Source: a virus (Duplodnaviria; Caudoviricetes). Taken from it: a stretch of 64,000 nt of DNA. Positions 1-64,000 of this stretch are shown here, one piece after another. The DNA is taken from the IMG/VR virus record IMGVR_UViG_3300043466_002015, positions 1,462 through 65,461 of that record; one strand, written 5' to 3'. Position numbers and translations under genes: made by a program. The notes under the pieces were generated by a model, which searched no databases, was not told where the DNA came from, and saw nothing but the letters and a program-made list of their open reading frames with translations. Every line of letters begins with the position of its first letter. The first letter of the stretch is position 1.

Positions 1-1793
1 AGCTTAGGCAACAGTCCGTGAGCAGAAGAAGTTGCGTTCAAATCAGTGTTGTCATCGCAAGCCGCAAAGTCGTCCAGTTTGATCGACTTGGCGTCATAAA
101 CGTACCGCGTGCTCCACAAGCTTCCAACAGTGATCTTTTGCGGAGAACCTAAATTGATCGAGTATAGAACATCAGTATTAGCAGCTGATACTGGAGGACT
201 TAAAGCACTTACGTATGTGGCAAACGCTGTCCAAAACTCAGATTGCAAATTGGCAAGAGTGACGTTTTTGTTGACGCCACCGTCATTAACAATAAACAAA
301 TCGCCAGAGGACAATGTAGCAGACGACAAGCCTGCGATGTTTATAGAACCTGCCACTAAAGTGCTGACGTAGGTTGCAAGGGCTCCTACATCTAGCCTAT
401 AGCTGGTAGCACCTCTTCTCATGTACAGATTGTCGCCAGCCAGCACTGGGGTTACGGTTGATGCACCCCACAGCTTTTCTTCCACGTAAGACCAAATTGT
501 TGAACTTGCAGTCTTCTTTGCTGTGCCACTTTGTACGGTATAAAACGTATCAGCGTCCACAAGCGTGCCCACTGACGTGAGTCCAGTGACATGCGTTTTG
601 TAATCAATCCACAACTGCGTCTCAAGCTGCGTAAGCGAAGCCTTCCTCGCTGTTGCCCCCTCACCAACAAGAAATACATCCGTACCATCCAAAGTAGCGT
701 CAGACAGTCCGGTGAGATTAAGGACGTTAGCCTGAATACCAGTGAGCACGAACGTTTGCAGTTGATCGATGGTAATGCTTTTTGTCACGCCACCTCGACC
801 AACAGTGAGCTTGTCACCGGTTGTCGGCGTTACAGAAGCAGCTGACCAACCAGACGCAAGAGCGTAGGTGGACAACACATCAACATCCATCTTGTACTGC
901 GTACCAGACCGGAACACCAGCAAGCCATCACCAGCAGCGGCTGGCGTTAAAGCAGACGCACTGTTCTGCGTACTAACAACGTATGTTGCTATGTTCGCGC
1001 CAGTGGCTGTCTTCCCGACAGCAGATCTTTGAAGCAAGAACACGTCTGTACCAAGGGCTGCGCCACCAATCGCCGCGTATGGTGTTGCAGTTACTGAAGC
1101 CCCCCACGGAGCTGACGTGATTGCAGATCCAACTCCATTCTGAATATACGTTCCGATGTTAAGGGCAGTAGCCTTCTTCGCAGTAGCTCCTCCTTGAGCG
1201 ACATAGAACACATCTGCGTCAGCAAGAGTTCCGACAGAAACCAGTCCTGCGACGTAAGCAAGGTAGTCGGTGTATATCTTGTCCCGGATCCACTGTAACG
1301 TTGTCTTGGATGCTACTGAGCCACGGGCCAAAACAAATTGATCTGTGATGTTGAGCGGAGTCGAGGCAGTACTCAATCCGTCGATCTGCGAACCGAGAGC
1401 CACATCCGTAGAGTTGAGAAAAGTCTTGACGGTGGCGATATCAATCTGCTTTAGAACACCTCCGTCGTTGAAAACCAACTTGTCTCCATTGACGATTGTG
1501 GTCTCAGTAGGAAGAGCCTCGAGCTTGTCTACAACCCAGTTGAAGAAGTTCTGCGCCGTCAACTTCTTGGCAACACCTGACTGAAATGCGTTCAGCATGT
1601 CAGCGTCATTGAGCGTTGTGATCGTTGACACCGCAGCAGCCTGAAGCTGATCTACTGCGAATGCTGCAAGCAACGTAGCTGTCGCATGCTTTGATGTCGT
1701 TCCGTCTACATCAAGAAGCGGAATCTTTTCCGGACCTGACAGAGTGTCAGCCGCAAGTCCAGCGATCCAAGTCGAGAACGATACGTCTGGCAT
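1..1793 (-). CDS. Long repetitive tail fibre/structural protein, runs off the window edge
   Basis: ATG at 1793 (MPDVSFSTWIAGLAADTLSGPEKIPLLD...). Ala/Thr-rich with recurring D-x-F...K-x-T units. Absent from the ORF track, consistent with no stop inside the window. Confidence 0.65.
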   Translation of the reverse strand, partial: MPDVSFSTWIAGLAADTLSGPEKIPLLDVDGTTSKHATATLLAAFAVDQLQAAAVSTITTLNDADMLNAFQSGVAKKLTAQNFFNWVVDKLEALPTETTIVNGDKLVFNDGGVLKQIDIATVKTFLNSTDVALGSQIDGLSTASTPLNITDQFVLARGSVASKTTLQWIRDKIYTDYLAYVAGLVSVGTLADADVFYVAQGGATAKKATALNIGTYIQNGVGSAITSAPWGASVTATPYAAIGGAALGTDVFLLQRSAVGKTATGANIATYVVSTQNSASALTPAAAGDGLLVFRSGTQYKMDVDVLSTYALASGWSAASVTPTTGDKLTVGRGGVTKSITIDQLQTFVLTGIQANVLNLTGLSDATLDGTDVFLVGEGATARKASLTQLETQLWIDYKTHVTGLTSVGTLVDADTFYTVQSGTAKKTASSTIWSYVEEKLWGASTVTPVLAGDNLYMRRGATSYRLDVGALATYVSTLVAGSINIAGLSSATLSSGDLFIVNDGGVNKNVTLANLQSEFWTAFATYVSALSPPVSAANTDVLYSINLGSPQKITVGSLWSTRYVYDAKSIKLDDFAACDDNTDLNATSSAHGLLPK

Positions 1794-1796
1794 AAT

Positions 1797-3041
1797 TTAT
1801 CTCCACTGCCCTGAAGGCTCAATGACCGCGTTTGCACCTTCCCACGCCCAGCTGCCACTTGCAGCCGAAACAAGCAGGATCATGTATTTACCCCTAGCAC
1901 GGGGATAGCTTCTATGGTTTACGCCAGCAGCCCAGGTTCCACTGCTATGCACGCCCGCTGGAGTAGTTCCAGCGATTAAAGCCTCAATAGCAGCCTTTGC
2001 ATTGACGCTCACTTGTTCTGCGGTATCAGAAACCATAACCCTCCAGGTCACATTTACGCTTCCAGAGGCAATTATCCCGTGCAATTGGATTAGTCTACCA
2101 TAACTGTTTCCATCGCCCATCAAAATAGGACCGATTGCAACATACGAACCTGAATGACCATTCTTAAACGGCCAGAAGCCCTGGCGAGTCGTATCGTACA
2201 TCCACGAAACAGCAGCAGTCGGGATGTAAATGTAAACCCCATTCGTTCCGAGGTCATACTGCAACACCGTGTTCACGTCCGTAACCCCAGAAAGATGCTC
2301 TGGGATAACTTCGTTTGACAACGCTTGAAGTCCACTTCCGTCTGCCCCCACTGTGTACAATCCATCAGAAGATAGGAAGTAGTATCGGTCAAGCTCGTCA
2401 CGGCACCATGCTTTTGCACCTACCATCCCAACTTTGCGAGAGATGTTTCGCATTCCCCCATCAGCCACAGGATCTCCCTGGATAGCCCAAAGAGAATTGC
2501 TTGTTGCAGCCAAAAGGTATGCGTCCTTGTGCGGTATCAATGACACAATGTCAGAACCGATTTCACCAGCTTCAGACAATTGCATAACGAACGGACGCAT
2601 TGCATCACTAACATCTGAGCTTAGTGCCCAGTCGGTGTAATTGCCCTGCCTACTGGCGTAAATTAACTTTCCCGCAGGACGAATAAGCCTGTCTCTATAC
2701 ACGCATTGAGCAGGATGGCTTGCTGGAGCGTTTGGACCTGGGGTTACATAAACCGTGCCGCCACTATGGACAACTGAAGAATCCACACTGACAACGATTT
2801 GATTACCGCTACCGTCAGTAACTCGATTTCCGGCACTGTCCGTCAAATACTGAACCTGCGACGAAGGGACTGTCGACGCTGCTCCCTGCGACCACGAACC
2901 ACCACGAAGGCGACCTTGGAAATCCTCGGCTCTACAATTTACAGACCAAGGGCAAAAATACTGATCCTGCCTTCCGACCGATTGCCGAAAGGACATACGT
3001 CTATTAACGCCTGATGGAAACAGTATCTCTTTTTTTGCCAT
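1797..3041 (-). CDS. Putative tail tubular/nozzle (DNA stabilisation) protein
   Basis: Beta-rich protein of about 414 aa from MAKKEILF, located in the tail cluster. The function is inferred from position and composition. Confidence 0.5.
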   Translation of the reverse strand: MAKKEILFPSGVNRRMSFRQSVGRQDQYFCPWSVNCRAEDFQGRLRGGSWSQGAASTVPSSQVQYLTDSAGNRVTDGSGNQIVVSVDSSVVHSGGTVYVTPGPNAPASHPAQCVYRDRLIRPAGKLIYASRQGNYTDWALSSDVSDAMRPFVMQLSEAGEIGSDIVSLIPHKDAYLLAATSNSLWAIQGDPVADGGMRNISRKVGMVGAKAWCRDELDRYYFLSSDGLYTVGADGSGLQALSNEVIPEHLSGVTDVNTVLQYDLGTNGVYIYIPTAAVSWMYDTTRQGFWPFKNGHSGSYVAIGPILMGDGNSYGRLIQLHGIIASGSVNVTWRVMVSDTAEQVSVNAKAAIEALIAGTTPAGVHSSGTWAAGVNHRSYPRARGKYMILLVSAASGSWAWEGANAVIEPSGQWR

Positions 3042-3049
3042 GTCATTTC

Positions 3050-3448
3050 TTACGCCGAAGCTGGAAGACCTGCCACAGTTGTTCCGGTAATCGTTAAAGC
3101 CCGCCACGTAGTAGGAGAATCGCAAATCAAAGCCACAAACAAGTTGGCTGCAACTGCCGATCTAGCTGAAGCGCCGGGCGTTCCTCCATTGATAACAATA
3201 GTTGTGGGAGAACTTGTCCGAATGCCTCCGCCAGTAGCACCACCAGCAACGAAAACGATCCTTCCTGGCGTTGCAGGCGGAAGGATCAGGTTATTTCCTG
3301 AATTAACCCAGGTCGGAACGACAAGCTGAACCAGCCGATCGTCAGGAATTGCAACCCCTGCGGATGTAGCCGTCAGAGGAACAATCCCAGGACCACCAGA
3401 CGAAAAAGCTCGCAGCAAGTCACTTAAAATGTTATGAGGTGACGACAT
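3050..3448 (-). CDS. Small virion structural protein, paralog of the N-terminus of 3556..5412
   Basis: MSSPHNILSDLLRAFSSGGPG aligns with MSAPHNILSDALQAFSPGGPG over about 120 aa. Confidence 0.6.
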   Translation of the reverse strand: MSSPHNILSDLLRAFSSGGPGIVPLTATSAGVAIPDDRLVQLVVPTWVNSGNNLILPPATPGRIVFVAGGATGGGIRTSSPTTIVINGGTPGASARSAVAANLFVALICDSPTTWRALTITGTTVAGLPASA

Positions 3449-3555
3449 GGCAAAGATCCTTTCAAAAATAGTTCATGGGGCGACTAGCCCCTAAGGGAAA
3501 AAACTAACACGATGCTAGTGTGTATCTTTAACTTCCGCGGTCAAAATGCTTCTCC

Positions 3556-5412
3556 TTAAAGTCTTGTCGCCAAATGTTGCCCAAGTGCTATTTGACCATT
3601 GACGCTAAGGTGAGCATTATCTCCGCTGCGAATCTCAAAACCATCCAAGTCAACCATTTCGCAATTTGGAATAATCGCTGCTGCTGCTGCTTGAGCTGTC
3701 CTTACTGTTGACGTGTAAGTTTCTGAAAGCTCATCATGCAAACGACACAACAACACTGGACTGATGGCTTGTTCATAACCAATCTCTGCTCGCAACTCAC
3801 GAACAAAGTCAATTAAGTTTTGTTGATAATTATTTGCTGTTGTTAAATTCGTCGCGTCCTGTTCACCTTGATGCCACACAATCCCAAGTATGCTCGGGCG
3901 TCTACTTGCAGCCTGATGAACCCGCATTTGTCGCCACCAATTGCGACCCATTTGACCAAACAGCCTAGAAGTGTTGTTGTGGGTCATAGTGTTATCTAGT
4001 GGATCCCAGTGTCGAGTTGCGTTATACTCCAACCAAGAAGATCCAATAGCGTATTTATTTAACCACACTGAACCACCGGATGTATCAAGATATTCCTTGC
4101 ATAGCACAGACTCCGCACCGATGTAGGCAGTAGGCTGAGTCTCACTGTCACCTAGCATGTGATTTCCCGTGTAACCGTTTTTTGCTGCTTGGTTATTCAA
4201 TGCTTCAAAGCCTGTTCCAGCACCTTGGTTGGCGTTGAGTGCAGTCAAACCATGCCACACGTTTGCATTTCCAATTGCTCCGCGATACTCGACTGGAATG
4301 TTTGCATCCGATACACCACGATCCCCACGTCCAGCACTGTTGCTCTGGCCGTGCATTGAAATTGTTGGTGCAGGGGTGTAGCTAGAGAATAACGGAATAG
4401 ATGCACCGTATCGAGTGTTAAGATAAGCATGAACTTCATCAAGCTCAGCAACGCTCAGAGCACGATTCCATACTAGACATTCCTGCCAGTCCATATTTAG
4501 ACCGCGATACTGCGTACCAATCGAGGTAGCAACAGCACCACTACGGACAATTTGAGCATGTGCGTCATCAGCTTGAATGATACCGTTGACTAACGAAACT
4601 CTTGAACCCCAACCAATTCGAGCAATCCAGCAAGCATCAAGAGCTGCGTTGGTATTTAGGGTTGAGTCCGTGTTGTAAACCGCAAATCGGTTAGTTGATT
4701 CATAGCCTGCCCACAACCCATTATATCCGGCTGCACCAGTGTGCCCAAAATGACCCTGAGTAGAACCAAGCGTTCGCTGCCCGTAGGTGATGATTGTAAC
4801 AGGCCACGAATGCAATGCCGCTACACTGCTAAGCCACGTTGACGCATTGCCAGTCAATCGAGCCTTCCCGTTTGCTGCTGTCCCTGGCGTTAAAACTCCA
4901 GCCTGCTGCGTCATCGTCCGACTATTTCCGCTCAAATCATTGAGTGAAATTGTCGGGCTAGTGCCAGTGTACTCGTCGGCTCTCCACCATCCCCAAATGT
5001 CGTCGAACGCTGATGATGTCGCAGTTCCACTGCCAGATAACGCACTCGGCACTCCGCCTGAAGAAATGGTAATCCCAACCCAAGAGCTTGGTGACTCGCA
5101 GATAGCAACAACCATCATGTTGGCTGCAATAGTCGCTAGCCCAAACTCGCCACCAATCGAAATTGCGTCAGGATCACTTGATTGCAAGTTTCCTCCGGTA
5201 GCGGCACCAACAATAATGACGATTTTCCCTGGGTCTGGAGCAGGGAGAATCAAAATGTTATTAACCGCATTCCAAGTCGGGATAACAATTTGAAGAAGTC
5301 GCTCTTCTAAAATTTTAGCGCCTGCTGCGGTGGCAGTTAGACGCACAACCCCAGGACCACCGGGCGAAAAAGCCTGTAGTGCGTCACTTAAAATGTTATG
5401 AGGCGCCGACAT
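3556..5412 (-). CDS. Virion protein: anchor domain + LamG/ConA-like domain + SGNH acetylesterase (SASA/CE6-like)
   Basis: GQSN, WHQGEQD and DNAH (DxxH) motifs. LamG-like WWRAD...WNRALS segment. Confidence 0.75.
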   Translation of the reverse strand: MSAPHNILSDALQAFSPGGPGVVRLTATAAGAKILEERLLQIVIPTWNAVNNILILPAPDPGKIVIIVGAATGGNLQSSDPDAISIGGEFGLATIAANMMVVAICESPSSWVGITISSGGVPSALSGSGTATSSAFDDIWGWWRADEYTGTSPTISLNDLSGNSRTMTQQAGVLTPGTAANGKARLTGNASTWLSSVAALHSWPVTIITYGQRTLGSTQGHFGHTGAAGYNGLWAGYESTNRFAVYNTDSTLNTNAALDACWIARIGWGSRVSLVNGIIQADDAHAQIVRSGAVATSIGTQYRGLNMDWQECLVWNRALSVAELDEVHAYLNTRYGASIPLFSSYTPAPTISMHGQSNSAGRGDRGVSDANIPVEYRGAIGNANVWHGLTALNANQGAGTGFEALNNQAAKNGYTGNHMLGDSETQPTAYIGAESVLCKEYLDTSGGSVWLNKYAIGSSWLEYNATRHWDPLDNTMTHNNTSRLFGQMGRNWWRQMRVHQAASRRPSILGIVWHQGEQDATNLTTANNYQQNLIDFVRELRAEIGYEQAISPVLLCRLHDELSETYTSTVRTAQAAAAAIIPNCEMVDLDGFEIRSGDNAHLSVNGQIALGQHLATRL

Positions 5413-5434
5413 GAAATTTCTTTTTTTTGAAAAA

Positions 5435-5758
5435 TCAATCTTTCATTGTAATCCCGACCACGCCCGCTGCATTGCCGGTGATTTTCAAAAAACTTGCGCC
5501 AATCAAAGCCGCAGGGAACGCATAGTTGTACCCTGCCGCCACGGTCGACGTAACGTCAGCATTCGAGCCGTCCCTGACTTGGGTGTAAACCCCATTGTCA
5601 GTCAAGCTAGCATACCAGTTCAATGTCGTCAGAGACGAACCCGCAGGGATATGCACCCTCCCAGTTTCGGAGCTACTGAAATCAATCACTGAACTCGCGG
5701 CAATCGAGGTTCCAATCGTCACCGCTGGAATATGAGCACTGTATCGTTGTGTTGTCAC
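5435..5758 (-). CDS. Small structural protein
   Basis: 107-aa beta-rich ORF coupled to the upstream gene in the structural operon. Confidence 0.55.
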   Translation of the reverse strand: MTTQRYSAHIPAVTIGTSIAASSVIDFSSSETGRVHIPAGSSLTTLNWYASLTDNGVYTQVRDGSNADVTSTVAAGYNYAFPAALIGASFLKITGNAAGVVGITMKD

Positions 5759-7008
5759 TGAATCTGTCCTCCAATTGTCAACCGTCCAATTCGCTGTTCT
5801 CGGCTACGGTAATCATAATCGAAAACGCCAAATTTACCATTCATTCCCCGAGGGGAATCTGGACCTAAGCCTGTTGGACTAGATCTATCTTGGTCATTTC
5901 TTATCGCAAGTGCAATCAATTCCAGGAATCTCTTCTCATGGACATGCTCTCTTTCCTCGTAATTGTGCTCAGCAGAAGCTAAACAAGCTTCCAAAATGAC
6001 TTGGCTGAGCATTTCCCCCCCGACAGGGAAAAGGTTGGATTCACTAAGATCCACGGGACGAAGGATCATTGGGACTCGCAAAACATAGGCTGCGTCAGGA
6101 ATAGGGTAAAACGCAAGTGTTTTTCTGCTTCCAACCGCAGGGTCAAACCTGTTAGTCCTCACCGAGTAAAAACAAGGGCGACTAAACTCTGGATTGTCAG
6201 CCTCAAGTTTGCGAATTGTTGTGTCGTGCCGATTACTCACTGATGGATACCACTGGTCCGGTCCAGGGTAATACACCAAGTCGCTGTCGTTTGCCACTGA
6301 GTCGAAGGAAACGTCCATTGCCACCTCTGGCATCGCCAGTTTGTAGGCTGCGCTACTGGCTTGGGTGACGCTGGTATTGTCAAGGGTGATCTGAGTATTG
6401 CTCCCGCGACTTGCAACCGAGTAGTACTTGCTACCCACCATCAGCACTCCGCTTGCTGCCCAGCTCGGGAATACCCCGCCTACGAGCGTAACAACACCTG
6501 CGGCAATGGTAATTGTCCCTGTTGCGTAAGGTGCCGTGGTAGTCACGTCAACCAACGGTCTGAAAAAGGACCACTCATGCGCTGCGTAAACTCGACTCAA
6601 GCCATCTCGAATGCAGTAATTGATTCTGGTCAACTGATCGGTAGCGAAGACCGTCCCAACCTCCGCGCCGAACAAGTAATGACCTACCCGCTCCCTGAGA
6701 GTAAGGTAACTGACTGGACCGCCGCCTGAAACGCTAGCCGCTGCCGCAAAGTCCACTTCGAAGTGGTACGTTGACCCGCCGTAGACAAACTCAACGTAAG
6801 CCGTGTAAGCCACGTTTGGCAAGTCGGCAAACTCATACTGGTACGTTCCTGTCGAAACTAGAGTCATCGACGTGTTGTCAGCGACCACAACTGCATCAGT
6901 GTCGTTGCGCTTGACTCCAAAAGTCCCTGTTGGATCCGATAATTTTGCTGACGTAACGTTTGTTGGAACGCCGTCAACCTTAAATGTTTTTCTTACAATA
7001 CGCGACAT
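5755..7008 (-). CDS. Putative head-tail adaptor/tail tubular protein A-like with inserted beta domains
   Basis: HEWSF and LAFYPIPDAAY segments resemble podovirus adaptors. Position supports this. Confidence 0.55.
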   Translation of the reverse strand: MSRIVRKTFKVDGVPTNVTSAKLSDPTGTFGVKRNDTDAVVVADNTSMTLVSTGTYQYEFADLPNVAYTAYVEFVYGGSTYHFEVDFAAAASVSGGGPVSYLTLRERVGHYLFGAEVGTVFATDQLTRINYCIRDGLSRVYAAHEWSFFRPLVDVTTTAPYATGTITIAAGVVTLVGGVFPSWAASGVLMVGSKYYSVASRGSNTQITLDNTSVTQASSAAYKLAMPEVAMDVSFDSVANDSDLVYYPGPDQWYPSVSNRHDTTIRKLEADNPEFSRPCFYSVRTNRFDPAVGSRKTLAFYPIPDAAYVLRVPMILRPVDLSESNLFPVGGEMLSQVILEACLASAEHNYEEREHVHEKRFLELIALAIRNDQDRSSPTGLGPDSPRGMNGKFGVFDYDYRSREQRIGRLTIGGQIQ

Positions 7009-7010
7009 AA

Positions 7011-8249
7011 TTACTCCACAGTTATACTGCGATCCTCAACGACAATGTTCACAGTGCCGCCTCCACCACCTCCAGCCGCCATCGAAAGAGCAATCGTATC
7101 GAATCGGAATTGACCAGCACCGTTGGATTCGATCATGCTATCGAGCCTGCTAAGGGCCTGTGTCGCTGCCACCGCTGACGAAATTTCGTTTAAGGTAAAC
7201 GTCAAGTTTGGTATCATCATATATGACGAGGTCGTGTCCGGCACAACTGACCATTGACCTGTTGTAGATCGTGTCCGAATCGTCGCGACTTTGGTTGAGC
7301 CTACATAGTCCTCGACAAGTGCAACTTGATCCTGCCCCGTTCCGCTGCGGATAAACACTAACTGCCCATTGTACGCATCGTCGCTTGATGAAGCGTTTGC
7401 GTTAAGCGTGATTGTCGTTGCGGTTGCTGCTTGGGCTAAACCTTCATTGACTGAGTTTCTCCCAGCATCGGCAAGGATAACAAACTCGCTCGTATTGTCT
7501 GGATTGACCCTCCAGTCACGGTCAACGGTTGCAACTTTGGTTGAGCCGTTGTACTGCAAAATTAATCGAGCCTGCCCTGCACCAGTGCCGGTTTCGATAA
7601 ATATCAACCCTGGATCATAATCACCGTTAGTAGCACTTGCACCCGCATCGAGTTGAATCTGATTGTTGCCAGTTCCTGGTCCTTGTGCTGTTCCTGCTCT
7701 GACAATTACACTAGCCAACTGTCGTAATCTTCGCCCTGCCGAAGATGCTATGTTGTAAGTCGCGCCTGTTAGGATCGCATTCCAGACCGCATCGCGGTTC
7801 TGGTTGGCGGTTGGAATATCACTAACTGCTGCTGGGCTAGCTGGCAGGTTCGTGGTCTTGTCGCGGATCGCATCCAAGATACCGACTGTTGGATCGGTAG
7901 GCGTGGTGCCGCTGGTTGGTACGCCCAGTATCGACCTGATCGCGGTTCGCTCGTCTGCTGTCCAATCCGTGCCTGCGAACACGCTTGTAGGTATTTCGTA
8001 GCTTTGAAAGGTTGCAGTCGTTAGCGTTAAATCGACCCACCAAGTAGCAATCGGCGTAGTTCCTACCAATGCCAATAGGCGATACAGTCCGGCAGCAATG
8101 TCAGTGTATGCTGCACGATAAACACCCTTACGATTAGTCTGTTCAGTTGCCGTGACGCTTGCAACCTCTGTGTCGCTGCTAGGAGCGAAAAGCTTTGCCG
8201 TAATTGTTTGACTTGGAGCAGCAAAAAACTCAACCGTCTGGGTTGCCAT
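7011..8249 (-). CDS. Structural/fibre protein with an internal duplicated domain
   Basis: Two units of GxAQ...IxLxAxAS...Y...IFI.SGTG.xQ. Confidence 0.55.
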   Translation of the reverse strand: MATQTVEFFAAPSQTITAKLFAPSSDTEVASVTATEQTNRKGVYRAAYTDIAAGLYRLLALVGTTPIATWWVDLTLTTATFQSYEIPTSVFAGTDWTADERTAIRSILGVPTSGTTPTDPTVGILDAIRDKTTNLPASPAAVSDIPTANQNRDAVWNAILTGATYNIASSAGRRLRQLASVIVRAGTAQGPGTGNNQIQLDAGASATNGDYDPGLIFIETGTGAGQARLILQYNGSTKVATVDRDWRVNPDNTSEFVILADAGRNSVNEGLAQAATATTITLNANASSSDDAYNGQLVFIRSGTGQDQVALVEDYVGSTKVATIRTRSTTGQWSVVPDTTSSYMMIPNLTFTLNEISSAVAATQALSRLDSMIESNGAGQFRFDTIALSMAAGGGGGGTVNIVVEDRSITVE

Positions 8250-8394
8250 CGATCATATCCTTTGCTGTCGCAATCTTGTTTGCCAACGGGAGAAGAACAG
8301 TCGCTGCTTGCAATGCGTTCGGAGAAGATTTAATCGCCGACTCAATGCATGCGAGCAATTGCTGTTGTTCGTCTTGTGTTATTTCAACGATCAT
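8230..8394 (-). CDS. Small protein (54 aa), possible fibre chaperone
   Basis: Manually read ORF MIVEITQDEQQQLLACIESAIK... that fills the gap between neighbouring genes. Confidence 0.5.
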   Translation of the reverse strand: MIVEITQDEQQQLLACIESAIKSSPNALQAATVLLPLANKIATAKDMIDGNPDG

Positions 8395-8396
8395 AA

Positions 8397-8690
8397 TTAG
8401 GTCAATACGTCAGGGATTTGAAGTTGAGCGACGAGTGCCGCTTGCTGCTGTGGAGACAACGCATCGAAAAGTTGAAGTGCATTCTTCTTCTTGTAATCCA
8501 AGAGCGAAGCGTAGTACGAATCGCATGCCGCTCGAAACACGCTGTCGGCATACTGCTGTTCGGTTAGCGACGGTCTTTGGTCGCCGCTGGGCTCTCCAAG
8601 GTTCGATGCATTCGTCGCATCGTTGGCAAGTTTCGTTGCATAGGCAAGACCCCACCGTTGCTCTTGAGATAACTTCGTTAGATCAACCAT
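8397..8690 (-). CDS. Hypothetical protein
   Basis: 97-aa ORF tightly packed in the operon with AGGAG upstream. Confidence 0.6.
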   Translation of the reverse strand: MVDLTKLSQEQRWGLAYATKLANDATNASNLGEPSGDQRPSLTEQQYADSVFRAACDSYYASLLDYKKKNALQLFDALSPQQQAALVAQLQIPDVLT

Positions 8691-8692
8691 GA

Positions 8693-8854
8693 TTACAGGC
8701 TCCTTAGTTGTTCAAGAGTTGTGTCCGTTGCCTCAATTTCCTCTTGCAATCGCAACACGTCCTCGAGGTTCCCCAATGCCGTAGCTGTTGCCAAGGCATT
8801 GTTGAGCGAGGCTAGCTTGTTTGCGACTAGAATAATTAGGTCGTTGATTGTCAT
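8693..8854 (-). CDS. Small coiled-coil protein (53 aa)
   Basis: Manually read ORF MTINDLIILVANKLASLNNALAT... with an ATGA overlap with the upstream stop. Confidence 0.55.
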   Translation of the reverse strand: MTINDLIILVANKLASLNNALATATALGNLEDVLRLQEEIEATDTTLEQLRSL

Positions 8855-10470
8855 ACCAGCACCACAAGTTCCTGACTCACCGTCGAAATGTGCGACATAA
8901 GGTAGATCACGTCGTATTTATCGGTCCCGTCAATTGCCGCATACGCGGCCATACGCGAACCGAGTGCCGCTGTTCCTGCCTGAAGGAAGTCGGTCGGAGT
9001 GCATGGACTCAACACCCGATTCTTCGCATCGAAACGGAATATCTGGTTGACTGTTGAGGCCACATACTGATTGATATAAGAAAACCTTCCTTCTTGTCCA
9101 TATGGCGAGTAGCATCCAGTGGAACCAGTTCCCATGCCACCCACGTTTCCATCGTAGGTGATTGCTCCTGTCCATGTTCCGGTAATTGAACCAGCAATGT
9201 CGAGCAAGTCTAAGGTGACAGTTGCACCTCCTCGGAAGAAGTAGTTAAACGAGTGCCTTGCATTGCGACCAACATCCGGTTGGATTCCGAAAGAAGGACA
9301 CCACAAGCAACCAGCACCGTTCGCCGCCGGAGCAGCACCGAAGTAGGTTGTACTCCATGCGTCAGCCGCGATAGAGGTGGTCCCATTGTTTACGGTCGCA
9401 TCGCCATAGTTGTAGGTGTAGGTCGTAGTGGCAGCGGTTGTTCGCAAAACAAGCAAATTTGGTTGCTCGATGACGAACTTTGCGGAGGTCGAGGGCGTTA
9501 CGGTCCATGCCGTTCCGGTTGTATACACGGCTGACGGTCCCGCTGTATGCGATGCAATGATTCTCCGTTGTCCGACCGCTGTTGGGGTAGTCGTATCTTC
9601 GACAATTCGGATTTGAAAGTTCCGATACTCGTTAGCAACTACGGAAGCATCCCCACCCGTTGCCCTTCCTGTGATCGTTGAAGCACCCGAACCCGTTGCT
9701 AGAAGTGCAAAGCGGGTTCCACCTGCTGTGTCGGTGTCATGCCCACCTTTGATCATTCCCTCTCCAGGCTTGTTGTCGTATGGAACGTATTGCTCATCAA
9801 GAACAAGCATGGCAGAATCGGTCGATAGCGTTGCTGGCAAGTTGGTGATCGATTTGTTTGCTAGTGTATTCGTTGCCGGTTCAAAAGTTCGGAACGCACC
9901 TGCCGCAAGTGTTCCCGAATTCAGCATGAACAATTCACCACAAAGCAACTCGTATCGTGCGCCAGTTGCGGGAGTAAACGAAAACGCAACATCAACGTCG
10001 ATAGCTGGCGTTGTTCCTGCACTGTTGCCAACAATCCAGCGTTCTTCGGTCTTTCCTGCCGTCGTGTCGATGATTCTCAATCGGAACCCAAGTTCACCGG
10101 CACCACCACGACCGGCAAGCATGTTAACACCGACCGCTGTGGGCAACGCCGTGGTCAACGTCACTCTTGTAGTTGTTGCTCCTGCTGCAATTGTTCCGAC
10201 AACGCCAAGCGAGGGAGCAAAAGCAGACGTTGAACCCGCGCCGAACGTACCCGCTGTCAAAGGCGTAGGGACTGCCGACTGCCATGCTTTGGTAACCATG
10301 TTGAATCGATACAGAATTGCGTTGCTTATCAACTGATACACAAACGGATCGCGAGTTAAGTCGTTCCGCATGTCACAAGATGTTGACATTGCCGCAGTTC
10401 CAACGCTCGGGGCAGGTGGAACCTGAACCCACATTTGCCGGTCAATAACTTTCTTGAATGTATTTGCCAT
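8851..10470 (-). CDS. Tail-associated beta-propeller-like structural protein
   Basis: 539-aa Thr/Gly/Ala-rich protein with a duplicated IRIxxxTT...RxI unit, located in the fibre cluster. Confidence 0.55.
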   Translation of the reverse strand: MANTFKKVIDRQMWVQVPPAPSVGTAAMSTSCDMRNDLTRDPFVYQLISNAILYRFNMVTKAWQSAVPTPLTAGTFGAGSTSAFAPSLGVVGTIAAGATTTRVTLTTALPTAVGVNMLAGRGGAGELGFRLRIIDTTAGKTEERWIVGNSAGTTPAIDVDVAFSFTPATGARYELLCGELFMLNSGTLAAGAFRTFEPATNTLANKSITNLPATLSTDSAMLVLDEQYVPYDNKPGEGMIKGGHDTDTAGGTRFALLATGSGASTITGRATGGDASVVANEYRNFQIRIVEDTTTPTAVGQRRIIASHTAGPSAVYTTGTAWTVTPSTSAKFVIEQPNLLVLRTTAATTTYTYNYGDATVNNGTTSIAADAWSTTYFGAAPAANGAGCLWCPSFGIQPDVGRNARHSFNYFFRGGATVTLDLLDIAGSITGTWTGAITYDGNVGGMGTGSTGCYSPYGQEGRFSYINQYVASTVNQIFRFDAKNRVLSPCTPTDFLQAGTAALGSRMAAYAAIDGTDKYDVIYLMSHISTVSQELVVLV

Positions 10471-10478
10471 GTTATTTC

Positions 10479-11042
10479 CTAAGTGATTCGACTACGAACA
10501 CAATCCGCCCACGCAGAAATGTTCGCGCCGTAAACTTGAATCCTGCCCTGAAGCGTATCAATCGTTGATAGGTTCGTTACCGTTGCGCACGTTGTTACCG
10601 TTGTCACCGTAGTCACAGTTGTCACCGTACCAACAGTTGTCACCGTTCCGCTTTCTATGATGCCAGTGACACGTTGTCGCTGTAGCGACTTATCAAAACC
10701 GAGGGGGGCCATAAGCATCGATAGGATGCGGCTCAACGTGTTGCGAGACTCCCCGTCTGCAACTGCCATATCATCAACAACATCGACCAACACCTGCAAC
10801 ACATCGTTTGAAGAATGCGTACTCGTATCAGCATCGAGCGTTAGTACATTGTTCGTAAACGATACCGCACCATTCGCTGAATCAGCAAAGTTGTAAATGA
10901 TTGTGTTTCGTGTGACGTTTGTAACGAGAAGTACTTGATTGAGCGTATAGCTTCGACCAACAAACGTAATCGTACCTGCGCCCGCTGCACCTGGAGCAAA
11001 GACCGTCGAGCCTGCAATATCAACGCCGATTTGTTTTTTCAT
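10479..11042 (-). CDS. Tail fibre-associated protein with a TTV tandem repeat
   Basis: LLVTNVTRNTIIYNFAD domain and a TVTTVGTVTTVTTVTTVTT tract. Confidence 0.55.
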   Translation of the reverse strand: MKKQIGVDIAGSTVFAPGAAGAGTITFVGRSYTLNQVLLVTNVTRNTIIYNFADSANGAVSFTNNVLTLDADTSTHSSNDVLQVLVDVVDDMAVADGESRNTLSRILSMLMAPLGFDKSLQRQRVTGIIESGTVTTVGTVTTVTTVTTVTTCATVTNLSTIDTLQGRIQVYGANISAWADCVRSRIT

Positions 11043-12547
11043 AGTGCAACTGCCATCGCGATTACGAACGCCTCCGAAACACCACCACCACCACCACCAC
11101 CGCTAATCGTTTCGATTTTATCCCACAAAGCATTCTTAGTTGGGACTTGAAGCGAACCGTTCCAGCTTCCACCGTAAACCTCGTCCGACACTTCCAAGCT
11201 AGCAGCAGTAATTGGCGCGCCTGCTGAATCGTTTCCTAGCCGGAAGTTGATCGCAGTTCCATTCCGTTTTAACATTGGGAAGGATGCATTATCTAGCCCA
11301 AGAAACAAGCGATCAAACCCGTCCGAAGTTGCGTTTGTGATCCGCAACTGTCCTGCTGCTGGAGTGTACAACACAACTTGCGAGGTCGATGCAGTCGCAT
11401 TGCTGCTATTGCTCAGGTTGAGTTGCGCGCCAATGAACGCACCACCTGTTTGAGCTTTGATGACACCCTGCGTCCCTGCTGAACCGCCAACGATTGCAAC
11501 TGTTCGAGCAGTCCCAGTACCTAGCACCTCGGAACCGATTACGAACTGATTCGACTCCCACCCAAGTCTTGCGCGTTCGTAGTTGCTTGCGTCCGTGTAG
11601 GTGTTGTAAATACGGAATGTTTGCGATGTAGTTCCGCTGCGCTGTTCAATCGTACTGGTGTTACCGAAGACGGCTTGACCCGCGCTAAATTGAATCACAC
11701 TTAGCCCGTTCGACATTAGATTGAGGTGATACCCGCCACCGGTCGTTCCGCCCAATGTTAAAACGCCGAGACTCGGGTTCATCGTGAAGCCTGCCCGTTC
11801 GAAGCCGCTCGAATTACACAAGGCTAGCCCAAACACCAAGTCCCCGTCTGTTACCGAAGCAATCTTGAATCGGTTTGTGTCCGCTTGATTGGTAACCGAT
11901 ACCGGGTTTGGAAACGAAAGCGTATTTCCAGTCGCCCCAGTTCCGAGTCCCTCAACGCCGATTGTTGCGGCTCCCGCTGTTGTCATTGTTGAGTACAGAC
12001 GACGATAGTTGCTCGCGTCAGTGTATGTGCCGTATAGACTAAATCGTTGCGCGTTGGCTCCGTTTCGTTGCGCTAACGTGTTTGCAGCATCACGGTGGAG
12101 GAATGTATCTTGCGTGCCGTTGCCGTTCGAACCTCCCGCCCAACTTAGCCATCCATCGGACGGAAGCTGAAAACTCCCAGGCTTGAGCGTTGCCCTCGGA
12201 GTATGACCAACGCCAGCACTTGACAGTGCCCAAGTCGCTGTATCAACCTGAGCGAGATACGTCACCGCACCCGCTATCCCGTGGATGCGGGCGTTCTTAT
12301 CAATGCGAAGCTTCGTCGCGCCTGCGATCTTGAGGTTAAGCAAGTTCGAATTTGGATCGCTCGCCGTATCGGTGACATCAATCGCAATGCCATCGAAGAC
12401 GGTTAAAGCATTGTTCCAAGTTTTTGCAACGTCAAGTTCAAGGCCGAGGACTGTTCGAATAGAAGCAGCATTAGCAGCAGTCAATACAGAACGACCAGTT
12501 GCGCTGGAGTCTAGTATTTGAGTTGATAGCAATGCTGACAGTCCCAT
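11039..12547 (-). CDS. Tail fibre protein
   Basis: Gly/Thr-rich with a duplicated QR.G...Q.F..Y.TYTDASNY.R unit and a poly-Gly plus IAMAVAL C-terminus. Confidence 0.65.
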   Translation of the reverse strand: MGLSALLSTQILDSSATGRSVLTAANAASIRTVLGLELDVAKTWNNALTVFDGIAIDVTDTASDPNSNLLNLKIAGATKLRIDKNARIHGIAGAVTYLAQVDTATWALSSAGVGHTPRATLKPGSFQLPSDGWLSWAGGSNGNGTQDTFLHRDAANTLAQRNGANAQRFSLYGTYTDASNYRRLYSTMTTAGAATIGVEGLGTGATGNTLSFPNPVSVTNQADTNRFKIASVTDGDLVFGLALCNSSGFERAGFTMNPSLGVLTLGGTTGGGYHLNLMSNGLSVIQFSAGQAVFGNTSTIEQRSGTTSQTFRIYNTYTDASNYERARLGWESNQFVIGSEVLGTGTARTVAIVGGSAGTQGVIKAQTGGAFIGAQLNLSNSSNATASTSQVVLYTPAAGQLRITNATSDGFDRLFLGLDNASFPMLKRNGTAINFRLGNDSAGAPITAASLEVSDEVYGGSWNGSLQVPTKNALWDKIETISGGGGGGGVSEAFVIAMAVAL

Positions 12548-12599
12548 TAGTTAACCCTCGTCTTGTTGCTTATTTGCTGGAATGCTTCGGGTGTTATGT

Positions 12600-12800
12600 T
12601 CACGAATCCATTTCTCCGAGTCGCAGTTTGATGCTCGCCAATTCACGCCAGAGTTGCTCGCGATCTGACTCGCAGGCTTCGCAACGCTTTTTGAGGTCGT
12701 CGTAACCACGTTGGAAAATGGCAAACAAAAAGGCAACGCAACCGGCAAGCGAGGTGATGACAGCACCTCCGAAGATTACAAGTAATGACTCTTGGCTCAT
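12600..12800 (-). CDS. Small membrane protein (holin-like)
   Basis: One N-terminal hydrophobic helix followed by a coiled coil. Confidence 0.45.
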   Translation of the reverse strand: MSQESLLVIFGGAVITSLAGCVAFLFAIFQRGYDDLKKRCEACESDREQLWRELASIKLRLGEMDS

Positions 12801-12890
12801 TTTGCACCAAACCCAATAATTGTTTACACCGCCAATTTAAGAAACGGGGCAGGCTTACCCTGCCCCTTACAGAAAAGAAAACCGAAGGAA

Positions 12891-13748
12891 CTACTCGTAC
12901 TGAGCGCAAGCCAGCCAGTCGATATTGATTGTCAACGCAGCATTACCGGCAATGTCCTTAATGCCGATGATCGGAGCGAGGAACGCATCGTCAGGAAACG
13001 TAACTGCATCAAGCTCAGATGCCGTCAATCTTGCAGGTGCCGATGCGGATCCAGCAAGCCTTCCGTTGACATAGAACTCCAGCGACTTCGGAGCTGCGCG
13101 ATAGCGGAACCCAAGCTTGACGTAGGTGTTCGCTACTGCGGTGTGCAGTGCATTCAACTTCGTCTTGGTTGCACCGTCCTGGTAAGTAAACGTGTCAGCC
13201 TTGTAAGCTGCGTCAATGGCTGCTCCTTCAGCTGACAAATGATTAAACCCAACAAAATTCTTGTCCGCAAGAACACCATTGGAAGCTGCGTCCACAAAAA
13301 AACCATCGGTCGCAATCATATTGGCTTCTCCTAGACCAATACCGTACGACCACTTGGCAGCTGTGATTGCCGAAACGGACAAGCGGCATTCAAAAGCCAA
13401 ATCATTGTTTGCAAGGAAGAAAGGCGCACTTGCCAATCCACCCCACTTGATAACAGCTTCATCGTTTACAGGACCATCAGCAGTTACTGCTAACGCCAAA
13501 ACTCCCTTTTCGGTCGCCGTGTCAGCAGCCAAAGCGGCTGTACAACCAGCAGTGAGCAAATTCATGTACGGACCAACAAGCGACGTTGCATTGAACGTAA
13601 AGAAGTCGTCAAAAAAACCAAAAGCAGGATTGCCGGTTGGAGTCTGAAACGAACTTCCAGTGGGATTCATGTTCGCCGGGGAACCGAACCCTTTCCACAA
13701 ACGAGGCGACAACAAGCGGGTCGAAATTTCATCAAAAAATGCGTCCAT
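12891..13748 (-). CDS. Capsid decoration/minor structural protein
   Basis: Directly downstream of the capsid gene, with an FFDDF motif. The start is taken at MDAFF after AAGGA. Confidence 0.55.
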   Translation of the reverse strand: MDAFFDEISTRLLSPRLWKGFGSPANMNPTGSSFQTPTGNPAFGFFDDFFTFNATSLVGPYMNLLTAGCTAALAADTATEKGVLALAVTADGPVNDEAVIKWGGLASAPFFLANNDLAFECRLSVSAITAAKWSYGIGLGEANMIATDGFFVDAASNGVLADKNFVGFNHLSAEGAAIDAAYKADTFTYQDGATKTKLNALHTAVANTYVKLGFRYRAAPKSLEFYVNGRLAGSASAPARLTASELDAVTFPDDAFLAPIIGIKDIAGNAALTINIDWLACAQYE

Positions 13749-13887
13749 CTTACAGTTTCCTTTCAAGGAAGTTTTAGGAGTATCCCAGCCTTGGGTGGGC
13801 GTTTTCCCAGTTAAAAAATTGGCGGGCAAATTTTACGTCTGCCCGCCAGAGACGTTTTCGAAAACTACTGACACATTGTCAGCAAGC

Positions 13888-15006
13888 TTATGCAGTTTCG
13901 GTCACAGTCTGAGTGCAATAGCCACGGAAGTTTCCGCGACGGTTGAAGCAAACCATCTGAACCGAGTCATCCATGCAGCGAACGCGAACGTTACTCATTT
14001 CTGGGTGCTGGAATGCCTTTCGCTTTCGCATTTGACGACCAGCAGCGTAGTACGCCTTAAAGGTTGCCCAGTTGACTCCAAGAATGATACCATCAGTTCG
14101 TGCATTAACGCTGTTTTGGTTCGTCCACGCTGGAACCCAAGTCAACGGAACGCCGCGGACATAAACCGTTCCACTGCGAGCAGCCATGTCATCGCCAATG
14201 TTATCGTTGCCCAATTGCAGCAGACGACGACCAGCAGCCAAGACACTGTGAGTGGTTAACAGCTCCCAATCCGATCGCTTCTGATCAACAATGTCAGGTC
14301 GCTGAACAGGAGGCGTAAATTGGCAAAGATCCATCGACGCAATCGTCTTCTCGACAAAATCGCTTCGGCTCACGGTTGCGTATGGGAACGTCCGATTTCT
14401 CCACTGAGGATAAGTAGAGCAGGAAATGCCACCGACACCGTTTGCACCCCAACCAACTGGCTCAAATCCGTTAAATCCTTCAGGAGCGTTGTTTTCAGTC
14501 GTGCTGTCATTCGTCGCGGTGATCCACCACAACAAAGACGCAACCGAAAATGGCGACTGGGTCGGACCAACAGGACCAGGACCAAAGATCATATCCTCCA
14601 TCCCCGCGTAGAACGAGGTCATGAGGTCTTGCTCCATCCCCTCGATGTAGTCGTAAATTTGACGACCACCCGAGCGGAAGATTTCCTCATCAATGTCGTA
14701 GTGGTAGTTGTTGGTGGTCAACGCCCATTTCAAGCTACCTTCATCAAGCGTGTTCACGCGAGTCGACGAATCACGGTGGTACAAACCAACAGTTTGAAAG
14801 TTATCGTTGGTGTTAACCTTGATCTTCCACTTGCACTGCGAGGTGCTCATCGTGTCTTTCTTCAGATTGCCCGAGAAAAGACGAGATGCGTATTTGTACT
14901 CTTGAAGCGGCAGAGACAAGTCCTGCGCTGCAAGTGTTTCTTCACCAGCAAACTTTTGTTGAATGCTGTTCACGAAATCATCAATTTGCTCAATCGATAG
15001 TGCCAT
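13888..15006 (-). CDS. Major capsid protein
   Basis: 372 aa in portal-scaffold-capsid order, with a GGI.....P.WRN motif and AAGGA RBS. Confidence 0.75.
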   Translation of the reverse strand: MALSIEQIDDFVNSIQQKFAGEETLAAQDLSLPLQEYKYASRLFSGNLKKDTMSTSQCKWKIKVNTNDNFQTVGLYHRDSSTRVNTLDEGSLKWALTTNNYHYDIDEEIFRSGGRQIYDYIEGMEQDLMTSFYAGMEDMIFGPGPVGPTQSPFSVASLLWWITATNDSTTENNAPEGFNGFEPVGWGANGVGGISCSTYPQWRNRTFPYATVSRSDFVEKTIASMDLCQFTPPVQRPDIVDQKRSDWELLTTHSVLAAGRRLLQLGNDNIGDDMAARSGTVYVRGVPLTWVPAWTNQNSVNARTDGIILGVNWATFKAYYAAGRQMRKRKAFQHPEMSNVRVRCMDDSVQMVCFNRRGNFRGYCTQTVTETA

Positions 15007-15025
15007 TTGGCTGTTCCTTTATTTA

Positions 15026-15982
15026 TTAAGACCGTTCCAGTTCTCGGTAGAGCCGATCAAATTCGTCGCGAGGGTTTTCTCGAGGAGGCAGGGGTTTTGT
15101 TGGACTCCCGCCCTGACGAAGCTGGTTCTGCTTGAAAACCTTCTGGGTCTGTTGTTTCAATTGTTTTTTACTCAACTCTTCTGAAAACACCATGTTGGCT
15201 ACACGTTTAACCAACTGGTCACTAAGCTCAGTAGGACGACCTAGACGATCAAGACCAATCATGTGAGCCATTACAGCCACATGCACGTCTTTTCTCCGCT
15301 CGAGTTCCTGCGGCGACTCACTTCCAGTTTTACCGAACAATTCGGCGTGACCCAGAGAGTCAATGTAGCTATCGAAGCGTTCCTCCTCGGCTTTCGAGCT
15401 GGCTTGAGCAAAATGCGACTCCAATGCTTCTAGCCGAGATTCGTAATGATCACGCATACGCGAAAATTCATCAACAATCTCGTCGTCATAGAGTTCCTTG
15501 CTCAGCGAAATCTCAAACCTATTGCCGCTTTTGTTGGCAGCACTTGGAGCTTTGTCTTCCTCCTGCTGTTCTTGCTTTTTGACAAACTGACCCTTCTCGT
15601 TACGAGCAGAGCCTTCCTCGCTTTCAGACATTGCCTTTCGGCCAGTTTCAAGCGCCCTCTTGTCAAACAATCGCAAAAACTTCTCCATCTCCTCGCGATT
15701 AGAAAACTCAGCAAGTTCAGACTCACTGATTCCATACGCGGCAACCTCAGCCTTTACTTTGTCATCCACCCACTCAGGAATGGCTGACTCGTCGCTGGTA
15801 TCCTCGCTTTGGCTTTCCACCTCAGCGGACTTACTGCCGGAAATATTCTCGGCTTGTTCGTTATCTACTGACTCAACGTCAGGACTACCTTTTCGTTCAG
15901 ACTCAGCTTCTTTTGCAATCGTGTCTGCAAAAGCTGCAATGTCTTCGCTTGTCATGTTTTCGTTCAAATCGACGCTACTCAT
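15026..15982 (-). CDS. Capsid scaffolding protein
   Basis: Acidic and helical with an RNEKGQF motif, immediately upstream of the capsid gene. The start could extend to 16006. Confidence 0.6.
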   Translation of the reverse strand: MSSVDLNENMTSEDIAAFADTIAKEAESERKGSPDVESVDNEQAENISGSKSAEVESQSEDTSDESAIPEWVDDKVKAEVAAYGISESELAEFSNREEMEKFLRLFDKRALETGRKAMSESEEGSARNEKGQFVKKQEQQEEDKAPSAANKSGNRFEISLSKELYDDEIVDEFSRMRDHYESRLEALESHFAQASSKAEEERFDSYIDSLGHAELFGKTGSESPQELERRKDVHVAVMAHMIGLDRLGRPTELSDQLVKRVANMVFSEELSKKQLKQQTQKVFKQNQLRQGGSPTKPLPPRENPRDEFDRLYRELERS

Positions 15983-16298
15983 CTCCATATCCCCCGTCCA
16001 TATCATGAAATCCGCGCATCTTCAGAAACTCATTTCGTGCGCGGCGACTTGTAAATTGCACTCGCCCGCTATTCCGCACAGCGGCTCCCTGAATGTTGTG
16101 CCTTCTGATCAGATCGCGAGTTTCCTCAACCTGACTTTTCATTACGCCACAACCTTCAGACACCAAAGGGTCGTGTTCCGTGTATGTGTTTGCAGCCATT
16201 GAAGGGCTTTCAAGCCAATCGCCCTTTCGAGGCATCAACTGGTCAAGCTCTTCAGCCGACACGAACTTTCCCTTGTACTTAAACTTCACTTCACTCAT
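15975..16298 (-). CDS. Hypothetical head-region protein
   Basis: 107-aa ORF coupled to the portal stop. Confidence 0.6.
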   Translation of the reverse strand: MSEVKFKYKGKFVSAEELDQLMPRKGDWLESPSMAANTYTEHDPLVSEGCGVMKSQVEETRDLIRRHNIQGAAVRNSGRVQFTSRRARNEFLKMRGFHDMDGGYGDE

Positions 16299-18088
16299 TG
16301 TCCCATCCCCTGCAACATCGAGTTTCTTTGCTGCGAATTGACTTGCGGATTGCCGCCCATCAGCGTTTGTATCAAAGCGTTATTTCGAGCCTGTTCTGTT
16401 CCACCGCCGCTAACATTCCGCCTTATCGTTTCTCTGCTCGTCACTGGAGATTGCCTGATGGTGTTCTCATCACCACCTAGCATCTCGGCTGGGTTTGCAA
16501 ACGTAATAAATCGCTTGAACTCAGGTCTGTTTTTGAGTCTCGCTATTTCGTCAACAATGGCTTCGGCATCAATCGAAGCTCCTGACGCCTGGAACATAGG
16601 CCAGAGCGGGGCAATCTCGCGAAGCACCTGAAACAACTCCTGAAGCTTCTGCTCTGGAGTTTTGAACACCATCGAATACGGCTCGACTCGAAAGTCGTAA
16701 TCCTCAAATTCGCCTTCCCGATAATCTGGCGTCCAATCGGAATCAACAACAATATTTGTGTTGTCCACTTGCATTGAAGTTTTAAGTTCAAGCGTTGTGT
16801 CCTCCCACATTAACCTCCCAAGATCAAGAATGCACTCGGATGCGAACGATACAACAGCCATTCGCATGTCGGCAACATTCTTGGAAACGTTTCCATGGAT
16901 CAGCTCTTCCTGCCCAAGAGTCGATGCTTGAGAACCCAAGCCACCCATCGCTTGAAGGTTCCCAGCAAATCTGTCGTACTCTCCTTGGAGGAACGTAGCG
17001 AGAGCCATGTCTCTTTGGTCGATGCCACCACTCTGGAACTGCTTAATCTGGTCAGGGCTTCGTCCTCTGTACCATCCGTTCCTCTCAGCAGTTCTCAATC
17101 GTTCTGCATCATCTTCCATTCCCGGAGGATAGACGTTAACAACGCGATGAGCGTCCGAATCATCCTCCATTCGCCTATGAAGGCGGTTCTGAAGATCATG
17201 CATGCCTTTCAGATTGATAGCTGGCGACGTTGGGATAATGTTGTCTGGCGTATCACCAAGCGACAAGAACTTGTAAGGTCCAGCTTGAGAACCAGTCCAA
17301 TTTCGCTCAATAAGTGGTGGCAAGTTTTGTTGATCGCATGCCATTGTCACAATGGAGTTGTTTTCGGCAATCCATATGTCTTGAAGCCAAACCATATCCT
17401 TCAGATCGTCGTCTTGAGCACTTCCCCAGTCGGACGCGATGTCTCGAGCAGCACCTACTGAATCTTGATGCTGACGTTGTGTCGGAACGAGCTTGTCCTT
17501 AACCTTTTTATTGTACCCTGGCTCATCCATTATCTTTTCGTAGTCGGCACGGTAGCGATGCCCGCAATACCGCATCTTGCTCAGCTCTTTAGCTGGCATG
17601 TCAAGAATCAGGTCATCGAGAGACACACGGTTAAACCACGGCTCACCCGGATCAAGCCACACGTCTTCCTCTGACTCGAGCAAACCATGAAATCGCGTAT
17701 CTGTGTCTCGCATCATGACAACGCCACAACCAAGACAGAAAAATGCGTCCATGACAATGGATCTGAACGTCTTGTCTAAAGACATGTCGCCAATCAACTT
17801 GGTCAGGTTGACTTCGAACCGCCTAGCGAAGGGGATCTTGTCTGCTCTCGAAGTAGAAACCAACACCATAGGGTTGTTGGCAGCGAGAGCCACCGTGTAG
17901 ATACGGGCTGTCTGGTTAATAAGGTTAACCAGCGTTTTGTTCTCAGCACCAGACTCAGCGTACCAAGAACCAACGTAATCTTTGATCAGTTCTTTTCTGA
18001 CACGACGAAACGGCTCTAGAGCATCTCGCGAAGAGCGAATTGCCTTATAAAGCCTGTCTCGTTTTTTTGGATCTTCTAAGTCAAACAT
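16295..18088 (-). CDS. Portal protein
   Basis: 597 aa, between terminase and scaffold, with a Gln-rich C-terminal tail. Confidence 0.75.
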   Translation of the reverse strand: MFDLEDPKKRDRLYKAIRSSRDALEPFRRVRKELIKDYVGSWYAESGAENKTLVNLINQTARIYTVALAANNPMVLVSTSRADKIPFARRFEVNLTKLIGDMSLDKTFRSIVMDAFFCLGCGVVMMRDTDTRFHGLLESEEDVWLDPGEPWFNRVSLDDLILDMPAKELSKMRYCGHRYRADYEKIMDEPGYNKKVKDKLVPTQRQHQDSVGAARDIASDWGSAQDDDLKDMVWLQDIWIAENNSIVTMACDQQNLPPLIERNWTGSQAGPYKFLSLGDTPDNIIPTSPAINLKGMHDLQNRLHRRMEDDSDAHRVVNVYPPGMEDDAERLRTAERNGWYRGRSPDQIKQFQSGGIDQRDMALATFLQGEYDRFAGNLQAMGGLGSQASTLGQEELIHGNVSKNVADMRMAVVSFASECILDLGRLMWEDTTLELKTSMQVDNTNIVVDSDWTPDYREGEFEDYDFRVEPYSMVFKTPEQKLQELFQVLREIAPLWPMFQASGASIDAEAIVDEIARLKNRPEFKRFITFANPAEMLGGDENTIRQSPVTSRETIRRNVSGGGTEQARNNALIQTLMGGNPQVNSQQRNSMLQGMGQ

Positions 18089-18171
18089 CCACAGTCGAAA
18101 TGGTTACGTCCAGTAATCCTATCTCGACTGGGTTTTAGCTCCAGCCTTTCATCAAACCAACTGACAACGTA

Positions 18172-18351
18172 TCAGATGGATTTCTTGGCAGAAGAGGGCG
18201 GCTTAGTTCCTTCAAGAACCGCCCTCGTCTGCGCAAGATTTAACGCTGATTGCGAAAAATGCAACGCCTTTTGGGCGTCAGGCTGAGCCTTCACTTGATC
18301 TGCCAATTTTCCAATTGCTAAGTCAATTTTTTCGTACAGCTCTTGTTCCAC
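18172..18351 (-). CDS. Small protein (59 aa) between terminase and portal
   Basis: Manually read GTG-start ORF MEQELYEKIDLAIGKLADQVKAQPDAQKALHFSQSALNLAQ..., flanked by two similar hairpins. Confidence 0.55.
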   Translation of the reverse strand: MEQELYEKIDLAIGKLADQVKAQPDAQKALHFSQSALNLAQTRAVLEGTKPPSSAKKSI

Positions 18352-18403
18352 TTTTTACCAACCCTTCAGGTTTTATCCTTGAACATTATGGCTAAGATAT
18401 CTT

Positions 18404-20305
18404 CTAGTCTCGCAAAACATCCCGTATTCCGTATCTCGGACTACTGGGTTTAATTCCACGTCGCTCCTGTTTCTCTCGCCAAAGAAAACTCCCATACTCT
18501 GGATTCTGACCGTTTTCTGTGTCGCTGTCAACTTTTACATTTAAATTATCTGTTGCAAACACTAACCAGGAGCCAGCTGCTGATATTGCGCGGTCTCCGT
18601 GATTCTTATCTGTAGCACCTTTGTTTTTAGTGGGAGCATGTACAATTTTAGCTCCGTCCCACTCATATTCTCCGCACTCAGCGATCATTTCGGCAGACCT
18701 TGGAATGTATCGCTTTTGCTCCATAGCGAGAGCAAACTGCTCAAACATATCTGCCTTGTCTACATCTCGACACGGAAATCCAGCCTTGCGACTTTTCTTC
18801 TGAGAGCCTAGCTGCAACACATCGCGATAAAATACGTTCCCATAATTGCAAACCTCAACTACTTCTTTGGCAAAACCTCCAGACACGCCAGAATCTTCCC
18901 AACCTAGAAGTGCTTTTCGCATCCACAGCGACAAACCAACGGCTATTCTTGCAAATGGACGAGGTTCCAAACCTTTGATGGTGTATTCCAGCACTTGTTC
19001 GCCAGTTCGATTGTCGATTCCCGAGGCTACGGAGTTGGACGAATATGCACCAACACCTCCTGACGCAATGTCACAAGCGATCGTAAAGGGACCGAGAGGA
19101 GCGCTGTTATCAATCCCTGGCTTAAACCACAAAGCAAGCGGTCCATCGTCCTTTGGGATGAGTCCCTTTAGTTCCAGCGTCTCTTGGTCAAACACGGGAG
19201 TTCCTCGCCACACCGGCTTCTGAGAGTTCTCTCGCTTCATCCTATCCAGCAAGTCGGGAGCAAATACCTTACCCGCAGAACCTTTGGCGTCCATGTCGAG
19301 TTCTCGAGCAATGTACCTTGGGGTCGATCCAGGTACAAGGCAGTGCGAGTCGTACCAAGGCGATCTCACCTTGCCTTCGATTTTATGCCCCTTCCTTTCG
19401 ATTGCACGAAGTTCCTTTTCGTGCGACTTGACATACTTGTCAACTTCCTCCTGATCCTCTGGCTTTACAGCCGACACTACGCCATCCTGCTTGACGTAAG
19501 CCAGCTTGGAATGCTCAGGGTTATCTTTCCAATCGAGAGAGTACACTCGCGGATTGTCTGGATCTGTAGCCGACTCGTAAAACACACCCGTATCGGCGCC
19601 GAAAGTCGAGCAAAGAAAAACGCAGTTCGTCACATGCGCCACGCTGCTCATGATTTTGTAATCGATGCCACCCGATATAAACTCTTCTGAGCCAACTTCG
19701 TCAAACGCGAACAGCGTCGTTCTACCTCCACGGGCAACGTCGGCAGTGGCAGAAAAACCAATCCACACAGCATCTGTTTTTGGTATTCGAATCGTATGGT
19801 CTGTGATGTTTCGATCGTAACCGTCGAGCATCCACAGCGGCAGCTTGTCGAGCATCATCGACAGCTTGTTCATAACAGCCGATGGATCCTTGGAGTCCAT
19901 CATCTTTTCGTTTCGAGTTACAAGACCCGAGGAGAATCCTTTCTCGATTAACGCGCGACGAATCTGAACTCCCAGATACGTGTACGTCCCTCCTTGAGCC
20001 CGGCTTTTCTTCACTGTCACCGAGACAGGATGTTCTTTATCCATCGCCTCGGTGATTGCATCATCCATAGCCATGATCACCGTCTCTTGGTGCTCCCAAG
20101 GTACGAACGGCTTCATTTTGATCTTGGCTCGAGGTTCATGCACCCATAAAGCAAACGCGAAGAAAAACAGAGGATCGTCTTCACACGCCTGGAGCAGAGC
20201 ACTCCTAAATCGTTCGTCTATCAATGCTCGTTCTCGACAACGAATACGCCATTGCAAGTTTTCCGCAATGTTCTTTGGCGCTAAGTCGTAAAACTGTGAC
20301 GGCAT
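18404..20305 (-). CDS. terL: Terminase large subunit
   Basis: Walker A-like KSRAQGGT, Walker B FAFDE, STF coupling motif, nuclease ACDIASG and HGD motifs. Confidence 0.9.
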   Translation of the reverse strand: MPSQFYDLAPKNIAENLQWRIRCRERALIDERFRSALLQACEDDPLFFFAFALWVHEPRAKIKMKPFVPWEHQETVIMAMDDAITEAMDKEHPVSVTVKKSRAQGGTYTYLGVQIRRALIEKGFSSGLVTRNEKMMDSKDPSAVMNKLSMMLDKLPLWMLDGYDRNITDHTIRIPKTDAVWIGFSATADVARGGRTTLFAFDEVGSEEFISGGIDYKIMSSVAHVTNCVFLCSTFGADTGVFYESATDPDNPRVYSLDWKDNPEHSKLAYVKQDGVVSAVKPEDQEEVDKYVKSHEKELRAIERKGHKIEGKVRSPWYDSHCLVPGSTPRYIARELDMDAKGSAGKVFAPDLLDRMKRENSQKPVWRGTPVFDQETLELKGLIPKDDGPLALWFKPGIDNSAPLGPFTIACDIASGGVGAYSSNSVASGIDNRTGEQVLEYTIKGLEPRPFARIAVGLSLWMRKALLGWEDSGVSGGFAKEVVEVCNYGNVFYRDVLQLGSQKKSRKAGFPCRDVDKADMFEQFALAMEQKRYIPRSAEMIAECGEYEWDGAKIVHAPTKNKGATDKNHGDRAISAAGSWLVFATDNLNVKVDSDTENGQNPEYGSFLWREKQERRGIKPSSPRYGIRDVLRD

Positions 20306-20419
20306 ATTTGCTGTTAAAAGTAAAAAAGGTCACGCAACTTGATGCTGCGCGACCCCAGGAGATTTGCTCTGAGAGAGCAGCATTAATATATCTGCAAATG
20401 ACAACGTGTCAAATACAGA

Positions 20420-20716
20420 TCATTTCCTTTCAAGAGCTTCCCTCATACTCATCGTTTTCAGTCTAGCCCTCAAGGTCGATTCCTTGATTCCATGCGAGGT
20501 AGCCCACTCCTTCAGCGTCATTTTCTTTCCGGCGTGATAAATGCCGCACATTCCACAGGATGACGTGTGTCCGCTTTGCAAGTGATCCAGCCTTACTTCA
20601 GCTTGGTCGCCGCATGTGCAATCGCAACGAAACTTTCGCTTCCCTGACGACTCCACCTCGCAAATCACCTTCAAGTTCCCGTAAACCGTTCCAGGCTTCA
20701 CTTCTATCCTTCTCAT
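20420..20716 (-). CDS. Homing-endonuclease-derived protein lacking the HNH core
   Basis: YGNLKVI...CDCTCG...L.SG.T.SCG N-terminal domain joined directly to a TLKEWA...GI...TL..RL helix-turn-helix. Confidence 0.6.
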   Translation of the reverse strand: MRRIEVKPGTVYGNLKVICEVESSGKRKFRCDCTCGDQAEVRLDHLQSGHTSSCGMCGIYHAGKKMTLKEWATSHGIKESTLRARLKTMSMREALERK

Positions 20717-20815
20717 TAACCAAACCTATCCTCGCCAGAAAACCACATCAATGCACACATTGTAGCAACATAGACCCAATTACACAACAAAGTGCCATTT
20801 AGGCGACTACCCTAC

Positions 20816-20844
20816 TTGACACAGTTACGGCCGTAACCTAGCAT
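20816..20844 (+). promoter_or_regulatory. Sigma70-type promoter of the resolvase with a palindromic operator
   Basis: TTGACA-17 nt-TAGCAT. The spacer contains the perfect palindrome GTTACGGCCGTAAC (20824-20837). Confidence 0.7.
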
Positions 20845-20889
20845 TGCCAACGTTGTTTCGTTTGTTTTTACTCGCAAGGGAGATTTGCA

Positions 20890-21489
20890 ATGACCGTAGC
20901 GGCTTATGTTCGAGTTAGCACAGCTTCACAGAATGAGGCTAGTCAGAAGCGTGAGATTACCAAGTGGTTGTCTGGAAACGGCATCAACGCCAACCAAGTG
21001 CTGTGGTACGTTGACAAGGAGAGCGGAGAGACGCTTAAGAGAGCCGAGTTCGAACAGCTTCAGCGAGATATTTTCAACGGCGTCATCAAAACTGTCGTCG
21101 TGTACAAGATTGATCGCCTCTCGAGATCACTAAAGGATGGGATCGATACGCTGTGTACGTGGTGTCAGAACGGGATCCGCGTTGTCTCAACCTCGCAACA
21201 AATCGATTTCACAGGCGCAATGGGACAACTGGTTGCGGCAGTGTTGTTTGCCGTTGCGCAGTTTGAAACTGAGACCAGAAGAGACAGGCAAGCAGCTGGA
21301 ATCGCGGCAGCAAAGGAGAAAGGAACTTATCGAGGAAGAGCACCAGGAGCTACCAAAGCTGGAGTTAACCCCTCTCGCGCTGCGGAACTTCGAGAGAAGG
21401 GACTCACGCATCAGGAAGTTGCGAAAACGCTAGGAGTGAGTCTGAGAACAGCATTCAGGTACTCCCAACTGCCATCGAGTCAGACATAG
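20890..21489 (+). CDS. Small serine recombinase (resolvase/invertase family)
   Basis: YVRVST catalytic motif, DRLSRS and a C-terminal HTH. Confidence 0.95.
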   Translation: MTVAAYVRVSTASQNEASQKREITKWLSGNGINANQVLWYVDKESGETLKRAEFEQLQRDIFNGVIKTVVVYKIDRLSRSLKDGIDTLCTWCQNGIRVVSTSQQIDFTGAMGQLVAAVLFAVAQFETETRRDRQAAGIAAAKEKGTYRGRAPGATKAGVNPSRAAELREKGLTHQEVAKTLGVSLRTAFRYSQLPSSQT

Positions 21490-21522
21490 GCGCACCCCAG
21501 GCCCATATAAGGTATGCAATCT

Positions 21523-21573
21523 CGCTCGTTGCCGGAAATTACGGGTTTTTCCCGTAATACTGACCAGCGAGCG
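21523..21573. terminator. Long hairpin between convergent transcription units
   Basis: CGCTCGTTG..ATTACGGG-TTTTT-CCCGTAAT..CAGCGAGCG. Confidence 0.35.
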
Positions 21574-21950
21574 TATTCGGGAGAGTTAAGAGGCGAGCAG
21601 CCTGCACTGCTTTCTCGCCGTTCCCTCTCCCAGCGTCCACTCACCGTCAGCCTGTTGCTCCTGTACGACCCTTGAGGTTAAGAGCCTCTCCACGCCGCAG
21701 GGCGCTTTGCCGACTCAATCCCATGCACTTTGGCGGTCTTCCACAGATCGGACAACTTGCTCAAACGATTGCACGCACAAGCACTGGCTACCCAGCATTA
21801 AACTCATGCAATATACGTGCTCCCCCTCTGATGTGGATTGAGGGAGAGCGGGTCGACAAAGCATCGGACCCTTGAGCAGAAGCGTTAAAAACGCGATTAA
21901 CCTAAGCCTTGTCTTGCTGAATCCACTCAGCTTTCCAAATACTAATCCCG

Positions 21951-22250
21951 CTAATTGCTGTCGTCAACAACGCTTGCGAGCATTTTGCGGAAATCCTTAG
22001 ATTCAACTAGCACAGCCTTGGCTAGACTTTCGAGTGATTCGATAGCCCTTACCTTGACTTCTCGCTCGGTTTCAGCGAGACGAGCCTGTTGGTGCTTCTC
22101 GGAAAACGACTCAATAAGTCTAGCAGCATCCAAATGGAATCTTGCCTTTAATGACTCCTCGCCCTTTTCGCCTGCTCGCCAACTGACATTGTGTCGAACC
22201 TTTTTCGCCTGCTCTCTGTGCCATTCGGCAAGCATCTCAGCATTCATCAT
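21951..22250 (-). CDS. Hypothetical protein
   Basis: 99-aa ORF with a CAGGAG RBS. Confidence 0.6.
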   Translation of the reverse strand: MMNAEMLAEWHREQAKKVRHNVSWRAGEKGEESLKARFHLDAARLIESFSEKHQQARLAETEREVKVRAIESLESLAKAVLVESKDFRKMLASVVDDSN

Positions 22251-22270
22251 TTACTTCTCCTGACAGACTG

Positions 22271-22516
22271 TCAGTCTTTGTTTGCTTCCGCGTAAAGAGC
22301 CAAAAAATCCTCTGGAAGCACTTCTGACTTGACACCATTTTTAGTCCAATGATCAAACAAAATCAACGATAACCGATTGACCAAAGCGATAATTGCTTTG
22401 TCGTATCCGAGTTCTCGGACATCCGAACGCACAAGCGTTGAAAACAGCTCGCGATCGCTCCTGCTCTCCATAAACGCTTGGTAAGCCATTTGCTTGATAG
22501 TCATTGCGGCTGGCAT
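22271..22516 (-). CDS. Hypothetical protein
   Basis: 81-aa ORF with a GGAG RBS. Confidence 0.6.
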   Translation of the reverse strand: MPAAMTIKQMAYQAFMESRSDRELFSTLVRSDVRELGYDKAIIALVNRLSLILFDHWTKNGVKSEVLPEDFLALYAEANKD

Positions 22517-22531
22517 TGTAACTCTCCATAG

Positions 22532-22888
22532 CTAAATTACGGTCATCCCATCAATGCCGGCATTATAGTCTTTCCAGCACGCATGCCCTTCTTTAACGAG
22601 CGTCTCGCAAACCCATTGACTACTTTGAGGAGACTGGATATCGGCAAGATATCTACCGTATTTTTCTCTTTTGTCTTTGAGTGTTCTTACGTTGCAGATT
22701 GTTGCAACCGGGAGAAGCTCCATAAGCCTAAGTTTAGCAGCCTTTCCCTCTTCTGTGTTCATTTCAGGAGCGTTAATCCAGGCGAGACGAAACCTCAATT
22801 TGATTGAAATATCAAAACCGAGGTCAACTTGAGCATCCACCGTATCGCCGTCAACAACCTTTATTATGGAACAGGAATACTCGTACAT
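22532..22888 (-). CDS. Thermonuclease (SNase-like)
   Basis: VVDGDT, RLAWINAPE and KYGRYLA motifs. Confidence 0.9.
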   Translation of the reverse strand: MYEYSCSIIKVVDGDTVDAQVDLGFDISIKLRFRLAWINAPEMNTEEGKAAKLRLMELLPVATICNVRTLKDKREKYGRYLADIQSPQSSQWVCETLVKEGHACWKDYNAGIDGMTVI

Positions 22889-22943
22889 TACCCAATCCTT
22901 TCTGCACCGATGATGTCTCCACCCTCTCCATCAAACACGCTCA

Positions 22944-23522
22944 TTATGCGTAATCGCCTCCATGCCAAAACGTTACTTTTTGAACATTGCCCTTGTCGTC
23001 TCTATCAACAATCCAATGGTTGTTGAACTTTTCCCACCAAAACGTCAAATCATACTTGCTGTCGTCGTAGTAACGACACACAAAATCTGACTTAAACTTT
23101 GAATGCACGTTTTCGAAAAGAGTTGAGGTGATCAACTTATACACTGGGAAGTTTTCGCTCAACAGCTTGCACAACCGGGTGTAATTCGACCCTCGAATAA
23201 CGCCAGCTTCGACGAGGACAATGTTTTGTTTTAGAGCGGCATCATCAAATGCTCGCAATATGCTCTCAGTGGTGGTTTCCGTCCATGGTTCGTCGGGATA
23301 TGGCACATCAACGCAAAAACCGCTACATATCTCGCCATCTCTGGACAGGTGATGCCGCAGCACTTGCCAAGCAATTGACGAGTAATCTGACGAAACGCCA
23401 ACCAGTGTTGTGTTTAGAGCATCAAGACCCGCATTGGCTAAAAGCAATGCCATATGATTTATAATTTGATGTTCGATAGTTGGATCGATTATCAGCTCTT
23501 TTCGCGTCTGCTTCTTACTCAC
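22944..23522 (-). CDS. Divergent phosphoribosyltransferase-fold protein
   Basis: IVLVEAGVIRG resembles a PRPP loop, and the C-terminal LTFWWE resembles xFPWE. Confidence 0.5.
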   Translation of the reverse strand: MSKKQTRKELIIDPTIEHQIINHMALLLANAGLDALNTTLVGVSSDYSSIAWQVLRHHLSRDGEICSGFCVDVPYPDEPWTETTTESILRAFDDAALKQNIVLVEAGVIRGSNYTRLCKLLSENFPVYKLITSTLFENVHSKFKSDFVCRYYDDSKYDLTFWWEKFNNHWIVDRDDKGNVQKVTFWHGGDYA

Positions 23523-24073
23523 TCCGTCACCTCCACGCCAAAATGCGAACCGTCATCAAATACCTTTTCGTTGAAACTATCACTCCAACCGTGTGCTCCG
23601 TGAAATTTGTCTGAATAACAACAAGGTGGATTAAAATCGTTTGGATCTTCTTTCCATCGCCACCATCGATCCCGATGCGGCTTGAACTCCTCAGCATTGG
23701 CAAATTGTCGATATTGCTTCGGCTTCTCGATCTTGCGTAACACAACAGCCCATCCGGTACTTGGATGAGGGCCTTCCCATGCTTCAACGGATCGATCAAT
23801 CAGCAACCTGTATTCACCAGCTACTACGACACCAATCCGCACCAACTCCCATCCTTCTGGTACGCCTGGGATGCCTCGAAAACCTTGCTCGTTGCTCATT
23901 TCTTCCTCCACATCGCATAAGAAATCAAACCACCACCAGCCACCGCGAACGGAACCCACCAGGGTATGGCGGATTCCACTAGGTAGCGAAATTCGAATAA
24001 GCTCATTGGTTTTCCTTTGCAATTCGGAATATCGTGAATTCAACATATCACCGTGATATGCGGAGTTCCGCAT
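23519..24073 (-). CDS. Hypothetical protein (true start may be the internal MSNEQ)
   Basis: ORF track. GGAAGAA precedes the internal ATG near 23899. Confidence 0.5.
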   Translation of the reverse strand: MRNSAYHGDMLNSRYSELQRKTNELIRISLPSGIRHTLVGSVRGGWWWFDFLCDVEEEMSNEQGFRGIPGVPEGWELVRIGVVVAGEYRLLIDRSVEAWEGPHPSTGWAVVLRKIEKPKQYRQFANAEEFKPHRDRWWRWKEDPNDFNPPCCYSDKFHGAHGWSDSFNEKVFDDGSHFGVEVTE

Positions 24074-24088
24074 ACTATTTGTTATGTT
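24041..24088 (+). mobile_element. Degenerate short attC-like site at the left end of array 1
   Basis: TATGCGG-AGTT-CCGCATA hairpin, 6-nt spacer, then GTTATGT. The R'' box is imperfect. Confidence 0.4.
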
Positions 24089-24516
24089 GACCTATGTAGA
24101 TACTTTTCTCTTAGGCCATAGCTACTCTTGCTGGTCTTGTCTTTGTAGTTGCCTTCGTGGTCGCGATACATTTGCACATCCGGCACGAACGTGTAAACAA
24201 ATCCTCCATCGCTGTAGTCAACATCTACTACAGTGCCCTCAACACCTACAGCCAGATTTTTCTCTGATCCCGACCAGCCACCTTCGCATTTGATTTTCTT
24301 GACAATGATAGCACGCTCCCCTTTTTTGATTGGAGAAAATCGCATTAGCAGTGCCTCGCTCTGTTCGACCAGTTTGACTAGGTAATAGTCCAATGGACCC
24401 CTAGCGAAAATCTCCTGAGCTTGCTGAATATGCTTCACTCCAGCCTTCATTCTCTCGACGAAATCCGGCAACATAACAACGGATTCCACCGAAGCCTCAT
24501 TAACGTCTGTTTTCAT
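24082..24516 (-). CDS. Cassette-borne hypothetical protein
   Basis: The stop lies in R' (G|TTA). The start and GAAAGG RBS lie inside the attC loop. Confidence 0.7.
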   Translation of the reverse strand: MKTDVNEASVESVVMLPDFVERMKAGVKHIQQAQEIFARGPLDYYLVKLVEQSEALLMRFSPIKKGERAIIVKKIKCEGGWSGSEKNLAVGVEGTVVDVDYSDGGFVYTFVPDVQMYRDHEGNYKDKTSKSSYGLREKYLHRST

Positions 24517-24559
24517 GGTTTACCTTTCTTATTCGGCTCGGTGAATCCGAGCGTTATCG
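24471..24559 (+). mobile_element. attC site
   Basis: ACATAAC-AACGGATTCCACCGAAGCC...GGCTCGGTGAATCCGAGC-GTTATCG, with extrahelical bases on the left arm. Confidence 0.85.
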
Positions 24560-24793
24560 TGACAAAACCTCTACCGCATCTTTCGCCTCGTCGTGGAGTC
24601 GCTCTCGCCACGCATCCGCTACTTCATTCTTAAACTGCTGTGGAGACCAACCAGACTCAATCGCGAGCGTTACCGCTTCCCAAACTGCATCTTCTACCTT
24701 AGATGGCGTCCGAACTCCCATTCGCAATCCAGAACCGTCAAACCCTAAACTCAAGCCTAGTGGTTTCATAAATACACCTTTGCACGATAACAA
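24554..24793 (-). CDS. Cassette-borne hypothetical protein
   Basis: Stop lies in R' at 24554. Confidence 0.65.
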   Translation of the reverse strand: MLSCKGVFMKPLGLSLGFDGSGLRMGVRTPSKVEDAVWEAVTLAIESGWSPQQFKNEVADAWRERLHDEAKDAVEVLSR

Positions 24794-24874
24794 ATCGGTA
24801 AACCGAAGTCGCCGGTCACCTAGTTCTCAAGCCCAAGTCTCTTGGCGGCGACTCGGTTACCGCTGGCGTTCATT
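24785..24874 (+). mobile_element. attC site
   Basis: CGATAAC-AAATCGGTAAACCGAAGTCGCCG...CGGCGACTCGGTTACCGCTGGC-GTTCATT. Confidence 0.9.
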
Positions 24875-25205
24875 TGAGCTTTATGCAGTCGTTGCACACA
24901 AAACTTGACTGTTTTCTGGTCTTACCGTTATCACACAACAAAACGTGCTGCTCTCTTACTTTTGTGCGTTCCTGCGGAAACTTCCAACGTTTGCATCTTG
25001 GGCATTGTCGCTGGCAAAGATGATGAATGCTCGTCATGTCATGAGCCCATTGATGCCACTGCAAATAACCATCTGGCGGCATCGAATCAATTGCGTAGCA
25101 CGGTCCTGGCTTCATCCCCATTTTCCACCAAATGAACAATTGATTGGACCGAAGCCGCGTTCGATCCGTTTTCTGATGGTTAATCGACCGACGCGGCTCG
25201 GTCAA
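24870..25205 (-). CDS. Cassette-borne Cys-rich hypothetical protein
   Basis: TGA stop lies in R'. CxxC pairs. The start lies within the attC and is uncertain. Confidence 0.65.
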   Translation of the reverse strand: MTEPRRSINHQKTDRTRLRSNQLFIWWKMGMKPGPCYAIDSMPPDGYLQWHQWAHDMTSIHHLCQRQCPRCKRWKFPQERTKVREQHVLLCDNGKTRKQSSFVCNDCIKLK

Positions 25206-25219
25206 TCAAAGCGTTACTC
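25131..25219 (+). mobile_element. attC site
   Basis: AATGAAC-AATTGATTGGACCGAAGCCGCG...CGCGGCTCGGTCAATCAAAGC-GTTACTC. Confidence 0.9.
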
Positions 25220-25681
25220 CGCCACATCGCACGAAAACAGATTCGGTGCCTGTCCACCCCAGAACTCTTTCGTGTCCAAACGCTCCATGTCGTCGCGAGT
25301 CGATCGCACGCGACAGTAGGGAGCTGTCACGACGACAATTCCTCTCGAGTTGTAGTGTCGCATAATCACTCCAGCGTGATTTCTCCACGGCCACTCTGAC
25401 CCATTGCCCAACAGCTTCCAACCGCAATTGTGCATCCTTCCATCAGACTCATCCCGCTTCCACAATATCGCCTGAGTCAAAACCAAGTCTCCCTTGTTGT
25501 CAAATACGCGATTGATCTCAATACAATCAACTTCATACTCGTGCGTTTCTGGCATCAAAGGAGACCCTAAAAAAGAAAGTAGCGCGGCAAGCATCATGCT
25601 TTTCCTGTAACAAAAAGGACCGTGTTTTTGTTTCAATCCCGATCGGTAAACCCGACTACCAAATTCGCCCGCAAACGTCAT
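25214..25681 (-). CDS. Hypothetical protein, possibly exported (start probably MMLAALL)
   Basis: ORF track. The stop coincides with the terminal R'. Confidence 0.55.
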   Translation of the reverse strand: MTFAGEFGSRVYRSGLKQKHGPFCYRKSMMLAALLSFLGSPLMPETHEYEVDCIEINRVFDNKGDLVLTQAILWKRDESDGRMHNCGWKLLGNGSEWPWRNHAGVIMRHYNSRGIVVVTAPYCRVRSTRDDMERLDTKEFWGGQAPNLFSCDVAE

Positions 25682-25744
25682 TTCGTTACCGAGCGGGTTG
25701 CATATTTAGGAAGTGTCGGGTGTTTGTGAAAAGTCCCTACAAAA

Positions 25745-25916
25745 TGGATCAGGCAGGATTTGCACCTGCTAACCGTAGCGTAAAAGGCTATCGGGATTCG
25801 TCACTGGCTTTACCGCGAATCGAGTCAGTCCTTATTTACCACTTGTGCCGTTGGTGTTCCGCTAAGACCCGTTATCGAACACAGTAGTAGCATGTCACTG
25901 TCCATGCCGCTGATCC
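25745..25916 (-). ncRNA. tRNA-like RNA 1 (172 nt) with a greatly expanded central region
   Basis: Acceptor GGATCAG/CTGATCC+A, D-stem GCAT/ATGC, T-arm GCAGG-TGCAAAT-CCTGC. Confidence 0.65.
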
Positions 25917-26074
25917 GTAAATGCGGCACTCTGTCCGCCCGTCACGCACACCCTGGTCGGGCCGACGCTGCTAGTACGTTTCGCTCGTTCTTCTATCCTC
26001 GAACAGGATGCCAGTACGTCAGCTGTATCGTCATACAACCTTCTAGCAACGGGCACCAATTTTTCAGATGCCAA

Positions 26075-26177
26075 TGGATCAGGCAGGATTTGCACCTGCT
26101 CGCCGGAGTCAGCAGTAGCCGTCGCCACAAGGGCATGAAGCCAATACTCCTGCGTGTACCCACCACGCCGCTGATCC
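26075..26177 (-). ncRNA. tRNA-like RNA 2 (103 nt) with an extended anticodon arm
   Basis: Same acceptor and T-arm as RNA 1. D-stem GCGT/ACGC. Stem GGAGT/ACTCC encloses 36 nt. 5-nt variable loop. Confidence 0.7.
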
Positions 26178-26266
26178 ATAAAATCCCCATCGGTAAAATC
26201 GAAAATTTCCGCCCATTCTCAGGACGACGAATATTTTACCCGCATTGCCCCGGTGACGCAAGAGCA

Positions 26267-26515
26267 TTACCAATTATCTCCATCTGTTCCAAGTTCAGAG
26301 GTGCCACCGAGGAGATTTGCGTTGCGAGATTTTAAGCCGCGATGGGTAGTTTTTCTCGATGGGGAAGAAGTGTCGGTGAGGTAACCCGATTGCCGCATTT
26401 CCATCAGCACCGAAAGCTTGCAGCTATGGCAATACTTGTAGCCCACCACCGCAGAAAGCCTACCGCACTTATCGCACGGCCGCATTTGTCGTTCCGGCCT
26501 CTTGCCCATTGTCAT
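26267..26515 (-). CDS. Small zinc-finger protein
   Basis: CDKC...CHSC motifs and a GGAG RBS. Confidence 0.6.
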   Translation of the reverse strand: MTMGKRPERQMRPCDKCGRLSAVVGYKYCHSCKLSVLMEMRQSGYLTDTSSPSRKTTHRGLKSRNANLLGGTSELGTDGDNW

Positions 26516-26622
26516 ATCTCCACTGACAACCTGTCAGCTAAAGTGGCAACGTTGCCACAAGCTGTACAAATCACCTCCAAAGATTACTACCTGGAGGTAA
26601 TTTGCACCACCAATTTGAAATT

Positions 26623-26856
26623 CTACCTCTCCCTAGGCCACTCAAAGCACTGCGACAAACTACGTACAATTAACTCAACAGTTCCCCCAGCTTCAAGGTA
26701 CGCAATAGCCGCAGCTTGCAATTCCCCCTCAGCCCTCTCAAGCTCTTCGCCAGCCTTTATGCCGTCCTTGTCGTACCTCTCGGTCTGACACTTTCGACGA
26801 TACGTGCTCAGCTTGCTTTCAGGCACCCGATCAGCACCAATGTAGTAGATCTTCAT
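26623..26856 (-). CDS. Hypothetical protein
   Basis: 77-aa ORF with an AGGAG RBS. Confidence 0.6.
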   Translation of the reverse strand: MKIYYIGADRVPESKLSTYRRKCQTERYDKDGIKAGEELERAEGELQAAAIAYLEAGGTVELIVRSLSQCFEWPRER

Positions 26857-27175
26857 ACGCTAACTCCTAACCAACATCCTATCAGCATGGACCCGATGCA
26901 GCAAGTCAAATATTGTATTGGGTGGAAGGGGATATCGTTGACGTCGCAGCGGTGGGGTGGGGGTCCGGATCGGTTTCCGGTGGGCTTCGGCTCGGTCTTC
27001 GGTTCGGTGATCCTCGAGGTCAGCGGTGAGCGTCATCGAGTCGGCAGCACTGCAATGCGTGCCAAATAGAGTGACTACCTCAGCACCTCGAGAAACACAG
27101 GGAAAACACCGAGGAAACACACACAAATCACCGTGCACAGTAGCGTATACCCTTCGTGACCTGCCAGTGTGACAC

Positions 27176-27826
27176 TCAGCCCTCGAGCATCTCGGCGAGG
27201 AGTGATCGCACCTCGTCGATCGCCAGCCGCTCGCGGCGGATCATCTCGCGTTCATCTTCGAGCGTTGCCGAAGCTTTGGCGGCGACATCCACATACTTCG
27301 CATAAGCTCTAATGCTCGTTTCCAGCCAGCCTAAGGCAGCCCATGACGGTGCTGGAGATAGCGACTTGCTGAGGTCGACCACAGAGGTCTCACCGACTGT
27401 GCGAACCACCGAGAGCCTATTTGCTTGTACCCACTGCACCTCAGCGGCTAGTGGCGCGTTGGCTGGTAAGTGATTCCAGTCTGCCGGGATGTCGCTCAGC
27501 CCGGTGACGGCCGACTCGTCGCGTGCGCTCGCTGCCGTCTGAGCCGACTGTCGTTCAGCGGTAGCGGTGGGATTGGCTTCGCCCCCCACCACTTCCCCCA
27601 CCTCTCTCGTCGTCTCCTGTGGTGGTGTTGCTGGTCCTGGCGAGGTTTCTGTCGGCGGAAACAGTTCATCGAGGATTTGATATGCCTCGAGGTGCGCATC
27701 TTCTCGCTGTAGACCTCTTTCCCTCGCTTCGCGAATTAAGCGATCCTTGACTATCGAGGCTTCTTCCCACTGTCCTTGCGCGATCAGTCGTTTGCTGAGT
27801 GCCATCTTCAGTGCTTTTAGATCCAC
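27176..27826 (-). CDS. Hypothetical helical protein (possible small terminase-like)
   Basis: 216-aa first gene of the leftward unit, with an AAGGGG RBS. The function is only a positional guess. Confidence 0.5.
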   Translation of the reverse strand: MDLKALKMALSKRLIAQGQWEEASIVKDRLIREARERGLQREDAHLEAYQILDELFPPTETSPGPATPPQETTREVGEVVGGEANPTATAERQSAQTAASARDESAVTGLSDIPADWNHLPANAPLAAEVQWVQANRLSVVRTVGETSVVDLSKSLSPAPSWAALGWLETSIRAYAKYVDVAAKASATLEDEREMIRRERLAIDEVRSLLAEMLEG

Positions 27827-28160
27827 GGTTACCCCTTCGCGCTATCTCTGAGCGCAACAATTCCTAGTAATCCGCAGGTTATTTATCGACGCTGCAACCG
27901 GGATTAATCCCCCGACTAGCCTGCTGGCTACCCCTCACGTCTATCAGCAGTGTAGGCTTTCGCCTGCTCACTGAAAATTGATCTCACTCCGGTGAGATCG
28001 CTCGGCATCGTCTCGGTCTGTGCTCTCGCCTTAGACTCTCGGTGACGCTGCACACCGAATAATTTTTACCAAAAATATCCGATGCGATCTGCACTGTCAA
28101 ATCATTGGTCAAACACACTTTATAAGACGCATGCCAAATAGAATATCGGAAATACCCTAC

Positions 28161-28189
28161 TTGACACCACAAGGGCTTGCCGATACAGT
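28161..28189 (+). promoter_or_regulatory. Sigma70-type early promoter
   Basis: TTGACA-17 nt-TACAGT upstream of the plus-strand operon. Confidence 0.75.
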
Positions 28190-28256
28190 GCAACACCCCA
28201 CGGGGGACGGCGGAAACGCCGATTCAAAAACAGTTCAAAACACAGGAGAAAGAAAC

Positions 28257-28769
28257 ATGGCAGCACGCAAACCATTCAAGGTTCAGAGTCGAGAGCAAGG
28301 ACGGGGTCGCATCAGCACCAACTCGTTCGCAACATTGAAAGAGGCACAGGACTTCGTCGCCAGCCACTGGCAAGGCGCTGACTACATCGACGGGGAAGCA
28401 AGCTTCCATACCGATTACTGCGACTTCAACTGCGTTGGATTCGTGCTGGCGGACATCGGCGAGCGTTACTGGGTTGATCGCGAAGGGTTTTATGAGTGGG
28501 AATGGAAAGACCTCGATGGCTCGAAGCGGTTCACCGTGGTTGCCTGGAGCGATGAGGAAGACCGATCGCCGCAGAAGACCGTCATTGCAAGTTTCGGCAC
28601 ACGGGAGCAGGCGATTGCCGAAGCGATCAGGTTGTGCAACGACGCAACGACGATCCATGTTGAAGACAACGGCAAGAACATTGGCTGGGCGCACGACAAG
28701 GACTTTTACGACGATGTTCCATTCGAGCAGGTTGCGTACCCTGCCGATGATTCACCGGTTCCTTTCTAG
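28257..28769 (+). CDS. Early hypothetical protein
   Basis: ACAGGAGA RBS before ATG 28257. Confidence 0.7.
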   Translation: MAARKPFKVQSREQGRGRISTNSFATLKEAQDFVASHWQGADYIDGEASFHTDYCDFNCVGFVLADIGERYWVDREGFYEWEWKDLDGSKRFTVVAWSDEEDRSPQKTVIASFGTREQAIAEAIRLCNDATTIHVEDNGKNIGWAHDKDFYDDVPFEQVAYPADDSPVPF

Positions 28770-28820
28770 GTCGAAACCCCTTCGGGGGTCCAATGGTACA
28801 GTGCCACTGCTGATGAGACC
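28769..28820 (+). ncRNA. Hammerhead ribozyme, type II
   Basis: GGTC-GAAA-CCCC-TTCG-GGGG-TC^CAATGG-TACAGTG-CCACTG-CTGATGA-GACC. The complete catalytic core is present, with a GUC cleavage triplet ending at 28790. Confidence 0.92.
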
Positions 28821-28841
28821 AATACAAACAGGAGAAAGACA

Positions 28842-29129
28842 ATGAGTACAGCAACAGGCAGGCAGGGTTTTGGATTCTGGGACACAACGTGCTACCCGAT
28901 TGGGGGCTGTTTCCGCCGCTTTGGGCAGAACGAAGCCGTTACCGACATCGCGAAATTGGATCGGGCATATCAAGGGGCAACCCACACGGGAAAGATCATC
29001 AGGGATGGGAAGACTCTCGCGATTGCTTTTGGCATCACCTCAGTAGAGTCGAGGGCTCGTAAGGCGTTCGAACCGAGCGAGCAAAGCGACTGGGCGTACA
29101 GCCGCGCTGAGGCTGGGTACGGAGATTAA
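28842..29129 (+). CDS. Early hypothetical protein
   Basis: ACAGGAGA RBS. Confidence 0.7.
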   Translation: MSTATGRQGFGFWDTTCYPIGGCFRRFGQNEAVTDIAKLDRAYQGATHTGKIIRDGKTLAIAFGITSVESRARKAFEPSEQSDWAYSRAEAGYGD

Positions 29130-29177
29130 CTAGCAGGGGTTAGGGCTAGTGCGGCAGGTCACCCGACCTGCGTCCCC
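29129..29177 (+). ncRNA. Unassigned pseudoknot motif, copy 1
   Basis: ACTAGC-AGGGGTTAGG-GCTAGT-GCG-GCAGGTC-ACCC-GACCTGC-GT-CCCC. Confidence 0.75.
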
Positions 29178-29207
29178 AGTTCATTCACATTCACAGGAGA
29201 TTTCCAC

Positions 29208-29591
29208 ATGCTTACGAACTTTCAAAGTGCGATCGACTTGGCCTCCAATGGTCGCAAACGGCTCCAGAAGACGAGCGAGACACGTTACGTGTATTTGAAC
29301 CGAGCTCGCCGCGCGTGCCACGATGCGATGGCTAGGCTTGCTGAATCGGGCGAATACACACACTGCCACAGAAGCTTCCTCATTCGCGACACGTTGCTAG
29401 TGGTCGAACAATGGTTTCCTGATCTCGGCACCTTCGGAGTTGAGAGCATTTATCAAGGCAGCAACCAGCGATCGCCAGCGATCGACTATTTGAACACAGG
29501 TGATGGCTACGAGCCGACCATCATGTACGTTCGGGGTCGGTTCCGCATCGGATGCTGGGCGGACATTGTCGAGCGCGGCAGCTACAACTAA
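29208..29591 (+). CDS. Early hypothetical protein
   Basis: ACAGGAGA RBS. Contains a YLNTGDGYEPTI segment. Confidence 0.7.
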   Translation: MLTNFQSAIDLASNGRKRLQKTSETRYVYLNRARRACHDAMARLAESGEYTHCHRSFLIRDTLLVVEQWFPDLGTFGVESIYQGSNQRSPAIDYLNTGDGYEPTIMYVRGRFRIGCWADIVERGSYN

Positions 29592-29617
29592 CACACAACA
29601 CACAGGAGATTTGGAAA

Positions 29618-30283
29618 ATGAGTCACGAAACGACACTTCATCCGTTTGAAGCCGCAGGACTGGGGCAAGCCCCCTTTCGGCTGCTCGCGATCCGCAAGAA
29701 TGTCTACTCCGCAGCACCCGGGCACAGCCAACCAGGAGGCTGCTGCTCGTATTGCTCTCAAGGCATCCTGTGGGAGTGCGTGATCAGATCTAGAGACGAT
29801 AAGACGTTTGTCGTTGGTCAAGATTGCGTGAGAAAGCTCGACAGAGGCGACAACAAGCTGGCAACCGCTGTTACGCGAGAACTCGCTCGCATCGCCAGGG
29901 AAGAGCGAGAAGCCGCGAGAGAGGCACGATGGCAAGCTCGGCGGGTCGCTCGCGAGGCGGAGCTAGATCGCCAACGTGAAGTCAACGGTGGATTGACGGA
30001 CAATGAGGTTGCGCAGCAGGCTCGCGAGAAGGCTGAGGATGAGGCTCGAAGAGTCTGGCGTGAGCGGAACTGGTGGCTGATATCGGTCCTTCAAGGGCAG
30101 TCCGGCGAGTTCTGCCGAGGTATGTGCGATACGTTGGAGCGCGGACCTGTCAGCGGGCTCTCGGAGAGGTGCCAATCGATCATGGCTGACGTCTACGCCA
30201 AGTCGTTCGGTCGCAGGGGGTCGAAGAAATACGATGCGGCAATCGACAAATTTACGGAAAGAGTCGAGTCGAGAGACCGTTGA
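29618..30283 (+). CDS. Early hypothetical protein, Cys-containing N-terminus plus coiled coil
   Basis: ACAGGAGA RBS. CSYC...VGQDC motifs. Confidence 0.7.
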   Translation: MSHETTLHPFEAAGLGQAPFRLLAIRKNVYSAAPGHSQPGGCCSYCSQGILWECVIRSRDDKTFVVGQDCVRKLDRGDNKLATAVTRELARIAREEREAAREARWQARRVAREAELDRQREVNGGLTDNEVAQQAREKAEDEARRVWRERNWWLISVLQGQSGEFCRGMCDTLERGPVSGLSERCQSIMADVYAKSFGRRGSKKYDAAIDKFTERVESRDR

Positions 30284-30351
30284 GGCTCGAGGGGGTTAGG
30301 TCGAGTGCGGCGAGCCTTTAGGCTCGCGTCCCCGCTGACACTGTGTCAGCA
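30281..30351 (+). repeat. 71-bp exact direct repeat, copy 1 (copy 2 at 33025-33095)
   Basis: The sequence is identical at both positions, and similarity continues through GGAGAGAGACGATGA. Confidence 0.9.
30285..30333 (+). ncRNA. Unassigned pseudoknot motif, copy 2
   Basis: GCTCGA-GGGGGTTAGG-TCGAGT-GCG-GCGAGCC-TTTA-GGCTCGC-GT-CCCC. Confidence 0.75.
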
Positions 30352-30383
30352 CAACCGTGAGACGTTGATTTTGGAGAGAGACG

Positions 30384-31211
30384 ATGAAAACGAAGACGAA
30401 GACGAAGACAAGAAAACAAATCAAGACTAAGGCGGAAATTGAACTGGCTAGGCGAATTAATTTCAGAGGACAGTACGTAGATTCGTTGCGATTGGCTGGC
30501 GAAAAGTATCTTAAGATTGCGGGCGGAGGCAGTTTGCTTGACGTGCAATCGATTCTGCAAGAAATAAATCGTCGTCACGCCGCTGCCGTGAAGTCTGACT
30601 GGGGAATGTCTCCGGCAAGTTACAAAAAGCTTCGAGACAAAGCGGCACAAATCCTTCGAGGCTTTACTACTGGTTATTCCATGGGAGAAGTGAAAAAACT
30701 TGTCATCGGCGAAAAACCGTTTCTGACGGTTGATAATACTCGAGAGTACGCCCGTAGTTCCAAGTACACAGCAACACACGGTGAACTGATTGTCACGATT
30801 TCGCTTGCCGAATTGCGTAAGATCGAGTGCGTAGAAGGTGTGTGGACTGTTCGCCTCGCAGGAGGGCAAGCCCAATGGTTGCGCGCCAAAGGGCTGAAAG
30901 GCAATTGTCGAATCGGTTGGGTGAAAGGATACCTTGTCGGATCCTCGCACGGCGCAACCCTCGATGAATGCCAACTGCTCGAGGCAGGAAAAGCAACTCG
31001 AGGCGACGATGGAAAGATCAAGCGATTTGACAGATTCATCGGCTTGCGAGACCGAGTTGCAGCAGGCGCATGCGAAGCTGGCGTTTTGGCATTCTGCGAG
31101 CGTCATGGGCTCAACCCCGACTTCGGCTATCGCATCGATTATCTACTCAGCCTCAAGGATGACCTCGCTGCATCGTACTTGAATCGAGTGGCTCGACTGC
31201 TCAAGCGATAG
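30384..31211 (+). CDS. Early hypothetical protein
   Basis: 275 aa with a GGAG RBS and a C-terminal GAC..G...FC motif. Confidence 0.7.
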   Translation: MKTKTKTKTRKQIKTKAEIELARRINFRGQYVDSLRLAGEKYLKIAGGGSLLDVQSILQEINRRHAAAVKSDWGMSPASYKKLRDKAAQILRGFTTGYSMGEVKKLVIGEKPFLTVDNTREYARSSKYTATHGELIVTISLAELRKIECVEGVWTVRLAGGQAQWLRAKGLKGNCRIGWVKGYLVGSSHGATLDECQLLEAGKATRGDDGKIKRFDRFIGLRDRVAAGACEAGVLAFCERHGLNPDFGYRIDYLLSLKDDLAASYLNRVARLLKR

Positions 31212-31335
31212 TACTTGGTTCTCCCGATAGTTTCCGCACTACTATCGGAAAGTCTCACAAAGTGCGGCGCGGTGCTCCCGATGCGTATTCGGGGGACTTT
31301 TCAACCGTGCCAATTACAATTCTCAGAAACCCTAA

Positions 31336-31364
31336 TTGACACGGTGTCGCGTTGACGATACATT
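31336..31364 (+). promoter_or_regulatory. Second sigma70-type early promoter
   Basis: TTGACA-17 nt-TACATT. Confidence 0.75.
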
Positions 31365-31409
31365 GGTAACTGCACTTCGCAGCACCAACAAAAACACACA
31401 GGAGAATTG

Positions 31410-31880
31410 ATGATGACTGACAATTTGTTTGAGACCGACCCCCGCAGTTTCGCGCTCAATTTGGCAGAAAACCAAGTGGTTTCCGCTGATCACCTGCTGC
31501 TCTGCGCGATCAAGTACATGAGTCATGACGATGTTCGCGACATGCTCGACGCAAATGGTCTCTCCCCAAGATTCGACGAAGAAGAGGTGTGCATCGATTG
31601 CGGTGGCGAAAACATCGAAGAGGGCACCTGCACCGACTGCGAGCGAGAAGATTGGTTGTCGAAACACGACGATGGTAATCACGACATCGATGCGATGAGG
31701 ATCGATATCTCCAATAACAACCTTGCAGTCGGCGACGACGACAGGGCTGGCGAATACGAGCACGCTGAAATTGTGAGAGCATCGGTCGAAAACGGACAGA
31801 TAACGCAAGCGCGAGAACAGGCTGAGCGGTACGGTTATTCGCAGGAATGGGTCCAAAGCCTCGTAGATTGCGAGGGCTGA
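31410..31880 (+). CDS. Early acidic hypothetical protein with a zinc ribbon
   Basis: ACAGGAGA RBS. CIDC...CTDC motifs. Asp/Glu-rich. Confidence 0.7.
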   Translation: MMTDNLFETDPRSFALNLAENQVVSADHLLLCAIKYMSHDDVRDMLDANGLSPRFDEEEVCIDCGGENIEEGTCTDCEREDWLSKHDDGNHDIDAMRIDISNNNLAVGDDDRAGEYEHAEIVRASVENGQITQAREQAERYGYSQEWVQSLVDCEG

Positions 31881-31882
31881 TA

Positions 31883-31929
31883 GCTTGGAGGGGTTAGGCC
31901 AAGCGCGGGAGTCCTCGGGCTCCGTCCCC
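31883..31929 (+). ncRNA. Unassigned pseudoknot motif, copy 3
   Basis: GCTTGG-AGGGGTTAGG-CCAAGC-GCG-GGAGTC-CTCG-GGCTCC-GT-CCCC. Confidence 0.75.
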
Positions 31930-31996
31930 AGATTGTGAATCATGGCACATCCTCCATGGTGGCAAGCCGAGCCGAAACGGCACAGGATTTAATACA

Positions 31997-32800
31997 ATGA
32001 AGACTGAACGACAATGGCAAGCAAGATTCCGAAACAGCATTGGTGGAATCCTCTTTTGTGGTGCGCGGAGACGAGGTCGAGGCAAGTGGCTAAGTGGTGA
32101 TGATGTGCCTCAAGAAGTCCGAGACTACCTACACCTAAAACTTGCTCAAGGTGCTGGTCGGCGATACTACCAACGCGACTGGAAGTCTTTAGAACTGATG
32201 AACGACGAATGTAGACCGGAATCGCATTTCTATCGGCAGTGGTTGGTGGTCGGTTTCAGAGTCAACGAGGAAGCCATCCGGCAGCCCGCAAAGATCGAAG
32301 TTGACCTCGGCAAACTTCGTGATGTGCTGCGGGGCATCAACGAAGGTCGCAACCTCGATAGTTGTTTTGACGTAGTGTCATTCGGCTGGAAAGATGCCGA
32401 TCTAGACCCATCTGGTTGCACTGGCATCAAGTCGCTGGACCGGATCGAAGGAAAACGGGTTGTCGTTACTGTTGGTGGACACAAGACGTTTTGTGACCCT
32501 TGCCAAGATGAAGACAGTGGTACTGAGATGTCCGACAGTGACTGGTGCGCACACAGCATCGTTTGCGAATGCGGAACATATTGCGAATGGACCGGAGATG
32601 ATTGGTGCGCTAGTTTCAGCGAGATAATCAAGGTGCCTGTCGTCCATAGCAAAGGCGTTGTGGACTACGACAAGACCTCTCGACGCATCATCAAAGCGGC
32701 AGAAAAGTGTATCGCTCCAATTGCCGACAACTGGGCCGACACCGACAAAAGCCTCGACGAACTGTACAACGAACTACACAAGGAAAGAGAAGTATCATGA
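31997..32800 (+). CDS. Early hypothetical protein
   Basis: ACAGGA RBS, 267 aa. Confidence 0.65.
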   Translation: MKTERQWQARFRNSIGGILFCGARRRGRGKWLSGDDVPQEVRDYLHLKLAQGAGRRYYQRDWKSLELMNDECRPESHFYRQWLVVGFRVNEEAIRQPAKIEVDLGKLRDVLRGINEGRNLDSCFDVVSFGWKDADLDPSGCTGIKSLDRIEGKRVVVTVGGHKTFCDPCQDEDSGTEMSDSDWCAHSIVCECGTYCEWTGDDWCASFSEIIKVPVVHSKGVVDYDKTSRRIIKAAEKCIAPIADNWADTDKSLDELYNELHKEREVS

Positions 32801-33009
32801 GCGCGAGTGAAAGATTAGGCGAGATCGCACGACGAGCCAAGGAGACGCAGGAAGCCATAGCGAATGCTGATGTTATGCAAGATATGCAAAGCGTTTCAGA
32901 AGTACTCCGACTGATCGCAATCATTCAAACACTGTCTGCCGATGTTCTGAATGAATTTGCAAGCTCAATCATTCCGTTGCCTATTTACGATTCGAGGATA
33001 GACCCATGA
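32797..33009 (+). CDS. Early hypothetical protein
   Basis: ATGA overlap with the upstream stop. Confidence 0.6.
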   Translation: MSASERLGEIARRAKETQEAIANADVMQDMQSVSEVLRLIAIIQTLSADVLNEFASSIIPLPIYDSRIDP

Positions 33010-33028
33010 AGGGTCGAAGACGAGTGAG

Positions 33029-33077
33029 GCTCGAGGGGGTTAGGTCGAGTGCGGCGAGCCTTTAGGCTCGCGTCCCC
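33029..33077 (+). ncRNA. Unassigned pseudoknot motif, copy 4
   Basis: Identical to copy 2. Confidence 0.75.
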
Positions 33078-33126
33078 GCTGACACTGTGTCAGCAAGCAG
33101 TGAGACGTTTGATCAGGAGAGAGACG

Positions 33127-33642
33127 ATGAGTACAGTGATCGAAGTAGTAACGCCAACCGACACAACCCACCACATTGAGTCCGCTACGGACAGAGCGAA
33201 GTTTCTGCGGCGCGTCTTGCGGGAGGATGGATGGACAATTTCTGCAAGATCTTCGGAGGATTGGCAGTTTGTCTTCAGGAGAACGATTAGGGGAAAACCA
33301 GGGGATCCAAATGTGGATGTTATCGTCCGCATCAAGGACAAATTTTCTTTGGTCGGCAAATGGGGAAATCAGAAGTCATTTCACGATTCCGATGAAGTGA
33401 TTGTACCGAAACCAACTCGCCTCTGGCTTGCTTACGGATCCCAACAAGCCGCAGTCAAGTTCCTGCTTGAAGGATGCCACTTCATCATCAGCGGGTCATC
33501 CGGCTCAACCAGCAGTAGTAAGCACGGGCTAGCATTCGTTTCATTGCAGGTGTTGAAAAAAGATGGATACGGTACTGTAGAAATCGGTGGAGGTTCCGTG
33601 TACGTCAATGGTCGCATGGTTTGTTGTGGATCGGTTGAGTAG
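33127..33642 (+). CDS. Early hypothetical protein
   Basis: CAGGAG RBS before ATG 33127. Confidence 0.7.
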   Translation: MSTVIEVVTPTDTTHHIESATDRAKFLRRVLREDGWTISARSSEDWQFVFRRTIRGKPGDPNVDVIVRIKDKFSLVGKWGNQKSFHDSDEVIVPKPTRLWLAYGSQQAAVKFLLEGCHFIISGSSGSTSSSKHGLAFVSLQVLKKDGYGTVEIGGGSVYVNGRMVCCGSVE

Positions 33643-33729
33643 TGACGTTTCGCGGGCATCGCTCACTGTCGCAAGGTCAGTGGGCGAGCCCCTGCAACGT
33701 CGCAGGATTGCTTCACACAGGAGATTAAT

Positions 33730-34068
33730 ATGAGCACGACGAGACTAGACGATTTTCGCACAGAGCATCTAAGTGGCGAGTCACTTGAGATCGCCAAGAT
33801 TGTAAGGCAAGTGATTGGAGAAGACGCTTTTGGTGGTGGATGCCGCGCGTTCTGGACACCTGAAGAATGGCGGGCTCGCAAAGAGGAGTATGGCACCGAT
33901 TCTCTGTTAATACTGGTGCATGACGGTGGCGACTTGGCGCCCTACTGCAACTGGGATTACGAGCAGTACTCGCTGAGCGACCAGCTTGACGAAGCGCTGA
34001 CAAAGGCTGGCTACTATTACGAGCAATGCACTTGCTGGTATTCAGCAGTTTATCGCTTGCCATCCTGA
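33730..34068 (+). CDS. Early hypothetical protein
   Basis: ACAGGAGA RBS. Confidence 0.7.
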   Translation: MSTTRLDDFRTEHLSGESLEIAKIVRQVIGEDAFGGGCRAFWTPEEWRARKEEYGTDSLLILVHDGGDLAPYCNWDYEQYSLSDQLDEALTKAGYYYEQCTCWYSAVYRLPS

Positions 34069-34154
34069 TCAGATTGCGCGCTCGAGGGGGTTTGCCCGGA
34101 CCCCTGAGAGTCTGCAATTTCGCAGTGTTGATTTAACCTTTGGAGATTTTAGCA

Positions 34155-34577
34155 ATGATCAATTCGATTTGTGTCAGTTTCATTCCAGATATTTTGCTCG
34201 ATTCTTTTCTTGACGAGGGCGACTTCCCTTTTTTTGCATTTCGGTGGGCTGCAAAATTCGAGGACTCTACGGCGATTTCTCGAGAGCGAATACGCATCGA
34301 GCAGACTTATGACTCTAAGTCTATTGACATCGGATTCGGCGATCACTCGTTTAAGTGCAACAAGACAATCTGGATCGATCTGCCAGCAAGTCTCAGTTAC
34401 GACGAAGCAAAAGAAATTGGTGAACGCGCATCTTCCTTTGTGAGGGGCTGGGTGCTTGGGAAACTGTCGACCATTCCAAACTGCGAATATTGCGGGAATC
34501 AATGCACCGACGACAACGGATGCGACGCGCACATCAGCGGTGGGGATTCTGCTGCCGCTTCCGTCGAATGTAAATAA
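34155..34577 (+). CDS. Early hypothetical protein
   Basis: GGAG RBS and a C-terminal Cys cluster. Confidence 0.6.
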   Translation: MINSICVSFIPDILLDSFLDEGDFPFFAFRWAAKFEDSTAISRERIRIEQTYDSKSIDIGFGDHSFKCNKTIWIDLPASLSYDEAKEIGERASSFVRGWVLGKLSTIPNCEYCGNQCTDDNGCDAHISGGDSAAASVECK

Positions 34578-34589
34578 AGGAGATTGATA

Positions 34590-35030
34590 ATGACCTTTGA
34601 AATTCTAAAAACGGTCACAGGGAAACGATTTGAAAGTCTAGGTACTTATCTGCTTCCGAGGCTGCACCTAGTGGTGAGCTATACGCGAGGCGGCGTTAGC
34701 GACATCACAGGCGAGCCATGTGAACGAGGTTACTGCATATCGGTGCAACACGATTGCTGGGCTGATGAGGGCTTTCGCTCGTTCATCGTCGACGGGAAAG
34801 GTGATCCTGTCGAAAGCCTGTTGCTATCTGACAGTTTTTCGAAAAAAACATTGGACAACCTAGTTTTGCAAGTCCGAAATGGAATCCATGATGCCATCGT
34901 GGCATCGCTGTACGCAGAGGCAATTGCATCGAGACCGCAATACGGTTGGGCAAGGAAGATCTTGCCATTGGAGGAGCCTGTCGCTGCGTCAGTGCGATTT
35001 GATGGCAACGTAACGGACGATTTTTTTTAA
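34590..35030 (+). CDS. Early hypothetical protein
   Basis: AAGGAG RBS. Confidence 0.65.
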   Translation: MTFEILKTVTGKRFESLGTYLLPRLHLVVSYTRGGVSDITGEPCERGYCISVQHDCWADEGFRSFIVDGKGDPVESLLLSDSFSKKTLDNLVLQVRNGIHDAIVASLYAEAIASRPQYGWARKILPLEEPVAASVRFDGNVTDDFF

Positions 35031-35047
35031 CCACAGGAGGTGTTGAC

Positions 35048-35185
35048 ATGGCAAGATGGATTTTGATATCAGTGGTGTGCTGCTGCGGTTGCGCAACACA
35101 CAAGGCGAAGATCGTAATTACCAGGGTCCATGGAGAACCCGCGATCAGTATTGAGATTGAAGAAAAGGAAAGTTGCCGTAAGTAA
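35048..35185 (+). CDS. Small putative lipoprotein (45 aa)
   Basis: Manually read MARWILISVVCCCGCATHK..., with an AGGAGG RBS and a lipobox-like GC. Confidence 0.5.
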   Translation: MARWILISVVCCCGCATHKAKIVITRVHGEPAISIEIEEKESCRK

Positions 35186-35199
35186 TCAGGAGACATGGA

Positions 35200-35379
35200 A
35201 TGTTGGTGTTAAGGCGAACAATTGGAGAATCGGTTATAATCGCGGGCAACGTGAAGATAACCGTAATTGAAGTCAAAGCTGGCAAGGTTAAACTCGCGAT
35301 TGATGCTCCTAGGGACATAACAATCGACCGCGAGGAAATCCAGTTGGCGAAGCTTAGGGAGGGATTGAAAGATGCGTAG
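35200..35379 (+). CDS. csrA: Carbon storage regulator CsrA/RsmA homolog (59 aa)
   Basis: Manually read MLVLRRTIGESVIIAGNVKITVIEVKAGKVKLAIDAPRDITIDREEI, which matches the CsrA signature. Too short for the ORF track. Confidence 0.92.
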   Translation: MLVLRRTIGESVIIAGNVKITVIEVKAGKVKLAIDAPRDITIDREEIQLAKLREGLKDA

Positions 35380-35839
35380 CGACATTCACATTCGGTGGTT
35401 GATTCGCAGGGATCTAGCTACTGTGCTCGATATTGAACACCAAAGCTTCGAGTTTCCTTGGCAAGAGAAAACATTCATCGATACGTTGCGTCAACGCAAT
35501 TGCATCGGTATGGTCGCTGAGTACGAAGGTGACGTGGCTGGCTTTATGGTCTACGAACTCCGTAGAACGAGTATCAGCCTGCTTTCCATTGCCGTGCATC
35601 CTGACTATCGGCGAATCGGAATCGGAACGGCTTTAATTGCAAAACTTTTAACGAAGCTTAATCACGTCCGCAGGAATCAAATTGATGTGCAGGTTCGCGA
35701 AACGAATCTTGGCGCGCAGTTATTCTTGCGTGATTCAGGATTCCGCGCCGTAGCAGTAGTGAGCAATTACTACGATGATTCGGATGAAGATGCATACCTG
35801 TTCAACTATGAAAAGGCATCGCAACAAGTCGTCTCGTAA
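35372..35839 (+). CDS. rimI: RimI-like GNAT N-acetyltransferase
   Basis: IE..SF.FPW, IAVHPDYRRIGIG, VRETN..AQ.F and YY.D..EDAY motifs. Confidence 0.85.
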   Translation: MRSDIHIRWLIRRDLATVLDIEHQSFEFPWQEKTFIDTLRQRNCIGMVAEYEGDVAGFMVYELRRTSISLLSIAVHPDYRRIGIGTALIAKLLTKLNHVRRNQIDVQVRETNLGAQLFLRDSGFRAVAVVSNYYDDSDEDAYLFNYEKASQQVVS

Positions 35840-35911
35840 CGAAAAGCATTTAATGACCAGACGCTGACATGTATCGTGCATGCCAGCGTCTTTATTTTGA
35901 CATGGCTACAG

Positions 35912-36214
35912 CTAGCGATTCCGGCAAGCTGGACCAACGCATCGAGGAGGTGCGACAGGCAATCTCGTCGAGTACCTCGTATATGTCACTCCTCGCGATC
36001 GATAGCTCACGGACTGCAATCCGTTGCTGCCGACTCCATACTGGTAGCTACCAATCTGCCGATAAACCGCTTGACTTCGGTCGCTGCATTGAACGAAGGT
36101 GTAGCCTCCAATTGTGCGAGTCACGCATTCTCCCGATGGAAGATCATCCTGCGAAAAAGCAGGACTTGCCAACAAGATCACCATCGCCACCAAAAAAACA
36201 AAACGTGCAGTCAT
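35912..36214 (-). CDS. Small exported hypothetical protein
   Basis: Signal-peptide-like N-terminus, AGGAG RBS, C-terminal CVGPAC. Confidence 0.6.
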   Translation of the reverse strand: MTARFVFLVAMVILLASPAFSQDDLPSGECVTRTIGGYTFVQCSDRSQAVYRQIGSYQYGVGSNGLQSVSYRSRGVTYTRYSTRLPVAPPRCVGPACRNR

Positions 36215-36254
36215 AATTGACTCCTAAAAGAAAACATACTTGGACACGCTTCCT

Positions 36255-36812
36255 TTATGCGTGCCTCTCCGATTTGCGATCCTGAGCAAACTGCATCAGA
36301 TCGCTCGGCTGAACGCGCCACATAGCACGCTTAGCCCCCTCAGGTCGCACATCGATAGCAGGCAACTCTCCGCTATCAATCCACGTCTGAACAGTCCTGC
36401 GGTTGACTCGCATCCGCAGTGCTATTTCTTCCACTTTGAGCAGTGTCGTTGGCATATATTTTACTACCTCGTCAATTTCGATTCGCTTCATCGCCCTCGG
36501 TGAAGTAAGCATTAAATACGCCTCAAGATCCCAGTCGTAAAGTCTACGCTCAGCTAGCAACGCCAGTTGCCTAGCCTCCGGCCACTCCTTGGCGGAACCA
36601 AGTTTTTCGTGACACCAACGGCACACAACCAGCAAAGCAAAAAGCTTGTCGAGGCTTTTCTGACGATGCACTCCTCTCGATATCTCATGCACATCCAGAG
36701 GAGCCGATGCGCGATCACAAATCTCGCATCTTCCCACCGACTCGCGGAGAGCATCTCGAATAGGCTTGCATTCAATAAACCTAGCCTTTGCCTTGCTGCT
36801 CATTCTCCGCAT
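36255..36812 (-). CDS. HNH-like domain fused to an excisionase-type HTH
   Basis: CEIC...HE...CRWCH motif, then LKVEEIA..MRVNRRTV..WI.SG.LPA. Confidence 0.7.
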   Translation of the reverse strand: MRRMSSKAKARFIECKPIRDALRESVGRCEICDRASAPLDVHEISRGVHRQKSLDKLFALLVVCRWCHEKLGSAKEWPEARQLALLAERRLYDWDLEAYLMLTSPRAMKRIEIDEVVKYMPTTLLKVEEIALRMRVNRRTVQTWIDSGELPAIDVRPEGAKRAMWRVQPSDLMQFAQDRKSERHA

Positions 36813-37048
36813 TAGAATGGCGTCCCGTCGTCAGGCTTCGACCTGTTGCTGTTTCCGCCTTCGCTTGCTTGCTTCGGCTTGAAGGACAGGCTCATGAATT
36901 TGCCGTTTTTGCCTTCCTTGATCCATGCAGATAGCCACATGCCTTCTCCGTTGATCATCGCGTCACCCTTGTAGTCAGGATGCTTCGCGTCCTCCTTTTT
37001 GTCATTCTTAAATAGACTTCCGCTGTTATCTCGTTGTTCGTACGCCAT
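36812..37048 (-). CDS. Small putative ssDNA-binding protein
   Basis: GSLFKN...HPDYKG...LSAW motif and an acidic PF C-terminus. Confidence 0.6.
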
Positions 37049-37050
37049 GA

Positions 37051-37434
37051 TTATTCCTCTTGCGAACTATGGGTTTTAGCATGGTGGCACTGCTCGCAAA
37101 GCACCACCAGACTCTCTTCCTCGCAAAGCAATCGCTCTACGAAACCCGCCAAGTCGCTAAACGAACGCAGCGATCCTGCGGGAATTGTGTGATCCACTTC
37201 CACGTTTTTCTGTGGGAACCATTTACGGCATTCCTTGCATTGGAACTCCCACTTCAGTCGTTTGTTTTCGCTTTGACTTTCTCTCCGTGCAGCCCGCAAC
37301 ACATTTCTGCGTGGAGCCCACTTGCGAGACATCAACCGAAGGTTAGATCGAATAAATCCCCAGAACTGAGCCTCGGTCATGGTGTTGCCCGCTCGAGTCC
37401 TCGGAACCCTTTGCTTTTTCGGTTGCTTCCGCAT
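37051..37434 (-). CDS. HNH endonuclease
   Basis: CKEC...VEVDH...LCEQCH..KT. Confidence 0.85.
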
Positions 37435-37475
37435 CGTGAAGTCTCTCTATTACACGTTTGTATCTTGGAGCACCT

Positions 37476-38774
37476 CTAGCCGTCTTTCGTAATGATCAAT
37501 TCCACTTTTGAGTTGTTGTTTCCAGTAGCGTTCACTATTTCAGTTATCGTATGACCTGAGTAAAGATCCCGGATCAGATCGCAATCGTCATACGTCACTA
37601 CCCATTCCTGGCTTCCACACGTAATCCATTCTTTAAGTCGCATGTGATCATGTGTCAAAAACGAGTGCCGATATAAGCTCTCGCCAGCTATCGCATACGG
37701 AGGGTCAGCAAAAACAAAATCACTGCAACGAAGTTCAATTTGCTCGAAATCACAATGAACAATTTCTACTCCATTCAGCAATTTAGAAAACGCCTGGATA
37801 GTTCGGACTATTCTGTCAGCGTTCCAGCGGCATCCAATTTTGTATTCACTGTCTTGGCGTTTACCTCCCTGCGGTCCACCTGCCAGATAACCGATACCAG
37901 CATGTGAACAGTATTGCAGAATAAGCTTATTCATGGCGACAGTCACGGCATCGCCCTCTATGCCATCAAGATCCTTGGCTTTATACCAATCCTCGACGTT
38001 CGGTCTCCACTTGCTTACCTGCGAAACAAGAAGCAAAGGAGTGTCTCGAACGCACTTCCAAAGCGCAATTAGCGAAAAATCCTTATCCGCAAGTAAAACC
38101 GACTTAAATTGTGTCCTCATCAAATTGCTGATTGCTACGGATCCTCCACCGAGAAAAGGTTCGACGTATCTCTCTGGCGAAAACAATCCTCCACCGGGAG
38201 GCATTACCCTTTCTAACTGTCTCAGCAATTTTGACTTCCCCCCTGGATACCTAAGTAGATTAGCCCCAGGCTTGCTGCGTCTCATTTCAGCCATAGGAAA
38301 TAAGTCTTGCTGTTCAATTTGATGGTTCATGTGCTTTCCTTTCAAAGCTTTAACTAGCGGCTTGGATTGCACATCCTCCCAGCTTATCCACCCGAGTAGC
38401 GACACCACCCCAGAGCGAACAACAGCCATGACAAATCTATGGCATTTCTTTTTTTCCAGTTGTTTTATAAGAGGAATCTTTTGAGATGCCGTAGATTTAA
38501 CATCAACCTTTAGACCTCCGCACACAAAATCAAACCCGTTGTCATAGTTTCTCCCGAAATCAACGTGTTTGCCCATGTATTTCGCAAATGCGCATTCTCC
38601 AATTAGCCCAACCATGTGAGCTTCCTTAGACAGCCCCTTACCCCACTCATCAGCTCTTGCATTGTCACGTTCTTGTCGTCGTTTTGCTTCCTCTTGGCAA
38701 AACACCTCCCATCCACTCTCGATTTGAATATCGATTTCAGTCGGGCTAACACGACCCTTTGTTTCAACAAGCAT
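37476..38774 (-). CDS. N6-adenine DNA methyltransferase (Dam/D12 class) with an N-terminal PD-(D/E)xK-like domain
   Basis: RYPGGKS, EPFLGGGSV and DPPY motifs. N-terminal GE.AFA...GFDF....VDVKS. Confidence 0.85.
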   Translation of the reverse strand: MLVETKGRVSPTEIDIQIESGWEVFCQEEAKRRQERDNARADEWGKGLSKEAHMVGLIGECAFAKYMGKHVDFGRNYDNGFDFVCGGLKVDVKSTASQKIPLIKQLEKKKCHRFVMAVVRSGVVSLLGWISWEDVQSKPLVKALKGKHMNHQIEQQDLFPMAEMRRSKPGANLLRYPGGKSKLLRQLERVMPPGGGLFSPERYVEPFLGGGSVAISNLMRTQFKSVLLADKDFSLIALWKCVRDTPLLLVSQVSKWRPNVEDWYKAKDLDGIEGDAVTVAMNKLILQYCSHAGIGYLAGGPQGGKRQDSEYKIGCRWNADRIVRTIQAFSKLLNGVEIVHCDFEQIELRCSDFVFADPPYAIAGESLYRHSFLTHDHMRLKEWITCGSQEWVVTYDDCDLIRDLYSGHTITEIVNATGNNNSKVELIITKDG

Positions 38775-38786
38775 AACGTCTTTCCC

Positions 38787-39665
38787 CTAAAACAATTCCA
38801 TCAGATCTAACCACAGACCGCCTGCGGCTAGCAACTCTCTCATATCCTTATTGGGACTGGGAATCATAACCCATGCTGAGCTTAGCTCCGCAGCCACCTT
38901 CTTCGCACCAAACAATCCCGGCCAGCAGAAGTTGCATCCCCGACAATTGAGCGTACAGCTTGAAACTACTCCTCGTCTATTGGGTACTTCGTCGCGTTCA
39001 CCGACTACGATCACTCGCTTATCCGGGCAGCATTGCTTGACCATCCTGCGAATGTACTCGCCACCATGTGTGTTGCTGGCGCGTCCTATCGCACACAGAC
39101 CAGCAGACTCACACGCCGCAACATCTGAGCCTCCTTCGACCACCCAAAGAGGACCACGTCGAGTAAACCATTCGGTGGAATAAAACACGCCTGTCGATCC
39201 ACCTTGATTTGTCCTCTTGGAACCGTCAGCATATCGCCTCACGTAGCCAATGACTCGACCGTCATTGTCTCTGCTCGGCCAGCTAGAGTATTCTGCACCT
39301 GACCATTCGTCCCATCCAATTCCTACTCGCAATGACTCGAGAGATTCAACGCTAACTGACAATGCGTCAGCTAATTCGCATCGCTTGTCATGTGCTTTCT
39401 CATGATCAAACATTGCTTTTGCTTCCTTCGTCCAGTCTGCCTTTTTCTCGATCGGTTTAGGTGGAGGAGCAGGCGGAAGCGGGTATTTCAAGACATGATA
39501 CCAGCCCAACCCGCCATTTTTGTCCTTCACCTCGTTCTCCGACTCAACCCGCATGCATCGAACCGCCAGCCCGTCTACTGTCCTTCCGCAGTAGTCAGGC
39601 TTCCCGCAAACTGGGCAAGGCTCTGCCCTCGATACTCGCTTCCACTTGCTTTGGCTCAAGCTCAC
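38787..39665 (-). CDS. Primase-like protein (zinc finger + TOPRIM)
   Basis: CPVCGKPDYC, VVEGGSD, GERD and KDMR motifs. Confidence 0.75.
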   Translation of the reverse strand: MSLSQSKWKRVSRAEPCPVCGKPDYCGRTVDGLAVRCMRVESENEVKDKNGGLGWYHVLKYPLPPAPPPKPIEKKADWTKEAKAMFDHEKAHDKRCELADALSVSVESLESLRVGIGWDEWSGAEYSSWPSRDNDGRVIGYVRRYADGSKRTNQGGSTGVFYSTEWFTRRGPLWVVEGGSDVAACESAGLCAIGRASNTHGGEYIRRMVKQCCPDKRVIVVGERDEVPNRRGVVSSCTLNCRGCNFCWPGLFGAKKVAAELSSAWVMIPSPNKDMRELLAAGGLWLDLMELF

Positions 39666-39680
39666 CGCTCGACTCCTTTC

Positions 39681-41261
39681 CTACTCAACTCGGTACGGGT
39701 TGCTACGTCCTTCATGATTTCCAATTGTGAATCCGTACATATCCCGGACTCTACGCTTTGCGTCATCATTCCCATAAGGAATCATTTTGTACCTCGCTCC
39801 ATTTACTTCTACGGACGCTGGTACGCGAAATCTCGTACCTTGTCGTTCCGCTTCTTTTTTCGCAAAGTACCATGCCTGTTTCCAAGAACCACCAGATTTC
39901 CCAGCTTTGTACAGAGCGCTAATCATTATCTCTTCGCAAGTCTGTTTCTTGGTTGGCTTTTCTTTCTTTTCGATTTCCTGTAGCTCTCCACCAACAAAAT
40001 CTAGCCCTTGAGCCTTTCTCTCTCGTTGACTTGGCTCGTAGCCACACGCAATGCATTTTCCCCCACGGTAGATTGCACCACAGGATGGACATTCAACAGT
40101 CGCTCGAGACTCATGCGTCTTTGCGGGACGCTCGCCCCATTCTAGCGTCCAGTTGATGTCGTCCTCAAAAAAACCATGTCGCCTAATATTATCTGCGTGA
40201 TCGAGAACGATACAGTTTGCCACCTCTGGATGCACTCGGGATCCACGCCCAACCATCTGGCGATAACGAACGACTGACCCGATAGCAGTACAAAGCTGCA
40301 CGCAACCAACGCGAGGAATATCAGTGCCTCGCTCAATCACACCTACGTTGCACAGGTATTGAATCTCGCCACTGTTCAGCCTCTTAAATAGCGATTGACG
40401 ATCTTCATCGCTTGTTTCTCCATCGACGTAATGCGCATTGACTCCATGAGCCCGCAGCAACTCCATTGCTTCATAGGCGTGCGATCGCCTCGGGAAGAAG
40501 CCCACTGTGGCTCGACCGTCAGCCAGCTTCTTCCAGTCACGCACTAAATCACCAGCAAGCCCCTCCATAGCCTTCGCAACGCTTTTCTCGGTATATTCAT
40601 CACCGCTCTTCTTGAGCAATCCCAGCTTGCCCTGGGTGGCTTGAAAGTACCTAAACGGAGACAGGAATCCATTCTCGATCAGCCAGGACGGCGAAGGTCC
40701 ATTGACGATCTTCTTGAACACCTTATTCAACTCTTCGTGCTGCGGAGTTGCCGAGAGACCAAGGATGAACGGAGGTCGCAAGCCCAACGCTTCTCGCTTG
40801 GCGTTATGTGCTTGAAGAAACGTGCGAAATTTGCTGATGTGCGAGTGAATCTCATCCCACACCATGAAATCGTAAGTAAAGTCGGTAGCGTATACATCAC
40901 CATCAACATACCAACTGTTTTTTGTATCGATTGAAGCAACCTGAATTGATTCTATTGGAGATGTGTCGCATCCAGCCATGATTAAACCGTGCGGCAGTAC
41001 AGGATGCTCGTTAAACGAGTTACTGGCGTTTTCGACTAGCCCTCGCCTATGCACCATGAATGCTGCCCTGCCCGACTCGTCGTCTCGCTTCGGTCGATTG
41101 AGGTAGCAGCCCAAAATGTGTTTCGCCACTCTGGTTTTGCCTCCACCTGGGGGCATGCAGGCAATGACGGCGCCGTGTTTCGCAATTGCAACACGAAGAT
41201 CCTGCACAAGATCAACTTGGTAATCTCGCAGATCAGGAACTAGTATTTTCTCTGCTGACAC
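39681..41261 (-). CDS. Superfamily 2 helicase with a C-terminal zinc finger
   Basis: PGGGKT, DEIH, SATP and QMVGRGSR motifs. Confidence 0.92.
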   Translation of the reverse strand: MSAEKILVPDLRDYQVDLVQDLRVAIAKHGAVIACMPPGGGKTRVAKHILGCYLNRPKRDDESGRAAFMVHRRGLVENASNSFNEHPVLPHGLIMAGCDTSPIESIQVASIDTKNSWYVDGDVYATDFTYDFMVWDEIHSHISKFRTFLQAHNAKREALGLRPPFILGLSATPQHEELNKVFKKIVNGPSPSWLIENGFLSPFRYFQATQGKLGLLKKSGDEYTEKSVAKAMEGLAGDLVRDWKKLADGRATVGFFPRRSHAYEAMELLRAHGVNAHYVDGETSDEDRQSLFKRLNSGEIQYLCNVGVIERGTDIPRVGCVQLCTAIGSVVRYRQMVGRGSRVHPEVANCIVLDHADNIRRHGFFEDDINWTLEWGERPAKTHESRATVECPSCGAIYRGGKCIACGYEPSQRERKAQGLDFVGGELQEIEKKEKPTKKQTCEEIMISALYKAGKSGGSWKQAWYFAKKEAERQGTRFRVPASVEVNGARYKMIPYGNDDAKRRVRDMYGFTIGNHEGRSNPYRVE

Positions 41262-41310
41262 AATAGCACCGCCTTATTAAAAAACACGCCATGCCACGCC
41301 CATTTGCCTG

Positions 41311-41907
41311 TTATGCGGACCTAGGCATCTCCAAATCGCCAGCAACAAGTTCCCGCCGTTCAAACACGGTTTCGGCTTTGTAGCCACGATACTTACAACA
41401 CATATCCACGACTAACGGCAATAACTCCTTCAGTCGCGTATTCCAATCTGATGTTCCCGTCGACGACAACACTTGCGCGACCTCTACCAAAAATTCCTTT
41501 TCGTGCTCCGCCTTCGACGAAATTGCGAACTTGCGAGCCTCATAGTTTTCAAACAGTTCAACTAAAGCACCCGAAGACGTAGATTTCTTGTTCATTAGTT
41601 TTCCCTCGTCCATTACCTTGTAACATAGCCTTGTCGCGTTGCGACGATTACTTTTCATCCGACCAAATAATGCAAAATCTTTCGATGTCGATACCCGTAC
41701 TCGCCAATTGTCGAAACTATGCTTTGACGCATAGCTCGCTGCCGCATCTTCGCTGTTCCAAACGCACAATTGATGATCCGCAGTACGGCATAGCGTACTG
41801 GGGTCGATTGTATCCCTCCCGTTTTTGCAAAGAACAAACATCGTAGGTCCGCATAACAATTGATTGCATCGAAGTCCCCGTCGAAGCGTTTTCTGATCTT
41901 TAATCAC
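41311..41907 (-). CDS. Cassette-borne hypothetical protein
   Basis: Stop lies in G|TTATGC at 41310. The start lies within the attC. Confidence 0.6.
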   Translation of the reverse strand: MIKDQKTLRRGLRCNQLLCGPTMFVLCKNGRDTIDPSTLCRTADHQLCVWNSEDAAASYASKHSFDNWRVRVSTSKDFALFGRMKSNRRNATRLCYKVMDEGKLMNKKSTSSGALVELFENYEARKFAISSKAEHEKEFLVEVAQVLSSTGTSDWNTRLKELLPLVVDMCCKYRGYKAETVFERRELVAGDLEMPRSA

Positions 41908-41940
41908 CGAGCGGGGACTCGATGAACCAAAGCGTTATGT
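41851..41940 (+). mobile_element. attC site
   Basis: GCATAAC-AATTGATTGCATCGAAGTCCCCG...CGGGGACTCGATGAACCAAAGC-GTTATGT. Confidence 0.88.
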
Positions 41941-42300
41941 CGACGAATCAGCCCACCCTGGAGGCGTCCAATCCGTCACTGTCTTGCCTTGCTCGATGTA
42001 GCTCAACTCCGATGCCTTCATGCCCCACCTGTCCGCCGCTTCTCGCAATCCATACCCAAGAATTCTTAAGCGGTAATGCCGGAACTTCTCGCCACGTTCC
42101 ATTCGCAAAACGTGCTCGCTGGACACTTCGCCGCGTCCGTCGCAAACGTGACACGGTAATTCACGAACTGGCGGCCCGCTGTGCCCTGGCGCGTATTTCA
42201 CGAAAACCGCCGTCATGGTCTTGTCCCCGTCGCACTCTGGACAGGCGACATAACAACCGCATGCACGGGAGCACTCATCAGCGTCGTTTAGTTTGGTCAT
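41935..42300 (-). CDS. Cassette-borne DnaJ-type zinc finger + XRE HTH protein
   Basis: CPECDG...CHVCDGRG and GLREAA...ASELSYIEQG motifs. The RBS lies in the attC loop. Confidence 0.7.
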   Translation of the reverse strand: MTKLNDADECSRACGCYVACPECDGDKTMTAVFVKYAPGHSGPPVRELPCHVCDGRGEVSSEHVLRMERGEKFRHYRLRILGYGLREAADRWGMKASELSYIEQGKTVTDWTPPGWADSST

Positions 42301-42338
42301 ATCTTTCCTTTCGTGCCCCGTGATGCGGAGCGTTAGGT
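42248..42338 (+). mobile_element. attC site
   Basis: ACATAAC-AACCGCATGCACGGGAGCAC...GTGCCCCGTGATGCGGAGC-GTTAGGT. Confidence 0.9.
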
Positions 42339-42653
42339 GGACGATTTGAGAGCGTCGAGAATAGCATCGAACGTAACTGAATTGTCTCCACGCTTACTGT
42401 CGTACCACGCACGCAATTGGCTTTCTTGCATTTCCGCCAGTTCGTCACGCCAATCTCCGCGAACAATAAACGGCGAGCCTTGGACATGCTTTCGCGTTGT
42501 TGGATCTATAAAACAAACTGCCGTTTCCCACTCCATATATCCAAAGCCCGTCATGCGATGCAAAACGCTGATCCAACAAGTTTCGTTAACCGTCCTAACG
42601 TGTCGCTCCCCGCCTTCGCTGCGGTTGTAGTCTTCTGTTTTGTCTTCAAACAT
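42333..42653 (-). CDS. Cassette-borne hypothetical protein
   Basis: Stop lies in R' at 42333. Confidence 0.65.
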   Translation of the reverse strand: MFEDKTEDYNRSEGGERHVRTVNETCWISVLHRMTGFGYMEWETAVCFIDPTTRKHVQGSPFIVRGDWRDELAEMQESQLRAWYDSKRGDNSVTFDAILDALKSST

Positions 42654-42700
42654 TCTCGTTTACCTCTTTCCTTTCGGCCCGGTGAATCCGAGTGTTATGC
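42593..42700 (+). mobile_element. Half-degenerate attC site (right arm intact)
   Basis: CGGCCCGGTGAATCCGAGT-GTTATGC resembles the right arm at 24534-24559. Only CCTAAC remains of the left arm. Confidence 0.6.
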
Positions 42701-42997
42701 GGACTTAGTTGGTGTTGATCTGAAATAATCCGCTAATCCCAACCCAATTCGTTGCATCTCCCCTGACTCAAAAGCCAACCGCAACCTGTGCATCGCGTTC
42801 GCTGTAGCGTTGTATCGTTGCTCAAGTTCCTCCCAACCTCCCTTTTGATGATCAACCATCATGTGCAACAGACAGTCGATCAAATACAAATCGCTCATTG
42901 GCGTGCCATCATCGTGTGTAAGCATCGAAACCTCCAGCCGCATAACAATCCCATGCACCCAAGCGGCGATCGGGTGCGTTGACTTGGAAACCATCAC
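42695..42997 (-). CDS. Cassette-borne hypothetical protein
   Basis: Stop lies in R'. The N-terminus (PIAAWVHGIVMR) is encoded by the attC arm. Confidence 0.65.
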   Translation of the reverse strand: MMVSKSTHPIAAWVHGIVMRLEVSMLTHDDGTPMSDLYLIDCLLHMMVDHQKGGWEELEQRYNATANAMHRLRLAFESGEMQRIGLGLADYFRSTPTKSA

Positions 42998-43027
42998 CCC
43001 GCCGCTGGGTGATGGGTAGCGTTATGC
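42940..43027 (+). mobile_element. attC site
   Basis: GCATAAC-AATCCCATGCACCCAAGCGGCG...CGCCGCTGGGTGATGGGTAGC-GTTATGC. Confidence 0.92.
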
Positions 43028-43089
43028 AGACCTACTTGAAATCCAGATCCTTCCGCCTGACAAAACGATAAACCAAAGCCGCCGGTCAT

Positions 43090-43494
43090 CTACGCACAGT
43101 CAATAAACTTAAGCACCGTTTCAACCCCAACATCAAGTGGAAAATCGACATACCACAGGATGTGCGAGCCCATCTTTTTTTGCACCGTCCAATACGGTCT
43201 GTCGTGCGACTCGGTGAGAACGCGAAACGGACCCTTAAAGTAAGTGAGCCTCGGAGGACTCTTGCGTTTAGATTCGCTAGTGTCTCTTTCGCATTCTCGG
43301 TCGAAACGCTTGCGGTCATCCGACCAGTAACCAAGCTCTGCTAACCTAGCTTCCATTTCGTGCTTTGGTGCTAGTGGTCTCTTCACTGCAATTGGCATTT
43401 CCAAACTCCATTTACCACAGGGAAATCTTCTGAACAATCTTAACGAGGCGATCTTGTTCGGATGGGTTTTTCTTGATGCGAGCATAATCGTCAA
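43090..43494 (-). CDS. Hypothetical protein (true start probably internal)
   Basis: ORF track. It overlaps the end of the ParB-like gene. Confidence 0.5.
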   Translation of the reverse strand: MTIMLASRKTHPNKIASLRLFRRFPCGKWSLEMPIAVKRPLAPKHEMEARLAELGYWSDDRKRFDRECERDTSESKRKSPPRLTYFKGPFRVLTESHDRPYWTVQKKMGSHILWYVDFPLDVGVETVLKFIDCA

Positions 43495-44173
43495 TCGCTA
43501 AAACAAGCTTGTCGCGGTGCTTGTTCGCGAGAGCCTTAAACTTCTTGGCTTCTGCTTCCAAGTCTTGTGATCCTGCATTCTTGATCTCAGCCAGCAGTTT
43601 CTTGCCGTCGCCACCAGAACGCCTTGCTGCTGCCTTTTGTTTGCCCTTTGGCAGGTCAGCCAGCTTCTTGAGTGCTGGACCTGACAGACTGTCAGCAGCT
43701 TCCTTTGCCTCGTCAGCAATGGTCTCTACCAATTCCGCGCGTTCTACGTCGCGATAAACCTGACGCTCCGAGACGCCAGACTCATTAGCCACCAGTTCCA
43801 CTGCCTCCTGCTTCCCCTTGCCGCCACTGACGTGATACATCACCATTTCCGCCCGAAAGCGAGACATCACGACAGGAGTTAGATTTCGTCTGCCAATAGC
43901 ATCACGCTTCATTCTGTACTCGACATCGTCGATAGTCTGAGCCGATTCGTACACCTGCTGAACTGTGTAAGGAATACCTAATCGCTTACACAGTTCGTAT
44001 CGGTGATGCCCATCCACAAGAACGTCGCCCCACAGCCAGAGCGCGTTGTACGCCTTCCCTTCCTCGATTAGCGACTGTTCGAGAATTCGAATCTCGTCCG
44101 TGTTGAGCGGAGGGATTAGCACCTTGAGACGGTCTAAAACGCGAATCTTGCCAGTAAACGATTTCTTGCTCAT
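43412..44173 (-). CDS. ParB/Srx-like N-terminal domain protein
   Basis: LIPPL..DE...LEQSL..EG, LVDGHHRY and RRNLT motifs. Confidence 0.8.
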   Translation of the reverse strand: MSKKSFTGKIRVLDRLKVLIPPLNTDEIRILEQSLIEEGKAYNALWLWGDVLVDGHHRYELCKRLGIPYTVQQVYESAQTIDDVEYRMKRDAIGRRNLTPVVMSRFRAEMVMYHVSGGKGKQEAVELVANESGVSERQVYRDVERAELVETIADEAKEAADSLSGPALKKLADLPKGKQKAAARRSGGDGKKLLAEIKNAGSQDLEAEAKKFKALANKHRDKLVLAIDDYARIKKNPSEQDRLVKIVQKISLW

Positions 44174-44186
44174 TGCTTTGCCTTTG

Positions 44187-44456
44187 CTAAGCTGACACAG
44201 TTTCAGACATTGCTTGCTCGAGAAGCGAGATGTAACGCGCATCGCACTCCTTCTTTGTCCGCTTCCGCAACGGATAGATTATCTCACTCAACGCTAGCCT
44301 TGCTTGGTGCTCGCTCACCGCAACAACCCATAGCTGCGTAGCGGCAGCAAACTGTGGCATCTCATGCATTGCAAACAATGGAAGCTCACGCTGCCGACTG
44401 TCCTTAATCGCTGCCATCTCATCGTCATGCACCATCGCCGATCGATCTTCCAACAT
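44187..44456 (-). CDS. Hypothetical protein
   Basis: 89-aa ORF in the operon. Confidence 0.55.
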   Translation of the reverse strand: MLEDRSAMVHDDEMAAIKDSRQRELPLFAMHEMPQFAAATQLWVVAVSEHQARLALSEIIYPLRKRTKKECDARYISLLEQAMSETVSA

Positions 44457-44493
44457 AAAAACATTCCCTTCAAAACATTGTTACAAACAAACA

Positions 44494-45285
44494 CTACAAC
44501 TGGACTTTTTTATTCAATGCGGCGTACTTCGCTGCATACACCTTCCTCAGAGGATTCTGCAATCGCTCTGGCTTGTTCTTAAGTTTTTCACCAACCGATA
44601 CAAGCTCCTTGACCCCCTGACATCTGTTCATGTCCAGGCTCCAGCAGTGGACCTCGGCATCAAAAAAGTAACCATCGACCGCACTTTGCAACTCGGCAGA
44701 TTCCTTGCGGTAGAACTTCTCGAGGCTCTCCAGCGAATCAACGCAATCGCACTGGCTGATTGCATCAATCCAACTCTGCTGCTCTTCAGTAACCACAACG
44801 ATTTCCGCTGGTGGGACATGCTGCGATTTGGAACGCGCAATATTATCCTCCTCGCTATCGGGCTGACCGCGAAGGTGAAACGCAGACAGGTACGCAGACT
44901 TGGCAGCATAGCTGATCGCTTTACCAGTGGCTTTATCGCCGTAGTCAAGACCTTGCCCCCATCCAACGATGCATTGTCGATCTTTAGGATCATCGGCATT
45001 GACGAGTTCGATCTGAATGAGGCACTCGGCATACCAAGTGGTTCGTGGTTTCCCGTACTTGTCCATCTCCTCGAAATGCTCCAGCTTTCGGTCACGTATC
45101 TCAATGATCGTGGCGACAACGCCATGCTCAACCAGTGCGTGGCGAAGCTTCTCGTCAATGTCGTCAATTCGATGGTATTCGAACCGATCCCCGTAGTTGG
45201 TCTTTCCACCTTTGCCAACAGCGCCCATGCTCCGCATGACACTTACCAACCTCTGATGCAAATTACTCACTATCTGTCCCTCCAA
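44494..45285 (-). CDS. ERF-family ssDNA annealing protein
   Basis: G.G.D..DKATGKAISYA.K..Y...F motif, adjacent to an exonuclease. Confidence 0.8.
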   Translation of the reverse strand: MEGQIVSNLHQRLVSVMRSMGAVGKGGKTNYGDRFEYHRIDDIDEKLRHALVEHGVVATIIEIRDRKLEHFEEMDKYGKPRTTWYAECLIQIELVNADDPKDRQCIVGWGQGLDYGDKATGKAISYAAKSAYLSAFHLRGQPDSEEDNIARSKSQHVPPAEIVVVTEEQQSWIDAISQCDCVDSLESLEKFYRKESAELQSAVDGYFFDAEVHCWSLDMNRCQGVKELVSVGEKLKNKPERLQNPLRKVYAAKYAALNKKVQL

Positions 45286-46093
45286 GCGTCAAAGAAGCGT
45301 AAACCTTGCGAGCGATCTCAACTCGAGAACGAAGCGTATCGATGTACTTTTCGTCGCGATGAAACTCGAAACACTTGATGCGGTGGTACTCTGGAACAAG
45401 ACGAGCAGCATTGTGCATGTTGTTGACTTTCTCAATCGCAGACTGATAGTGCGTATTGCCCTCGTCGCAATTGAAGCGAAAGTAAAACCGTTTCTTCTCT
45501 TCCTCCACAATCTCATGCGGAGTGTTGACCAAGACGTGCGCCAGCCTAAATCGTTTTCGTCCCGTCAACGCCAAGTACACTTGACCCTGCGCGTAATAGA
45601 TGGGGTCTGGTCTTGTGGTCTCGATAAAAGTCCTGAGAGACCAGGAGCACTTTACATCTTCGACCCATTCTTCTGACACGACGTCAGGTGTGCCGCTAAA
45701 GTGCTCGTCAGACCATGACTCTTCGTTCTTAACTCTGAAATCGCCAGGAACCTGCCTCGTCAACACACCTAGGGCTTCGTCCTCGCACAGCAACCCTTTG
45801 AGGATTTCGTTCGTGACAATAGGCTCCTCGTAACCGTAGACGTTCTTGAGCCACACGTCTCGAATGTACGCCATCGCGGTGGCACCAAATTTGAACTCAC
45901 CGTCTCGCTTTGCAAGCAGCTCATCAAGCTCCACTTGCATGTTCGCAGTCAACGGCTTTGCCCCGTCCCGGCGACGTGCTTCTAGTTCATCGAGCCTAGC
46001 CAGTTGCTTCTCGGTAATCGCGTTTCCGCCAACCATGAGCTGCCCAACCGAAGAGGCGCGAAACTTAACTGACAGGAAGTCAGTGGATTCCAT
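45263..46093 (-). CDS. YqaJ/lambda-type exonuclease
   Basis: FRASS, KG...ED.A, GTPD...EDVKCSW and Y..Q.Q.Y motifs. Confidence 0.85.
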   Translation of the reverse strand: MESTDFLSVKFRASSVGQLMVGGNAITEKQLARLDELEARRRDGAKPLTANMQVELDELLAKRDGEFKFGATAMAYIRDVWLKNVYGYEEPIVTNEILKGLLCEDEALGVLTRQVPGDFRVKNEESWSDEHFSGTPDVVSEEWVEDVKCSWSLRTFIETTRPDPIYYAQGQVYLALTGRKRFRLAHVLVNTPHEIVEEEKKRFYFRFNCDEGNTHYQSAIEKVNNMHNAARLVPEYHRIKCFEFHRDEKYIDTLRSRVEIARKVYASLTLGGTDSE

Positions 46094-46212
46094 AGCAAAT
46101 CTCCCAATATGCTAGTAAAAGTATCAATCTGAACGATTTCAGAACGTCGCAATTCTAACGCTTGCACCCCAGAGTGCAATAGCATGGCGGGAAATAAATG
46201 GAAGAAAATTCC

Positions 46213-46467
46213 CTAGCTCGTTTTGCGATACCCTAGCCTGAAAAGCACCCTTGCCAAGTCCTCGCTGGTCTCGGTGATGGCTTCCTCTCCCAAGTCCCAA
46301 TGGCAGGCGTGTAGCATTTCATGAATGAGCACCTCCAGCTCTCGCTCGCCAGTCAGTGATGGACGAACTGTGATCGTCCTGGTGTCCGCATCACACAGTC
46401 CGTCTAGCTTTGCATGCAGCTTGCCTCGCACGATACGCCAATAGCGACCTCGGAGTCGGCAACGCAT
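46213..46467 (-). CDS. Small HExxH metallopeptidase-like protein
   Basis: GLCD...I.V......LEVLIHEMLHA. Confidence 0.7.
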   Translation of the reverse strand: MRCRLRGRYWRIVRGKLHAKLDGLCDADTRTITVRPSLTGERELEVLIHEMLHACHWDLGEEAITETSEDLARVLFRLGYRKTS

Positions 46468-47483
46468 TATGCACCTCGCACTTCGCCACGCTTATTGATC
46501 CTCATATTTCGAACGCTGAAGCTGCCATCTGACGCAATGTCAGCCCATGCGAATCCGTGGTTCCAACGATTTACGCGAGCATATTCAGGAGTGAGATCAC
46601 AGAGGCAACCTACGCTCCACACGAATGTTTCAGCGTGAAATAAATCAGTGTCGGCATGACCTGATGTTTGGTGCGAGTGACCAACGAGAACCGTGTGATG
46701 CGTTCGCAAAAACGCTCCCCTTGCAGGGTTCACAGGGGAAAAAATAGATCGCCCTAGCTCATGTCCGTGTAGTACTGGTAACTTGCCCAACATGATCGGT
46801 CTCTGATCTCCGATCACCTCGATGCCATACTGCTTTGCCTTGACAAGCTCATCGATGCGAACATTTGTTAAGTCATAAATTTCTGGGGATCGATTCCACA
46901 CGAAATGGTCCCAGCGTTCTTCGTGATTCCCGAGTTTGTAGACTATTCTAGCCTTCGGGAACTCATGTCGCAGCCACTCCAGTCCAGCTATGACAAGCTT
47001 AAGCTCTTCACTAAAACGTCGATGATGTGGGTCTCGTTGATGGCGGCTTACTTGATAGAAGTCAGCAAAATCACCGTTGATCAGTAGACAATCGGGTGAC
47101 TGCTTCTTCAACTCTTTCACAGCAGCAGCAAAGGCTTTTTCGTCGTGATATGGAATATGCACGTCGCTGATTATTCCTACCCGCTTCGCCTTAATTTCAA
47201 ACGGCTCCCACGGTGTCGATAAGCTCGGCGGCATCTCTGGAACCTGACCAGCAGTTCCCTTCGCGCGTGGTTGAGTGGCGAACTTCTTCTTCGCTGTGCC
47301 GTGGGCACCTCGGATCGCTCTGATGGTGCTACGCGCGGTTTCGACGGTTGCGAAGCTGCTTGGTCGTTCCTTTTTAGCACGCTTAGCAAGACCGAGATTG
47401 GAGGCATCAGGGAACTTTCGGCAAAGCTCCTCCAAATAAGCACGGGCTGCTGTAATCCGCGGTCCAGGTCTTTTCTTAACCAT
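46467..47483 (-). CDS. Calcineurin-like metallophosphoesterase
   Basis: DVH, GDFAD, GNHE, HGH and GHSH motifs. Confidence 0.9.
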   Translation of the reverse strand: MVKKRPGPRITAARAYLEELCRKFPDASNLGLAKRAKKERPSSFATVETARSTIRAIRGAHGTAKKKFATQPRAKGTAGQVPEMPPSLSTPWEPFEIKAKRVGIISDVHIPYHDEKAFAAAVKELKKQSPDCLLINGDFADFYQVSRHQRDPHHRRFSEELKLVIAGLEWLRHEFPKARIVYKLGNHEERWDHFVWNRSPEIYDLTNVRIDELVKAKQYGIEVIGDQRPIMLGKLPVLHGHELGRSIFSPVNPARGAFLRTHHTVLVGHSHQTSGHADTDLFHAETFVWSVGCLCDLTPEYARVNRWNHGFAWADIASDGSFSVRNMRINKRGEVRGA

Positions 47484-47518
47484 CTCTACCCTTCCATGTT
47501 TGACTATGGTCGCGGCGA

Positions 47519-48667
47519 TCAGGATTGGTATGCAATATCCATTTTCATACTAGCAATCTCTCGCAAAATAGCATCGGCATCCCAGTAGCCGACCTTGTCT
47601 ACCGACTTCGTTCCGACCTCGAGTCTAAATCTTGGAACACCACTTCCTGGAACATCACCAGCAACAATGCTGACGTTTGCCTTCTCAAGCACTGGACGAT
47701 CCTTCTCATTCCATCGCTTGCACCAGGAGCAGAACTCGCTAGACACGACAATCAATCGCACAGAAGCCACAGGCTCTGGCTTGTTCTCCTCTTCACCGTT
47801 GCCGTCACCAAACGGAGACAGCCCAAACGGATCCTGGATCGCATTTGGAACAGCGTAGAACGTGTGAGACGGGTGGACGGTGGATAGATGCTGCTCCCAC
47901 GTCACCCAGAAGAACCCGCCTTCGCCCTGGCTTTTGCCGTGGCTTGAGTGCTCGCGGAACTCAAATCGTCCTTTGGTGCGATTGTACCTAACATGGTCAA
48001 GATGCTCAGAATGATTCCCTGGACCGCGATCACCAGCCAAAACGCCGTCTTTGTCGAACTGCCGCCAGTTGCGACCAACGTGAATAGCAATCACGACAGG
48101 ACATCCGACAATAAGCGCCGTAACCACTTCTTGCTCGCTCGGAGTTGCAAACCCCTCATGGGCTCTAAAACGAAGTGCCTCTTTGTCAGCTTTAGACGTA
48201 TCGTACATTTTACGATAAATCTGACCTTCCTTAACCGTCTTTCGAGTAGCAATACCTCGTTCGGTGATTGCACGGAGGTTGTCACCAAGCGTTCCACCTG
48301 CGTCTCGTCCTTCATTGCAGAGCGAATACAGATAGTCGTCGCTGAGTTCTACTCGGGGCTGTCCTCCTCGGTAACGAGCCTTCTCCACTGCGTATGTAGC
48401 CGCACTCGAAGCACACTTGCCCCATCCATTTTGGTTTTTCGTCCACGATGAGTCGAAGTGGGACATGCCGCCTACATTCTTCTGATACTCCTGCGACTCA
48501 GAAAAATCAATTAGTTCGGCGCGACTGGGTAGAGCACCAAGCAGTCTCCCAAGTGTAGTAAGCCGAGGCGGATCCAGGTCTGGAACAAGTCCTAGCGAAT
48601 ACTTGAATCCATCCGGTGTAATAACGGCTTCCTTGCCATCCTCGATGATGATTTCACAATCACTCAC
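47519..48667 (-). CDS. Papain-like (C1) cysteine peptidase with a C-terminal thioredoxin-like domain
   Basis: QNGWGKC, GNH and a divergent SSHG...G.GGF segment. C-terminal CSWC. Confidence 0.75.
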   Translation of the reverse strand: MSDCEIIIEDGKEAVITPDGFKYSLGLVPDLDPPRLTTLGRLLGALPSRAELIDFSESQEYQKNVGGMSHFDSSWTKNQNGWGKCASSAATYAVEKARYRGGQPRVELSDDYLYSLCNEGRDAGGTLGDNLRAITERGIATRKTVKEGQIYRKMYDTSKADKEALRFRAHEGFATPSEQEVVTALIVGCPVVIAIHVGRNWRQFDKDGVLAGDRGPGNHSEHLDHVRYNRTKGRFEFREHSSHGKSQGEGGFFWVTWEQHLSTVHPSHTFYAVPNAIQDPFGLSPFGDGNGEEENKPEPVASVRLIVVSSEFCSWCKRWNEKDRPVLEKANVSIVAGDVPGSGVPRFRLEVGTKSVDKVGYWDADAILREIASMKMDIAYQS

Positions 48668-49340
48668 CTGTCGCCTCCTTTACGATAGCTTTTAATTCGT
48701 CTAACGATGACGGTGCCTTGTAAACAGAATACTTAAGCGAATCCTGAATCAAGAACAGCGAAGGCAACTTGCCAGCTGCGTCAATGAACGGTTTTGCCTT
48801 AGCTGAATCCTGGTCGTCATCGTAAGCCGACATCTTGATACCTCGAGATTCGAGATAGCGACGTGTCTCGCTTGACAACCGTGTATTCGTCTGGGGCACT
48901 TGATTGATTGAATCAGCCTGCTCATAAACCCAAACTGCCCAATGCACCTTCAGCTTAGGCTTAAGGTTTGAATCAGGCTCTGGCTTTGGCTGTGGCTTAG
49001 GTGGCTCAGGAGCAGGACTTCCCCCATCCACAATCTTGATGATCGTTGACTCGCCTGTAGTGAGGAAGTAGTCACCAGGAGGGGCAACAAAGATCGTGAA
49101 CAAACCAGACCGCTCAAAGTGATCTTCTGGAAGATAGGACCAAGCGACTGCACCTTGATCGACCTTCGCGAAAATGGCTTGAATCTTCACCCCTTCTGGA
49201 TGGTTGATTCGTATTGGGCGATCTCTCTTGACCACCGAAGGAGACTGGACGAATGTCTTCTCGGTAAGCGTCTCTTGCGGAATGACCACCGCCAGAGATG
49301 CGAGTACCATGCATATCGAAATGATAGAAGGTTTAATCAC
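48660..49340 (-). CDS. Exported protein with a Pro-rich linker
   Basis: N-terminal hydrophobic signal and a PEPPKPQPKPEP linker. Confidence 0.6.
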   Translation of the reverse strand: MIKPSIISICMVLASLAVVIPQETLTEKTFVQSPSVVKRDRPIRINHPEGVKIQAIFAKVDQGAVAWSYLPEDHFERSGLFTIFVAPPGDYFLTTGESTIIKIVDGGSPAPEPPKPQPKPEPDSNLKPKLKVHWAVWVYEQADSINQVPQTNTRLSSETRRYLESRGIKMSAYDDDQDSAKAKPFIDAAGKLPSLFLIQDSLKYSVYKAPSSLDELKAIVKEATGE

Positions 49341-49375
49341 CGCACGTCTCCTATTCTTTTGCCAATTACCAATGA

Positions 49376-49813
49376 CTACGAGACAGCTTCACCGAGCGTG
49401 ATTTCGTTTTTGCTGCTGCCGTCACAAATCTGACTGTCGCGAATGATGTCGATGATCTCTTTAACAATCGCGATTACCTCTTGCAGATCAAGGCATTTGA
49501 GAATGTCAGAAAAGCTGCACTCTCCATCTGGGCATTTATCGCAATTATTGAACAAGGCAGCAATTCGTTTTCCAACGGCAAACACGCGATCCATTGGGAA
49601 GCATCGCAGGAAGCGGAACAGATCGAAGATGCCAATCGACACAGATGGCGACTTCAATTGCGAAGACAGCTCTTCAGCAGCATCGAGGGGCTCTCGGCAT
49701 GCTCCGTCTGGGCAATCCTCATGGGCAGCAACCGTACGGAGAAGCAGGGTTAGCAACTGGACAATCAACATAATCGCTTGCGACATAAAACACTCCTTGG
49801 GAAAGACAAACAT
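49376..49813 (-). CDS. Hypothetical protein with duplicated CPDGxC motifs
   Basis: CPDGAC and CPDGEC. Confidence 0.6.
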   Translation of the reverse strand: MFVFPKECFMSQAIMLIVQLLTLLLRTVAAHEDCPDGACREPLDAAEELSSQLKSPSVSIGIFDLFRFLRCFPMDRVFAVGKRIAALFNNCDKCPDGECSFSDILKCLDLQEVIAIVKEIIDIIRDSQICDGSSKNEITLGEAVS

Positions 49814-49857
49814 CTCAACAACACAAACATTTCGAAACTATTGTACTGGGTCAATCG

Positions 49858-52800
49858 TTAATTGCCACTCAAAGTTTTTCTAAGTTGTCGAAGTCTGTTG
49901 GTAATTCCTTCCTTTAGTGTCGACACCCCATTCTTCGTTTCATACGGCGAACCGTAGTTTCGTTTCCAATAATCAATCAAAAGCTTGCGTGACTCCTCAT
50001 AACTTAGCCCCGACTTCTTAAACTCCACCAGGAATTTGTCTCGTTTTTCCACCGCTTCTTTGTAGCTATCGTCGCTCTTGTAGTTCTTTCGCACTGGATT
50101 CACAAAAGCTTCATATACAACTGTTTGCTTTTTGTGATCGCGTTGGCTTTTTACTTTTTCCATTTGATCCGTTGTAAGAAGATCTTTGTACGGTGGATCT
50201 GGGGAGTCCCATTCCATACGCTTCAAATCGGTTTCAAACTGCTTCAGCCGATCGGTTTCATTTGCCTTTTTGTACTTCGTTTCATCACCGTGCGTCGAGA
50301 CAGACACCCCGAAGAACGCTTCAAGTGCTGCTAGCGTACCCCTCTTGAGTCCCAACTCGCTTTCGGCTGCATATATTTCTCGCCATGTCAACGGCGTGAG
50401 TCGAGATTTGACGATATCAGTTTTGGTCATGACGTTACCCACCGCATCTCTGCCCGATATCCACTCTAGGATGGCAGATGGTGCCGTCCCAAGCTTGTAC
50501 CTGCCGTAGTTGATGACGAAGTCAGCTGCTGTCTTCCCGCCGTAATCAACATCCGCACCGTAAATTGACTTGATCTCGCCCTTTCCGGTTTTTATCTCTC
50601 CAGTGAGCAGCCTTGCTGCCAGGACAACGGCTGGCATCAAGCCCCCCTCATCCTTAAACCGAGTCTCACCAATCTTCAACGCCAAGGCATCGCTTGATCG
50701 CAAATCAAACTCCATCGTGGGCTTCTCTTCCTCATCGTCACCAGCGAGAACAGAGTAAGCAAAGTATGCGGCCGCCATTTTTGCCGCATGACCAACCATG
50801 GCTTGTATGTAAAGCTTAGCCAAAGCGACACGCATCCCGCGATCAGCATTCCACTGACCTATCCATTGAGGCGTAGCCAGCTGGAAAGGAACGATAAAGT
50901 CGGCTTGAATCCTAGACCATGTCCATCTTCGAGCTAGGAACAACCAGTCCAACCATGGGTTCCCACCTTTCAACCCAGTACCTCGACCACTGAAGATATT
51001 CACAGTGCGACCAACTTGCTTGATATCGTTGTCGGTCCAGTCGGTGTTTGTTCCAAAAAACTCTCTCGCTGCCAGCGTGTCACGCTTTTGGATGTCGTAC
51101 ATGTCAGCCTTCATGATGTTCGAGAACGTGCGATTGCCTCGCTCGAACATTGCGTAAGCCTTTGCCCATGTTCTGAGTGGAAGCAACAGCTTTGTTTCCG
51201 TCCGCTCAAGCCACTGCATAATGGACGACTGATACATTTCCTCCAGTTTTGCCTTTGGACCTGTTGCACTAGTGAAATCAACACCAGCCAAGTGATACTC
51301 TTGTGCGTTTGCCCTGCTCTCTATGTTCTCCATTGATGCCAAAGCCAGCCGCTGGCTAAACACAGCTGGCATGGATTCAACCAAGGCACTGAAAGCCTTC
51401 ATGGGCTGCGAATACGTGTAGAAAAATCCTTGTCGCAGCACAAACGACATTTCCATCCCCAGCATTAGCGTCTTTGGTATCAACGACGTAGCCTCAAGTA
51501 CTCCTTGACCTATCCACTGACCTGCGTTCCAGGTAGCACGATTGGCTTTTTCTATCGCAATCATCGCTTCATACTGAGCCTCCTCGATCTCCATGTTCTT
51601 TTGGATGATCGATTTCTCGGTGATCGTTCGTTTCTGCAACGGAACAGGAAGACGACCAGCTTGCGCTTCATCACGACGCTTCATCCAGAACGCAAGTCGC
51701 TTTTCCTGAGACTTGCGATATCGCTCCCAGTACTTAGCTTCTTCTCTGGCTTGATACGCTGGGCTAGCCTGTCTGGCTTGCTTTTGAGAAGCTCTCAACG
51801 AAGCCAATTCAGACTTGAGTTCTTCCTTGCGTTCAGACGTTAATTCGGCACTCTTGCCAGCAGCCACCCACGTTCCATCAATGAGCGATTGCACGTCAGC
51901 CTTCACAGCATCTATTTGACGACGGAGCAACTTGACAGATGCCTCGATCTTCTGCTCATCGGTAAGTTGCTTTCGACCCTTCTTTGGAGATGTGTCTGGA
52001 AAGATTTTTTCGTATTGGGCCTTAAGTTCGTCTCGCTGCCTACGCTTCTCCTCCAGTTGGCTTCGGAGACTGGCAAGCTCGGCATCGGGCTCGAGCCGTG
52101 ACTTCTCTGCAACGGGCTTAGCCAATTCCTTTCGGTTATCTACCGCCTCTTGTAACGAAGCAATGTCCTTATCCAGCATCTCAAGCCTATTGCTTGCTGC
52201 TGTCTTTGCTGTTGTCAGTGCAGACTTCAGTTGTCCTTCTCGAGATTCAGCGGGAACTGGCAACGTCTTCTTGAGCTTGTTGAACTCAGCAATCAGATCA
52301 CGCTCGATGCTGTCGGGAGTTGCTCGCTCTTGCCCAGTTGCTTTCGGAAGCAAGCCTTGATCTCGAAGACGTGTAGCCACCTCTTCTGGACTGACGCCAC
52401 TTTTAAGCCATGCATTACTCTGCGAGATAGCCTTCAGTGCATCCTCAATCTTGAGCGACTGGCGAGCTTTTCCGCGAACCGCTCTGATGATCACCTCGAC
52501 CTGCTCAGGTGGCAGTTCTCGCCATACACCGTAGTCAGAGATAGCCTGCATGGTGTCGTATTTATCAATCCCTGGCACCTCGAGTGACAACTGGTCATGA
52601 ACCACGTCGACAACATCCATCCAGTTTTCTTTTTCAGCTCCATAACCCAGTTCGATAGCCGACCTCATAAGCTCTTTAGCTCTTGCCGCAATATCTGCCC
52701 TTTGTGGATTTGCTCCAATCGGAGAAGTTACCTTATCCTTCTTGTTGCTGTCTTCCCATGCGTCTCTGATCACCTGCATTTGCTCAGGCGTGACATCTGG

Positions 52801-55800
52801 CATGTTTGCGTTAACTTGAGACTCGAGTTCTAGCATCGAGCTAACTCCCGCCTCTCGCAAGGTCGCGACTAGGCTAGCAGCTGCTGACTTGATGTCAGGC
52901 TCTTGGCGCCCGGGGGAGTAGCGAATGTCTGGATTGCTTGGGTCGAACGTGCCGCGATTGCCGGTGGCGGACTTGATTTGTGTGGGCTCAAACACTGCGT
53001 AAGTCGTAATGTCATTAAGTGCATCTTTCCAGATAATACCATCGTATCCGTCAGCGGCAGACTGACCGATTAACTCGTTCTCTTGATCAACTTCACCCAA
53101 GACGCTTTTTTTATCTTGAGCATTCAGTATCAACGGGTTCTTCAATGAAAGATACACTGGGTAAACAGCGTTCTGTTTACCTCTAGAATGCTTTGCTTCA
53201 TCAGGGTCACTAGAGAAAAACGCAGCATTCGACTCCCCCCATCCCCACGTTTTGAAATTATTGATATTTGCATTTGGACTGCCGTGGTAAACCACTAGCG
53301 GATCCCCGTCATCTCCAACTACCTTGCTGTCGCCAAACCACTTCTTGAAAGCAGATGTTTCGGTCTGCCGACCAACAGCAGCGCGATCGAAAGTACTTGC
53401 TTGCTGTGAGTCCTCCCACACATTGATGGCGTACTCAAGCGGATCCAACAATGCCTTGGATGTCTCCAGCAGGTTTTTGACATCGGACCCCATGTCTGGA
53501 TTGTTGGCGACATACTTAGGCAGATATTTTGCAAACGCTTTAGCGAGCGACTTGTAGTCTGCTGGATCGCTAAAGGCGTCTCGATTGAAACCAACCCCAG
53601 ATTCTTTGGAGATTTGCTCGAGCATCATGCTGGTGGACTTAGTTCGGTCTTCGAAAAGAACACGCACTCCGTCACCCCAGTTTATTTCTTGCAAGCCACT
53701 CTGAGTTGCCCACGTATCGAGCATCTTCATTAGCTTGCTACCTGGGCTGAACGGATTTTCGTCTCCAAAAGCAGACCCAAGAACTTCCATATCTTTGTCG
53801 CTGATGTTTGAGTCTGGAAGCCCTTTCATCATCAGCGGCATGTACGCTCGCAACCACTCGTTTCTAGACACAGACGAAGGATTTGGAAGATCTTCCGATC
53901 CGAAACCAAAGCCGTATATGCCTTCCATCGGGTCTTGTCGACCAACAGCTGCGCGATCGGAACCCTTACCGCCCCATGCATTCTGAAATGCCGCGAACCC
54001 ATCAGCCACCTTCTTCAACAACGTAGCTCGCTTCGTCCCGATCTTTTCTTGAGGTGGATTTTGCTTTGGAGGCAAATCCGCTTCAGCTTTCTTCCTGGCA
54101 ATGGTTTCCTTAGCAAGCTTCTTGGCAAGATCCACCTTGTCCTTTTCTAGCTTCTCGATGCGATTGGCAAGCTCGGAGTACTCCTGCATCTGCGCATCAG
54201 TAGGATCGCTACCTACAACGCTAAAATGCTCATTGACGAGTCCAGCCAACGAGTAGTCGCTAAATCGTTCCGCCTTACGACTAACCAAAGCACGACCAGC
54301 TTCAGTGCCGCCAATGTTCGCTGCCTTTATCGTTCTCCGCAGCTCATCAAAAACATCCTTGCCAGCTCTTCGTTGGTTATCGAGATACGCAATGTGTTGC
54401 CCGATAGCCGCACTTTCTATCTTGCCAAGTTGTTCTGGATCTTTCTCAACCTCTGCTACGAGTTGCAAGCGGTCCTTCGCGGTTGGATATCGGCGACGAG
54501 CCTCCTCTTCCCACATCTCAAAAGATTCTCTAGCTGGACGCACTCTTGGCGGCAATCCAGACTCTGCTCGCAACTCGTCCGTCTTGCGATTCTTAATGCT
54601 AGTTGTTCTGTCGCCTGCTACTTGCGGCTTGATGACACCCTTCTCTTCCAGCTGCTTGTACAAAGCGGCGAGGATGTCGTCCTTTGGTTTTCGCCTTGGT
54701 GAGTAGCGAACGTCAGGCAGCGTCTCGTCAAATCGCTTGCTTAACGGGACGACATTTCCAGAGTCATCGTAAGTTACAGCATCAGATGATTTGATTTGTG
54801 ATGGGGTAAATGCAACGTAAGCGTCGAAGTCAGACGTTCCGTCAGTATCTTTGATAATTACCCCGTCGTAGCCCATCTTTTGAATTGCCTTGACGAGAGT
54901 TCCATCGGGATCCTCTTCCTTGTCAAACAACTCCCACGAAGCGCCCTTGCGATCAAGCCATCTCGAGTTGACACCTTTAGAAACCAACGTGTTAAACTGA
55001 GCGTCAGTTATGCCGTTTCTCCAATCCAGCAGCTCACCAAATACACGGAACTTACGTACGCTTCCGCCTTTTCTTCCTCCCTGCTCTCGATATCGAGACG
55101 CCGCCTCTTCGTCGGTCGTAAAAAACGCGGCGTTCCTGCTTACCTCGTACGAACCGAATACAGTGCTGTTGAATCCCTTGCTAGGAATTTGAAACTCGTA
55201 GAAGTTGGAGTGCGGGCTACCGTGGTACAAAACTGGTGACACTCCACCAGCAAATTCGCCAGCACCTGCAGCCGCTGCATCAACCATACGCTGTGCCTTC
55301 GCCATGTCGCCCTGGTCTACTGCGGCAAGATACTTGGCGTCATTATTGCGACCTGAGGAGTAACGATAGTCATCTCGTCGTCCCAGCACAGGATTCTTAG
55401 CCAATACCATACCGCCAACTTGCACCACTTCTTCTGCTGATACCACTGGAGTCTGCGTATCTTTATCATAGAAGTAAGTGTGGCGTACTGGATTCATCCC
55501 AATTTCAACCCACCGATCCTTGTTAGTCTCTGCAAGCTTGTAGGCTTGCTGCGAAGTCATCGGCACATACTCGCCTCGCATGGTAGCGATTGTGGACTTG
55601 GGCTTGCCAGCGGCGATATTTAGAGCGGCGTTTTCAGTGACCCCGAAAGTAACATTTCTCAATACAGATGTCGGAGTATAGGCGACAACTCGACCGGCGC
55701 TTCCCTTGTTCAGGTCTGGGCGAGGTTCATGCAAAGAAACCACCCAGACGTTTTCTTCATCGTAGGCAGGAATATCCAGTCGGGTTTCAAGCAATCTTCC

Positions 55801-58800
55801 TTTGGCGATGTCTTCAGAATTTTGAATTAGATCTCTCTTTAGTCGCTCGCCAGCTTTGCGATCGCCCAATCCGCGAAGCATATCTTTCTTGCTTGCTGGA
55901 ATCGGCACCTCGTCAAACTTGCGGAGAGGCATTCGCATATCCACGATCCTCTGATACTGATCACGATCGATCAAACCAGCTTTCAGATCCTGTGCGGCTT
56001 TCGTGACCTCGGGATCACGCTTTCTCTTTCCTTGACGACCTGGGGAGTAGCGAACACCTTCATCGCCCATCTCCTCCATGTCTGCGGCACGACCCTCAGT
56101 CCAGGTCCACTCGGGCATTAGTCCCGTTTTTTGATCAGCGAAGACCGTGTCCAAGACTTTAGCAGTGCGGTTTTTCTCGGCGTAAGGACCGTAGTTAAGC
56201 CAAGAGTTTTGTCCGCGAGTTTCGCTGGTGATTGCTCCCACAGCCGGGCCCGTAAATAAACGTACGTGCGCTTGCCACGCATTTTCTTCTCCACGAGCAC
56301 GGAAGCTAGCGCCCTCTAAGCCGTGCCCGAAAGAATCGTGAACAGCTCGGAATAGATCATTAGCAGTGACTGGACGTTCTACTCCGTTTTGATCATTCCA
56401 CTTGAGCCCTGTGTCGGCAAGCATCGGATTGTCATCAACAGCGCCCTTCGTGATGCCTTCGGTGCCATAACCGTCATAGGTTCCGTACACCGCCATCGTC
56501 TTGTTCTGGCGTAGGTCACGCATGGCAGCCACTGGGTTGCCATCGTACGGATCGGCCGCACCATCATAGAACGTGAAGGTGTATCCAGCCTCAACCAGTG
56601 CATCATACTGAGCCTTGGTTTGACGAATTAGATCAGCATACGCTTCTTTGACTGCGGGATCGTCAGGCGCGTGAGGCATGTCCTCATACGCCTGAGCAAT
56701 GCGCTTAGCTCTCGCCTCATCAACCTGGACGTATTCGGCTTGACGCTTGAGGTCGATCCCATTATCGCGAGCGTACTGCTCCGCAACATCAACTAGCCTT
56801 GGGTCTGGCCCCGTCGCCCCTTGCTTAATTGGAGCACCTTCAAGCGGCGAATAGCGCCCGCCCGAAGATCGTCCTCTTCCGTCACGATCTCCCGTTGATT
56901 CGGATCGTCGTCCAACTGCTGCTCGCTCTGATCCTGCGGCAGACCCGACAGGATCTCGTCCATTTCTCTTGCCTCTTTTTCGGACACCTTCCTCCCGAAC
57001 GCCCTCTCCAGGCTCGCTGTAAACAGGTCTTGCCCAGGTTGGGTCGTTGATGCCGCCAGCTGCTTCGAAGACTCGTCTTCTTGTTTCGTCAATTGTGAAT
57101 TCGCCATTTTGATACCCCTTCCAAATGCCGTCGATCTTCGCGACGTTCTTTTTGTCGCTCTTGAAAACATCTGTAAATAGCCCACGAACCGGATCCCAGG
57201 TCGCACTCTGAACTTGCCTAGGCAGCAAACTATTTTCTTTTGCAGATAAATTATAAGCTTCAGCGAATGCATAGTATAGACCCTTAATTCCAAAGGGCCC
57301 AGAATTAGCAACTCCACCTGATCCAAAATTCTGGCTTACCTGGGGAGATGCCCCCGACAGAGGCATCAGAAGAGCTGCCGCGATCGCATGAGTGTCCATC
57401 GTCACGTCGCCATCAACGCTCATTGGATCGATGATATTGTTATAGAAGTTCCTGATTTTGTGCATCACTCCAAGGCTTCTTGTGATGTTTTCTGGACTTC
57501 CATCATTTCGAATCGAAACAGCTTTTCCTATCTCGCTAAAGGAACCCCAAGCCACTCTGGATTTTGACCCGTCCGCATTCCTGGCCACATCGATAACGCT
57601 TCCATCAGGAGCAATGACGTTATAGTCCTTGGTAGTGTTGATTTCATGGTAAAGCCTTACCATGTATGGCTGTACGTCCTGTGGCACGTCACTAAGTTTA
57701 CTTCCGATATAACCTTCAAGCATTGATATTACTTTATCAGCCTTGATAATTGCTTTCGAAAGATCACTCTTGGAGGTGTCAAGTGCTGTTTTGTTTTTCT
57801 TTGTTCTTGACTTCTTATACGCTTTCTCCTCCTTCCTTACTTTGGCTTCAACTATATTGATGCCAGCTACACGCACTACTTCTTTCTGATAGTTGACCAT
57901 GTCTTGAGTCATAGAAGGATTGACTTCAAAAGCATCCAGCAACAGCTCAGAGATTCGTACATTTTGATACCAATCTTTTTGCGGAGACATGGCAGCTATA
58001 ATTCCAGCTGCTTGCTCTGGCGAAACCTTAAACCGACCGGCTAGCTCATTGGCTATTGCGTTTGCTCCGTCATACCAAAGAGTCGATAGGTTTTTTAACT
58101 CGGGCTTATACTCGGAAAGAATGTAATTTAAGTTGTCAGCAGACTCTCTAACAAACACATCGTATACTTCTTGAGCCTGCTCTACGCTGATTACTTTTTT
58201 AAACGCCTTCTTTCCAGCAACTATTGGATATGCAGCAATGATATTGGAGTTTTTAATGAATACCTGAGGAGCTTTTTTCTTAACGTACTCCAACGACAGA
58301 TCTTCTGTTTCTTCAAAAACATCCTTGCCTTTTACCTTCTTTGCAGAAAGCCCCTTCGAGACACGCTTTCCAGGCCTATCTTTCGCTCTAACCTCCTCAA
58401 TCTTGATGTTATCAGGAGAAAACTCGCTCCTGCCCACCGATGCACGCTGCCCTTGATCACTTCTTGGTGCGATATTGTTTTCCTTCATCGCAGACTCAAT
58501 AGCCAATCGCACTTGACCAGCCAGCGTATCGGGCTCAGCAAATCGCAATGCCTTACGTACCCAGCGTCCGATCTTCGCCAACAAGGTAGGCTTGTCGCGT
58601 CCGAGTTCGTCCCAGAAATTAAAGTCTCCAGCCTTTTCTTCTAAATACCTTGAGAGACCTTCTTCGTTTCTCAAATCCTCGTCGCTAAGCACCTTAATAG
58701 TGTAATCAGCAGCGAACCTTGTGCCGTCGCTGATTGTAACACCAGCAGCTTGTGCTGCCTCTATAGCGGACCTCACATGATCTGCCGCAAAAAGCCTGCC

Positions 58801-61800
58801 CTTGATATCGGCTTTCTTTCCTGACTTCTTAGCATCTTCCAAAAGCCTGTTTTTTAGCGAGCTAAGCAAATCCGAAACGTAATCTTTCTCTGCTTTTTCC
58901 AGCAATTCCTTTTCATTTGGATTCTTACTAATCCAGTCATGAAGACCATTCCATGCTTTTGGGTCAATTCTCTTTATCGCATGAAACATTTCATGCAAGA
59001 ACAGACCCCACGTCATCGACTCTGATGGTCGGCTTTGCTCTTCCCACAAGGAATCCCAGTATTCCGTGTAAGACCGATCGAGCCAAATAGTCATAGACCT
59101 CGGATTGAACGTCCCTGGGGTTTTGAAGTTACCCCCTTCAATCAACCGCAAAGTAACTCCCATTTTCTCAAGAATGCTTTTCTGCTTCTCCTCAGCCGCT
59201 GTTAGCTCGCTCGGCAACAACTCTCTGGTTGTACCATCTGAAGATCTCATCTTCACTGGTATAGGCTCTTTGCCTTTTGCAGTGTCTTTAGCCGGAACAG
59301 GCTTTTCTTTGCGAGGCTTTGAAGGCTTTTCTTTTTGCAGAATGCTATTTAGCGAATCAACTACACTGGGATTTTCCAAAATCGCATCAATAGCATCCTT
59401 GCGATTAGCCGCTTTTACTCCCAGGCTTTTCGCAAGCGATTTGAGTTGTCTATCACTGCGACCTTCCAAGTAACCCCTCGGAGTCACTTGTTTTGCTGGC
59501 GACTTAGGTGTCTTGGCACTTGCTTTACCCGCTTCTACCTTCGATGGTTCCGACTTGGGCTTTGCCGTCGATGGCTCTTCAACAGCTGAAGACACTTCTT
59601 GCGAAATTGGCGCCTCTACAGGAGGTTCCTGGCGAACAACGTCGACTGTATTTTTTACTTGTACTTCCGCTTGTGCTGAAGGCTCTTGGCTCTCTCGCTT
59701 CGATCGTACTTGCTCTTGCCCAGACCCACGTAGATCTGCGCCGCCTTCTTCTTGTCGTACTTCCTCTTGAGGGCTTCGTATTGTGCTGGCATTTAATTCC
59801 TTTCTTATGGGTGGTTGTTGTGTGGTTTCAGGATTAAAAGAGTCTTGCAATACTTCTTGCGGAGCAGCTATTGCAGGTTGAGCCGCAGGAGCTGGCAATG
59901 AAGTCCACTTAATGCTATTAGCCTTAAGGGCAGCGTTGTTGGACGTAGATTGAACCGTCCCCATTCGCCTACCGGTGGTGATATCCAAAATGTCGCCATT
60001 AGACTGGACCTTAAACTTAGCCGTCGGATAGGACGACCACGTAAATTCCGCCCCTGCCTTGGCATTCTTGGCAAACTCTTGACGAACGCCAATAAGTTTC
60101 CTATCTATAGGATTTCCAAACTGATCTTGTGTAGCAACGACAACTTCCGCTGGATCAACTGGCTGTCGAGTCTTTGCCTTTTCGTACTTTGTCTTCGCTT
60201 TTGGATCAACGCGATACAGCTTCCCGTCGCTGCCTTGCTGAACAGTCCAGCTTGCAAACTTACTTGGAGGCGTGACATCCGTCTGCGGAGCAGCAACACC
60301 CTTTTCTGCAACTGGCGACGGAACTGGCTGTTGATCAGGCGACTTCATGCCTGCTGACGTTGTGTCAGAAGGAGTTGCGACTGTCGCTTTTTTCGTTACG
60401 GAAAACTCAATGTTGTCAACGCCATCGCTTCTGGACTTTTTGACTGGGCCAGCTTCATAGCCTCGCTGATTCAGTTCATCTGCTATTGCTGCGAGTTGCA
60501 ATTCTGAGGAACCATCCTTCTTATCGAAGGCAATTACTCGCCCTTGCTGAATACCGTAGTCTGCCGCGCTGCCAACGAATTGCTTCTGGCTAGCCTTGTA
60601 GTTTTCGGAAACTGGACCTTCTTTTCCAGTAGCCTTCCATGCTGCATCGGTGTATGCATCAAAGTTTGCAGACTGTAGCTCTGGCTGATCCACCTGCTGT
60701 TGCGGCAATGGCGCAGGAGACGGAGTTGCTGTCTTTTCGTACCGACCAAACTCCTTTTGAGCCTTATCAATACTTGGATATCTCGTCATCGAAACGACTT
60801 GACCAGAATCCATATCCGTTGATCGAATAATGCCGCCGCCTGCGTCCTCGGCCTCAAACAGCTCATACCGGACATTATCTTCGTCCGTGACCGACTTCGC
60901 ACGAACAACCGGAGTATCCATGATCTTTGTGCGTTCACCGATAGCGTCCACTGACCCTGTGTCAGCAACACCTGCGACCGGAGGCTCACCTACAGGAGCA
61001 GGAGCTTCTTCAGCAACAGGAATTGCCGGAACGGATCCTTGCTGCTGCGGCGGCAATGGTGAAGGTACTTTTCCCTGTTGCTGTGACGGCATCGGAGGCG
61101 GAACGACATCACCCTGCTGTTGTGGAGGAACAGGTGGAGAAACTTCACCCTGTTGCTGCGTCGGAAGCGGTGGAGGAATACCGGCAACTTCTTGCTGTCC
61201 TTTAGCAACAACTTCAGCAGGCAACCCTGTCTGCTCGGCTCCTATCTGCGCAGACTCTGCGGCTGCGTTACTCTCATTAGAGGTAGCGACTAATTCACGC
61301 GACTTAAGGTCTTCAATTTCTGCATCAAAACTAGCCGCCATTTCCTTGCGAGTCCCGACCTCGATACCAGCCTTCTTCGCGTCCTCCTTAGAGACAAAAC
61401 CCTTGGATCGCAATTGCTCCAGCTGTTCTCGCCTCGCTCTGATAGCCGCAGATGTAGCACCTGCAATACCAGGAGCACCAAGCATAAACACCAGCGGCAG
61501 CACGGAGTCACTTGCCTGCTGCCACCCCTTGCTGAAAGCCTCTCCTATCGACTTCTTCTTGGCATCTTTATCGAGGTATTGAGCCACATGCTCGCCAACA
61601 CCACTCGCGACCCCCTGAAGACCTTCTTCGGTTATCTCCCCTGGCAGGTTTTTTGCAGCCTGCCATAGATACTGGCGAGCGGCTTTGATAGCACCCTGCT
61701 TAAATGAAACATTGCCAACCTTCCACGGATTCGGGACTATACTCTCGATCAATCCCACAGCGGCAGCGGTTGTACCAGCAAGAGCACGCAGCACTACCCC

Positions 61801-62685
61801 ATCTTTCATACCAAGCTCTTTTAGCGAGTCAACCTCCTGAACATACTGAGGAGCCCATGAAGCAGCCGTAACACCAGCAGCACTCCCAATTCCCTCAAAC
61901 ACCCCCTTAGTAGTCACGCCCTTGAGACCAACAGCAGTCGGAACTTTCCCAACTGCGCCTGCGGCCTGGAAGGCTGTCTTAGCTCCAGGGACGCCAGCAG
62001 CAGCCGCTCTTCCAATCGCTGTACCAGCAACCTTGCCAACCGCTCCTCCAAGAACACCGCCCTGCCCCATCATTACCATACCAGGAGTCATCTCAGCAGC
62101 TTGCAATGCTCCCTGCTGATACCAAGGATCGTCTGGACGTGCAGGAGCGAACTCTTGAGATGCTGAATTTAACTTGCGAAGGTAATCGATTTCTTCCTGT
62201 GTTCCACCCAGCCCAGTAAGTTCCATGATAGGCTGCGCAACGCCAGATACACCACGATTAACGGCATCAATGGTTCGCGAAGCCATTCCACCTCGATCAT
62301 CACCAAACTGCTGTGCTATCCCAGGGGCTAGCCTCAATGCTTCTTCTCGCTGCTTAGGAGTCAGCTTGCGATAGGCTTCAAGTTGGTCGCTTCTGTTACC
62401 AGTACCTAGCAACATTCTAGTTGTCGCAACGTAAGTATCTGGATCGGTAAGCGAGGCTTTTTCGGCATAGGCTCGTTGGTTACGTCGCGCAACTACCGCA
62501 TCATTTGCTTCCGATTCCGCAAACATTTTTGCAAAGTCAGAATTGAAGCCAAATTCTTTCTTGCGACCGTCAACAAGTGCTTGCTCTCTGCCATCTAACG
62601 TAGTCGCTGTTTCCTTGGCAGGTTCCGCTGGCTCGCCACTAGCACTGGCTTCAGCACTCTTCATCATTTCTAAAAAATCACTCAT
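49858..62685 (-). CDS. Giant polyvalent virion/ejection protein (4275 aa)
   Basis: HEMFH metallopeptidase motif. Two ART-PolyVal-like domains (YHGS...FF...GYDG.I...F.P.QIKS). Repeated RYS/RAAVGR junctions. Confidence 0.8.
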   Translation of the reverse strand: MSDFLEMMKSAEASASGEPAEPAKETATTLDGREQALVDGRKKEFGFNSDFAKMFAESEANDAVVARRNQRAYAEKASLTDPDTYVATTRMLLGTGNRSDQLEAYRKLTPKQREEALRLAPGIAQQFGDDRGGMASRTIDAVNRGVSGVAQPIMELTGLGGTQEEIDYLRKLNSASQEFAPARPDDPWYQQGALQAAEMTPGMVMMGQGGVLGGAVGKVAGTAIGRAAAAGVPGAKTAFQAAGAVGKVPTAVGLKGVTTKGVFEGIGSAAGVTAASWAPQYVQEVDSLKELGMKDGVVLRALAGTTAAAVGLIESIVPNPWKVGNVSFKQGAIKAARQYLWQAAKNLPGEITEEGLQGVASGVGEHVAQYLDKDAKKKSIGEAFSKGWQQASDSVLPLVFMLGAPGIAGATSAAIRARREQLEQLRSKGFVSKEDAKKAGIEVGTRKEMAASFDAEIEDLKSRELVATSNESNAAAESAQIGAEQTGLPAEVVAKGQQEVAGIPPPLPTQQQGEVSPPVPPQQQGDVVPPPMPSQQQGKVPSPLPPQQQGSVPAIPVAEEAPAPVGEPPVAGVADTGSVDAIGERTKIMDTPVVRAKSVTDEDNVRYELFEAEDAGGGIIRSTDMDSGQVVSMTRYPSIDKAQKEFGRYEKTATPSPAPLPQQQVDQPELQSANFDAYTDAAWKATGKEGPVSENYKASQKQFVGSAADYGIQQGRVIAFDKKDGSSELQLAAIADELNQRGYEAGPVKKSRSDGVDNIEFSVTKKATVATPSDTTSAGMKSPDQQPVPSPVAEKGVAAPQTDVTPPSKFASWTVQQGSDGKLYRVDPKAKTKYEKAKTRQPVDPAEVVVATQDQFGNPIDRKLIGVRQEFAKNAKAGAEFTWSSYPTAKFKVQSNGDILDITTGRRMGTVQSTSNNAALKANSIKWTSLPAPAAQPAIAAPQEVLQDSFNPETTQQPPIRKELNASTIRSPQEEVRQEEGGADLRGSGQEQVRSKRESQEPSAQAEVQVKNTVDVVRQEPPVEAPISQEVSSAVEEPSTAKPKSEPSKVEAGKASAKTPKSPAKQVTPRGYLEGRSDRQLKSLAKSLGVKAANRKDAIDAILENPSVVDSLNSILQKEKPSKPRKEKPVPAKDTAKGKEPIPVKMRSSDGTTRELLPSELTAAEEKQKSILEKMGVTLRLIEGGNFKTPGTFNPRSMTIWLDRSYTEYWDSLWEEQSRPSESMTWGLFLHEMFHAIKRIDPKAWNGLHDWISKNPNEKELLEKAEKDYVSDLLSSLKNRLLEDAKKSGKKADIKGRLFAADHVRSAIEAAQAAGVTISDGTRFAADYTIKVLSDEDLRNEEGLSRYLEEKAGDFNFWDELGRDKPTLLAKIGRWVRKALRFAEPDTLAGQVRLAIESAMKENNIAPRSDQGQRASVGRSEFSPDNIKIEEVRAKDRPGKRVSKGLSAKKVKGKDVFEETEDLSLEYVKKKAPQVFIKNSNIIAAYPIVAGKKAFKKVISVEQAQEVYDVFVRESADNLNYILSEYKPELKNLSTLWYDGANAIANELAGRFKVSPEQAAGIIAAMSPQKDWYQNVRISELLLDAFEVNPSMTQDMVNYQKEVVRVAGINIVEAKVRKEEKAYKKSRTKKNKTALDTSKSDLSKAIIKADKVISMLEGYIGSKLSDVPQDVQPYMVRLYHEINTTKDYNVIAPDGSVIDVARNADGSKSRVAWGSFSEIGKAVSIRNDGSPENITRSLGVMHKIRNFYNNIIDPMSVDGDVTMDTHAIAAALLMPLSGASPQVSQNFGSGGVANSGPFGIKGLYYAFAEAYNLSAKENSLLPRQVQSATWDPVRGLFTDVFKSDKKNVAKIDGIWKGYQNGEFTIDETRRRVFEAAGGINDPTWARPVYSEPGEGVREEGVRKRGKRNGRDPVGSAAGSERAAVGRRSESTGDRDGRGRSSGGRYSPLEGAPIKQGATGPDPRLVDVAEQYARDNGIDLKRQAEYVQVDEARAKRIAQAYEDMPHAPDDPAVKEAYADLIRQTKAQYDALVEAGYTFTFYDGAADPYDGNPVAAMRDLRQNKTMAVYGTYDGYGTEGITKGAVDDNPMLADTGLKWNDQNGVERPVTANDLFRAVHDSFGHGLEGASFRARGEENAWQAHVRLFTGPAVGAITSETRGQNSWLNYGPYAEKNRTAKVLDTVFADQKTGLMPEWTWTEGRAADMEEMGDEGVRYSPGRQGKRKRDPEVTKAAQDLKAGLIDRDQYQRIVDMRMPLRKFDEVPIPASKKDMLRGLGDRKAGERLKRDLIQNSEDIAKGRLLETRLDIPAYDEENVWVVSLHEPRPDLNKGSAGRVVAYTPTSVLRNVTFGVTENAALNIAAGKPKSTIATMRGEYVPMTSQQAYKLAETNKDRWVEIGMNPVRHTYFYDKDTQTPVVSAEEVVQVGGMVLAKNPVLGRRDDYRYSSGRNNDAKYLAAVDQGDMAKAQRMVDAAAAGAGEFAGGVSPVLYHGSPHSNFYEFQIPSKGFNSTVFGSYEVSRNAAFFTTDEEAASRYREQGGRKGGSVRKFRVFGELLDWRNGITDAQFNTLVSKGVNSRWLDRKGASWELFDKEEDPDGTLVKAIQKMGYDGVIIKDTDGTSDFDAYVAFTPSQIKSSDAVTYDDSGNVVPLSKRFDETLPDVRYSPRRKPKDDILAALYKQLEEKGVIKPQVAGDRTTSIKNRKTDELRAESGLPPRVRPARESFEMWEEEARRRYPTAKDRLQLVAEVEKDPEQLGKIESAAIGQHIAYLDNQRRAGKDVFDELRRTIKAANIGGTEAGRALVSRKAERFSDYSLAGLVNEHFSVVGSDPTDAQMQEYSELANRIEKLEKDKVDLAKKLAKETIARKKAEADLPPKQNPPQEKIGTKRATLLKKVADGFAAFQNAWGGKGSDRAAVGRQDPMEGIYGFGFGSEDLPNPSSVSRNEWLRAYMPLMMKGLPDSNISDKDMEVLGSAFGDENPFSPGSKLMKMLDTWATQSGLQEINWGDGVRVLFEDRTKSTSMMLEQISKESGVGFNRDAFSDPADYKSLAKAFAKYLPKYVANNPDMGSDVKNLLETSKALLDPLEYAINVWEDSQQASTFDRAAVGRQTETSAFKKWFGDSKVVGDDGDPLVVYHGSPNANINNFKTWGWGESNAAFFSSDPDEAKHSRGKQNAVYPVYLSLKNPLILNAQDKKSVLGEVDQENELIGQSAADGYDGIIWKDALNDITTYAVFEPTQIKSATGNRGTFDPSNPDIRYSPGRQEPDIKSAAASLVATLREAGVSSMLELESQVNANMPDVTPEQMQVIRDAWEDSNKKDKVTSPIGANPQRADIAARAKELMRSAIELGYGAEKENWMDVVDVVHDQLSLEVPGIDKYDTMQAISDYGVWRELPPEQVEVIIRAVRGKARQSLKIEDALKAISQSNAWLKSGVSPEEVATRLRDQGLLPKATGQERATPDSIERDLIAEFNKLKKTLPVPAESREGQLKSALTTAKTAASNRLEMLDKDIASLQEAVDNRKELAKPVAEKSRLEPDAELASLRSQLEEKRRQRDELKAQYEKIFPDTSPKKGRKQLTDEQKIEASVKLLRRQIDAVKADVQSLIDGTWVAAGKSAELTSERKEELKSELASLRASQKQARQASPAYQAREEAKYWERYRKSQEKRLAFWMKRRDEAQAGRLPVPLQKRTITEKSIIQKNMEIEEAQYEAMIAIEKANRATWNAGQWIGQGVLEATSLIPKTLMLGMEMSFVLRQGFFYTYSQPMKAFSALVESMPAVFSQRLALASMENIESRANAQEYHLAGVDFTSATGPKAKLEEMYQSSIMQWLERTETKLLLPLRTWAKAYAMFERGNRTFSNIMKADMYDIQKRDTLAAREFFGTNTDWTDNDIKQVGRTVNIFSGRGTGLKGGNPWLDWLFLARRWTWSRIQADFIVPFQLATPQWIGQWNADRGMRVALAKLYIQAMVGHAAKMAAAYFAYSVLAGDDEEEKPTMEFDLRSSDALALKIGETRFKDEGGLMPAVVLAARLLTGEIKTGKGEIKSIYGADVDYGGKTAADFVINYGRYKLGTAPSAILEWISGRDAVGNVMTKTDIVKSRLTPLTWREIYAAESELGLKRGTLAALEAFFGVSVSTHGDETKYKKANETDRLKQFETDLKRMEWDSPDPPYKDLLTTDQMEKVKSQRDHKKQTVVYEAFVNPVRKNYKSDDSYKEAVEKRDKFLVEFKKSGLSYEESRKLLIDYWKRNYGSPYETKNGVSTLKEGITNRLRQLRKTLSGN

Positions 62686-62696
62686 ACTAAAAACCT

Positions 62697-63980
62697 TTAA
62701 TATCTTGGACCGCTAGCGTATTCACCAGTAGGATCTTTTGGTCGAGCAACATTGATAGCAGGTCTGGATTTTCGAACTATGTCGAGATAAGACACACCTC
62801 GCGACCGCAACAATGCAACCGCAGCTTGTTTTTCCTCAGTCGTAGAATCTGGGTTTAATCCAGTCATAATTGCATTCGCAACGTCAGTTGGTTGCCCTTT
62901 ATTCAAGAAATTCATTATGCCAGAAAACTCATTTTTCTGATCTGGAGTTTTAGCATTGCCAATCATCGTGTCAAAGAACTTTTTAATATTCTCAGGAGAG
63001 TACGTTGGAGCCTGAGAATTGACTGCCCCTGGGCTTCCTACAGCAGGAGCAGGCTCATTTACCATCGCTCCAGGCTGTGGAGCCTGCCCAGCAATAGCAG
63101 GCTCTTTTAAAAACCTAGGATCTATGTCTCCCCATGTTGGCTTGTAAATGCCTTGCCCGCCTACAGGCTGACCCTGACCACCGGTCGCAACTCCTGGCTT
63201 AGGTTTTGGCTCATATCCAGGCAAATATCCACCAGGGGGCTGAGCTACACCGCCAGACGGCGAAGGTGACGGAGCAGGAGCGGCAGCAGGAGGCTGCTGT
63301 TGTTGAGATGGAGGCATAGCCACTCCTTCAACAGGAGCGGTCGCTGAAGGTTCTTGCGGCAAGTAAGGAGGTAAGACCACGCCCCCAGACGGCGAGGCAG
63401 GCTGACCGCCTTGAGCATTGCTAGGCGATGCAGGACTAGGTGGACCCATCGGACCATCATTCCGTGGTATCGACCCTCGAGTTCTCTGGTACTCATCAGT
63501 ATCCCAAAGTTCCCTTGCCTTTGCCCAAACCTGATCCCGACTAGGCTTTTTAGTGGGGTCTTCAGGATCCACTAGCATCTTTTCAGCTTGATCCAAATAC
63601 CTATCTCTGTTTTTAGTATCCTGCAAACCAACGCTAGAATCTATCGGACCTTGCTGCTGCTCTGCCGCTGGCTTAATTTGTTCCCATTTGTCCTTTCCAG
63701 ACTGGATCCACTCTCTGCCACTGTCATCTACGTATGTCACTGGTTGCGGCGCGGGCTTAGGTGGCGGATCTCTTCTAAGCGCAGTGAGTTTAGCTCTGTC
63801 AGCCATAACTTTTTCGAGTGCTGCTTTTCTTTGTGTTGCGTCTAAGTTTGGATTAGTCATCGCCCTTGACTCGTCCAAGATGTTTTGCTGCAAAGCTCTG
63901 GCTGTGACTTGGTCGTACTCGCCATTCTCAATTGCCTGCATAATGAATCCGTGCTCTTGCTGCTGCGCCCTATCCATCAT
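62697..63980 (-). CDS. Pro/Gln-rich putative internal virion protein, probably extends past the window edge
   Basis: Immediately upstream of the giant protein. The frame is still open at 64000. Confidence 0.55.
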   Translation of the reverse strand: MMDRAQQQEHGFIMQAIENGEYDQVTARALQQNILDESRAMTNPNLDATQRKAALEKVMADRAKLTALRRDPPPKPAPQPVTYVDDSGREWIQSGKDKWEQIKPAAEQQQGPIDSSVGLQDTKNRDRYLDQAEKMLVDPEDPTKKPSRDQVWAKARELWDTDEYQRTRGSIPRNDGPMGPPSPASPSNAQGGQPASPSGGVVLPPYLPQEPSATAPVEGVAMPPSQQQQPPAAAPAPSPSPSGGVAQPPGGYLPGYEPKPKPGVATGGQGQPVGGQGIYKPTWGDIDPRFLKEPAIAGQAPQPGAMVNEPAPAVGSPGAVNSQAPTYSPENIKKFFDTMIGNAKTPDQKNEFSGIMNFLNKGQPTDVANAIMTGLNPDSTTEEKQAAVALLRSRGVSYLDIVRKSRPAINVARPKDPTGEYASGPRY

Positions 63981-64000
63981 GGCTTGATTGCGTCTTGCCT

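Follow-up and report, generated by a model that had tools for sequence, protein, structure and literature searches.

Clusters of attC sites lacking an integron integrase (CALINs) have already been described from phage genomes (Qi et al., 2023; PMC9892861). In that study only 17 CALINs were recovered from 10,705 NCBI phage genomes; since five of the six phage attC sites tested were recombined by IntI1, action of a host integrase on phage-borne attC sites is plausible. The bearing sections of that paper (supplementary tables excluded) report no CALINs from phages of Planctomycetota, and the words "antisense" and "opposite" are absent from its text. The integrase IntI can also insert cassettes outside of integrons, at short secondary sites (attG) of the form 5'-GWT-3' (10.1101/2022.09.11.507474). 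Chromosomal integrons, for which IntegronFinder provides the framework (PMC4889954), form sedentary arrays in Pirellulales and Planctomycetota that combine IntI with a homogeneous series of attC sites. Finally, T4-type phages reportedly carry promoter stem-loop "mobile regulatory cassettes", small accessory genes that are flanked by repeated stem-loops and shuffled among relatives; these are thought to move by homologous recombination between the repeats.

The window, the whole 64,000-nucleotide stretch of phage DNA analysed here, contains two attC arrays. The first, array 1, is likely a genuine integron cassette array without an integrase, in other words a CALIN, situated in the early accessory region of a probable Pirellulales phage and exchanged by way of the integrase of its host. 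The published phage CALINs resemble it as attC arrays with cassettes and without IntI; four features seen here go unreported in that study: ORFs of reversed polarity, cassette turnover at a conserved anchor, identity between phages bounded exactly at G/TT (the slash marking the cut), and a ribosome-binding site with ATG inside attC loops. The chromosomal integrons of Pirellulales and Planctomycetota share the attC sequence and structure family of the phage, its G/TT boundaries and its R''/R' self-complementarity; the bacterial arrays adjoin intI, whereas the phage arrays have none. As at attG sites, the array-1 anchor and the left border of array 2 end in G/TT without a canonical attC or a known attI; in contrast to attG, the array-1 anchor is conserved and reused, the first cassette differing from one related phage to the next, which brings it closer to attI, in the absence of an experiment. 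In contrast to the T4-type cassettes, the repeats belong to an integron attC family, and the breakpoints fall at the IntI cleavage point.

Anatomy and attC identity of array 1

Array 1 consists of three head-to-tail cassettes (24082-25213), and placing the cut at G/TT fixes them to the exact spans listed in Table 1. Each ends in an attC site of approximately 93 nt, and in all three the cassette's own R'' box is complementary to its first bases over 9 bp; such complementarity between R'' and the cassette start is a trace of the circular form. Cassette 3 is followed by the box GTTACTCCG (25213-25221). The ORF of cassette 1 has its ribosome-binding site and ATG inside the loop of attC A1, and its TAA stop is complementary to the opening three bases of the cassette; the stop of the cassette 2 ORF, likewise TAA, complements the TTA at the crossover, and the cassette 3 protein is Cys-rich with CxxC pairs. 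The left anchor combines the palindrome ATATCACCGTGATAT at 24045-24059 with a hairpin at 24057-24074; CTATTTG and the crossover base G24081 come next. As single-stranded DNA the anchor folds with a z score of -4.5. It is interpreted as an attI-like or attG-like secondary site and not as a canonical attI, its function being inferred. In array 2, where all ORFs lie on the minus strand, self-matches extend over 9-14 bp in three of the four cassettes and over 6 bp in the fourth.

Table 1. Features of the two attC arrays and the flanks of array 1 (positions in the window)
Feature	Position	Strand	Remarks
Left backbone and anchor of array 1	23895-24081	no strand	conserved phage backbone, ends in the left anchor
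Cassette 1	24082-24553	+ (attC top strand)	472 bp; self-match GTTATGTTG (24081-24089) with its complement CAACATAAC (24469-24477)
Cassette 1 ORF	24082-24516	-	144 aa, no known family
attC A1	24469-24561	+	R'' CAACATAAC, R' GTTATCGTG; 92 bits on +, 13 bits on -
Cassette 2	24554-24868	+	315 bp; bounded by G/TT; GTTATCGTG (24553-24561) matches CACGATAAC (24783-24791)
Cassette 2 ORF	24554-24769	-	71 aa from ATG, no known family
attC A2	24783-24876	+	81.4 bits on +; fold z -3.5
Cassette 3	24869-25213	+	345 bp; bounded by G/TT; GTTCATTTG (24868-24876) matches CAAATGAAC (25129-25137)
Cassette 3 ORF	24870-25121	-	83 aa from ATG, no known family
attC A3	25129-25221	+	89.5 bits on +; fold z -5.0; loop motifs in common with B1 of array 2
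Right-flank gene	25214-25681	-	155 aa, conserved; backbone resumes exactly at G/TTACTC
Array 2	41311-43021	+	cassettes 41311-41934, 41935-42332, 42333-42694, 42695-43021
attC B1	41847-41942	+	93.9 bits (covariance model)
attC B2	42246-42340	+	90.6 bits (covariance model)
attC B3 half-site	about 42667-42702	+	3' arm only, 5' arm lost; found by nhmmer only
attC B4	42938-43029	+	85.5 bits (covariance model)

The sites were scored with a covariance model that was built from the window's own six sites (A1-A3, B1, B2, B4) and is not a curated attC model. All six reach 81-94 bits on the plus strand and at most 20 bits on the minus strand; the array-1 sites score 81.4-92 bits (E <= 3e-20), the best match elsewhere in the window reaches 10.6 bits (E 0.93), and at the place of A2 no minus-strand match was listed up to E 10. 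The predicted folds have 21 base pairs in common, 13 of them with compensatory changes. The AAC and GTT boxes are invariant in all six sites, and every site, A1 included, has two bulged bases on the 5' (R''-L'') arm of the plus strand, the arm on which the bulges of canonical attC sites sit; the spacer, which is unpaired, consists of AA facing AGC or GGC, and loops are 30-40 nt long. In these respects the sites conform to the attC type, an imperfect palindrome that folds as single-stranded DNA and in which structure is better conserved than sequence. At the Rfam gathering threshold the sites had no matches.

That the sites are chance palindromes is all but excluded. In favor of this explanation, a single 9-mer self-match is by itself not rare, at about five per shuffled window: GTTN6 words with their reverse complement 150-1500 nt downstream on the plus strand number 12 in the window, six of them being cassettes of the two arrays, and averaged 4.72 in 50 shuffles (maximum 11). 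Against it stand the model scores and the covariation; a narrow pattern of this attC family, matched four times in the window where none was expected; and the occurrence of the family hundreds of times elsewhere. The sequence-only reading had named self-matches no better than chance as one possible refutation, and chance is ruled out by the model scores, the pattern and the covariation. What it had claimed for the anatomy held: the three cassettes with their coordinates, motifs and 9-bp self-matches are present without exception; the gene polarity is antisense as in array 2, with attC top strands on plus and ORFs on minus; and the sites it had placed at 25131 and 41851 (they start at 25129 and 41847) have in common AACAATTGATTG, CGAAG, CGTTTTCTGAT and TTAATC, so that both arrays use one attC family.

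The same family occurs in bacteria. Searched with the narrow pattern, bacterial genomes yielded 62 stretches, 54 of them labelled as Planctomycetota or Pirellulales taxa, and the integron integrase (TIGR02249) was found above its curated cut-off in four of five genomes with such stretches. In one of these (G005), 15 sites on the plus strand (C20:13491-25588) adjoin an intI gene on the minus strand (11208-12158); the same opposite-strand adjacency recurs in G004, with three integrons, and in G002, with one, and the orientation of the attC sites was checked against these intI genes. The family consensus, AACAA..CACCGAAGCC...GGCTCGGTG..GCGTT, is alike in phage and bacteria. Family membership is shown by this linkage to bacterial IntI, and since the family lies directly beside integron-integrase genes in Pirellulales genomes, the window sites are in all likelihood true integron attC sites; their recombination by IntI is inferred. 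As a caveat, some of the "bacterial" loci are possibly phage contigs binned into metagenome-assembled genomes.

In a typical cassette the ORF lacks a promoter and lies upstream of the attC, on its top strand. The window departs from this layout, since all six top strands are plus and the cassette ORFs minus; the layout is typical and not defining, and inverted cassettes exist in chromosomal integrons. A complete integron, with intI, attI and cassettes on one replicon, is not present either: a TIGR02249 search of the whole 65,461-b virus record returned no IntI candidates at all. The criteria for a CALIN are met, with three sites within 0.8 kb, three to four sites within 1.2 kb, all on the plus strand, and no IntI in the record. 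Since the phage record lacks IntI, the array is a phage-borne CALIN, which would have to depend on a host integrase.

Comparative evidence for cassette exchange among phages and samples

Cassette mobility is shown by comparison; recombination was not directly observed. Positions 24081-24555 of the window recur with 100% identity over 475 bp in two other phage loci (L071, 10821-11295; L098, 7587-8061), where both flanks of cassette 1 are unrelated to those of the window from G/TT onward; in L091 and L092, cassette 1 retains 84% nucleotide identity, and its protein is 92% identical. The left backbone and anchor are 91-93% identical in L071/L098, L115 and L126, and 84% identical in L073; the anchor alignments diverge directly after GTTA(T), where different cassettes follow in L071/L098, L115/L106, L073 and L126. 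At least five related phages thus have the same left anchor up to G/TT and then different cassettes. On the right, alignment of L115, L106 and L073 shows a flank conserved from GTTACTC rightward, including the 155-aa gene (70-72% amino acid identity), and a differing attC to its left.

Assemblies of independent sequencing runs break at the same places. Contigs of runs X2, X4 and X8 match the window up to 24083-24086 and then differ, a contig of X8 diverges after 24870, and loose contig ends fall at 24081 and 24555. The stretch 24081-24555 is covered by contigs of all four other runs examined, with different continuations from either end; including the window's own, cassette 1 occurs in three left and three right contexts. 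The exact boundaries are in this way shown both in further phages and in further samples. The run contigs contained neither excision joints nor circular junctions; contigs cannot show rare forms, and these leave the stretch partly uncovered. In the closest relative phage (G001, locus L001), whose helicase is 76% identical, attC-like sites are absent and an empty-site junction is not clearly recognizable.

The sequence-only reading had also inferred a recurring strategy rather than a single capture event. This is supported: the narrow pattern identified 53 stretches with 190 model matches in IMG/VR viral contigs, and at the array-1 locus each related phage has a different cassette set. It had suggested, too, a search for the attC arms in Planctomycetota genomes and viral databases, and the narrow pattern found the attC family in both. 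Its description of array 1 as an independent second array held only in part, in that both arrays draw on one phage cassette pool.

A first rival explanation takes the attC-like hairpins for mere repeats or relics and has modules shuffled by homologous or microhomology recombination between the conserved arms without any integron integrase, much as in the stem-loop cassettes of T4-type phages. The phage has no IntI; the arms contain conserved runs of 8-20 bases, on which homologous recombination could act; the phage encodes an annealing protein of the ERF family; and site B3 is a decayed half-site. However, the 100% identical block stops exactly at G/TT on both sides and not within the conserved arms, its left neighbor is a non-attC anchor without arm homology, and the breaks in other samples lie at 24081, 24083-24086, 24555 and 24870; moreover, the sites retain bulges, spacer and covarying stems, none of which a plain repeat would need. 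This explanation is considered unlikely.

According to a second, still less probable rival, a recombinase of the phage itself acts on the sites. The candidate is a 199-aa serine resolvase (20890-21486; resolvase domain PF00239, E 3.8e-33), encoded 2.6 kb from array 1. Yet a tblastn search of all collected loci, among them some 495 kb of viral sequence surrounding arrays, returned no homologue of it. In bacteria this site family is associated with IntI, and the res sites on which serine resolvases act are double-stranded DNA rather than folded single strands. We regard this possibility as very unlikely and retain the integrase of the host as the inferred catalyst.

Phage setting, cassette polarity and cassette products

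The virus record from which the window was taken (CheckV completeness 100%) is compact, with genes mostly in one direction. It encodes an ERF recombinase, a helicase, a D12 methyltransferase and a SASA esterase, along with a weak match to an SU10 portal; the arrays are embedded between the ERF gene, the helicase and the methyltransferase. Viral status rests on IMG/VR, CheckV and weak hallmark matches: PHROGs gave no matches for ten large ORFs, a PDB sequence search gave none for two of these, and blastn of 23500-25700 against INPHARED phages gave none. A tRNA scan found none, and the tRNA-like appearance of the sequence near 25.7 kb was not confirmed. GC skew tracks the direction of transcription and cannot give the direction of replication. 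The orientation of flanking genes is noisy. Among other array-bearing viral records, none of the five tested had IntI above cut-off, and two near-complete ones carry arrays of 8 and 10 sites.

The host probably belongs to the Pirellulales (Planctomycetota), an inference that rests only on the attC family and on terminase-like homologues, found in four of the 301 Pirellulales genomes searched. Two genomes with such homologues (G185, G252) have no attC sites at all. Integration of the phage into a host integron as a giant cassette is unsupported, there being no attC near the chromosomal terminase-like match in G198.

Cassette polarity was scored on 293 unique cassettes and differs strongly between the two settings (Fisher p 2.8e-25). 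Of the 104 unique viral cassettes, 62 have an antisense ORF, on the attC bottom strand, against 2 with a sense ORF and 40 that are unclear; bacterial arrays carry their ORFs mostly on the top strand (88 sense, 23 antisense, 73 unclear). Reversed polarity is therefore general to the viral cassettes examined, beyond this window; the counts are not phylogenetically independent, as a single group defined by flank similarity accounts for 34 of the 54 viral loci (the window being counted among the 54). No homologous protein pairs with opposite polarity were found. Whether the cassette proteins occur in phages or in chromosomal integrons had been proposed as a check, and in this sample no protein is common to bacterial sense cassettes and viral cassettes. 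An antisense ribosome-binding site with ATG lies in the attC loop of 56 of the 132 viral and window sites, versus 13 of the 110 bacterial sites.

These data bear on a third rival, in which the record is non-phage or a chimeric assembly and its arrays derive from a chromosomal integron of a bacterium. In its favor, hallmark matches are weak, and attC repeats do break and mis-join assemblies; yet the CheckV estimate, the compact and mostly unidirectional genome, and the placement of the arrays among the ERF, helicase and methyltransferase genes argue otherwise, as do the recurrence of anchor and flanks across several viral contigs and independent runs, the polarity and cassette content unlike those of bacterial arrays, and the 8- and 10-site arrays of the two other near-complete viral records. 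A chimeric or bacterial origin is thus very unlikely, and the record is treated here as that of a phage.

The cassette products remain without named functions. Searches of the cassette ORFs against Pfam and PHROGs gave nothing beyond a weak HTH_31 match for ORF 41938-42300 and a 21-bit tail-assembly match that was discounted. The cassette 1 protein has 17 homologous clusters, all metagenomic and none named, and its AlphaFold model (pLDDT 84) predicts a helical hairpin and a small beta-barrel. Its best PDB fold matches, to nitrile hydratase beta chains, reach only E 2.7e-3 or weaker and TM 0.32-0.38, which does not suffice to assign a function to this protein.

Proposed mechanism and implications

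In the mechanism favored here, the integron integrase of the infected host would act on the attC bottom strand in its folded form and recombine it either with a second attC or with the GTT of the conserved anchor (24081), which would behave like an attI or attG site. Cassettes may in this way be cut out, inserted and traded between phages that are related or infect the same cell. Located on the bottom strand of their attC sites, the cassette genes run in the same direction as the neighboring phage genes, and expression by read-through phage transcription is proposed on account of this co-directionality; expression itself is inferred. With the ribosome-binding site and ATG in the attC loop at many sites, and a stop codon that usually complements the TTA at or near the crossover, each cassette would constitute a self-contained translation unit.

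A bolder reading is that Pirellulales phages keep an inverted cassette pool of their own, shuffled through a borrowed host integrase at attI-like anchors, with translation starts built into the attC loops; the balance of evidence tips slightly against accepting it as it stands. Any benefit to the phage is inferred, and two purposes are conceivable. Host cassettes often encode defence systems or toxins, and inversion could insulate the pools, so that neither host cassettes in the phage nor phage cassettes in the host integron would be expressed. Alternatively, through inversion the bottom strand, the recombinogenic one, might come to lie on the non-template or lagging-template strand, which would allow more exchange within a short infection cycle.

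What appears to be new is that such arrays are common in these phages, that they lie at a conserved attI-like anchor, and that their gene polarity is reversed. Since attC families are taxon-specific, a theme of earlier work (PMC8352920), they would offer a practical marker for predicting the hosts of uncultured phages. Integrons are generally regarded as devices of bacterial adaptation, and anti-phage defences have recently been shown to be stored in their cassettes; if phages of an integron-rich lineage routinely carry attC arrays, exchange cassettes exactly at the IntI crossover and keep them in opposite polarity, integron machinery would serve both sides of the phage-host conflict and would, in addition, let phages trade genes with one another as modules.

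Cassette anatomy and identity of the attC sites

The sequence-only reading of 24041-25219 had described three complete cassettes, each with a perfect 9-bp self-match and in the antisense polarity of array 2 (41311-43021); this description held exactly, with all boxes and coordinates present in the sequence, and the observation was confirmed as a whole. The loop motifs claimed as common to the sites at 25129 and 41847 were likewise borne out by alignment. With the cuts placed at G|TT, the crossover point, the box that follows cassette 3 is GTTACTCCG, from 25213, and an imperfect palindrome of ~93 nt begins at each R'' box, a terminal box of attC. Single self-matches of the cassette type are not rare: the + strand of the window carries 12, and 50 shuffled versions average 4.72; 6 of these 12 are the cassettes of arrays 1 and 2.

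Features of the window (coordinates in nt)
Feature	Coordinates	Strand	Remark
Serine resolvase	20890-21486	+	199 aa with HTH domain; opposite to neighbours' strand
Cassette 1	24082-24553		Cut at G|TT; GTTATGTTG (24081-24089) complementary to CAACATAAC (24469-24477)
Cassette 2	24554-24868		Cut at G|TT; GTTATCGTG (24553-24561) paired with CACGATAAC (24783-24791)
Cassette 3	24869-25213		Cut at G|TT; GTTCATTTG (24868-24876) paired with CAAATGAAC (25129-25137)
Right-flank gene	25214-25681		155 aa
ORF block	28131-35839	+	
D12 methyltransferase	37479-38774		Farther from array 2, beyond helicase
Helicase	39684-41261		Other side of array 2
ERF-family gene	44497-45285		One side of array 2
Single long ORF	49858-62685	-	4,275 aa

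In an alignment of six sites (the three of array 1 and those at 41847, 42246 and 42938) the ends AACAA and GCGTT are invariant, two bulged bases occur on the + strand 5' arm of all six, and pairing is kept through two-sided changes in 13 of the 21 consensus pairs. A covariance model trained on these same window sites gave them + strand scores of 81-94 bits, a circular result; the informative parts are the strand asymmetry (at most 20 bits on the - strand at the six positions) and the absence of further matches, since nothing else in the 64 kb window exceeded 10.6 bits. A narrow family pattern (AACAA-N8-AYCGAAGYC-N25-55-GRCTCGRT-N8-GCGTT) is matched four times in the window versus zero expected.

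Among species-representative bacterial genomes, the narrow pattern was found in 62 stretches, 54 of them labelled as Planctomycetota or Pirellulales taxa, and an integron integrase (IntI) above the curated TIGR02249 cut-off was present in four of five pattern-bearing genomes tested. In the bacterial genome G005, intI (C20:11208-12158, - strand) is followed by 15 model matches on the + strand (13491-25588), with ORFs on the top strand and stops in or at R''; G004 has three intI copies, each facing an opposite-strand array, and G002 is arranged likewise. Opposite strands for intI and array constitute the 'regular' integron layout (PMC13323075). Since the intI-adjacent arrays of this family follow that layout, the window sites are true attC sites, and the + orientation of the model represents the attC top strand. 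Viral and bacterial attC sites share a single consensus apart from loop translation signals.

The three IntI copies with arrays in the complete Pirellulaceae genome G004:C1 (regions 2.96-2.98, 4.63-4.66, 6.02-6.04 and 6.96 Mb) occur together with five near-identical 322-aa tyrosine-recombinase ORFs, inside or beside arrays, that match TIGR02249 partially (~116 bits). Eight of the 62 'bacterial' matches carry MAG labels of other phyla (L008, L012, L030, L031, L044, L048, L049 and L051; Kapaibacterium, Verrucomicrobiota, Nitrospiraceae, Pyrinomonadaceae, Microcystis, Microbacteriaceae, Chlorobiaceae); their scored cassettes are antisense (L008, L048, L051), with viral homologues for L008 and L051, and these loci are likely to be mis-binned phage contigs.

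At array 2, site B3 (within 42590-42705) retains the 3' arm only, its former 5' half now being coding sequence; past B4, the site at 42938, a left half-site AAAACGATAAACCAAAGCCGCCGGTCATCTA (within 43040-43095), similar to the 5' arm of the array 1 site at 24783, is fused to the end of an ORF (43090-43494). The cassettes at array 2 seem to have become fixed through attC decay.

Phage genome context and host

The virus record that contributes the window (bases 1462-65461) is 65,461 b long with a CheckV completeness of 100%, and no IntI candidate was found in its whole length; as a viral record without IntI, it makes array 1 a phage-borne CALIN, a cluster of attC sites lacking an integron integrase. 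The viral call rests mainly on IMG/VR and CheckV, together with the gene contents, namely the ERF-family gene, the helicase, the D12 methyltransferase, a weak SU10-type portal match (25 bits, below cut-off) and a phage-encoded SASA esterase; the large ORFs had no matches among PHROGs and PDB sequences. Homologues of the terminase-like protein (18407-20305) were present in 4 of 301 searched Pirellulales genomes, which is consistent with the Pirellulales host to which the attC family points; the host is inferred. Phage-borne CALINs as such are already known, with 17 in 10,705 NCBI phage genomes, and five of six tested phage attC sites were recombined by IntI1 (PMC9892861). Two more largely complete viral records contain one array each, of 8 sites (73 kb, CheckV 100%) and 10 sites (32 kb, CheckV 88%); IntI above cut-off was found in none of five other array-bearing viral records.

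Genes in the window lie mostly on the - strand, a single ORF accounting for one fifth of the phage genome; one + strand ORF block breaks this arrangement, and the sign of the GC skew flips across 28-36 kb, tracking transcription direction. The serine resolvase has no homologues in any fetched locus, including 495 kb of viral sequence that surrounds other arrays.

Cassette exchange at G|TT

Units with full integron-cassette anatomy have been exchanged at G|TT. The cassette 1 block (24081-24555) is 100% identical over 475 bp in the viral contigs L071 and L098, where identity extends from the G of G|TT to GCGTT and both flanks are unrelated; in L071 it occupies the second position of an array with seven sites, and a copy with 84% identity (protein 92%) occurs in L091 and L092 among yet other neighbours. 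Immediately left of array 1, a stretch of 190 bp (23895-24086) is shared with L071/L098, L115 and L126 at 91-93% identity and with L073 at 84%; all of these alignments split right after CTATTTGTTA(T), and beyond this anchor, the conserved phage backbone ending at G24081, the relatives carry different arrays of 4-7 sites. In L115, L106 and L073 the right-flank gene is conserved starting at G|TTACTC, and the attC on its left side differs. A further 23 lake-water runs contain roughly a quarter of the words sampled across 23600-25700. In the four runs whose contigs were compared, the contigs span 24081-24555, each piece differing at 0-5 letters, and turn to unlike sequence at 24081, 24083-24086, 24555 and 24870; with the window counted, they give cassette 1 three left and three right contexts and place four different cassettes after the anchor. 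Consisting of contigs, the run evidence shows presence and not rates, and no excision joints were listed in the contigs of the four runs.

The breakpoints, including those beside the anchor, which is not an attC, fall on the integrase cleavage position, and therefore IntI-type recombination is favoured over homologous repeat exchange. Because each relative carries a different first cassette, the anchor GTT seems to have been used repeatedly, in the manner of attI; that IntI can insert cassettes at short GWT sites outside integrons is documented (10.1101/2022.09.11.507474). No attC site is present in the nearest relative phage, whose helicase is 76% identical.

The backbone word TCAACATATC (24040-24049) is a near-complement of the cassette 1 start (TTATGTTGA), and anchor and first cassette resemble a complete short attC of ~50 nt in this phage alone; the first cassettes of relatives begin otherwise, and this resemblance could be chance, or a relic of the anchor's origin. 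The perfect palindrome ATATCACCGTGATAT (24045-24059) is operator-like in look and is present twice in tandem ahead of arrays in L065, L080 and L082.

Cassette polarity, products and a proposed mechanism

All cassette ORFs of the window lie on the attC bottom strand. Of the eight ORFs in the two arrays that end at a G|TT box, the right-flank gene included, seven have a stop codon complementary to the TTA right after G|; in the eighth, it lies one base further in. Polarity was scored across all fetched loci, with sites located by two rounds of nhmmer, by comparing the longest ORF per strand in intervals of 120-2500 bp between adjacent same-strand sites; a strand was called when its ORF filled 0.6 or more of the interval and exceeded the longest ORF of the other strand by a factor above 1.5, and all else was unclear. 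Raw counts were 93 sense, 24 antisense and 81 unclear for 198 bacterial cassettes, and 5, 73 and 47 for 125 viral cassettes. Merging at 95% identity left 293 unique cassettes: 88 sense, 23 antisense and 73 unclear in bacteria, versus 2, 62 and 40 in viral loci (Fisher p = 2.8e-25 for sense and antisense counts), and 0, 3 and 2 in the window. The 54 viral loci, window included, form 19 flank-similarity groups (the largest with 34 loci), of which 16 are mostly antisense, none mostly sense, and three without a scored cassette. No homologous cassette protein pair with opposite polarity was found; bacterial antisense cassettes with viral homologues were limited to L008, L011, L036 and L051, short MAG contigs (two of the four from non-Planctomycetota bins) that probably represent phage DNA. 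The polarity rule is crude, leaving ~40% of cassettes unclear, and all loci were retrieved with one narrow pattern. The attC loop carries an antisense RBS-like word with an ATG after it in 56 of the 132 sites from viral loci and the window, versus 13 of 110 bacterial sites. The text of the earlier phage CALIN study (PMC9892861) contains neither 'antisense' nor 'opposite'; its supplementary tables may list ORF orientations. Within the limited literature collection searched, no report of reversed polarity, attC-loop translation starts, conserved phage anchors or Planctomycetota phage arrays was found.

The cassette proteins belong to no family in Pfam or PHROGs. For the cassette-1 protein, 17 clusters of homologues are known, all metagenomic and unnamed, and fold matches to its model (pLDDT 84) were no more than weak. 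Cys-rich proteins with paired CxxC motifs are encoded by two cassettes (24870-25121 and 41935-42300, - strand), the latter also matching HTH_31 weakly (E 2.6e-4, below cut-off); the CxxC pairs and this match suggest that they could be small zinc-ribbon DNA binders. A counter-defence or host-takeover role of the cassettes is a guess from their early-region context.

In the mechanism proposed here, the attC bottom strand, in this phage the coding strand and the non-template strand in transcription, would fold while the phage infects a Pirellulales host that has IntI, and the host IntI would recombine it with another attC or the anchor GTT; read-through transcription from the phage would express the cassette genes, and the attC loop would provide their translation starts. 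An inverted Vibrio cholerae array shows a detectable recombination rate along its whole length (10.1101/2024.07.02.601686). The reversed polarity might insulate phage cassettes from the host cassette pool, it might make bottom-strand folding easier, or it may be a frozen accident in a self-reinforcing cassette pool.

Follow-up and report, generated by a model that had tools for sequence, protein, structure and literature searches.

Integron cassettes are defined as promoterless genes that are followed by an attC site and read from the promoter Pc, and the strand selectivity of the integron integrase (IntI) is explained as guaranteeing this orientation. The locus described here raises the question of whether attC sites can also precede their genes, on the opposite strand, and provide the translation start. 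We analyzed a window of 64,000 nucleotides, namely bases 1462–65461 of the 65,461 bp virus record of an uncultured tailed phage, a record rated complete by CheckV. The minus strand carries nearly all long ORFs of the window; the genes include those for large terminase, portal, helicase and a primase-like protein, as well as a Dam-type methylase, an Erf annealing protein and an exonuclease, and no tRNA genes were found in the window. The phage collection searched contained no close isolated phage: TerL reached 23–24% identity at most (Vibrio, Acinetobacter and Rhizobium phages), and C4, one of the small proteins described below, gave one weak match.

Imperfect palindromes, which read ..ATAACGC-arm-loop-arm-TTGTTATG.. 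on the minus strand, lie between small ORFs in two stretches, 25223–24082 (array 1) and 43090–41311 (array 2). Six complete sites, three per array, could be aligned with one common fold, and 10 of the 18 pairs of this consensus fold showed compensatory changes, so that the structure is kept while the sequence varies. AAC and TTGTT were invariant in all six sites and paired in the consensus fold. A T bulge was likewise present in 6/6 sites, followed by a stem of 6 bp and a second bulge (C in four sites, G in one and T in one), both on the minus-strand 3΄ arm. The unpaired spacer between the R and L boxes measured 2 nt on the 5΄ side and 1 nt on the 3΄ side in the consensus fold; for classical attC sites, the accessible part of Nivina et al. 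(2016, PMC5027507) gives an unpaired spacer of 5–6 nt.

We built a covariance model from the six aligned sites and ran cmsearch without filters over the whole window. The model found exactly these six sites, each on the minus strand and with 73–93 bits; at the same six positions, the plus strand scored no more than 8–18 bits. Two further places (B2 and B0) are half sites, at which cmsearch reported no complete site. A generic repeat finder missed the attC sites, and a crude scan of the window for TAAC...GTT hairpins was too unspecific, for which reason the covariance model was used instead. The features of the two arrays, in gene direction, are as follows (the arrow marks the crossover point).

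25214–25594, minus strand: gene C1 (ORF listing), a conserved gene of the phage that immediately precedes array 1
25128–25223, minus strand: attC A1, complete, loop without a start codon (cmsearch 86.5 bits; bulges on the 3΄ arm)
24870–25121, minus strand: cassette ORF C2, 83 aa counted from ATG 25121, ending at the TGA within the TGAAC box of A2
24782–24878, minus strand: attC A2, complete, loop without a start (cmsearch 75.3 bits)
24554–24769, minus strand: cassette ORF C3, 71 aa, with AAAGGTG upstream of ATG 24769; stop TAA in the box of A3
24468–24563, minus strand: attC A3, complete (cmsearch 87.3 bits)
24082–24516, minus strand: cassette ORF C4, 144 aa from the loop ATG or 130 aa from the box ATG 24474
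24082–24092, minus strand: end of array 1, 5΄ box only (..CATAA↓C), then phage sequence
43053–43090, minus strand: B0, remnant of an attC 3΄ arm and box, like the 3΄ arm of A2 (read from the sequence)
42937–43031, minus strand: attC B1, complete (cmsearch 73.3 bits)
42695–42925, minus strand: cassette ORF D1, 76 aa from ATG 42925, with GGAGG 5 nt upstream
42654–42703, minus strand: B2, half attC with 5΄ box, 5΄ arm and SD-bearing loop, 3΄ arm absent
42333–42653, minus strand: cassette ORF D2, 106 aa, putative start at the attC-loop-derived ATG 42653
42245–42342, minus strand: attC B3, complete (cmsearch 88.8 bits and folds)
41935–42300, minus strand: cassette ORF D3, 121 aa, two CxxCxG motifs, weak HTH match
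41848–41944, minus strand: attC B4, complete, loop without ATG (cmsearch 93.3 bits)
41311–41841, minus strand: cassette ORF D4, 176 aa from ATG 41841 (ORF listing)

An earlier note on this DNA had placed the stop codon of each cassette gene within a box of the recombination site, and this was borne out: the stops of all eight minus-strand ORFs (24082, 24554, 24870, 25214, 41311, 41935, 42333 and 42695) fall in a conserved xTAAC/TGAAC box, with TAA in seven cases and TGA in one (24870). Five of these boxes belong to complete attC sites and one to a half site (42695), and two are bare boxes at the array ends (24082 and 41311). The same note had taken 24471–24559 as an attC site, in agreement with the complete site A3. 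In gene direction, both arrays end with the bare ..CATAA↓C box, followed by unrelated sequence; the box that closes array 1 contains the TAA stop of C4, and that closing array 2 (41311–41321) the TAA stop of D4. The array of L001, a locus with a 94% homologue of D3, terminates identically at the corresponding position. At the other end of array 1, the stop TAA↓C of C1 forms the entry junction; the start of C1 (ATG 25594/25597) agrees with that of its L001 homologue, which is itself directly followed by an attC. Array 2 opens with B0 and then about 45 nt without an ORF. A small hairpin was also observed at 24057–24074, beyond the end of array 1. None of the cassette proteins matched Pfam or PHROG above threshold; C2 belongs to no Pfam or PHROG family, and the HTH_31 match of D3 was below the cut-off.

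Both arrays contain at least two attC sites without an integrase, the arrangement termed CALIN. Of the components that would stand beside the array of a complete integron (intI, attI and Pc), intI and Pc were looked for and neither was recovered: the integron integrase model TIGR02249 had no match across the whole 65,461 bp record, and a crude scan for sigma-70-like promoters, built for other bacteria, gave no match around either array. A serine invertase encoded at 20890–21489 was considered as the cassette recombinase and rejected, as it belongs to a different enzyme family. That family is not known to be linked to attC.

Related sites were found in bacterial genomes. A homologue of D3 (64% identity) is encoded on a contig titled Planctomycetaceae bacterium MAG (hereafter G001), a genome with 17 matches to the attC model and a true integron integrase (L014 1045–2181) of 397.8 bits, compared with a cut-off of 265. 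IntI was above the cut-off in G001, G030, G095, G042 and G067, and 65 out of 101 sampled genomes of the family of G001 matched the model (E ≤ 1e-5), often in long arrays. Five of the host arrays (97 kb) contained 112 sites, with each array on one strand. The phage attC sites belong to the attC family of these chromosomal integrons, and the phage host is probably a member of the family of G001, an assignment based on the attC family and one 64% protein match and not on a prophage or spacer. In a tblastn comparison of 249 window frames of at least 80 codons with the host loci, D3 gave the only match, and no prophage copy was found there. On the viral side, we used two sets of loci: the window with its closest relatives (first phage set), and 31 further viral loci on about 30 contigs (second phage set), which were found by an arm-motif pattern without any loop or gene sequence. 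The two phage sets share some cassettes.

We then compared the terminal loops of the sites. A four-letter word of TAAGGAGGT ending 4–10 nt before an ATG was counted as an SD followed by a start codon. This combination was present in 7 of the 18 distinct loops of the first phage set (1.6 expected from shuffles; 0 of 2000 shuffles reached 7) and in 43 of the 95 unique loops of the second (9.1 from shuffles), compared with 1 of 112 host loops (5.7 from shuffles), although these shuffle figures overstate independence, because many attC sites are related to each other. Overall, 50 of 113 phage loops and 1 of 112 host loops carried it. On the opposite strand of the loops, the combination occurred in neither phage set and in 1/112 host loops. 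SDs of the AAAGGA type are also present at many other genes of this phage.

For example, the A3 loop carries GAAAGGTAAACC-ATG, with the ATG at 24516, and the B3 loop carries GAAAGGAAAGAT-ATG, with the ATG at 42300. In the predicted folds of both sites, as DNA and as RNA, the loop of about 40 nt is fully open and the SD and AUG are unpaired. Sites without a loop start have longer and more stable stems. Among the six complete window sites, four have no loop start, and the genes behind these start-less sites most likely begin 6–12 nt after the site.

The loop ATGs are in frame with the genes that follow. All 43 loop ATGs of the second phage set open frames of at least 60 codons into the downstream gene (two run off the locus), and the seven SD-ATG combinations of the first set are likewise in frame with the downstream gene (7/7). 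Loop ATGs preceded by weaker SD-like words were out of frame at L022:2920 and L001:2554. The 3΄ arm of the attC contains no stops in any frame, and therefore the openness of a frame alone means little; the chance of meeting the frame of the gene is one in three for each independent fusion. One attC type, encoding the 13-residue leader MSETNEASVQSVV, was found in frame before at least nine unrelated ORFs.

These observations could also be read in another way, namely that the cassettes are reversed but translation begins downstream of the attC, the loop SD and ATG being a leftover or a site for ribosome loading or coupling. Coupling of this kind has a precedent in ORF-11 of attI1, which aids translation by coupling alone, as far as described in the accessible part of the source (PMC8876359). 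In the window, C4 and D1 lend themselves to such a reading. The conserved part of the C4 family (18 sequences) begins at LPDFVERMK, directly after the in-frame ATG 24474 in the GTTATG box, and the earlier note had read the N-terminus EASVESVVML from the arm of the site; this peptide is plausible, as the 3΄ arm and GTTATG box of A3 would form codons 8–16 of C4 if read from the loop ATG, but it is not exclusive, given ATG 24474. Several C4 homologues lack the box Met and nevertheless retain the N-terminal extension, and the A3-type attC is also found upstream of the C4 homologue in L020, L022 and L023. The loop start at 24516 is likely to be used. For D1, the loop of B1 offers a GTG/ATG in the D1 frame without an SD, and six of eight homologues begin no earlier than the position of ATG 42925, itself preceded by GGAGG. 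The N-terminus AAWVHGIVMR, proposed in the earlier note for the longer ORF 42695–42997, is therefore unsupported, and this peptide is probably not made.

D3 and D2 argue for the loop. The 3΄ arm and box of B3 correspond to codons 9–18 of D3, the box is followed three codons later by the invariant CPxCxG of the D3 family (13 members), and the stretch from the loop ATG to the invariant CPxC contains no further ATG, GTG or TTG in frame; use of the loop start at 42300 is well supported. D2 lies behind the half site B2, which is identical, up to the ATG, to A3-type sites of other viral contigs (compared with L043:2204); although the attC 3΄ arm has been lost, D2 keeps the loop-derived SD and ATG and begins exactly at that ATG. 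Most of the 39 homologues of D2 align from query residue 1–3, and ATG 42653 is accordingly the N-terminus of the D2 family; a loop-derived start would thus apply to this remnant as well. All three SD-ATG strings that had been attributed to attC loops in the window (24516, 42300 and 42653) are indeed present, but that at 42653 lies in a truncated attC.

Across the viral loci, a second in-frame ATG lies upstream of +45 nt in 24 of the 52 cassettes with a loop start, a point that favors downstream initiation. Absence of an alternative start was discarded as a general test, since 51 of the 52 contain some in-frame ATG, GTG or TTG before +45 nt and the test does not discriminate; exclusive use of the loop start would accordingly hold only case by case. 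At L023:713 and L023:1467, inspection by eye revealed only TTG in the 3΄ arm. A mere loading site needs no frame, whereas the frame was kept in 43/43 loops and before at least nine unrelated ORFs. Taken together, we regard initiation downstream of the attC as an improbable account of these loops, and prefer the reading in which the loop itself supplies the start of many cassettes.

The unit that moves with each gene was examined by comparing homologous ORFs across contexts. By eye, the boxes on either side of an ORF match as complements at 9–11 of 11 positions, better than the two boxes of one site, as expected of hybrid sites resulting from crossover at AA↓C. In L001, D3 and its upstream attC sit in the array corresponding to array 1 of the window, with another cassette before and the array end after. 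C4 and its upstream attC occur in four contexts, the flanks of which diverge at AA↓C on both sides, and the cassette content of related phages differs at one locus, again with junctions at AA↓C. For 13 pairs of homologous ORFs in different contexts, the median identity of the upstream attC was 0.96, whereas that of the downstream attC was 0.605, compared with a background of 0.61; the upstream identity exceeded the downstream identity in 12 of the 13 pairs. In the phage sets, the stop of nearly every upstream ORF either coincides with the crossover (..TAA↓C) or lies at most 14 nt to its 5΄ side, with few beyond, and for this reason the stop codon can be assigned to the cassette and not to its neighbor; among the 112 host sites, 69 lack such an upstream ORF on the model strand. 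A single attC body, nearly identical in each case, stands in front of at least nine unrelated ORFs, and the sequences diverge immediately behind the 3΄ GTT. A simple bottom-strand crossover model does not explain this sharing of one attC body by many unrelated ORFs.

These exchanges bear on the possibility that the repeats are regulatory hairpins of the phage (terminators, processing sites or coupling elements) that resemble attC and are not moved by an integron integrase. The hairpins are predicted to be stable as RNA (down to –43 kcal/mol), their unpaired spacer is short, and IntI is absent from the complete phage genome and from five related contig fragments, of which 0/5 exceeded the cut-off (G006 has a generic tyrosine recombinase only); the proposal of an IntI encoded by the related phages themselves was not supported. 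Nevertheless, the same model detects the 112 host sites in arrays beside true IntI genes, the ORF-flanking boxes are complementary as in hybrid crossover sites, the cassette content at a given locus varies with junctions at AA↓C, and attC sites of other phages were recombined by IntI1 in experiments, according to the accessible part of Qi et al. (2023, PMC9892861). We therefore consider regulatory hairpins very unlikely and treat the repeats as attC sites in what follows.

Finally, we determined which strand of the attC carries the phage genes. In the bottom strand, the extrahelical bases lie on the arm opposite 5΄-AAC, with a conserved T and a spacing of 6 bp (Nivina et al. 2016, PMC5027507, in the portion accessible). 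On the minus strand of the window, the two bulges lie on the 3΄ arm, opposite the AAC arm. In 7/7 host integrons (G001:C483, G030:C1, G095:C10, G095:C7, G042:C1 near 2.87 Mb, G067:C8 and G045:C6), the model matches lie 5΄ of intI on the intI-coding strand, and integron geometry makes this the bottom strand. The first cassette ORF of G001:C483 (L014 507–884) is on the strand opposite to the model matches, and the two ends of this cassette, GTTATTTGG and CCAAATAA↓C, are complementary to each other, as they should be if they bound a single cassette. The bare AA↓C ends of the phage arrays agree with a gene-strand crossover within the 5΄ box; cassettes obliged to end in their own attC would not fit them. 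Fold energy was a weak strand marker, since the minus strand was the more stable in only 4/6 sites and the plus strand in 2/6, with a small difference.

We also compared the orientation of the longest ORF (not of curated genes) in each interval between neighboring sites. In the host, the model (bottom) strand carried it in 19 of 99 intervals and the opposite strand in the remaining 80. Among the phages, the model strand carried it in 17/17 intervals of the window plus four close relatives and in 66 out of 74 from the 31 additional viral loci; the eight opposite cases in the latter were mostly near ties. The phage intervals combined (83/91) differed from those of the host (19/99) with P = 2e-25 (Fisher test), a figure that overrates the independence of the data, since related cassettes are numerous and the two phage sets overlap. 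The canonical arrangement, with the ORF on the top strand and the attC at the 3΄ end of the gene, was thus not observed in the 17 intervals, all of which have bottom-strand ORFs.

Four independent lines, namely the arm with the bulges, the geometry of the host integrons, the bare array ends and junctions at AA↓C, and the retention of the upstream attC by ORFs in new contexts, agree and show that the phage gene strand is the attC bottom strand. Each phage cassette is therefore an attC followed by an ORF, the reverse of the host cassettes of the same attC family, and the mobile unit is C-attC-ORF-..TAA. The earlier claim that the cassettes are oriented against the canonical integron sense, for a phage operon on the minus strand, was supported, and every orientation test agrees with it. 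Ordinary cassettes in the ordinary orientation, in which the gene strand would be the top strand, each attC would belong to the upstream gene and the loop ATGs would be incidental, could accommodate the near-palindromic sites (both strands read TAAC...GTTA), the small fold-energy gap with the plus strand favored in 2/6 sites, and the stops in the first attC box, which are usual in classical cassettes, but are extremely unlikely in view of the bulges opposite the AAC arm on the gene strand, the agreement of the model strand with the intI-coding strand in 7/7 host integrons, the closure of both arrays by a bare 5΄ box instead of a complete attC, the retention of the upstream (0.96) and not the downstream (0.605) attC, and the 43/43 loop ATGs in the frame of the downstream gene.

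The reading that we consider probable is that the phage carries integrase-less arrays of reversed cassettes, in which the attC is the 5΄ leader of the gene and often contains its start in the loop. Structure, strand, cassette boundaries, mobility between contexts and frame conservation form the demonstrated part of this explanation. [quoted passage not shown] In gene direction, the unit is C-[attC hairpin]-ORF-..TAA, which makes the recombination site the 5΄ leader of its own gene and lets the stop abut the crossover point. In about four of ten cassettes, the unpaired terminal loop bears the SD and an in-frame ATG, at which ribosomes may start, as the arrangement of these signals suggests; the 3΄ arm, with its bulged bases, and the GTT box would then be translated as the first ~11–19 codons. 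The other cassettes would start 2–21 nt after the site. Transcription would take place within the minus-strand operons of the phage, and each cassette would bring its own start signals and its own stop at the crossover. We infer that the IntI of the host is the recombinase of the phage cassettes; it would excise and insert these units and thereby exchange them among phages. The phage itself has no IntI. Were such a unit taken up at a host attI through the usual bottom-strand reaction, the gene would point towards intI and away from Pc. The silence under the host Pc that the earlier note had suggested would thus follow from the geometry of bottom-strand recombination.

The reversed cassettes represent a whole cassette class of opposite polarity, occurring in this phage and in the 31 further viral loci (about 30 contigs). 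It would follow that phages use integron recombination for their own modular gene exchange, without serving the expression platform of the host, and that evolution can turn an attC into coding sequence and a site of translation initiation without loss of its fold, a point that bears on the birth of cassettes. Surveys that assign cassette genes by attC orientation would also miscall genes or starts in viral data. More tentatively, phages of integron-bearing bacteria might keep their own mirror-image pool of cassettes, in which the loop provides the RBS and start and the arm a shared N-terminal leader. Since one attC type encodes the same leader before at least nine unrelated proteins, such a module of attC and start may make phage cassettes from any ORF. 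The shared leader could also act as a signal, for example in the packaging or delivery of accessory proteins.

No class of bottom-strand-coded cassettes with an upstream attC, and no starts in attC loops, turned up in the literature searched, which comprised main texts readable without subscription. The comparisons below refer to the accessible portions of the papers cited. CALINs in phage genomes have already been published, and phage attC sites were recombined by a bacterial IntI1 in that study (Qi et al. 2023, PMC9892861). The published CALINs and the arrays described here both combine two or more attC sites with small genes of unknown function, in phage genomes that lack IntI; the accessible portion of that paper contains nothing on bottom-strand genes, an attC upstream of the gene or starts inside attC. 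The phage sites share with classical attC sites (PMC5027507) the AAC/GTT R boxes and the L stem, the pair of bulges with its conserved T and 6 bp spacing, and a terminal loop that varies; the crossover point at AA↓C and the hybrid boxes of arrays are further common features. In contrast to a classical cassette (PMC5027507), the phage gene is on the recombining (bottom) strand and the attC precedes it; moreover, the phage spacer is shorter, the first bulged base of the site is mostly C (4/6 sites) where G is usual in classical attC, and the loop bears translation signals.

ORF-11 and ORF-18 of attI1 (PMC8876359) are similar in that an integron recombination site with an SD and ATG serves the expression of the adjoining cassette. 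However, their signals lie in the immobile attI of the platform and encode a short separate peptide that acts by coupling, whereas the phage signals lie in the attC of the cassette. Chromosomal integrons also hold cassettes that supply a promoter themselves, toxin-antitoxin cassettes among them (Richard et al. 2024, PMC13108822), and these and the phage cassettes are alike in their independence of Pc. Own-promoter cassettes are a minority in canonical host arrays, whereas the phage arrays are wholly reversed and would rely on the phage operon and an attC-borne start. Some own-promoter cassettes of chromosomal integrons are reversed as well. The embedding of an attC in a coding sequence has been achieved with synthetic sites (Nivina et al. 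2020, PMC7439510); that arrangement is engineered and the phage arrangement natural and recurrent, but both place an attC hairpin within an ORF.

Among further viral loci from IMG/VR (L043, L044, L058, L062, L067-L069, L071, L072 and L074), at least nine unrelated ORFs were preceded by one near-identical attC body. This body encodes the leader MSETNEASVQSVV, which was in frame with the downstream ORF in every case. Divergence among these loci begins directly 3΄ of GTTGTT in the 3΄ box of the attC site, and a junction at this position is not explained by a bottom-strand crossover.

On a contig of a bacterial MAG, a phage-type cassette (locus L026, G013:C33:129-226 and downstream) carries an attC site scoring 59 bits in the covariance model built from the six complete sites of the window. 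The loop of this site holds GAGGAAAAACT-ATG, followed in frame and on the same strand by an ORF of 223 aa. This contig may be of viral origin.

In the window itself, two attC sites of the second array were decayed:

42654-42703, site B2, reduced to its loop plus the box and arm of the 5΄ side
43053-43090, site B0, with only the 3΄ arm left

The B2 remnant has become the fixed SD sequence and ATG of the cassette gene D2 (42333-42653, minus strand), and B0 is followed by an ORF-free stretch of about 45 nt.

In the cassettes of three viral relatives whose start codons lie just after the attC site (L022:1928-2025, L001:2554-2649 and L020:2926-3023), the 3΄ box (GTTAGGTG.., GTTAGGCGG..) resembles an SD sequence for an ATG located 2-4 nt past the site. 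The SD-like 3΄ box at these sites would pair with the box holding the stop codon of the previous gene, making it a possible candidate for a coupling device.

The following recombinases and other features were recorded:

Window 20890-21489, plus strand, small serine recombinase/DNA invertase (phrog_125, E 1e-48)
Contig L024 628-1704, generic tyrosine recombinase about 1.4 kb beyond the attC array of the phage L023 (same contig, genome G006)
Window 35372-35839, plus strand, GNAT-type acetyltransferase
Window 49858-62685, minus strand, single ORF of 4275 aa

The invertase gene lies on the strand opposite most genes of the window. The acetyltransferase belongs to a block of the plus strand (approximately 28100-35840) in which the GC skew is reversed, and it was the sixth of six ORFs from this block tested against PHROG, the other five of which had no match. 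Compared with the IntI model (TIGR02249), the tyrosine recombinase scored 23 bits, far under the cut-off.

In G001, the Planctomycetaceae-labelled MAG that encodes a true IntI and represents the probable host family, a bottom-strand sequence of about 23 nt located 5΄ of attC was common to 5 of the 12 sites shown (L004, L005, L007, L011 and L012), being identical in four and changed by one base in L007. This recurrence indicates that a single cassette end has been copied repeatedly.

Follow-up and report, generated by a model that had tools for sequence, protein, structure and literature searches.

Four copies of a small pseudoknotted motif in a phage genome look like a compact form of a known ribozyme, the pistol; this form is undescribed, and it is not a new class. 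The motif contains the complete pistol catalytic core without one of the three stems, and therefore we read it as a compact pistol form. Judging from the sequence, it is probably a P1-less pistol variant that would cut polycistronic phage mRNA at a predicted G^U site, and it is a strong candidate for a self-cleaver. It has a defined structure, shares its core with pistol, and lies between genes on their sense strand.

The window analyzed is a 64-kb stretch of the 65-kb genome of a freshwater phage. Direct reading revealed four copies, all on the + strand (Table 1), with the layout given in the original prediction: six nucleotides, R, GGGG, TTAGG, six nucleotides complementary to the first six, GCG, a hairpin, GT, and CCCC. 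The helix pairs quoted there (ACTAGC/GCTAGT, GCTCGA/TCGAGT, and GCTTGG/CCAAGC) were exact. Copies 2 and 4 are identical and part of a duplicated cassette (30274-30351 and 33018-33095; 78 nt, 96%), the duplication extending at 30357-30387 and 33100-33130 (84%), so only three copies are independent, as had been recognized. With at most one mismatch, GGGGTTAGG was found 8 times in the window against 6.83 expected and was not enriched alone, while its four exact matches were precisely the four copies. When the window was searched with a covariance model of the motif (R1), with filters off and up to E = 10, the four copies scored 61.4-65.8 bits and no other match appeared. The predicted MFE fold of the copies consists of the 6-bp helix and the P3 hairpin, but the folding energy was not better than that of shuffled sequence (z -0.05 to -0.73), and thus the structure has to be argued from covariation only.

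Table 1. Motif copies and neighboring elements in the window.
Feature	Position	Strand	Upstream stop	Predicted cleavage	Scores and remarks
Type II hammerhead-like element	28769..28827	+	TAG		Intergenic slot preceding copy 1; begins on last base of the stop; core to 28820
Hammerhead-like element, GUC	28788-28790
Hammerhead-like element, CUGAUGAG	28810-28817
Copy 1	29129..29177	+	TAA 29127-29129	between G29172 and U29173	Pistol 21.8 bits, model 22-68; R1 64.5 bits; MFE = helix + P3
Copy 1, helix 5' strand	29129-29134				First base is the last base of stop TAA
Copy 1, linker A	29135
Copy 1, P2 5' strand GGGG	29136-29139
Copy 1, UUAGG	29140-29144
Copy 1, helix 3' strand	29145-29150
Copy 1, GCG	29151-29153
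Copy 1, P3 hairpin	29154-29171
Copy 1, GU	29172-29173
Copy 1, P2 3' strand CCCC	29174-29177
Copy 2	30285..30333	+	TGA 30281-30283	G30328^U30329	Layout as copy 1; Pistol 23.7 bits, model 24-68; R1 65.8 bits
Hairpin GCTGACA-CTG-TGTCAGC	30334..30350	+			Directly 3' of copy 2
Copy 3	31883..31929	+	TGA 31878-31880	G31924^U31925	Layout as copy 1; 47 nt; R1 61.4 bits
Copy 4	33029..33077	+	TGA 33007-33009	G33072^U33073	Identical to copy 2; Pistol 23.7 bits; R1 65.8 bits
Hairpin GCTGACA-CTG-TGTCAGC	33078..33094	+			Directly 3' of copy 4; as after copy 2

A covariance model and a virome search had been proposed for the motif; R1 proved specific in the 64 kb, and 60 distinct examples were gathered from phage and metagenome contigs. 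The pattern of the first viral scan fixed only GGGGTTAGG-N6-GCG-N10-30-GTCCCC, and 30 of its 35 matches had a perfect 6-bp helix, a linker of exactly 1 nt, and a P3 hairpin. Helix, 1-nt linker, and P3 occurred together in only 2 of 78 pattern matches in prokaryote genomes (596 Gb), and in 2 of 102 matches in newly fetched loci of a second viral scan, whose pattern put no constraint anywhere on the 3' part or on one of the four P2 positions. Over 691 loose-core matches in all DNA collected, the helix pair count was bimodal, and the distinct sequences with 6/6 helix pairs had P3, GU, and 4/4 P2 pairs in 63/63 cases (GT was demanded by the search). The counts from these scans and from the loose-core set, the last with GT demanded, are free of pairing-filter bias; the rows of our alignments A1 and A2 were picked by a filter requiring pairing, so that "100% paired" is true of them by construction. 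Many carriers belong to one phage clade and therefore do not represent independent events.

Among the 60 distinct sequences, 12 of 15 base pairs showed compensatory changes on both sides (helix 4/6, P2 3/4, and P3 5/5 counted), which bears out the covarying pseudoknotted RNA and the GGGG/CCCC pairing of the original prediction. The covariation score was 0.638, compared with 0.158 for shuffled data (0/500 shuffles reached 0.638) and at most 0.119 when the partners were slid from the true register. The second helix pair was C-G in 60/60, and the P2 pairs GGGG/CCCC were nearly invariant (56-60/60 per pair). The outer helix pair was G.U in 31/60 sequences and the first P3 pair U.G in 7/60; such frequent G.U indicates RNA on the motif strand, since the other strand or DNA would give a mismatch. 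The linker between the helix 5' strand and P2 was always exactly one nucleotide (60/60), which was U, A, or G and never C. U, U, A, and the final G of the loop and the GCG were invariant in all 60, and the purine was G in 59 and A in 1 (UUAAG), although this invariance is not independent evidence because the search patterns fixed these positions (the purine as A or G). Motif length was 45-69 nt, mostly 45-49.

The motif had been regarded as unassigned. However, Rfam Pistol (RF02679) was the sole ribozyme family to match it, aligning with three of the four window copies at 21.8-23.7 bits over model positions 22/24-68 of 68. Copy 3 gave no Pistol match, and other ribozyme families no match to any window copy, at E <= 10; at the Pistol gathering cut-off of 34.5 bits, the window had no match. 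In five other phage records, Pistol matched 15 of the 18 sites found by the motif model (per-genome E 8e-6 to 0.015), and only two weak matches (E 0.31 and 2.3) fell elsewhere. Scores there were 18.5-32.9 bits, so no motif copy reached the gathering score, compared with 39.7-71.3 bits for canonical pistols on other phage contigs. The alignments were in register through P2, the UUAGG loop, the pseudoknot 3' strand, GCG, P3, GU, and P2', and the unpaired core positions (UUA-R-G, GCG, and the 2-nt GU junction) were all identical to the Rfam Pistol consensus, which argues against the new ribozyme class proposed originally.

The difference lies at the 5' side, where alignment starts, stop-codon positions, and upstream folds showed no pistol P1 hairpin before the core. 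The alignment begins at model position 22-24 in 12 of the 15 matches in the five other phages and in all three window matches. In the three "full-length" alignments, the upstream hairpin is unrelated, with a loop unable to pair with the helix 3' strand, and the predicted folds of upstream 26-mers are only a little more stable than those of random 26-mers (mean -4.2 vs -3.0 kcal/mol). The conserved A-rich linker between P1 and P2 is also absent, with one nucleotide in 60/60 sequences. R1 found 0/13 Rfam-confirmed canonical pistols, while the five best matches of a variant-core model (R2) in 85 kb were five of these 13, in register but weak (10.3-14.5 bits, E 0.8-5.5). The comparison with Rfam thus yielded an in-register match that is below the gathering score and lacks one defining stem, and given this partial match, what is new about the motif comes down to its architecture, a variant not described before.

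As predicted, each window copy follows a stop codon and precedes a ribosome-binding site, a GGAG-type site with ATG lying 30-67 nt downstream. All 40 instances examined lay in sense orientation relative to the genes on either side. An upstream open frame of at least 50 codons with its stop at -30 to +8 nt relative to the motif start was present in 33/40, the stop ending at most 3 nt from the helix strand or inside it in 26 of these 33, and a ribosome-binding site and start codon followed within 140 nt in 36/40. The carriers are a clade of freshwater phages and some unrelated phages, each phage with 3-5 copies spread over 2-4 kb. Gene 29208-29591 has homologs 3' of a motif copy in three other phage records (L010, L015, and L025; 65-80% amino-acid identity), and the copies at these orthologous slots differ in helix and P3 sequences with complementarity kept. 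A palindromic hairpin follows about half of the motif copies. No T-run was found 3' of the motif, and promoter-like or terminator-like sites in 23500-37500 were not above shuffled expectation, with none at the motif.

The slot had been likened to that of a hammerhead, and hammerhead and twister ribozymes indeed fill like slots in these phage gene arrays. A Twister-P5 (record L011) and two Hammerhead_II (record L016) scored above the Rfam cut-offs, on the same strand as the motif copies and ~0.4-1.5 kb away. The hammerhead reported at 28769 in the window has a complete core (CGAAAC, GUC, and CUGAUGA; read by hand) and the only CUGAUGA/GAAA arrangement in the window intergenic regions, but it reached only 17.9 bits against a Hammerhead_II cut-off of 37 (full-length alignment, E = 0.12 in a 111-nt search).

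We infer catalytic activity, the position of the cut, and the consequences for mRNA as follows. After loss of the P1 hairpin and the A-rich linker, a compact pistol form of 45-49 nt would remain, in which a putative one-nucleotide bridge joins the helix 5' strand to P2; with that strand one nucleotide from P2, the fold would be a simple H-type pseudoknot. The elements would follow in the order helix 5' strand, N, P2 5' strand, UUAGG, helix 3' strand, GCG, P3, GU, and P2 3' strand, and the pistol active-site three-way junction of P2, P3, and the G-C pair (last G of UUAGG with C of GCG) would be intact. By analogy with the pistol literature, the general base may be the first G of GCG, a hydrated Mg2+ may be positioned by the purine and G of UUAGG, and the 2'-OH of the G in GU may attack its own 3' phosphate. 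The predicted cut between G and U, four nucleotides before the motif 3' end, would sever polycistronic + strand transcripts between genes. This would leave the folded ribozyme, terminated by a 2',3'-cyclic phosphate, at the 3' end of the upstream mRNA. The downstream mRNA would start with 5'-HO-UCCCC, followed in copies 2 and 4 by the hairpin, which would lie five bases from this new 5' end, and then by the ribosome-binding site.

An extended proposal, which seems unlikely, is that the motif is a natural minimal catalytic core of the pistol fold whose activity is gated by translation. It is prompted by the upstream stop codons that end within 3 nt of, or inside, the first helix strand. A terminating ribosome would cover both this strand and that of P2, thereby unfolding the ribozyme, so that intergenic cleavage would take place only on transcripts, or at moments, with the upstream gene untranslated. 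Such gating could set the ratio of joined to separated mRNAs, and the recurrent hairpin right after the cut site could define the fate of the released downstream mRNA.

It is distinctly unlikely that the motif is a conserved structured RNA without self-cleavage, such as a phage or host protein binding site, a host RNase processing signal, or a stabilizing 3' or 5' structure, its pistol-core likeness being a relic or coincidence. Such a role would fit the absence of P1 and linker, which occur in all described pistols (Harris et al. 2015; PMC4604425), the Rfam Pistol scores below cut-off, and a GGGG/CCCC helix more conserved than a plain helix requires; several ribozyme-associated motifs covered in one review also failed to cleave when tested (PMC6765202). 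However, every unpaired pistol active-site nucleotide is kept in the same order and spacing, with GU in 63/63 (GT demanded by the search), UUAGG in 59/60 (one UUAAG), and GCG fixed by the pattern. A protein site is not expected to reproduce a catalytic core and a 2-nt junction, and in these arrays copies of the motif are interspersed with ribozymes of proven classes.

It is quite improbable that the motif is a self-cleaving ribozyme that arose independently, the new class of the original prediction, and converged on a pistol-like junction. The simple H-type pseudoknot instead of a three-stem pistol, the failure of R1 to find canonical pistols, and a Pistol match over only 45/68 positions below cut-off are compatible with such an origin, and look-alike folds with different chemistry have a precedent in the pseudoknot hammerhead and pistol, as compared in PMC11300833. 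However, one ~13-nt deletion (the P1 3' strand and most of the linker) converts the Rfam consensus layout to the motif, and both have the 6-bp helix, the invariant C-G, UUARG, GCG, GU, a 4-bp P2, and a P3 that sometimes starts with U.G, so that descent from pistol explains the motif more simply. A DNA-level or other-strand element (recombination site, operator, promoter, or terminator module) is hardly credible, since the close repeats in each phage, the duplicated cassette, and the palindromic hairpins that might suggest it are outweighed by G.U pairs that would be mismatches in DNA or antisense RNA, by the 40/40 sense orientation, and by the absence of a T-run after the motif and of promoter-like or terminator-like sites at it.

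If the motif cleaves, P1 and the conserved A-rich linker of pistol would be dispensable, and a one-nucleotide bridge could close the active fold, so that ~45 nt would suffice for a natural self-cleaver. A whole subgroup would then lie beyond the reach of the standard Rfam Pistol model. The motif adds no new ribozyme class, but would provide a well-covarying set with which to study the reason for intergenic cuts in the early polycistronic mRNAs of phages, a question common to hammerhead, twister, and pistol ribozymes.

Compared with pistol, GGGG/CCCC of the motif corresponds to P2 (4 bp, closing the motif), UUAGG and GCG to the active-site nucleotides with order and spacing kept, the hairpin (P2 of the original prediction) to the variable P3, and GU to the strictly 2-nt cleavage junction. 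The pistol active site comprises purine 32, G33, G40, C41, G42, and G53-U54, and an A32G variant is reported as active (PMC6154101). The 6-bp helix (P1 of the original prediction) corresponds to the 6-bp pseudoknot helix, the conserved C-G pair being common to both, although strictly it is not the pistol pseudoknot because its 5' strand is not a P1 loop but a plain upstream strand one nucleotide from P2. In canonical pistols, that strand lies in the P1 loop, ~13 nt (P1 3' strand and linker) from P2; in the motif, one nucleotide replaces both the P1 hairpin and the A-rich linker, which holds several conserved nucleotides in pistol. According to the structural account in PMC11300833, P1 does no more than stack against the distal end of the pseudoknot helix, and its contact with the linker is of the A-minor type. 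P3 starts with U.G, as in the Rfam consensus, in 7/60 motifs and mostly with G-C, and P2 is almost always GGGG/CCCC, unlike in pistol. The motif spans 45-69 nt, compared with the 68 positions of the Rfam model. Both occur in phages, between genes and beside other ribozymes.

The type II hammerhead (RF02276) occupies the equivalent slot from stop codon to ribosome-binding site, in the window and in L016, but its core and fold are unrelated. The pseudoknot hammerhead is, as described by Zhan et al. (2024; PMC11300833), a small phage-associated self-cleaver, as the motif is a candidate to be, in which a 6-bp pseudoknot helix stacks on a hairpin, with another helix alongside it, as in the motif; its core is CUGAUGA ... 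GAAA, whereas the motif has neither element and keeps the pistol loop and GCG. The theta ribozymes, minimal HDV-like ribozymes of gut phages, differ in class and context, since those reported in PMC10879173 adjoin viral tRNAs, and they are an earlier example of phage genomes harboring a reduced subfamily of a known self-cleaving class.

Four copies of the motif were read directly in the sequence, and a motif covariance model run with filters off matched these four sites and no others in the window. The original prediction described them accurately in every checkable detail: the three helix variants are as reported, GGGGTTAGG, GCG and GTCCCC are invariant in all copies, and each copy has a stop codon upstream and a ribosome-binding site downstream. 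As it also stated, only three sequences are independent, since the identical copies 2 and 4 sit in an intergenic cassette, about 110 nt long, that is duplicated. Nearly all of the virus record, which has 65,461 bases and is rated complete, lies in the window. Here, small + strand genes form a block at about 28,100-34,100, amid - strand genes including those for terminase, DNA methyltransferase and helicase, and all 10 open reading frames at 28131-34068 were tested without a match to a Pfam family or a PHROG. The longest gap of this block contains two hairpins, with a short T-run after the second, and then the sequence TTGACA-17-TACATT. At this gap the block may divide into two transcription units, each with two motif copies. 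A scan for sigma-70 promoters and terminators gave no excess over the shuffled expectation.

Positions of the motif copies and associated features (window coordinates, unless another locus is named)
Feature	Position	Strand	Candidate cleavage site	Remark
Motif copy 1	29129-29177	+	29172/29173	read directly in sequence
Motif copy 2	30285-30333	+	30328/30329	read directly in sequence
Motif copy 3	31883-31929	+	31924/31925	read directly in sequence
Motif copy 4	33029-33077	+	33072/33073	read directly; identical to copy 2
Type II hammerhead-like element	28769-28827	+		slot preceding copy 1
Downstream hairpin	30334-30350			after copy 2
Downstream hairpin	33078-33094			after copy 4
Longest gap of gene block	31212-31410	+		two hairpins, short T-run
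TTGACA-17-TACATT	31336-31364			after the two hairpins of the gap
4275-aa open reading frame	49858-62685	-		
Unrelated upstream hairpin mimicking P1	L010:6215-6232			
Unrelated upstream hairpin mimicking P1	L015:4261-4278			
Unrelated upstream hairpin mimicking P1	L017:8088-8111			

The motif lies between genes, on the sense strand, and forms a conserved RNA pseudoknot of the H type. A pattern that fixed the invariant letters only, and demanded neither the helix nor P3, was searched in IMG/VR, and a perfect 6-bp helix, exactly one linker nucleotide and a P3 hairpin were present in 30 of 35 matches outside the window. The same pattern gave 78 matches in 77 stretches when run over 596 Gb of prokaryote genomes; the 2 structured ones are both on one 9-kb contig, the only prokaryote-genome occurrence, which is binned with a Crocinitomicaceae MAG, a binning from which no host was read. 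A looser viral pattern, with the whole 3' part unconstrained, gave at least 102 matches in new loci; among the matches listed, 2 had a perfect helix, in each case together with P3, GU and a paired P2. The metagenome scan yielded at least 130 matches, with 37 structured copies in 26 loci among the matches listed. Over 691 loose-core matches, the number of helix pairs was bimodal, with a peak attributable to chance at 2-3 pairs and the full 6/6 in 80 matches, and every one of the 63 distinct sequences with 6/6 helix pairs also carried P3, GU and four P2 pairs.

Two-sided changes were seen in 12 of the 15 pairs across 60 distinct sequences, where the rows of the two motif alignments (A1 and A2) were picked for pairing and many motif carriers are related phages. 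The proposed GGGG/CCCC pairing was borne out, because P2 was also seen in compensated variants, namely AGGG/CCCT (3 sequences), GGGA/TCCC, GTGG/CCAC and GGGT/ACCC; a further variant, GGGG/CCCT, has one G.U pair. No pattern forced these variants, which were taken from sequence flanking the pattern hits and from matches of the looser scan. The folding energies of the motif were no better than those of shuffled sequence. G.U pairs were frequent, at the outer helix pair in 31 and at the first P3 pair in 7 of 60 sequences, indicating that the motif works as RNA of the strand on which it is read.

The original prediction regarded the motif as an unassignable new class and proposed an Rfam search. 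At gathering thresholds, Rfam gave no match anywhere in the window. In E-value mode over 28000-34000, the top three matches were all to Pistol, on copies 2, 4 and 1 (23.7, 23.7 and 21.8 bits; cut-off 34.5). An unassignable new class is thus not supported, as Pistol is the only ribozyme family that matches the motif, though below the Rfam cut-off. The matches span model positions 22/24 to 68 only and are in register over the whole matched length: GGGG/CCCC corresponds to P2, UUAGG to the internal loop, the six bases 3' of UUAGG to the 3' strand of the pseudoknot helix, GCG to the conserved GCG, the variable hairpin to P3, and GU to the two-nucleotide junction, the site of cleavage in pistol. 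Absent relative to the Rfam consensus are the P1 hairpin, whose loop is the source of the pseudoknot 5' strand, and the A-rich linker; the 5' strand of the motif helix lies directly upstream of P2, with one nucleotide between. Upstream hairpins that mimic P1 in three copies from other loci raise the Pistol score to 25.5-32.9 bits. They were rejected as a displaced P1, as the loop is unable to pair with the 3' strand of the helix.

The relationship was also examined in reverse, with canonical pistols taken from other viral contigs by a pattern from the Rfam consensus. Thirteen were obtained in 10 phage loci (L334, L342, L345, L367, L371, L376, L397, L400, L409 and L418), scoring 39.7-71.3 bits, all above the Rfam cut-off. 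The 71-bit example is in L345. No canonical pistol was found in 3 prokaryote genomes reached via motif loci or in 151 genomes of one phylum. The model of the full motif (R1) found 0 of the 13, a failure expected from the changed topology, yet one that counts against a simple family relationship. With a model of the shared core from P2 to P2' (R2), the top five matches in 85 kb were 5 of the 13 canonical pistols, in register, at 10.3-14.5 bits (E 0.8-5.5). Taken together, the Rfam and R2 results show the relationship between motif and pistol from both sides, weakly in score. In addition, L400 carries three canonical pistols in about 2 kb and L334 carries two, indicating that multi-copy arrays are also a trait of canonical pistols; the other phage records with the motif have 3-5 copies clustered in 2-4 kb.

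The intergenic slot of the motif is tightly defined. An upstream open frame of at least 50 codons, with its stop from 30 nt before to 8 nt after the motif start, was present in 33 of 40 instances, and a ribosome-binding site and start codon followed within 140 nt in 36 of 40. The stop codon was inside or no more than 3 nt from the first helix strand in 26 of 33 (window and 30 other loci). These positions leave no space for a P1 hairpin outside coding sequence, and the 5' half of the candidate ribozyme would lie under a terminating ribosome. A motif copy precedes homologues of the gene at 29208-29591 in at least 3 other phages, and in those copies the helix and P3 sequences differ while the pairing is kept. 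The slot was predicted to be shared with a hammerhead, and this held: the slot preceding copy 1 has an element that resembles a type II hammerhead; its core is complete, and it starts on the last base of the stop codon (Hammerhead_II, 17.9 bits, cut-off 37; missed entirely in a 6-kb search). Similarly, L011 has a type-P5 twister and L016 has two type II hammerheads close to motif copies, all on the same strand and above the Rfam cut-offs.

A second hairpin follows the motif by 0-4 nt in about half of 39 distinct copies. Its sequence recurs as a stem around TGACAC/GTGTCA with a loop of 3-5 nt, also in L006, L009, L015, L018, L019, L020, L022, L025, L037 and L198; window copies 1 and 3 are not followed by it. 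The hairpin would lie close to where the downstream cleavage product begins, or, as a DNA palindrome, could be a protein site. An N4-like hairpin promoter was rejected as its explanation, because neither Pfam nor PHROGs gave an RNA polymerase match for the 4275-aa protein, a polyvalent protein that carries an ADP-ribosyltransferase domain (PF18760, E = 2.7e-32). This protein also carries DUF7178 and a phage L5 gp82-like domain.

Among 50,697 GenBank phage records, blastn with a common copy gave chance partial matches only (E >= 3); the sole hit between genes, in Mycobacterium phage Soul22, lacks the motif. The gene at 29208-29591 had weak tblastn matches only, in Pseudomonas phages (48% over 40% of the protein). 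Strong GGAG sites, such as those at the motif genes, are rare in Bacteroidota.

The motif probably adopts the fold of a pistol core, in which the 6-bp helix would stack on P3 and P2 would lie beside them. Cleavage would then be predicted between G and U, and would split polycistronic transcripts in two: the upstream RNA would end in the folded ribozyme, and the downstream one would start with HO-UCCCC. A 5'-OH end alters susceptibility to 5'-end-dependent RNases in a host-dependent manner.

The pistol class was defined by Harris et al. by P1, P2, P3, a P1-loop pseudoknot, a 2-nt GU junction and ten conserved nucleotides (PMC4604425). Its active site lies where P2, P3 and the G33-C41 pair meet in a three-way junction (PMC6795133). 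The general base is G40, both G42 and G33 are required, and purine 32 may be A or G (PMC6154101). The pseudoknot helix has P1 stacked on it and P2 running beside it, and linker and P1 are joined by an A-minor contact (PMC11300833). According to these papers, the parts missing from the motif are peripheral in pistol, and those retained make up the active site. Every active-site nucleotide of pistol is present in the motif, with order and spacing as in pistol, and its reading as a candidate ribozyme is supported. We keep it outside the Pistol family as defined, because P1 and the linker are absent and its scores fall below the Rfam cut-off. No description of a pistol without P1 was found in the searchable literature, and "undescribed" means only this, since the 2015 discovery paper and all supplements lay outside the search and the 2015 supplement could hold such variants. 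Helix pair 2 is an invariant C-G in the motif (60/60), and the same C and G are upper-case in the Rfam Pistol consensus. The exact layout of the motif would result if a pistol lost about 13 nt, comprising the 3' strand of P1 and most of the linker. The motif probably acts like a pistol and descends from one.
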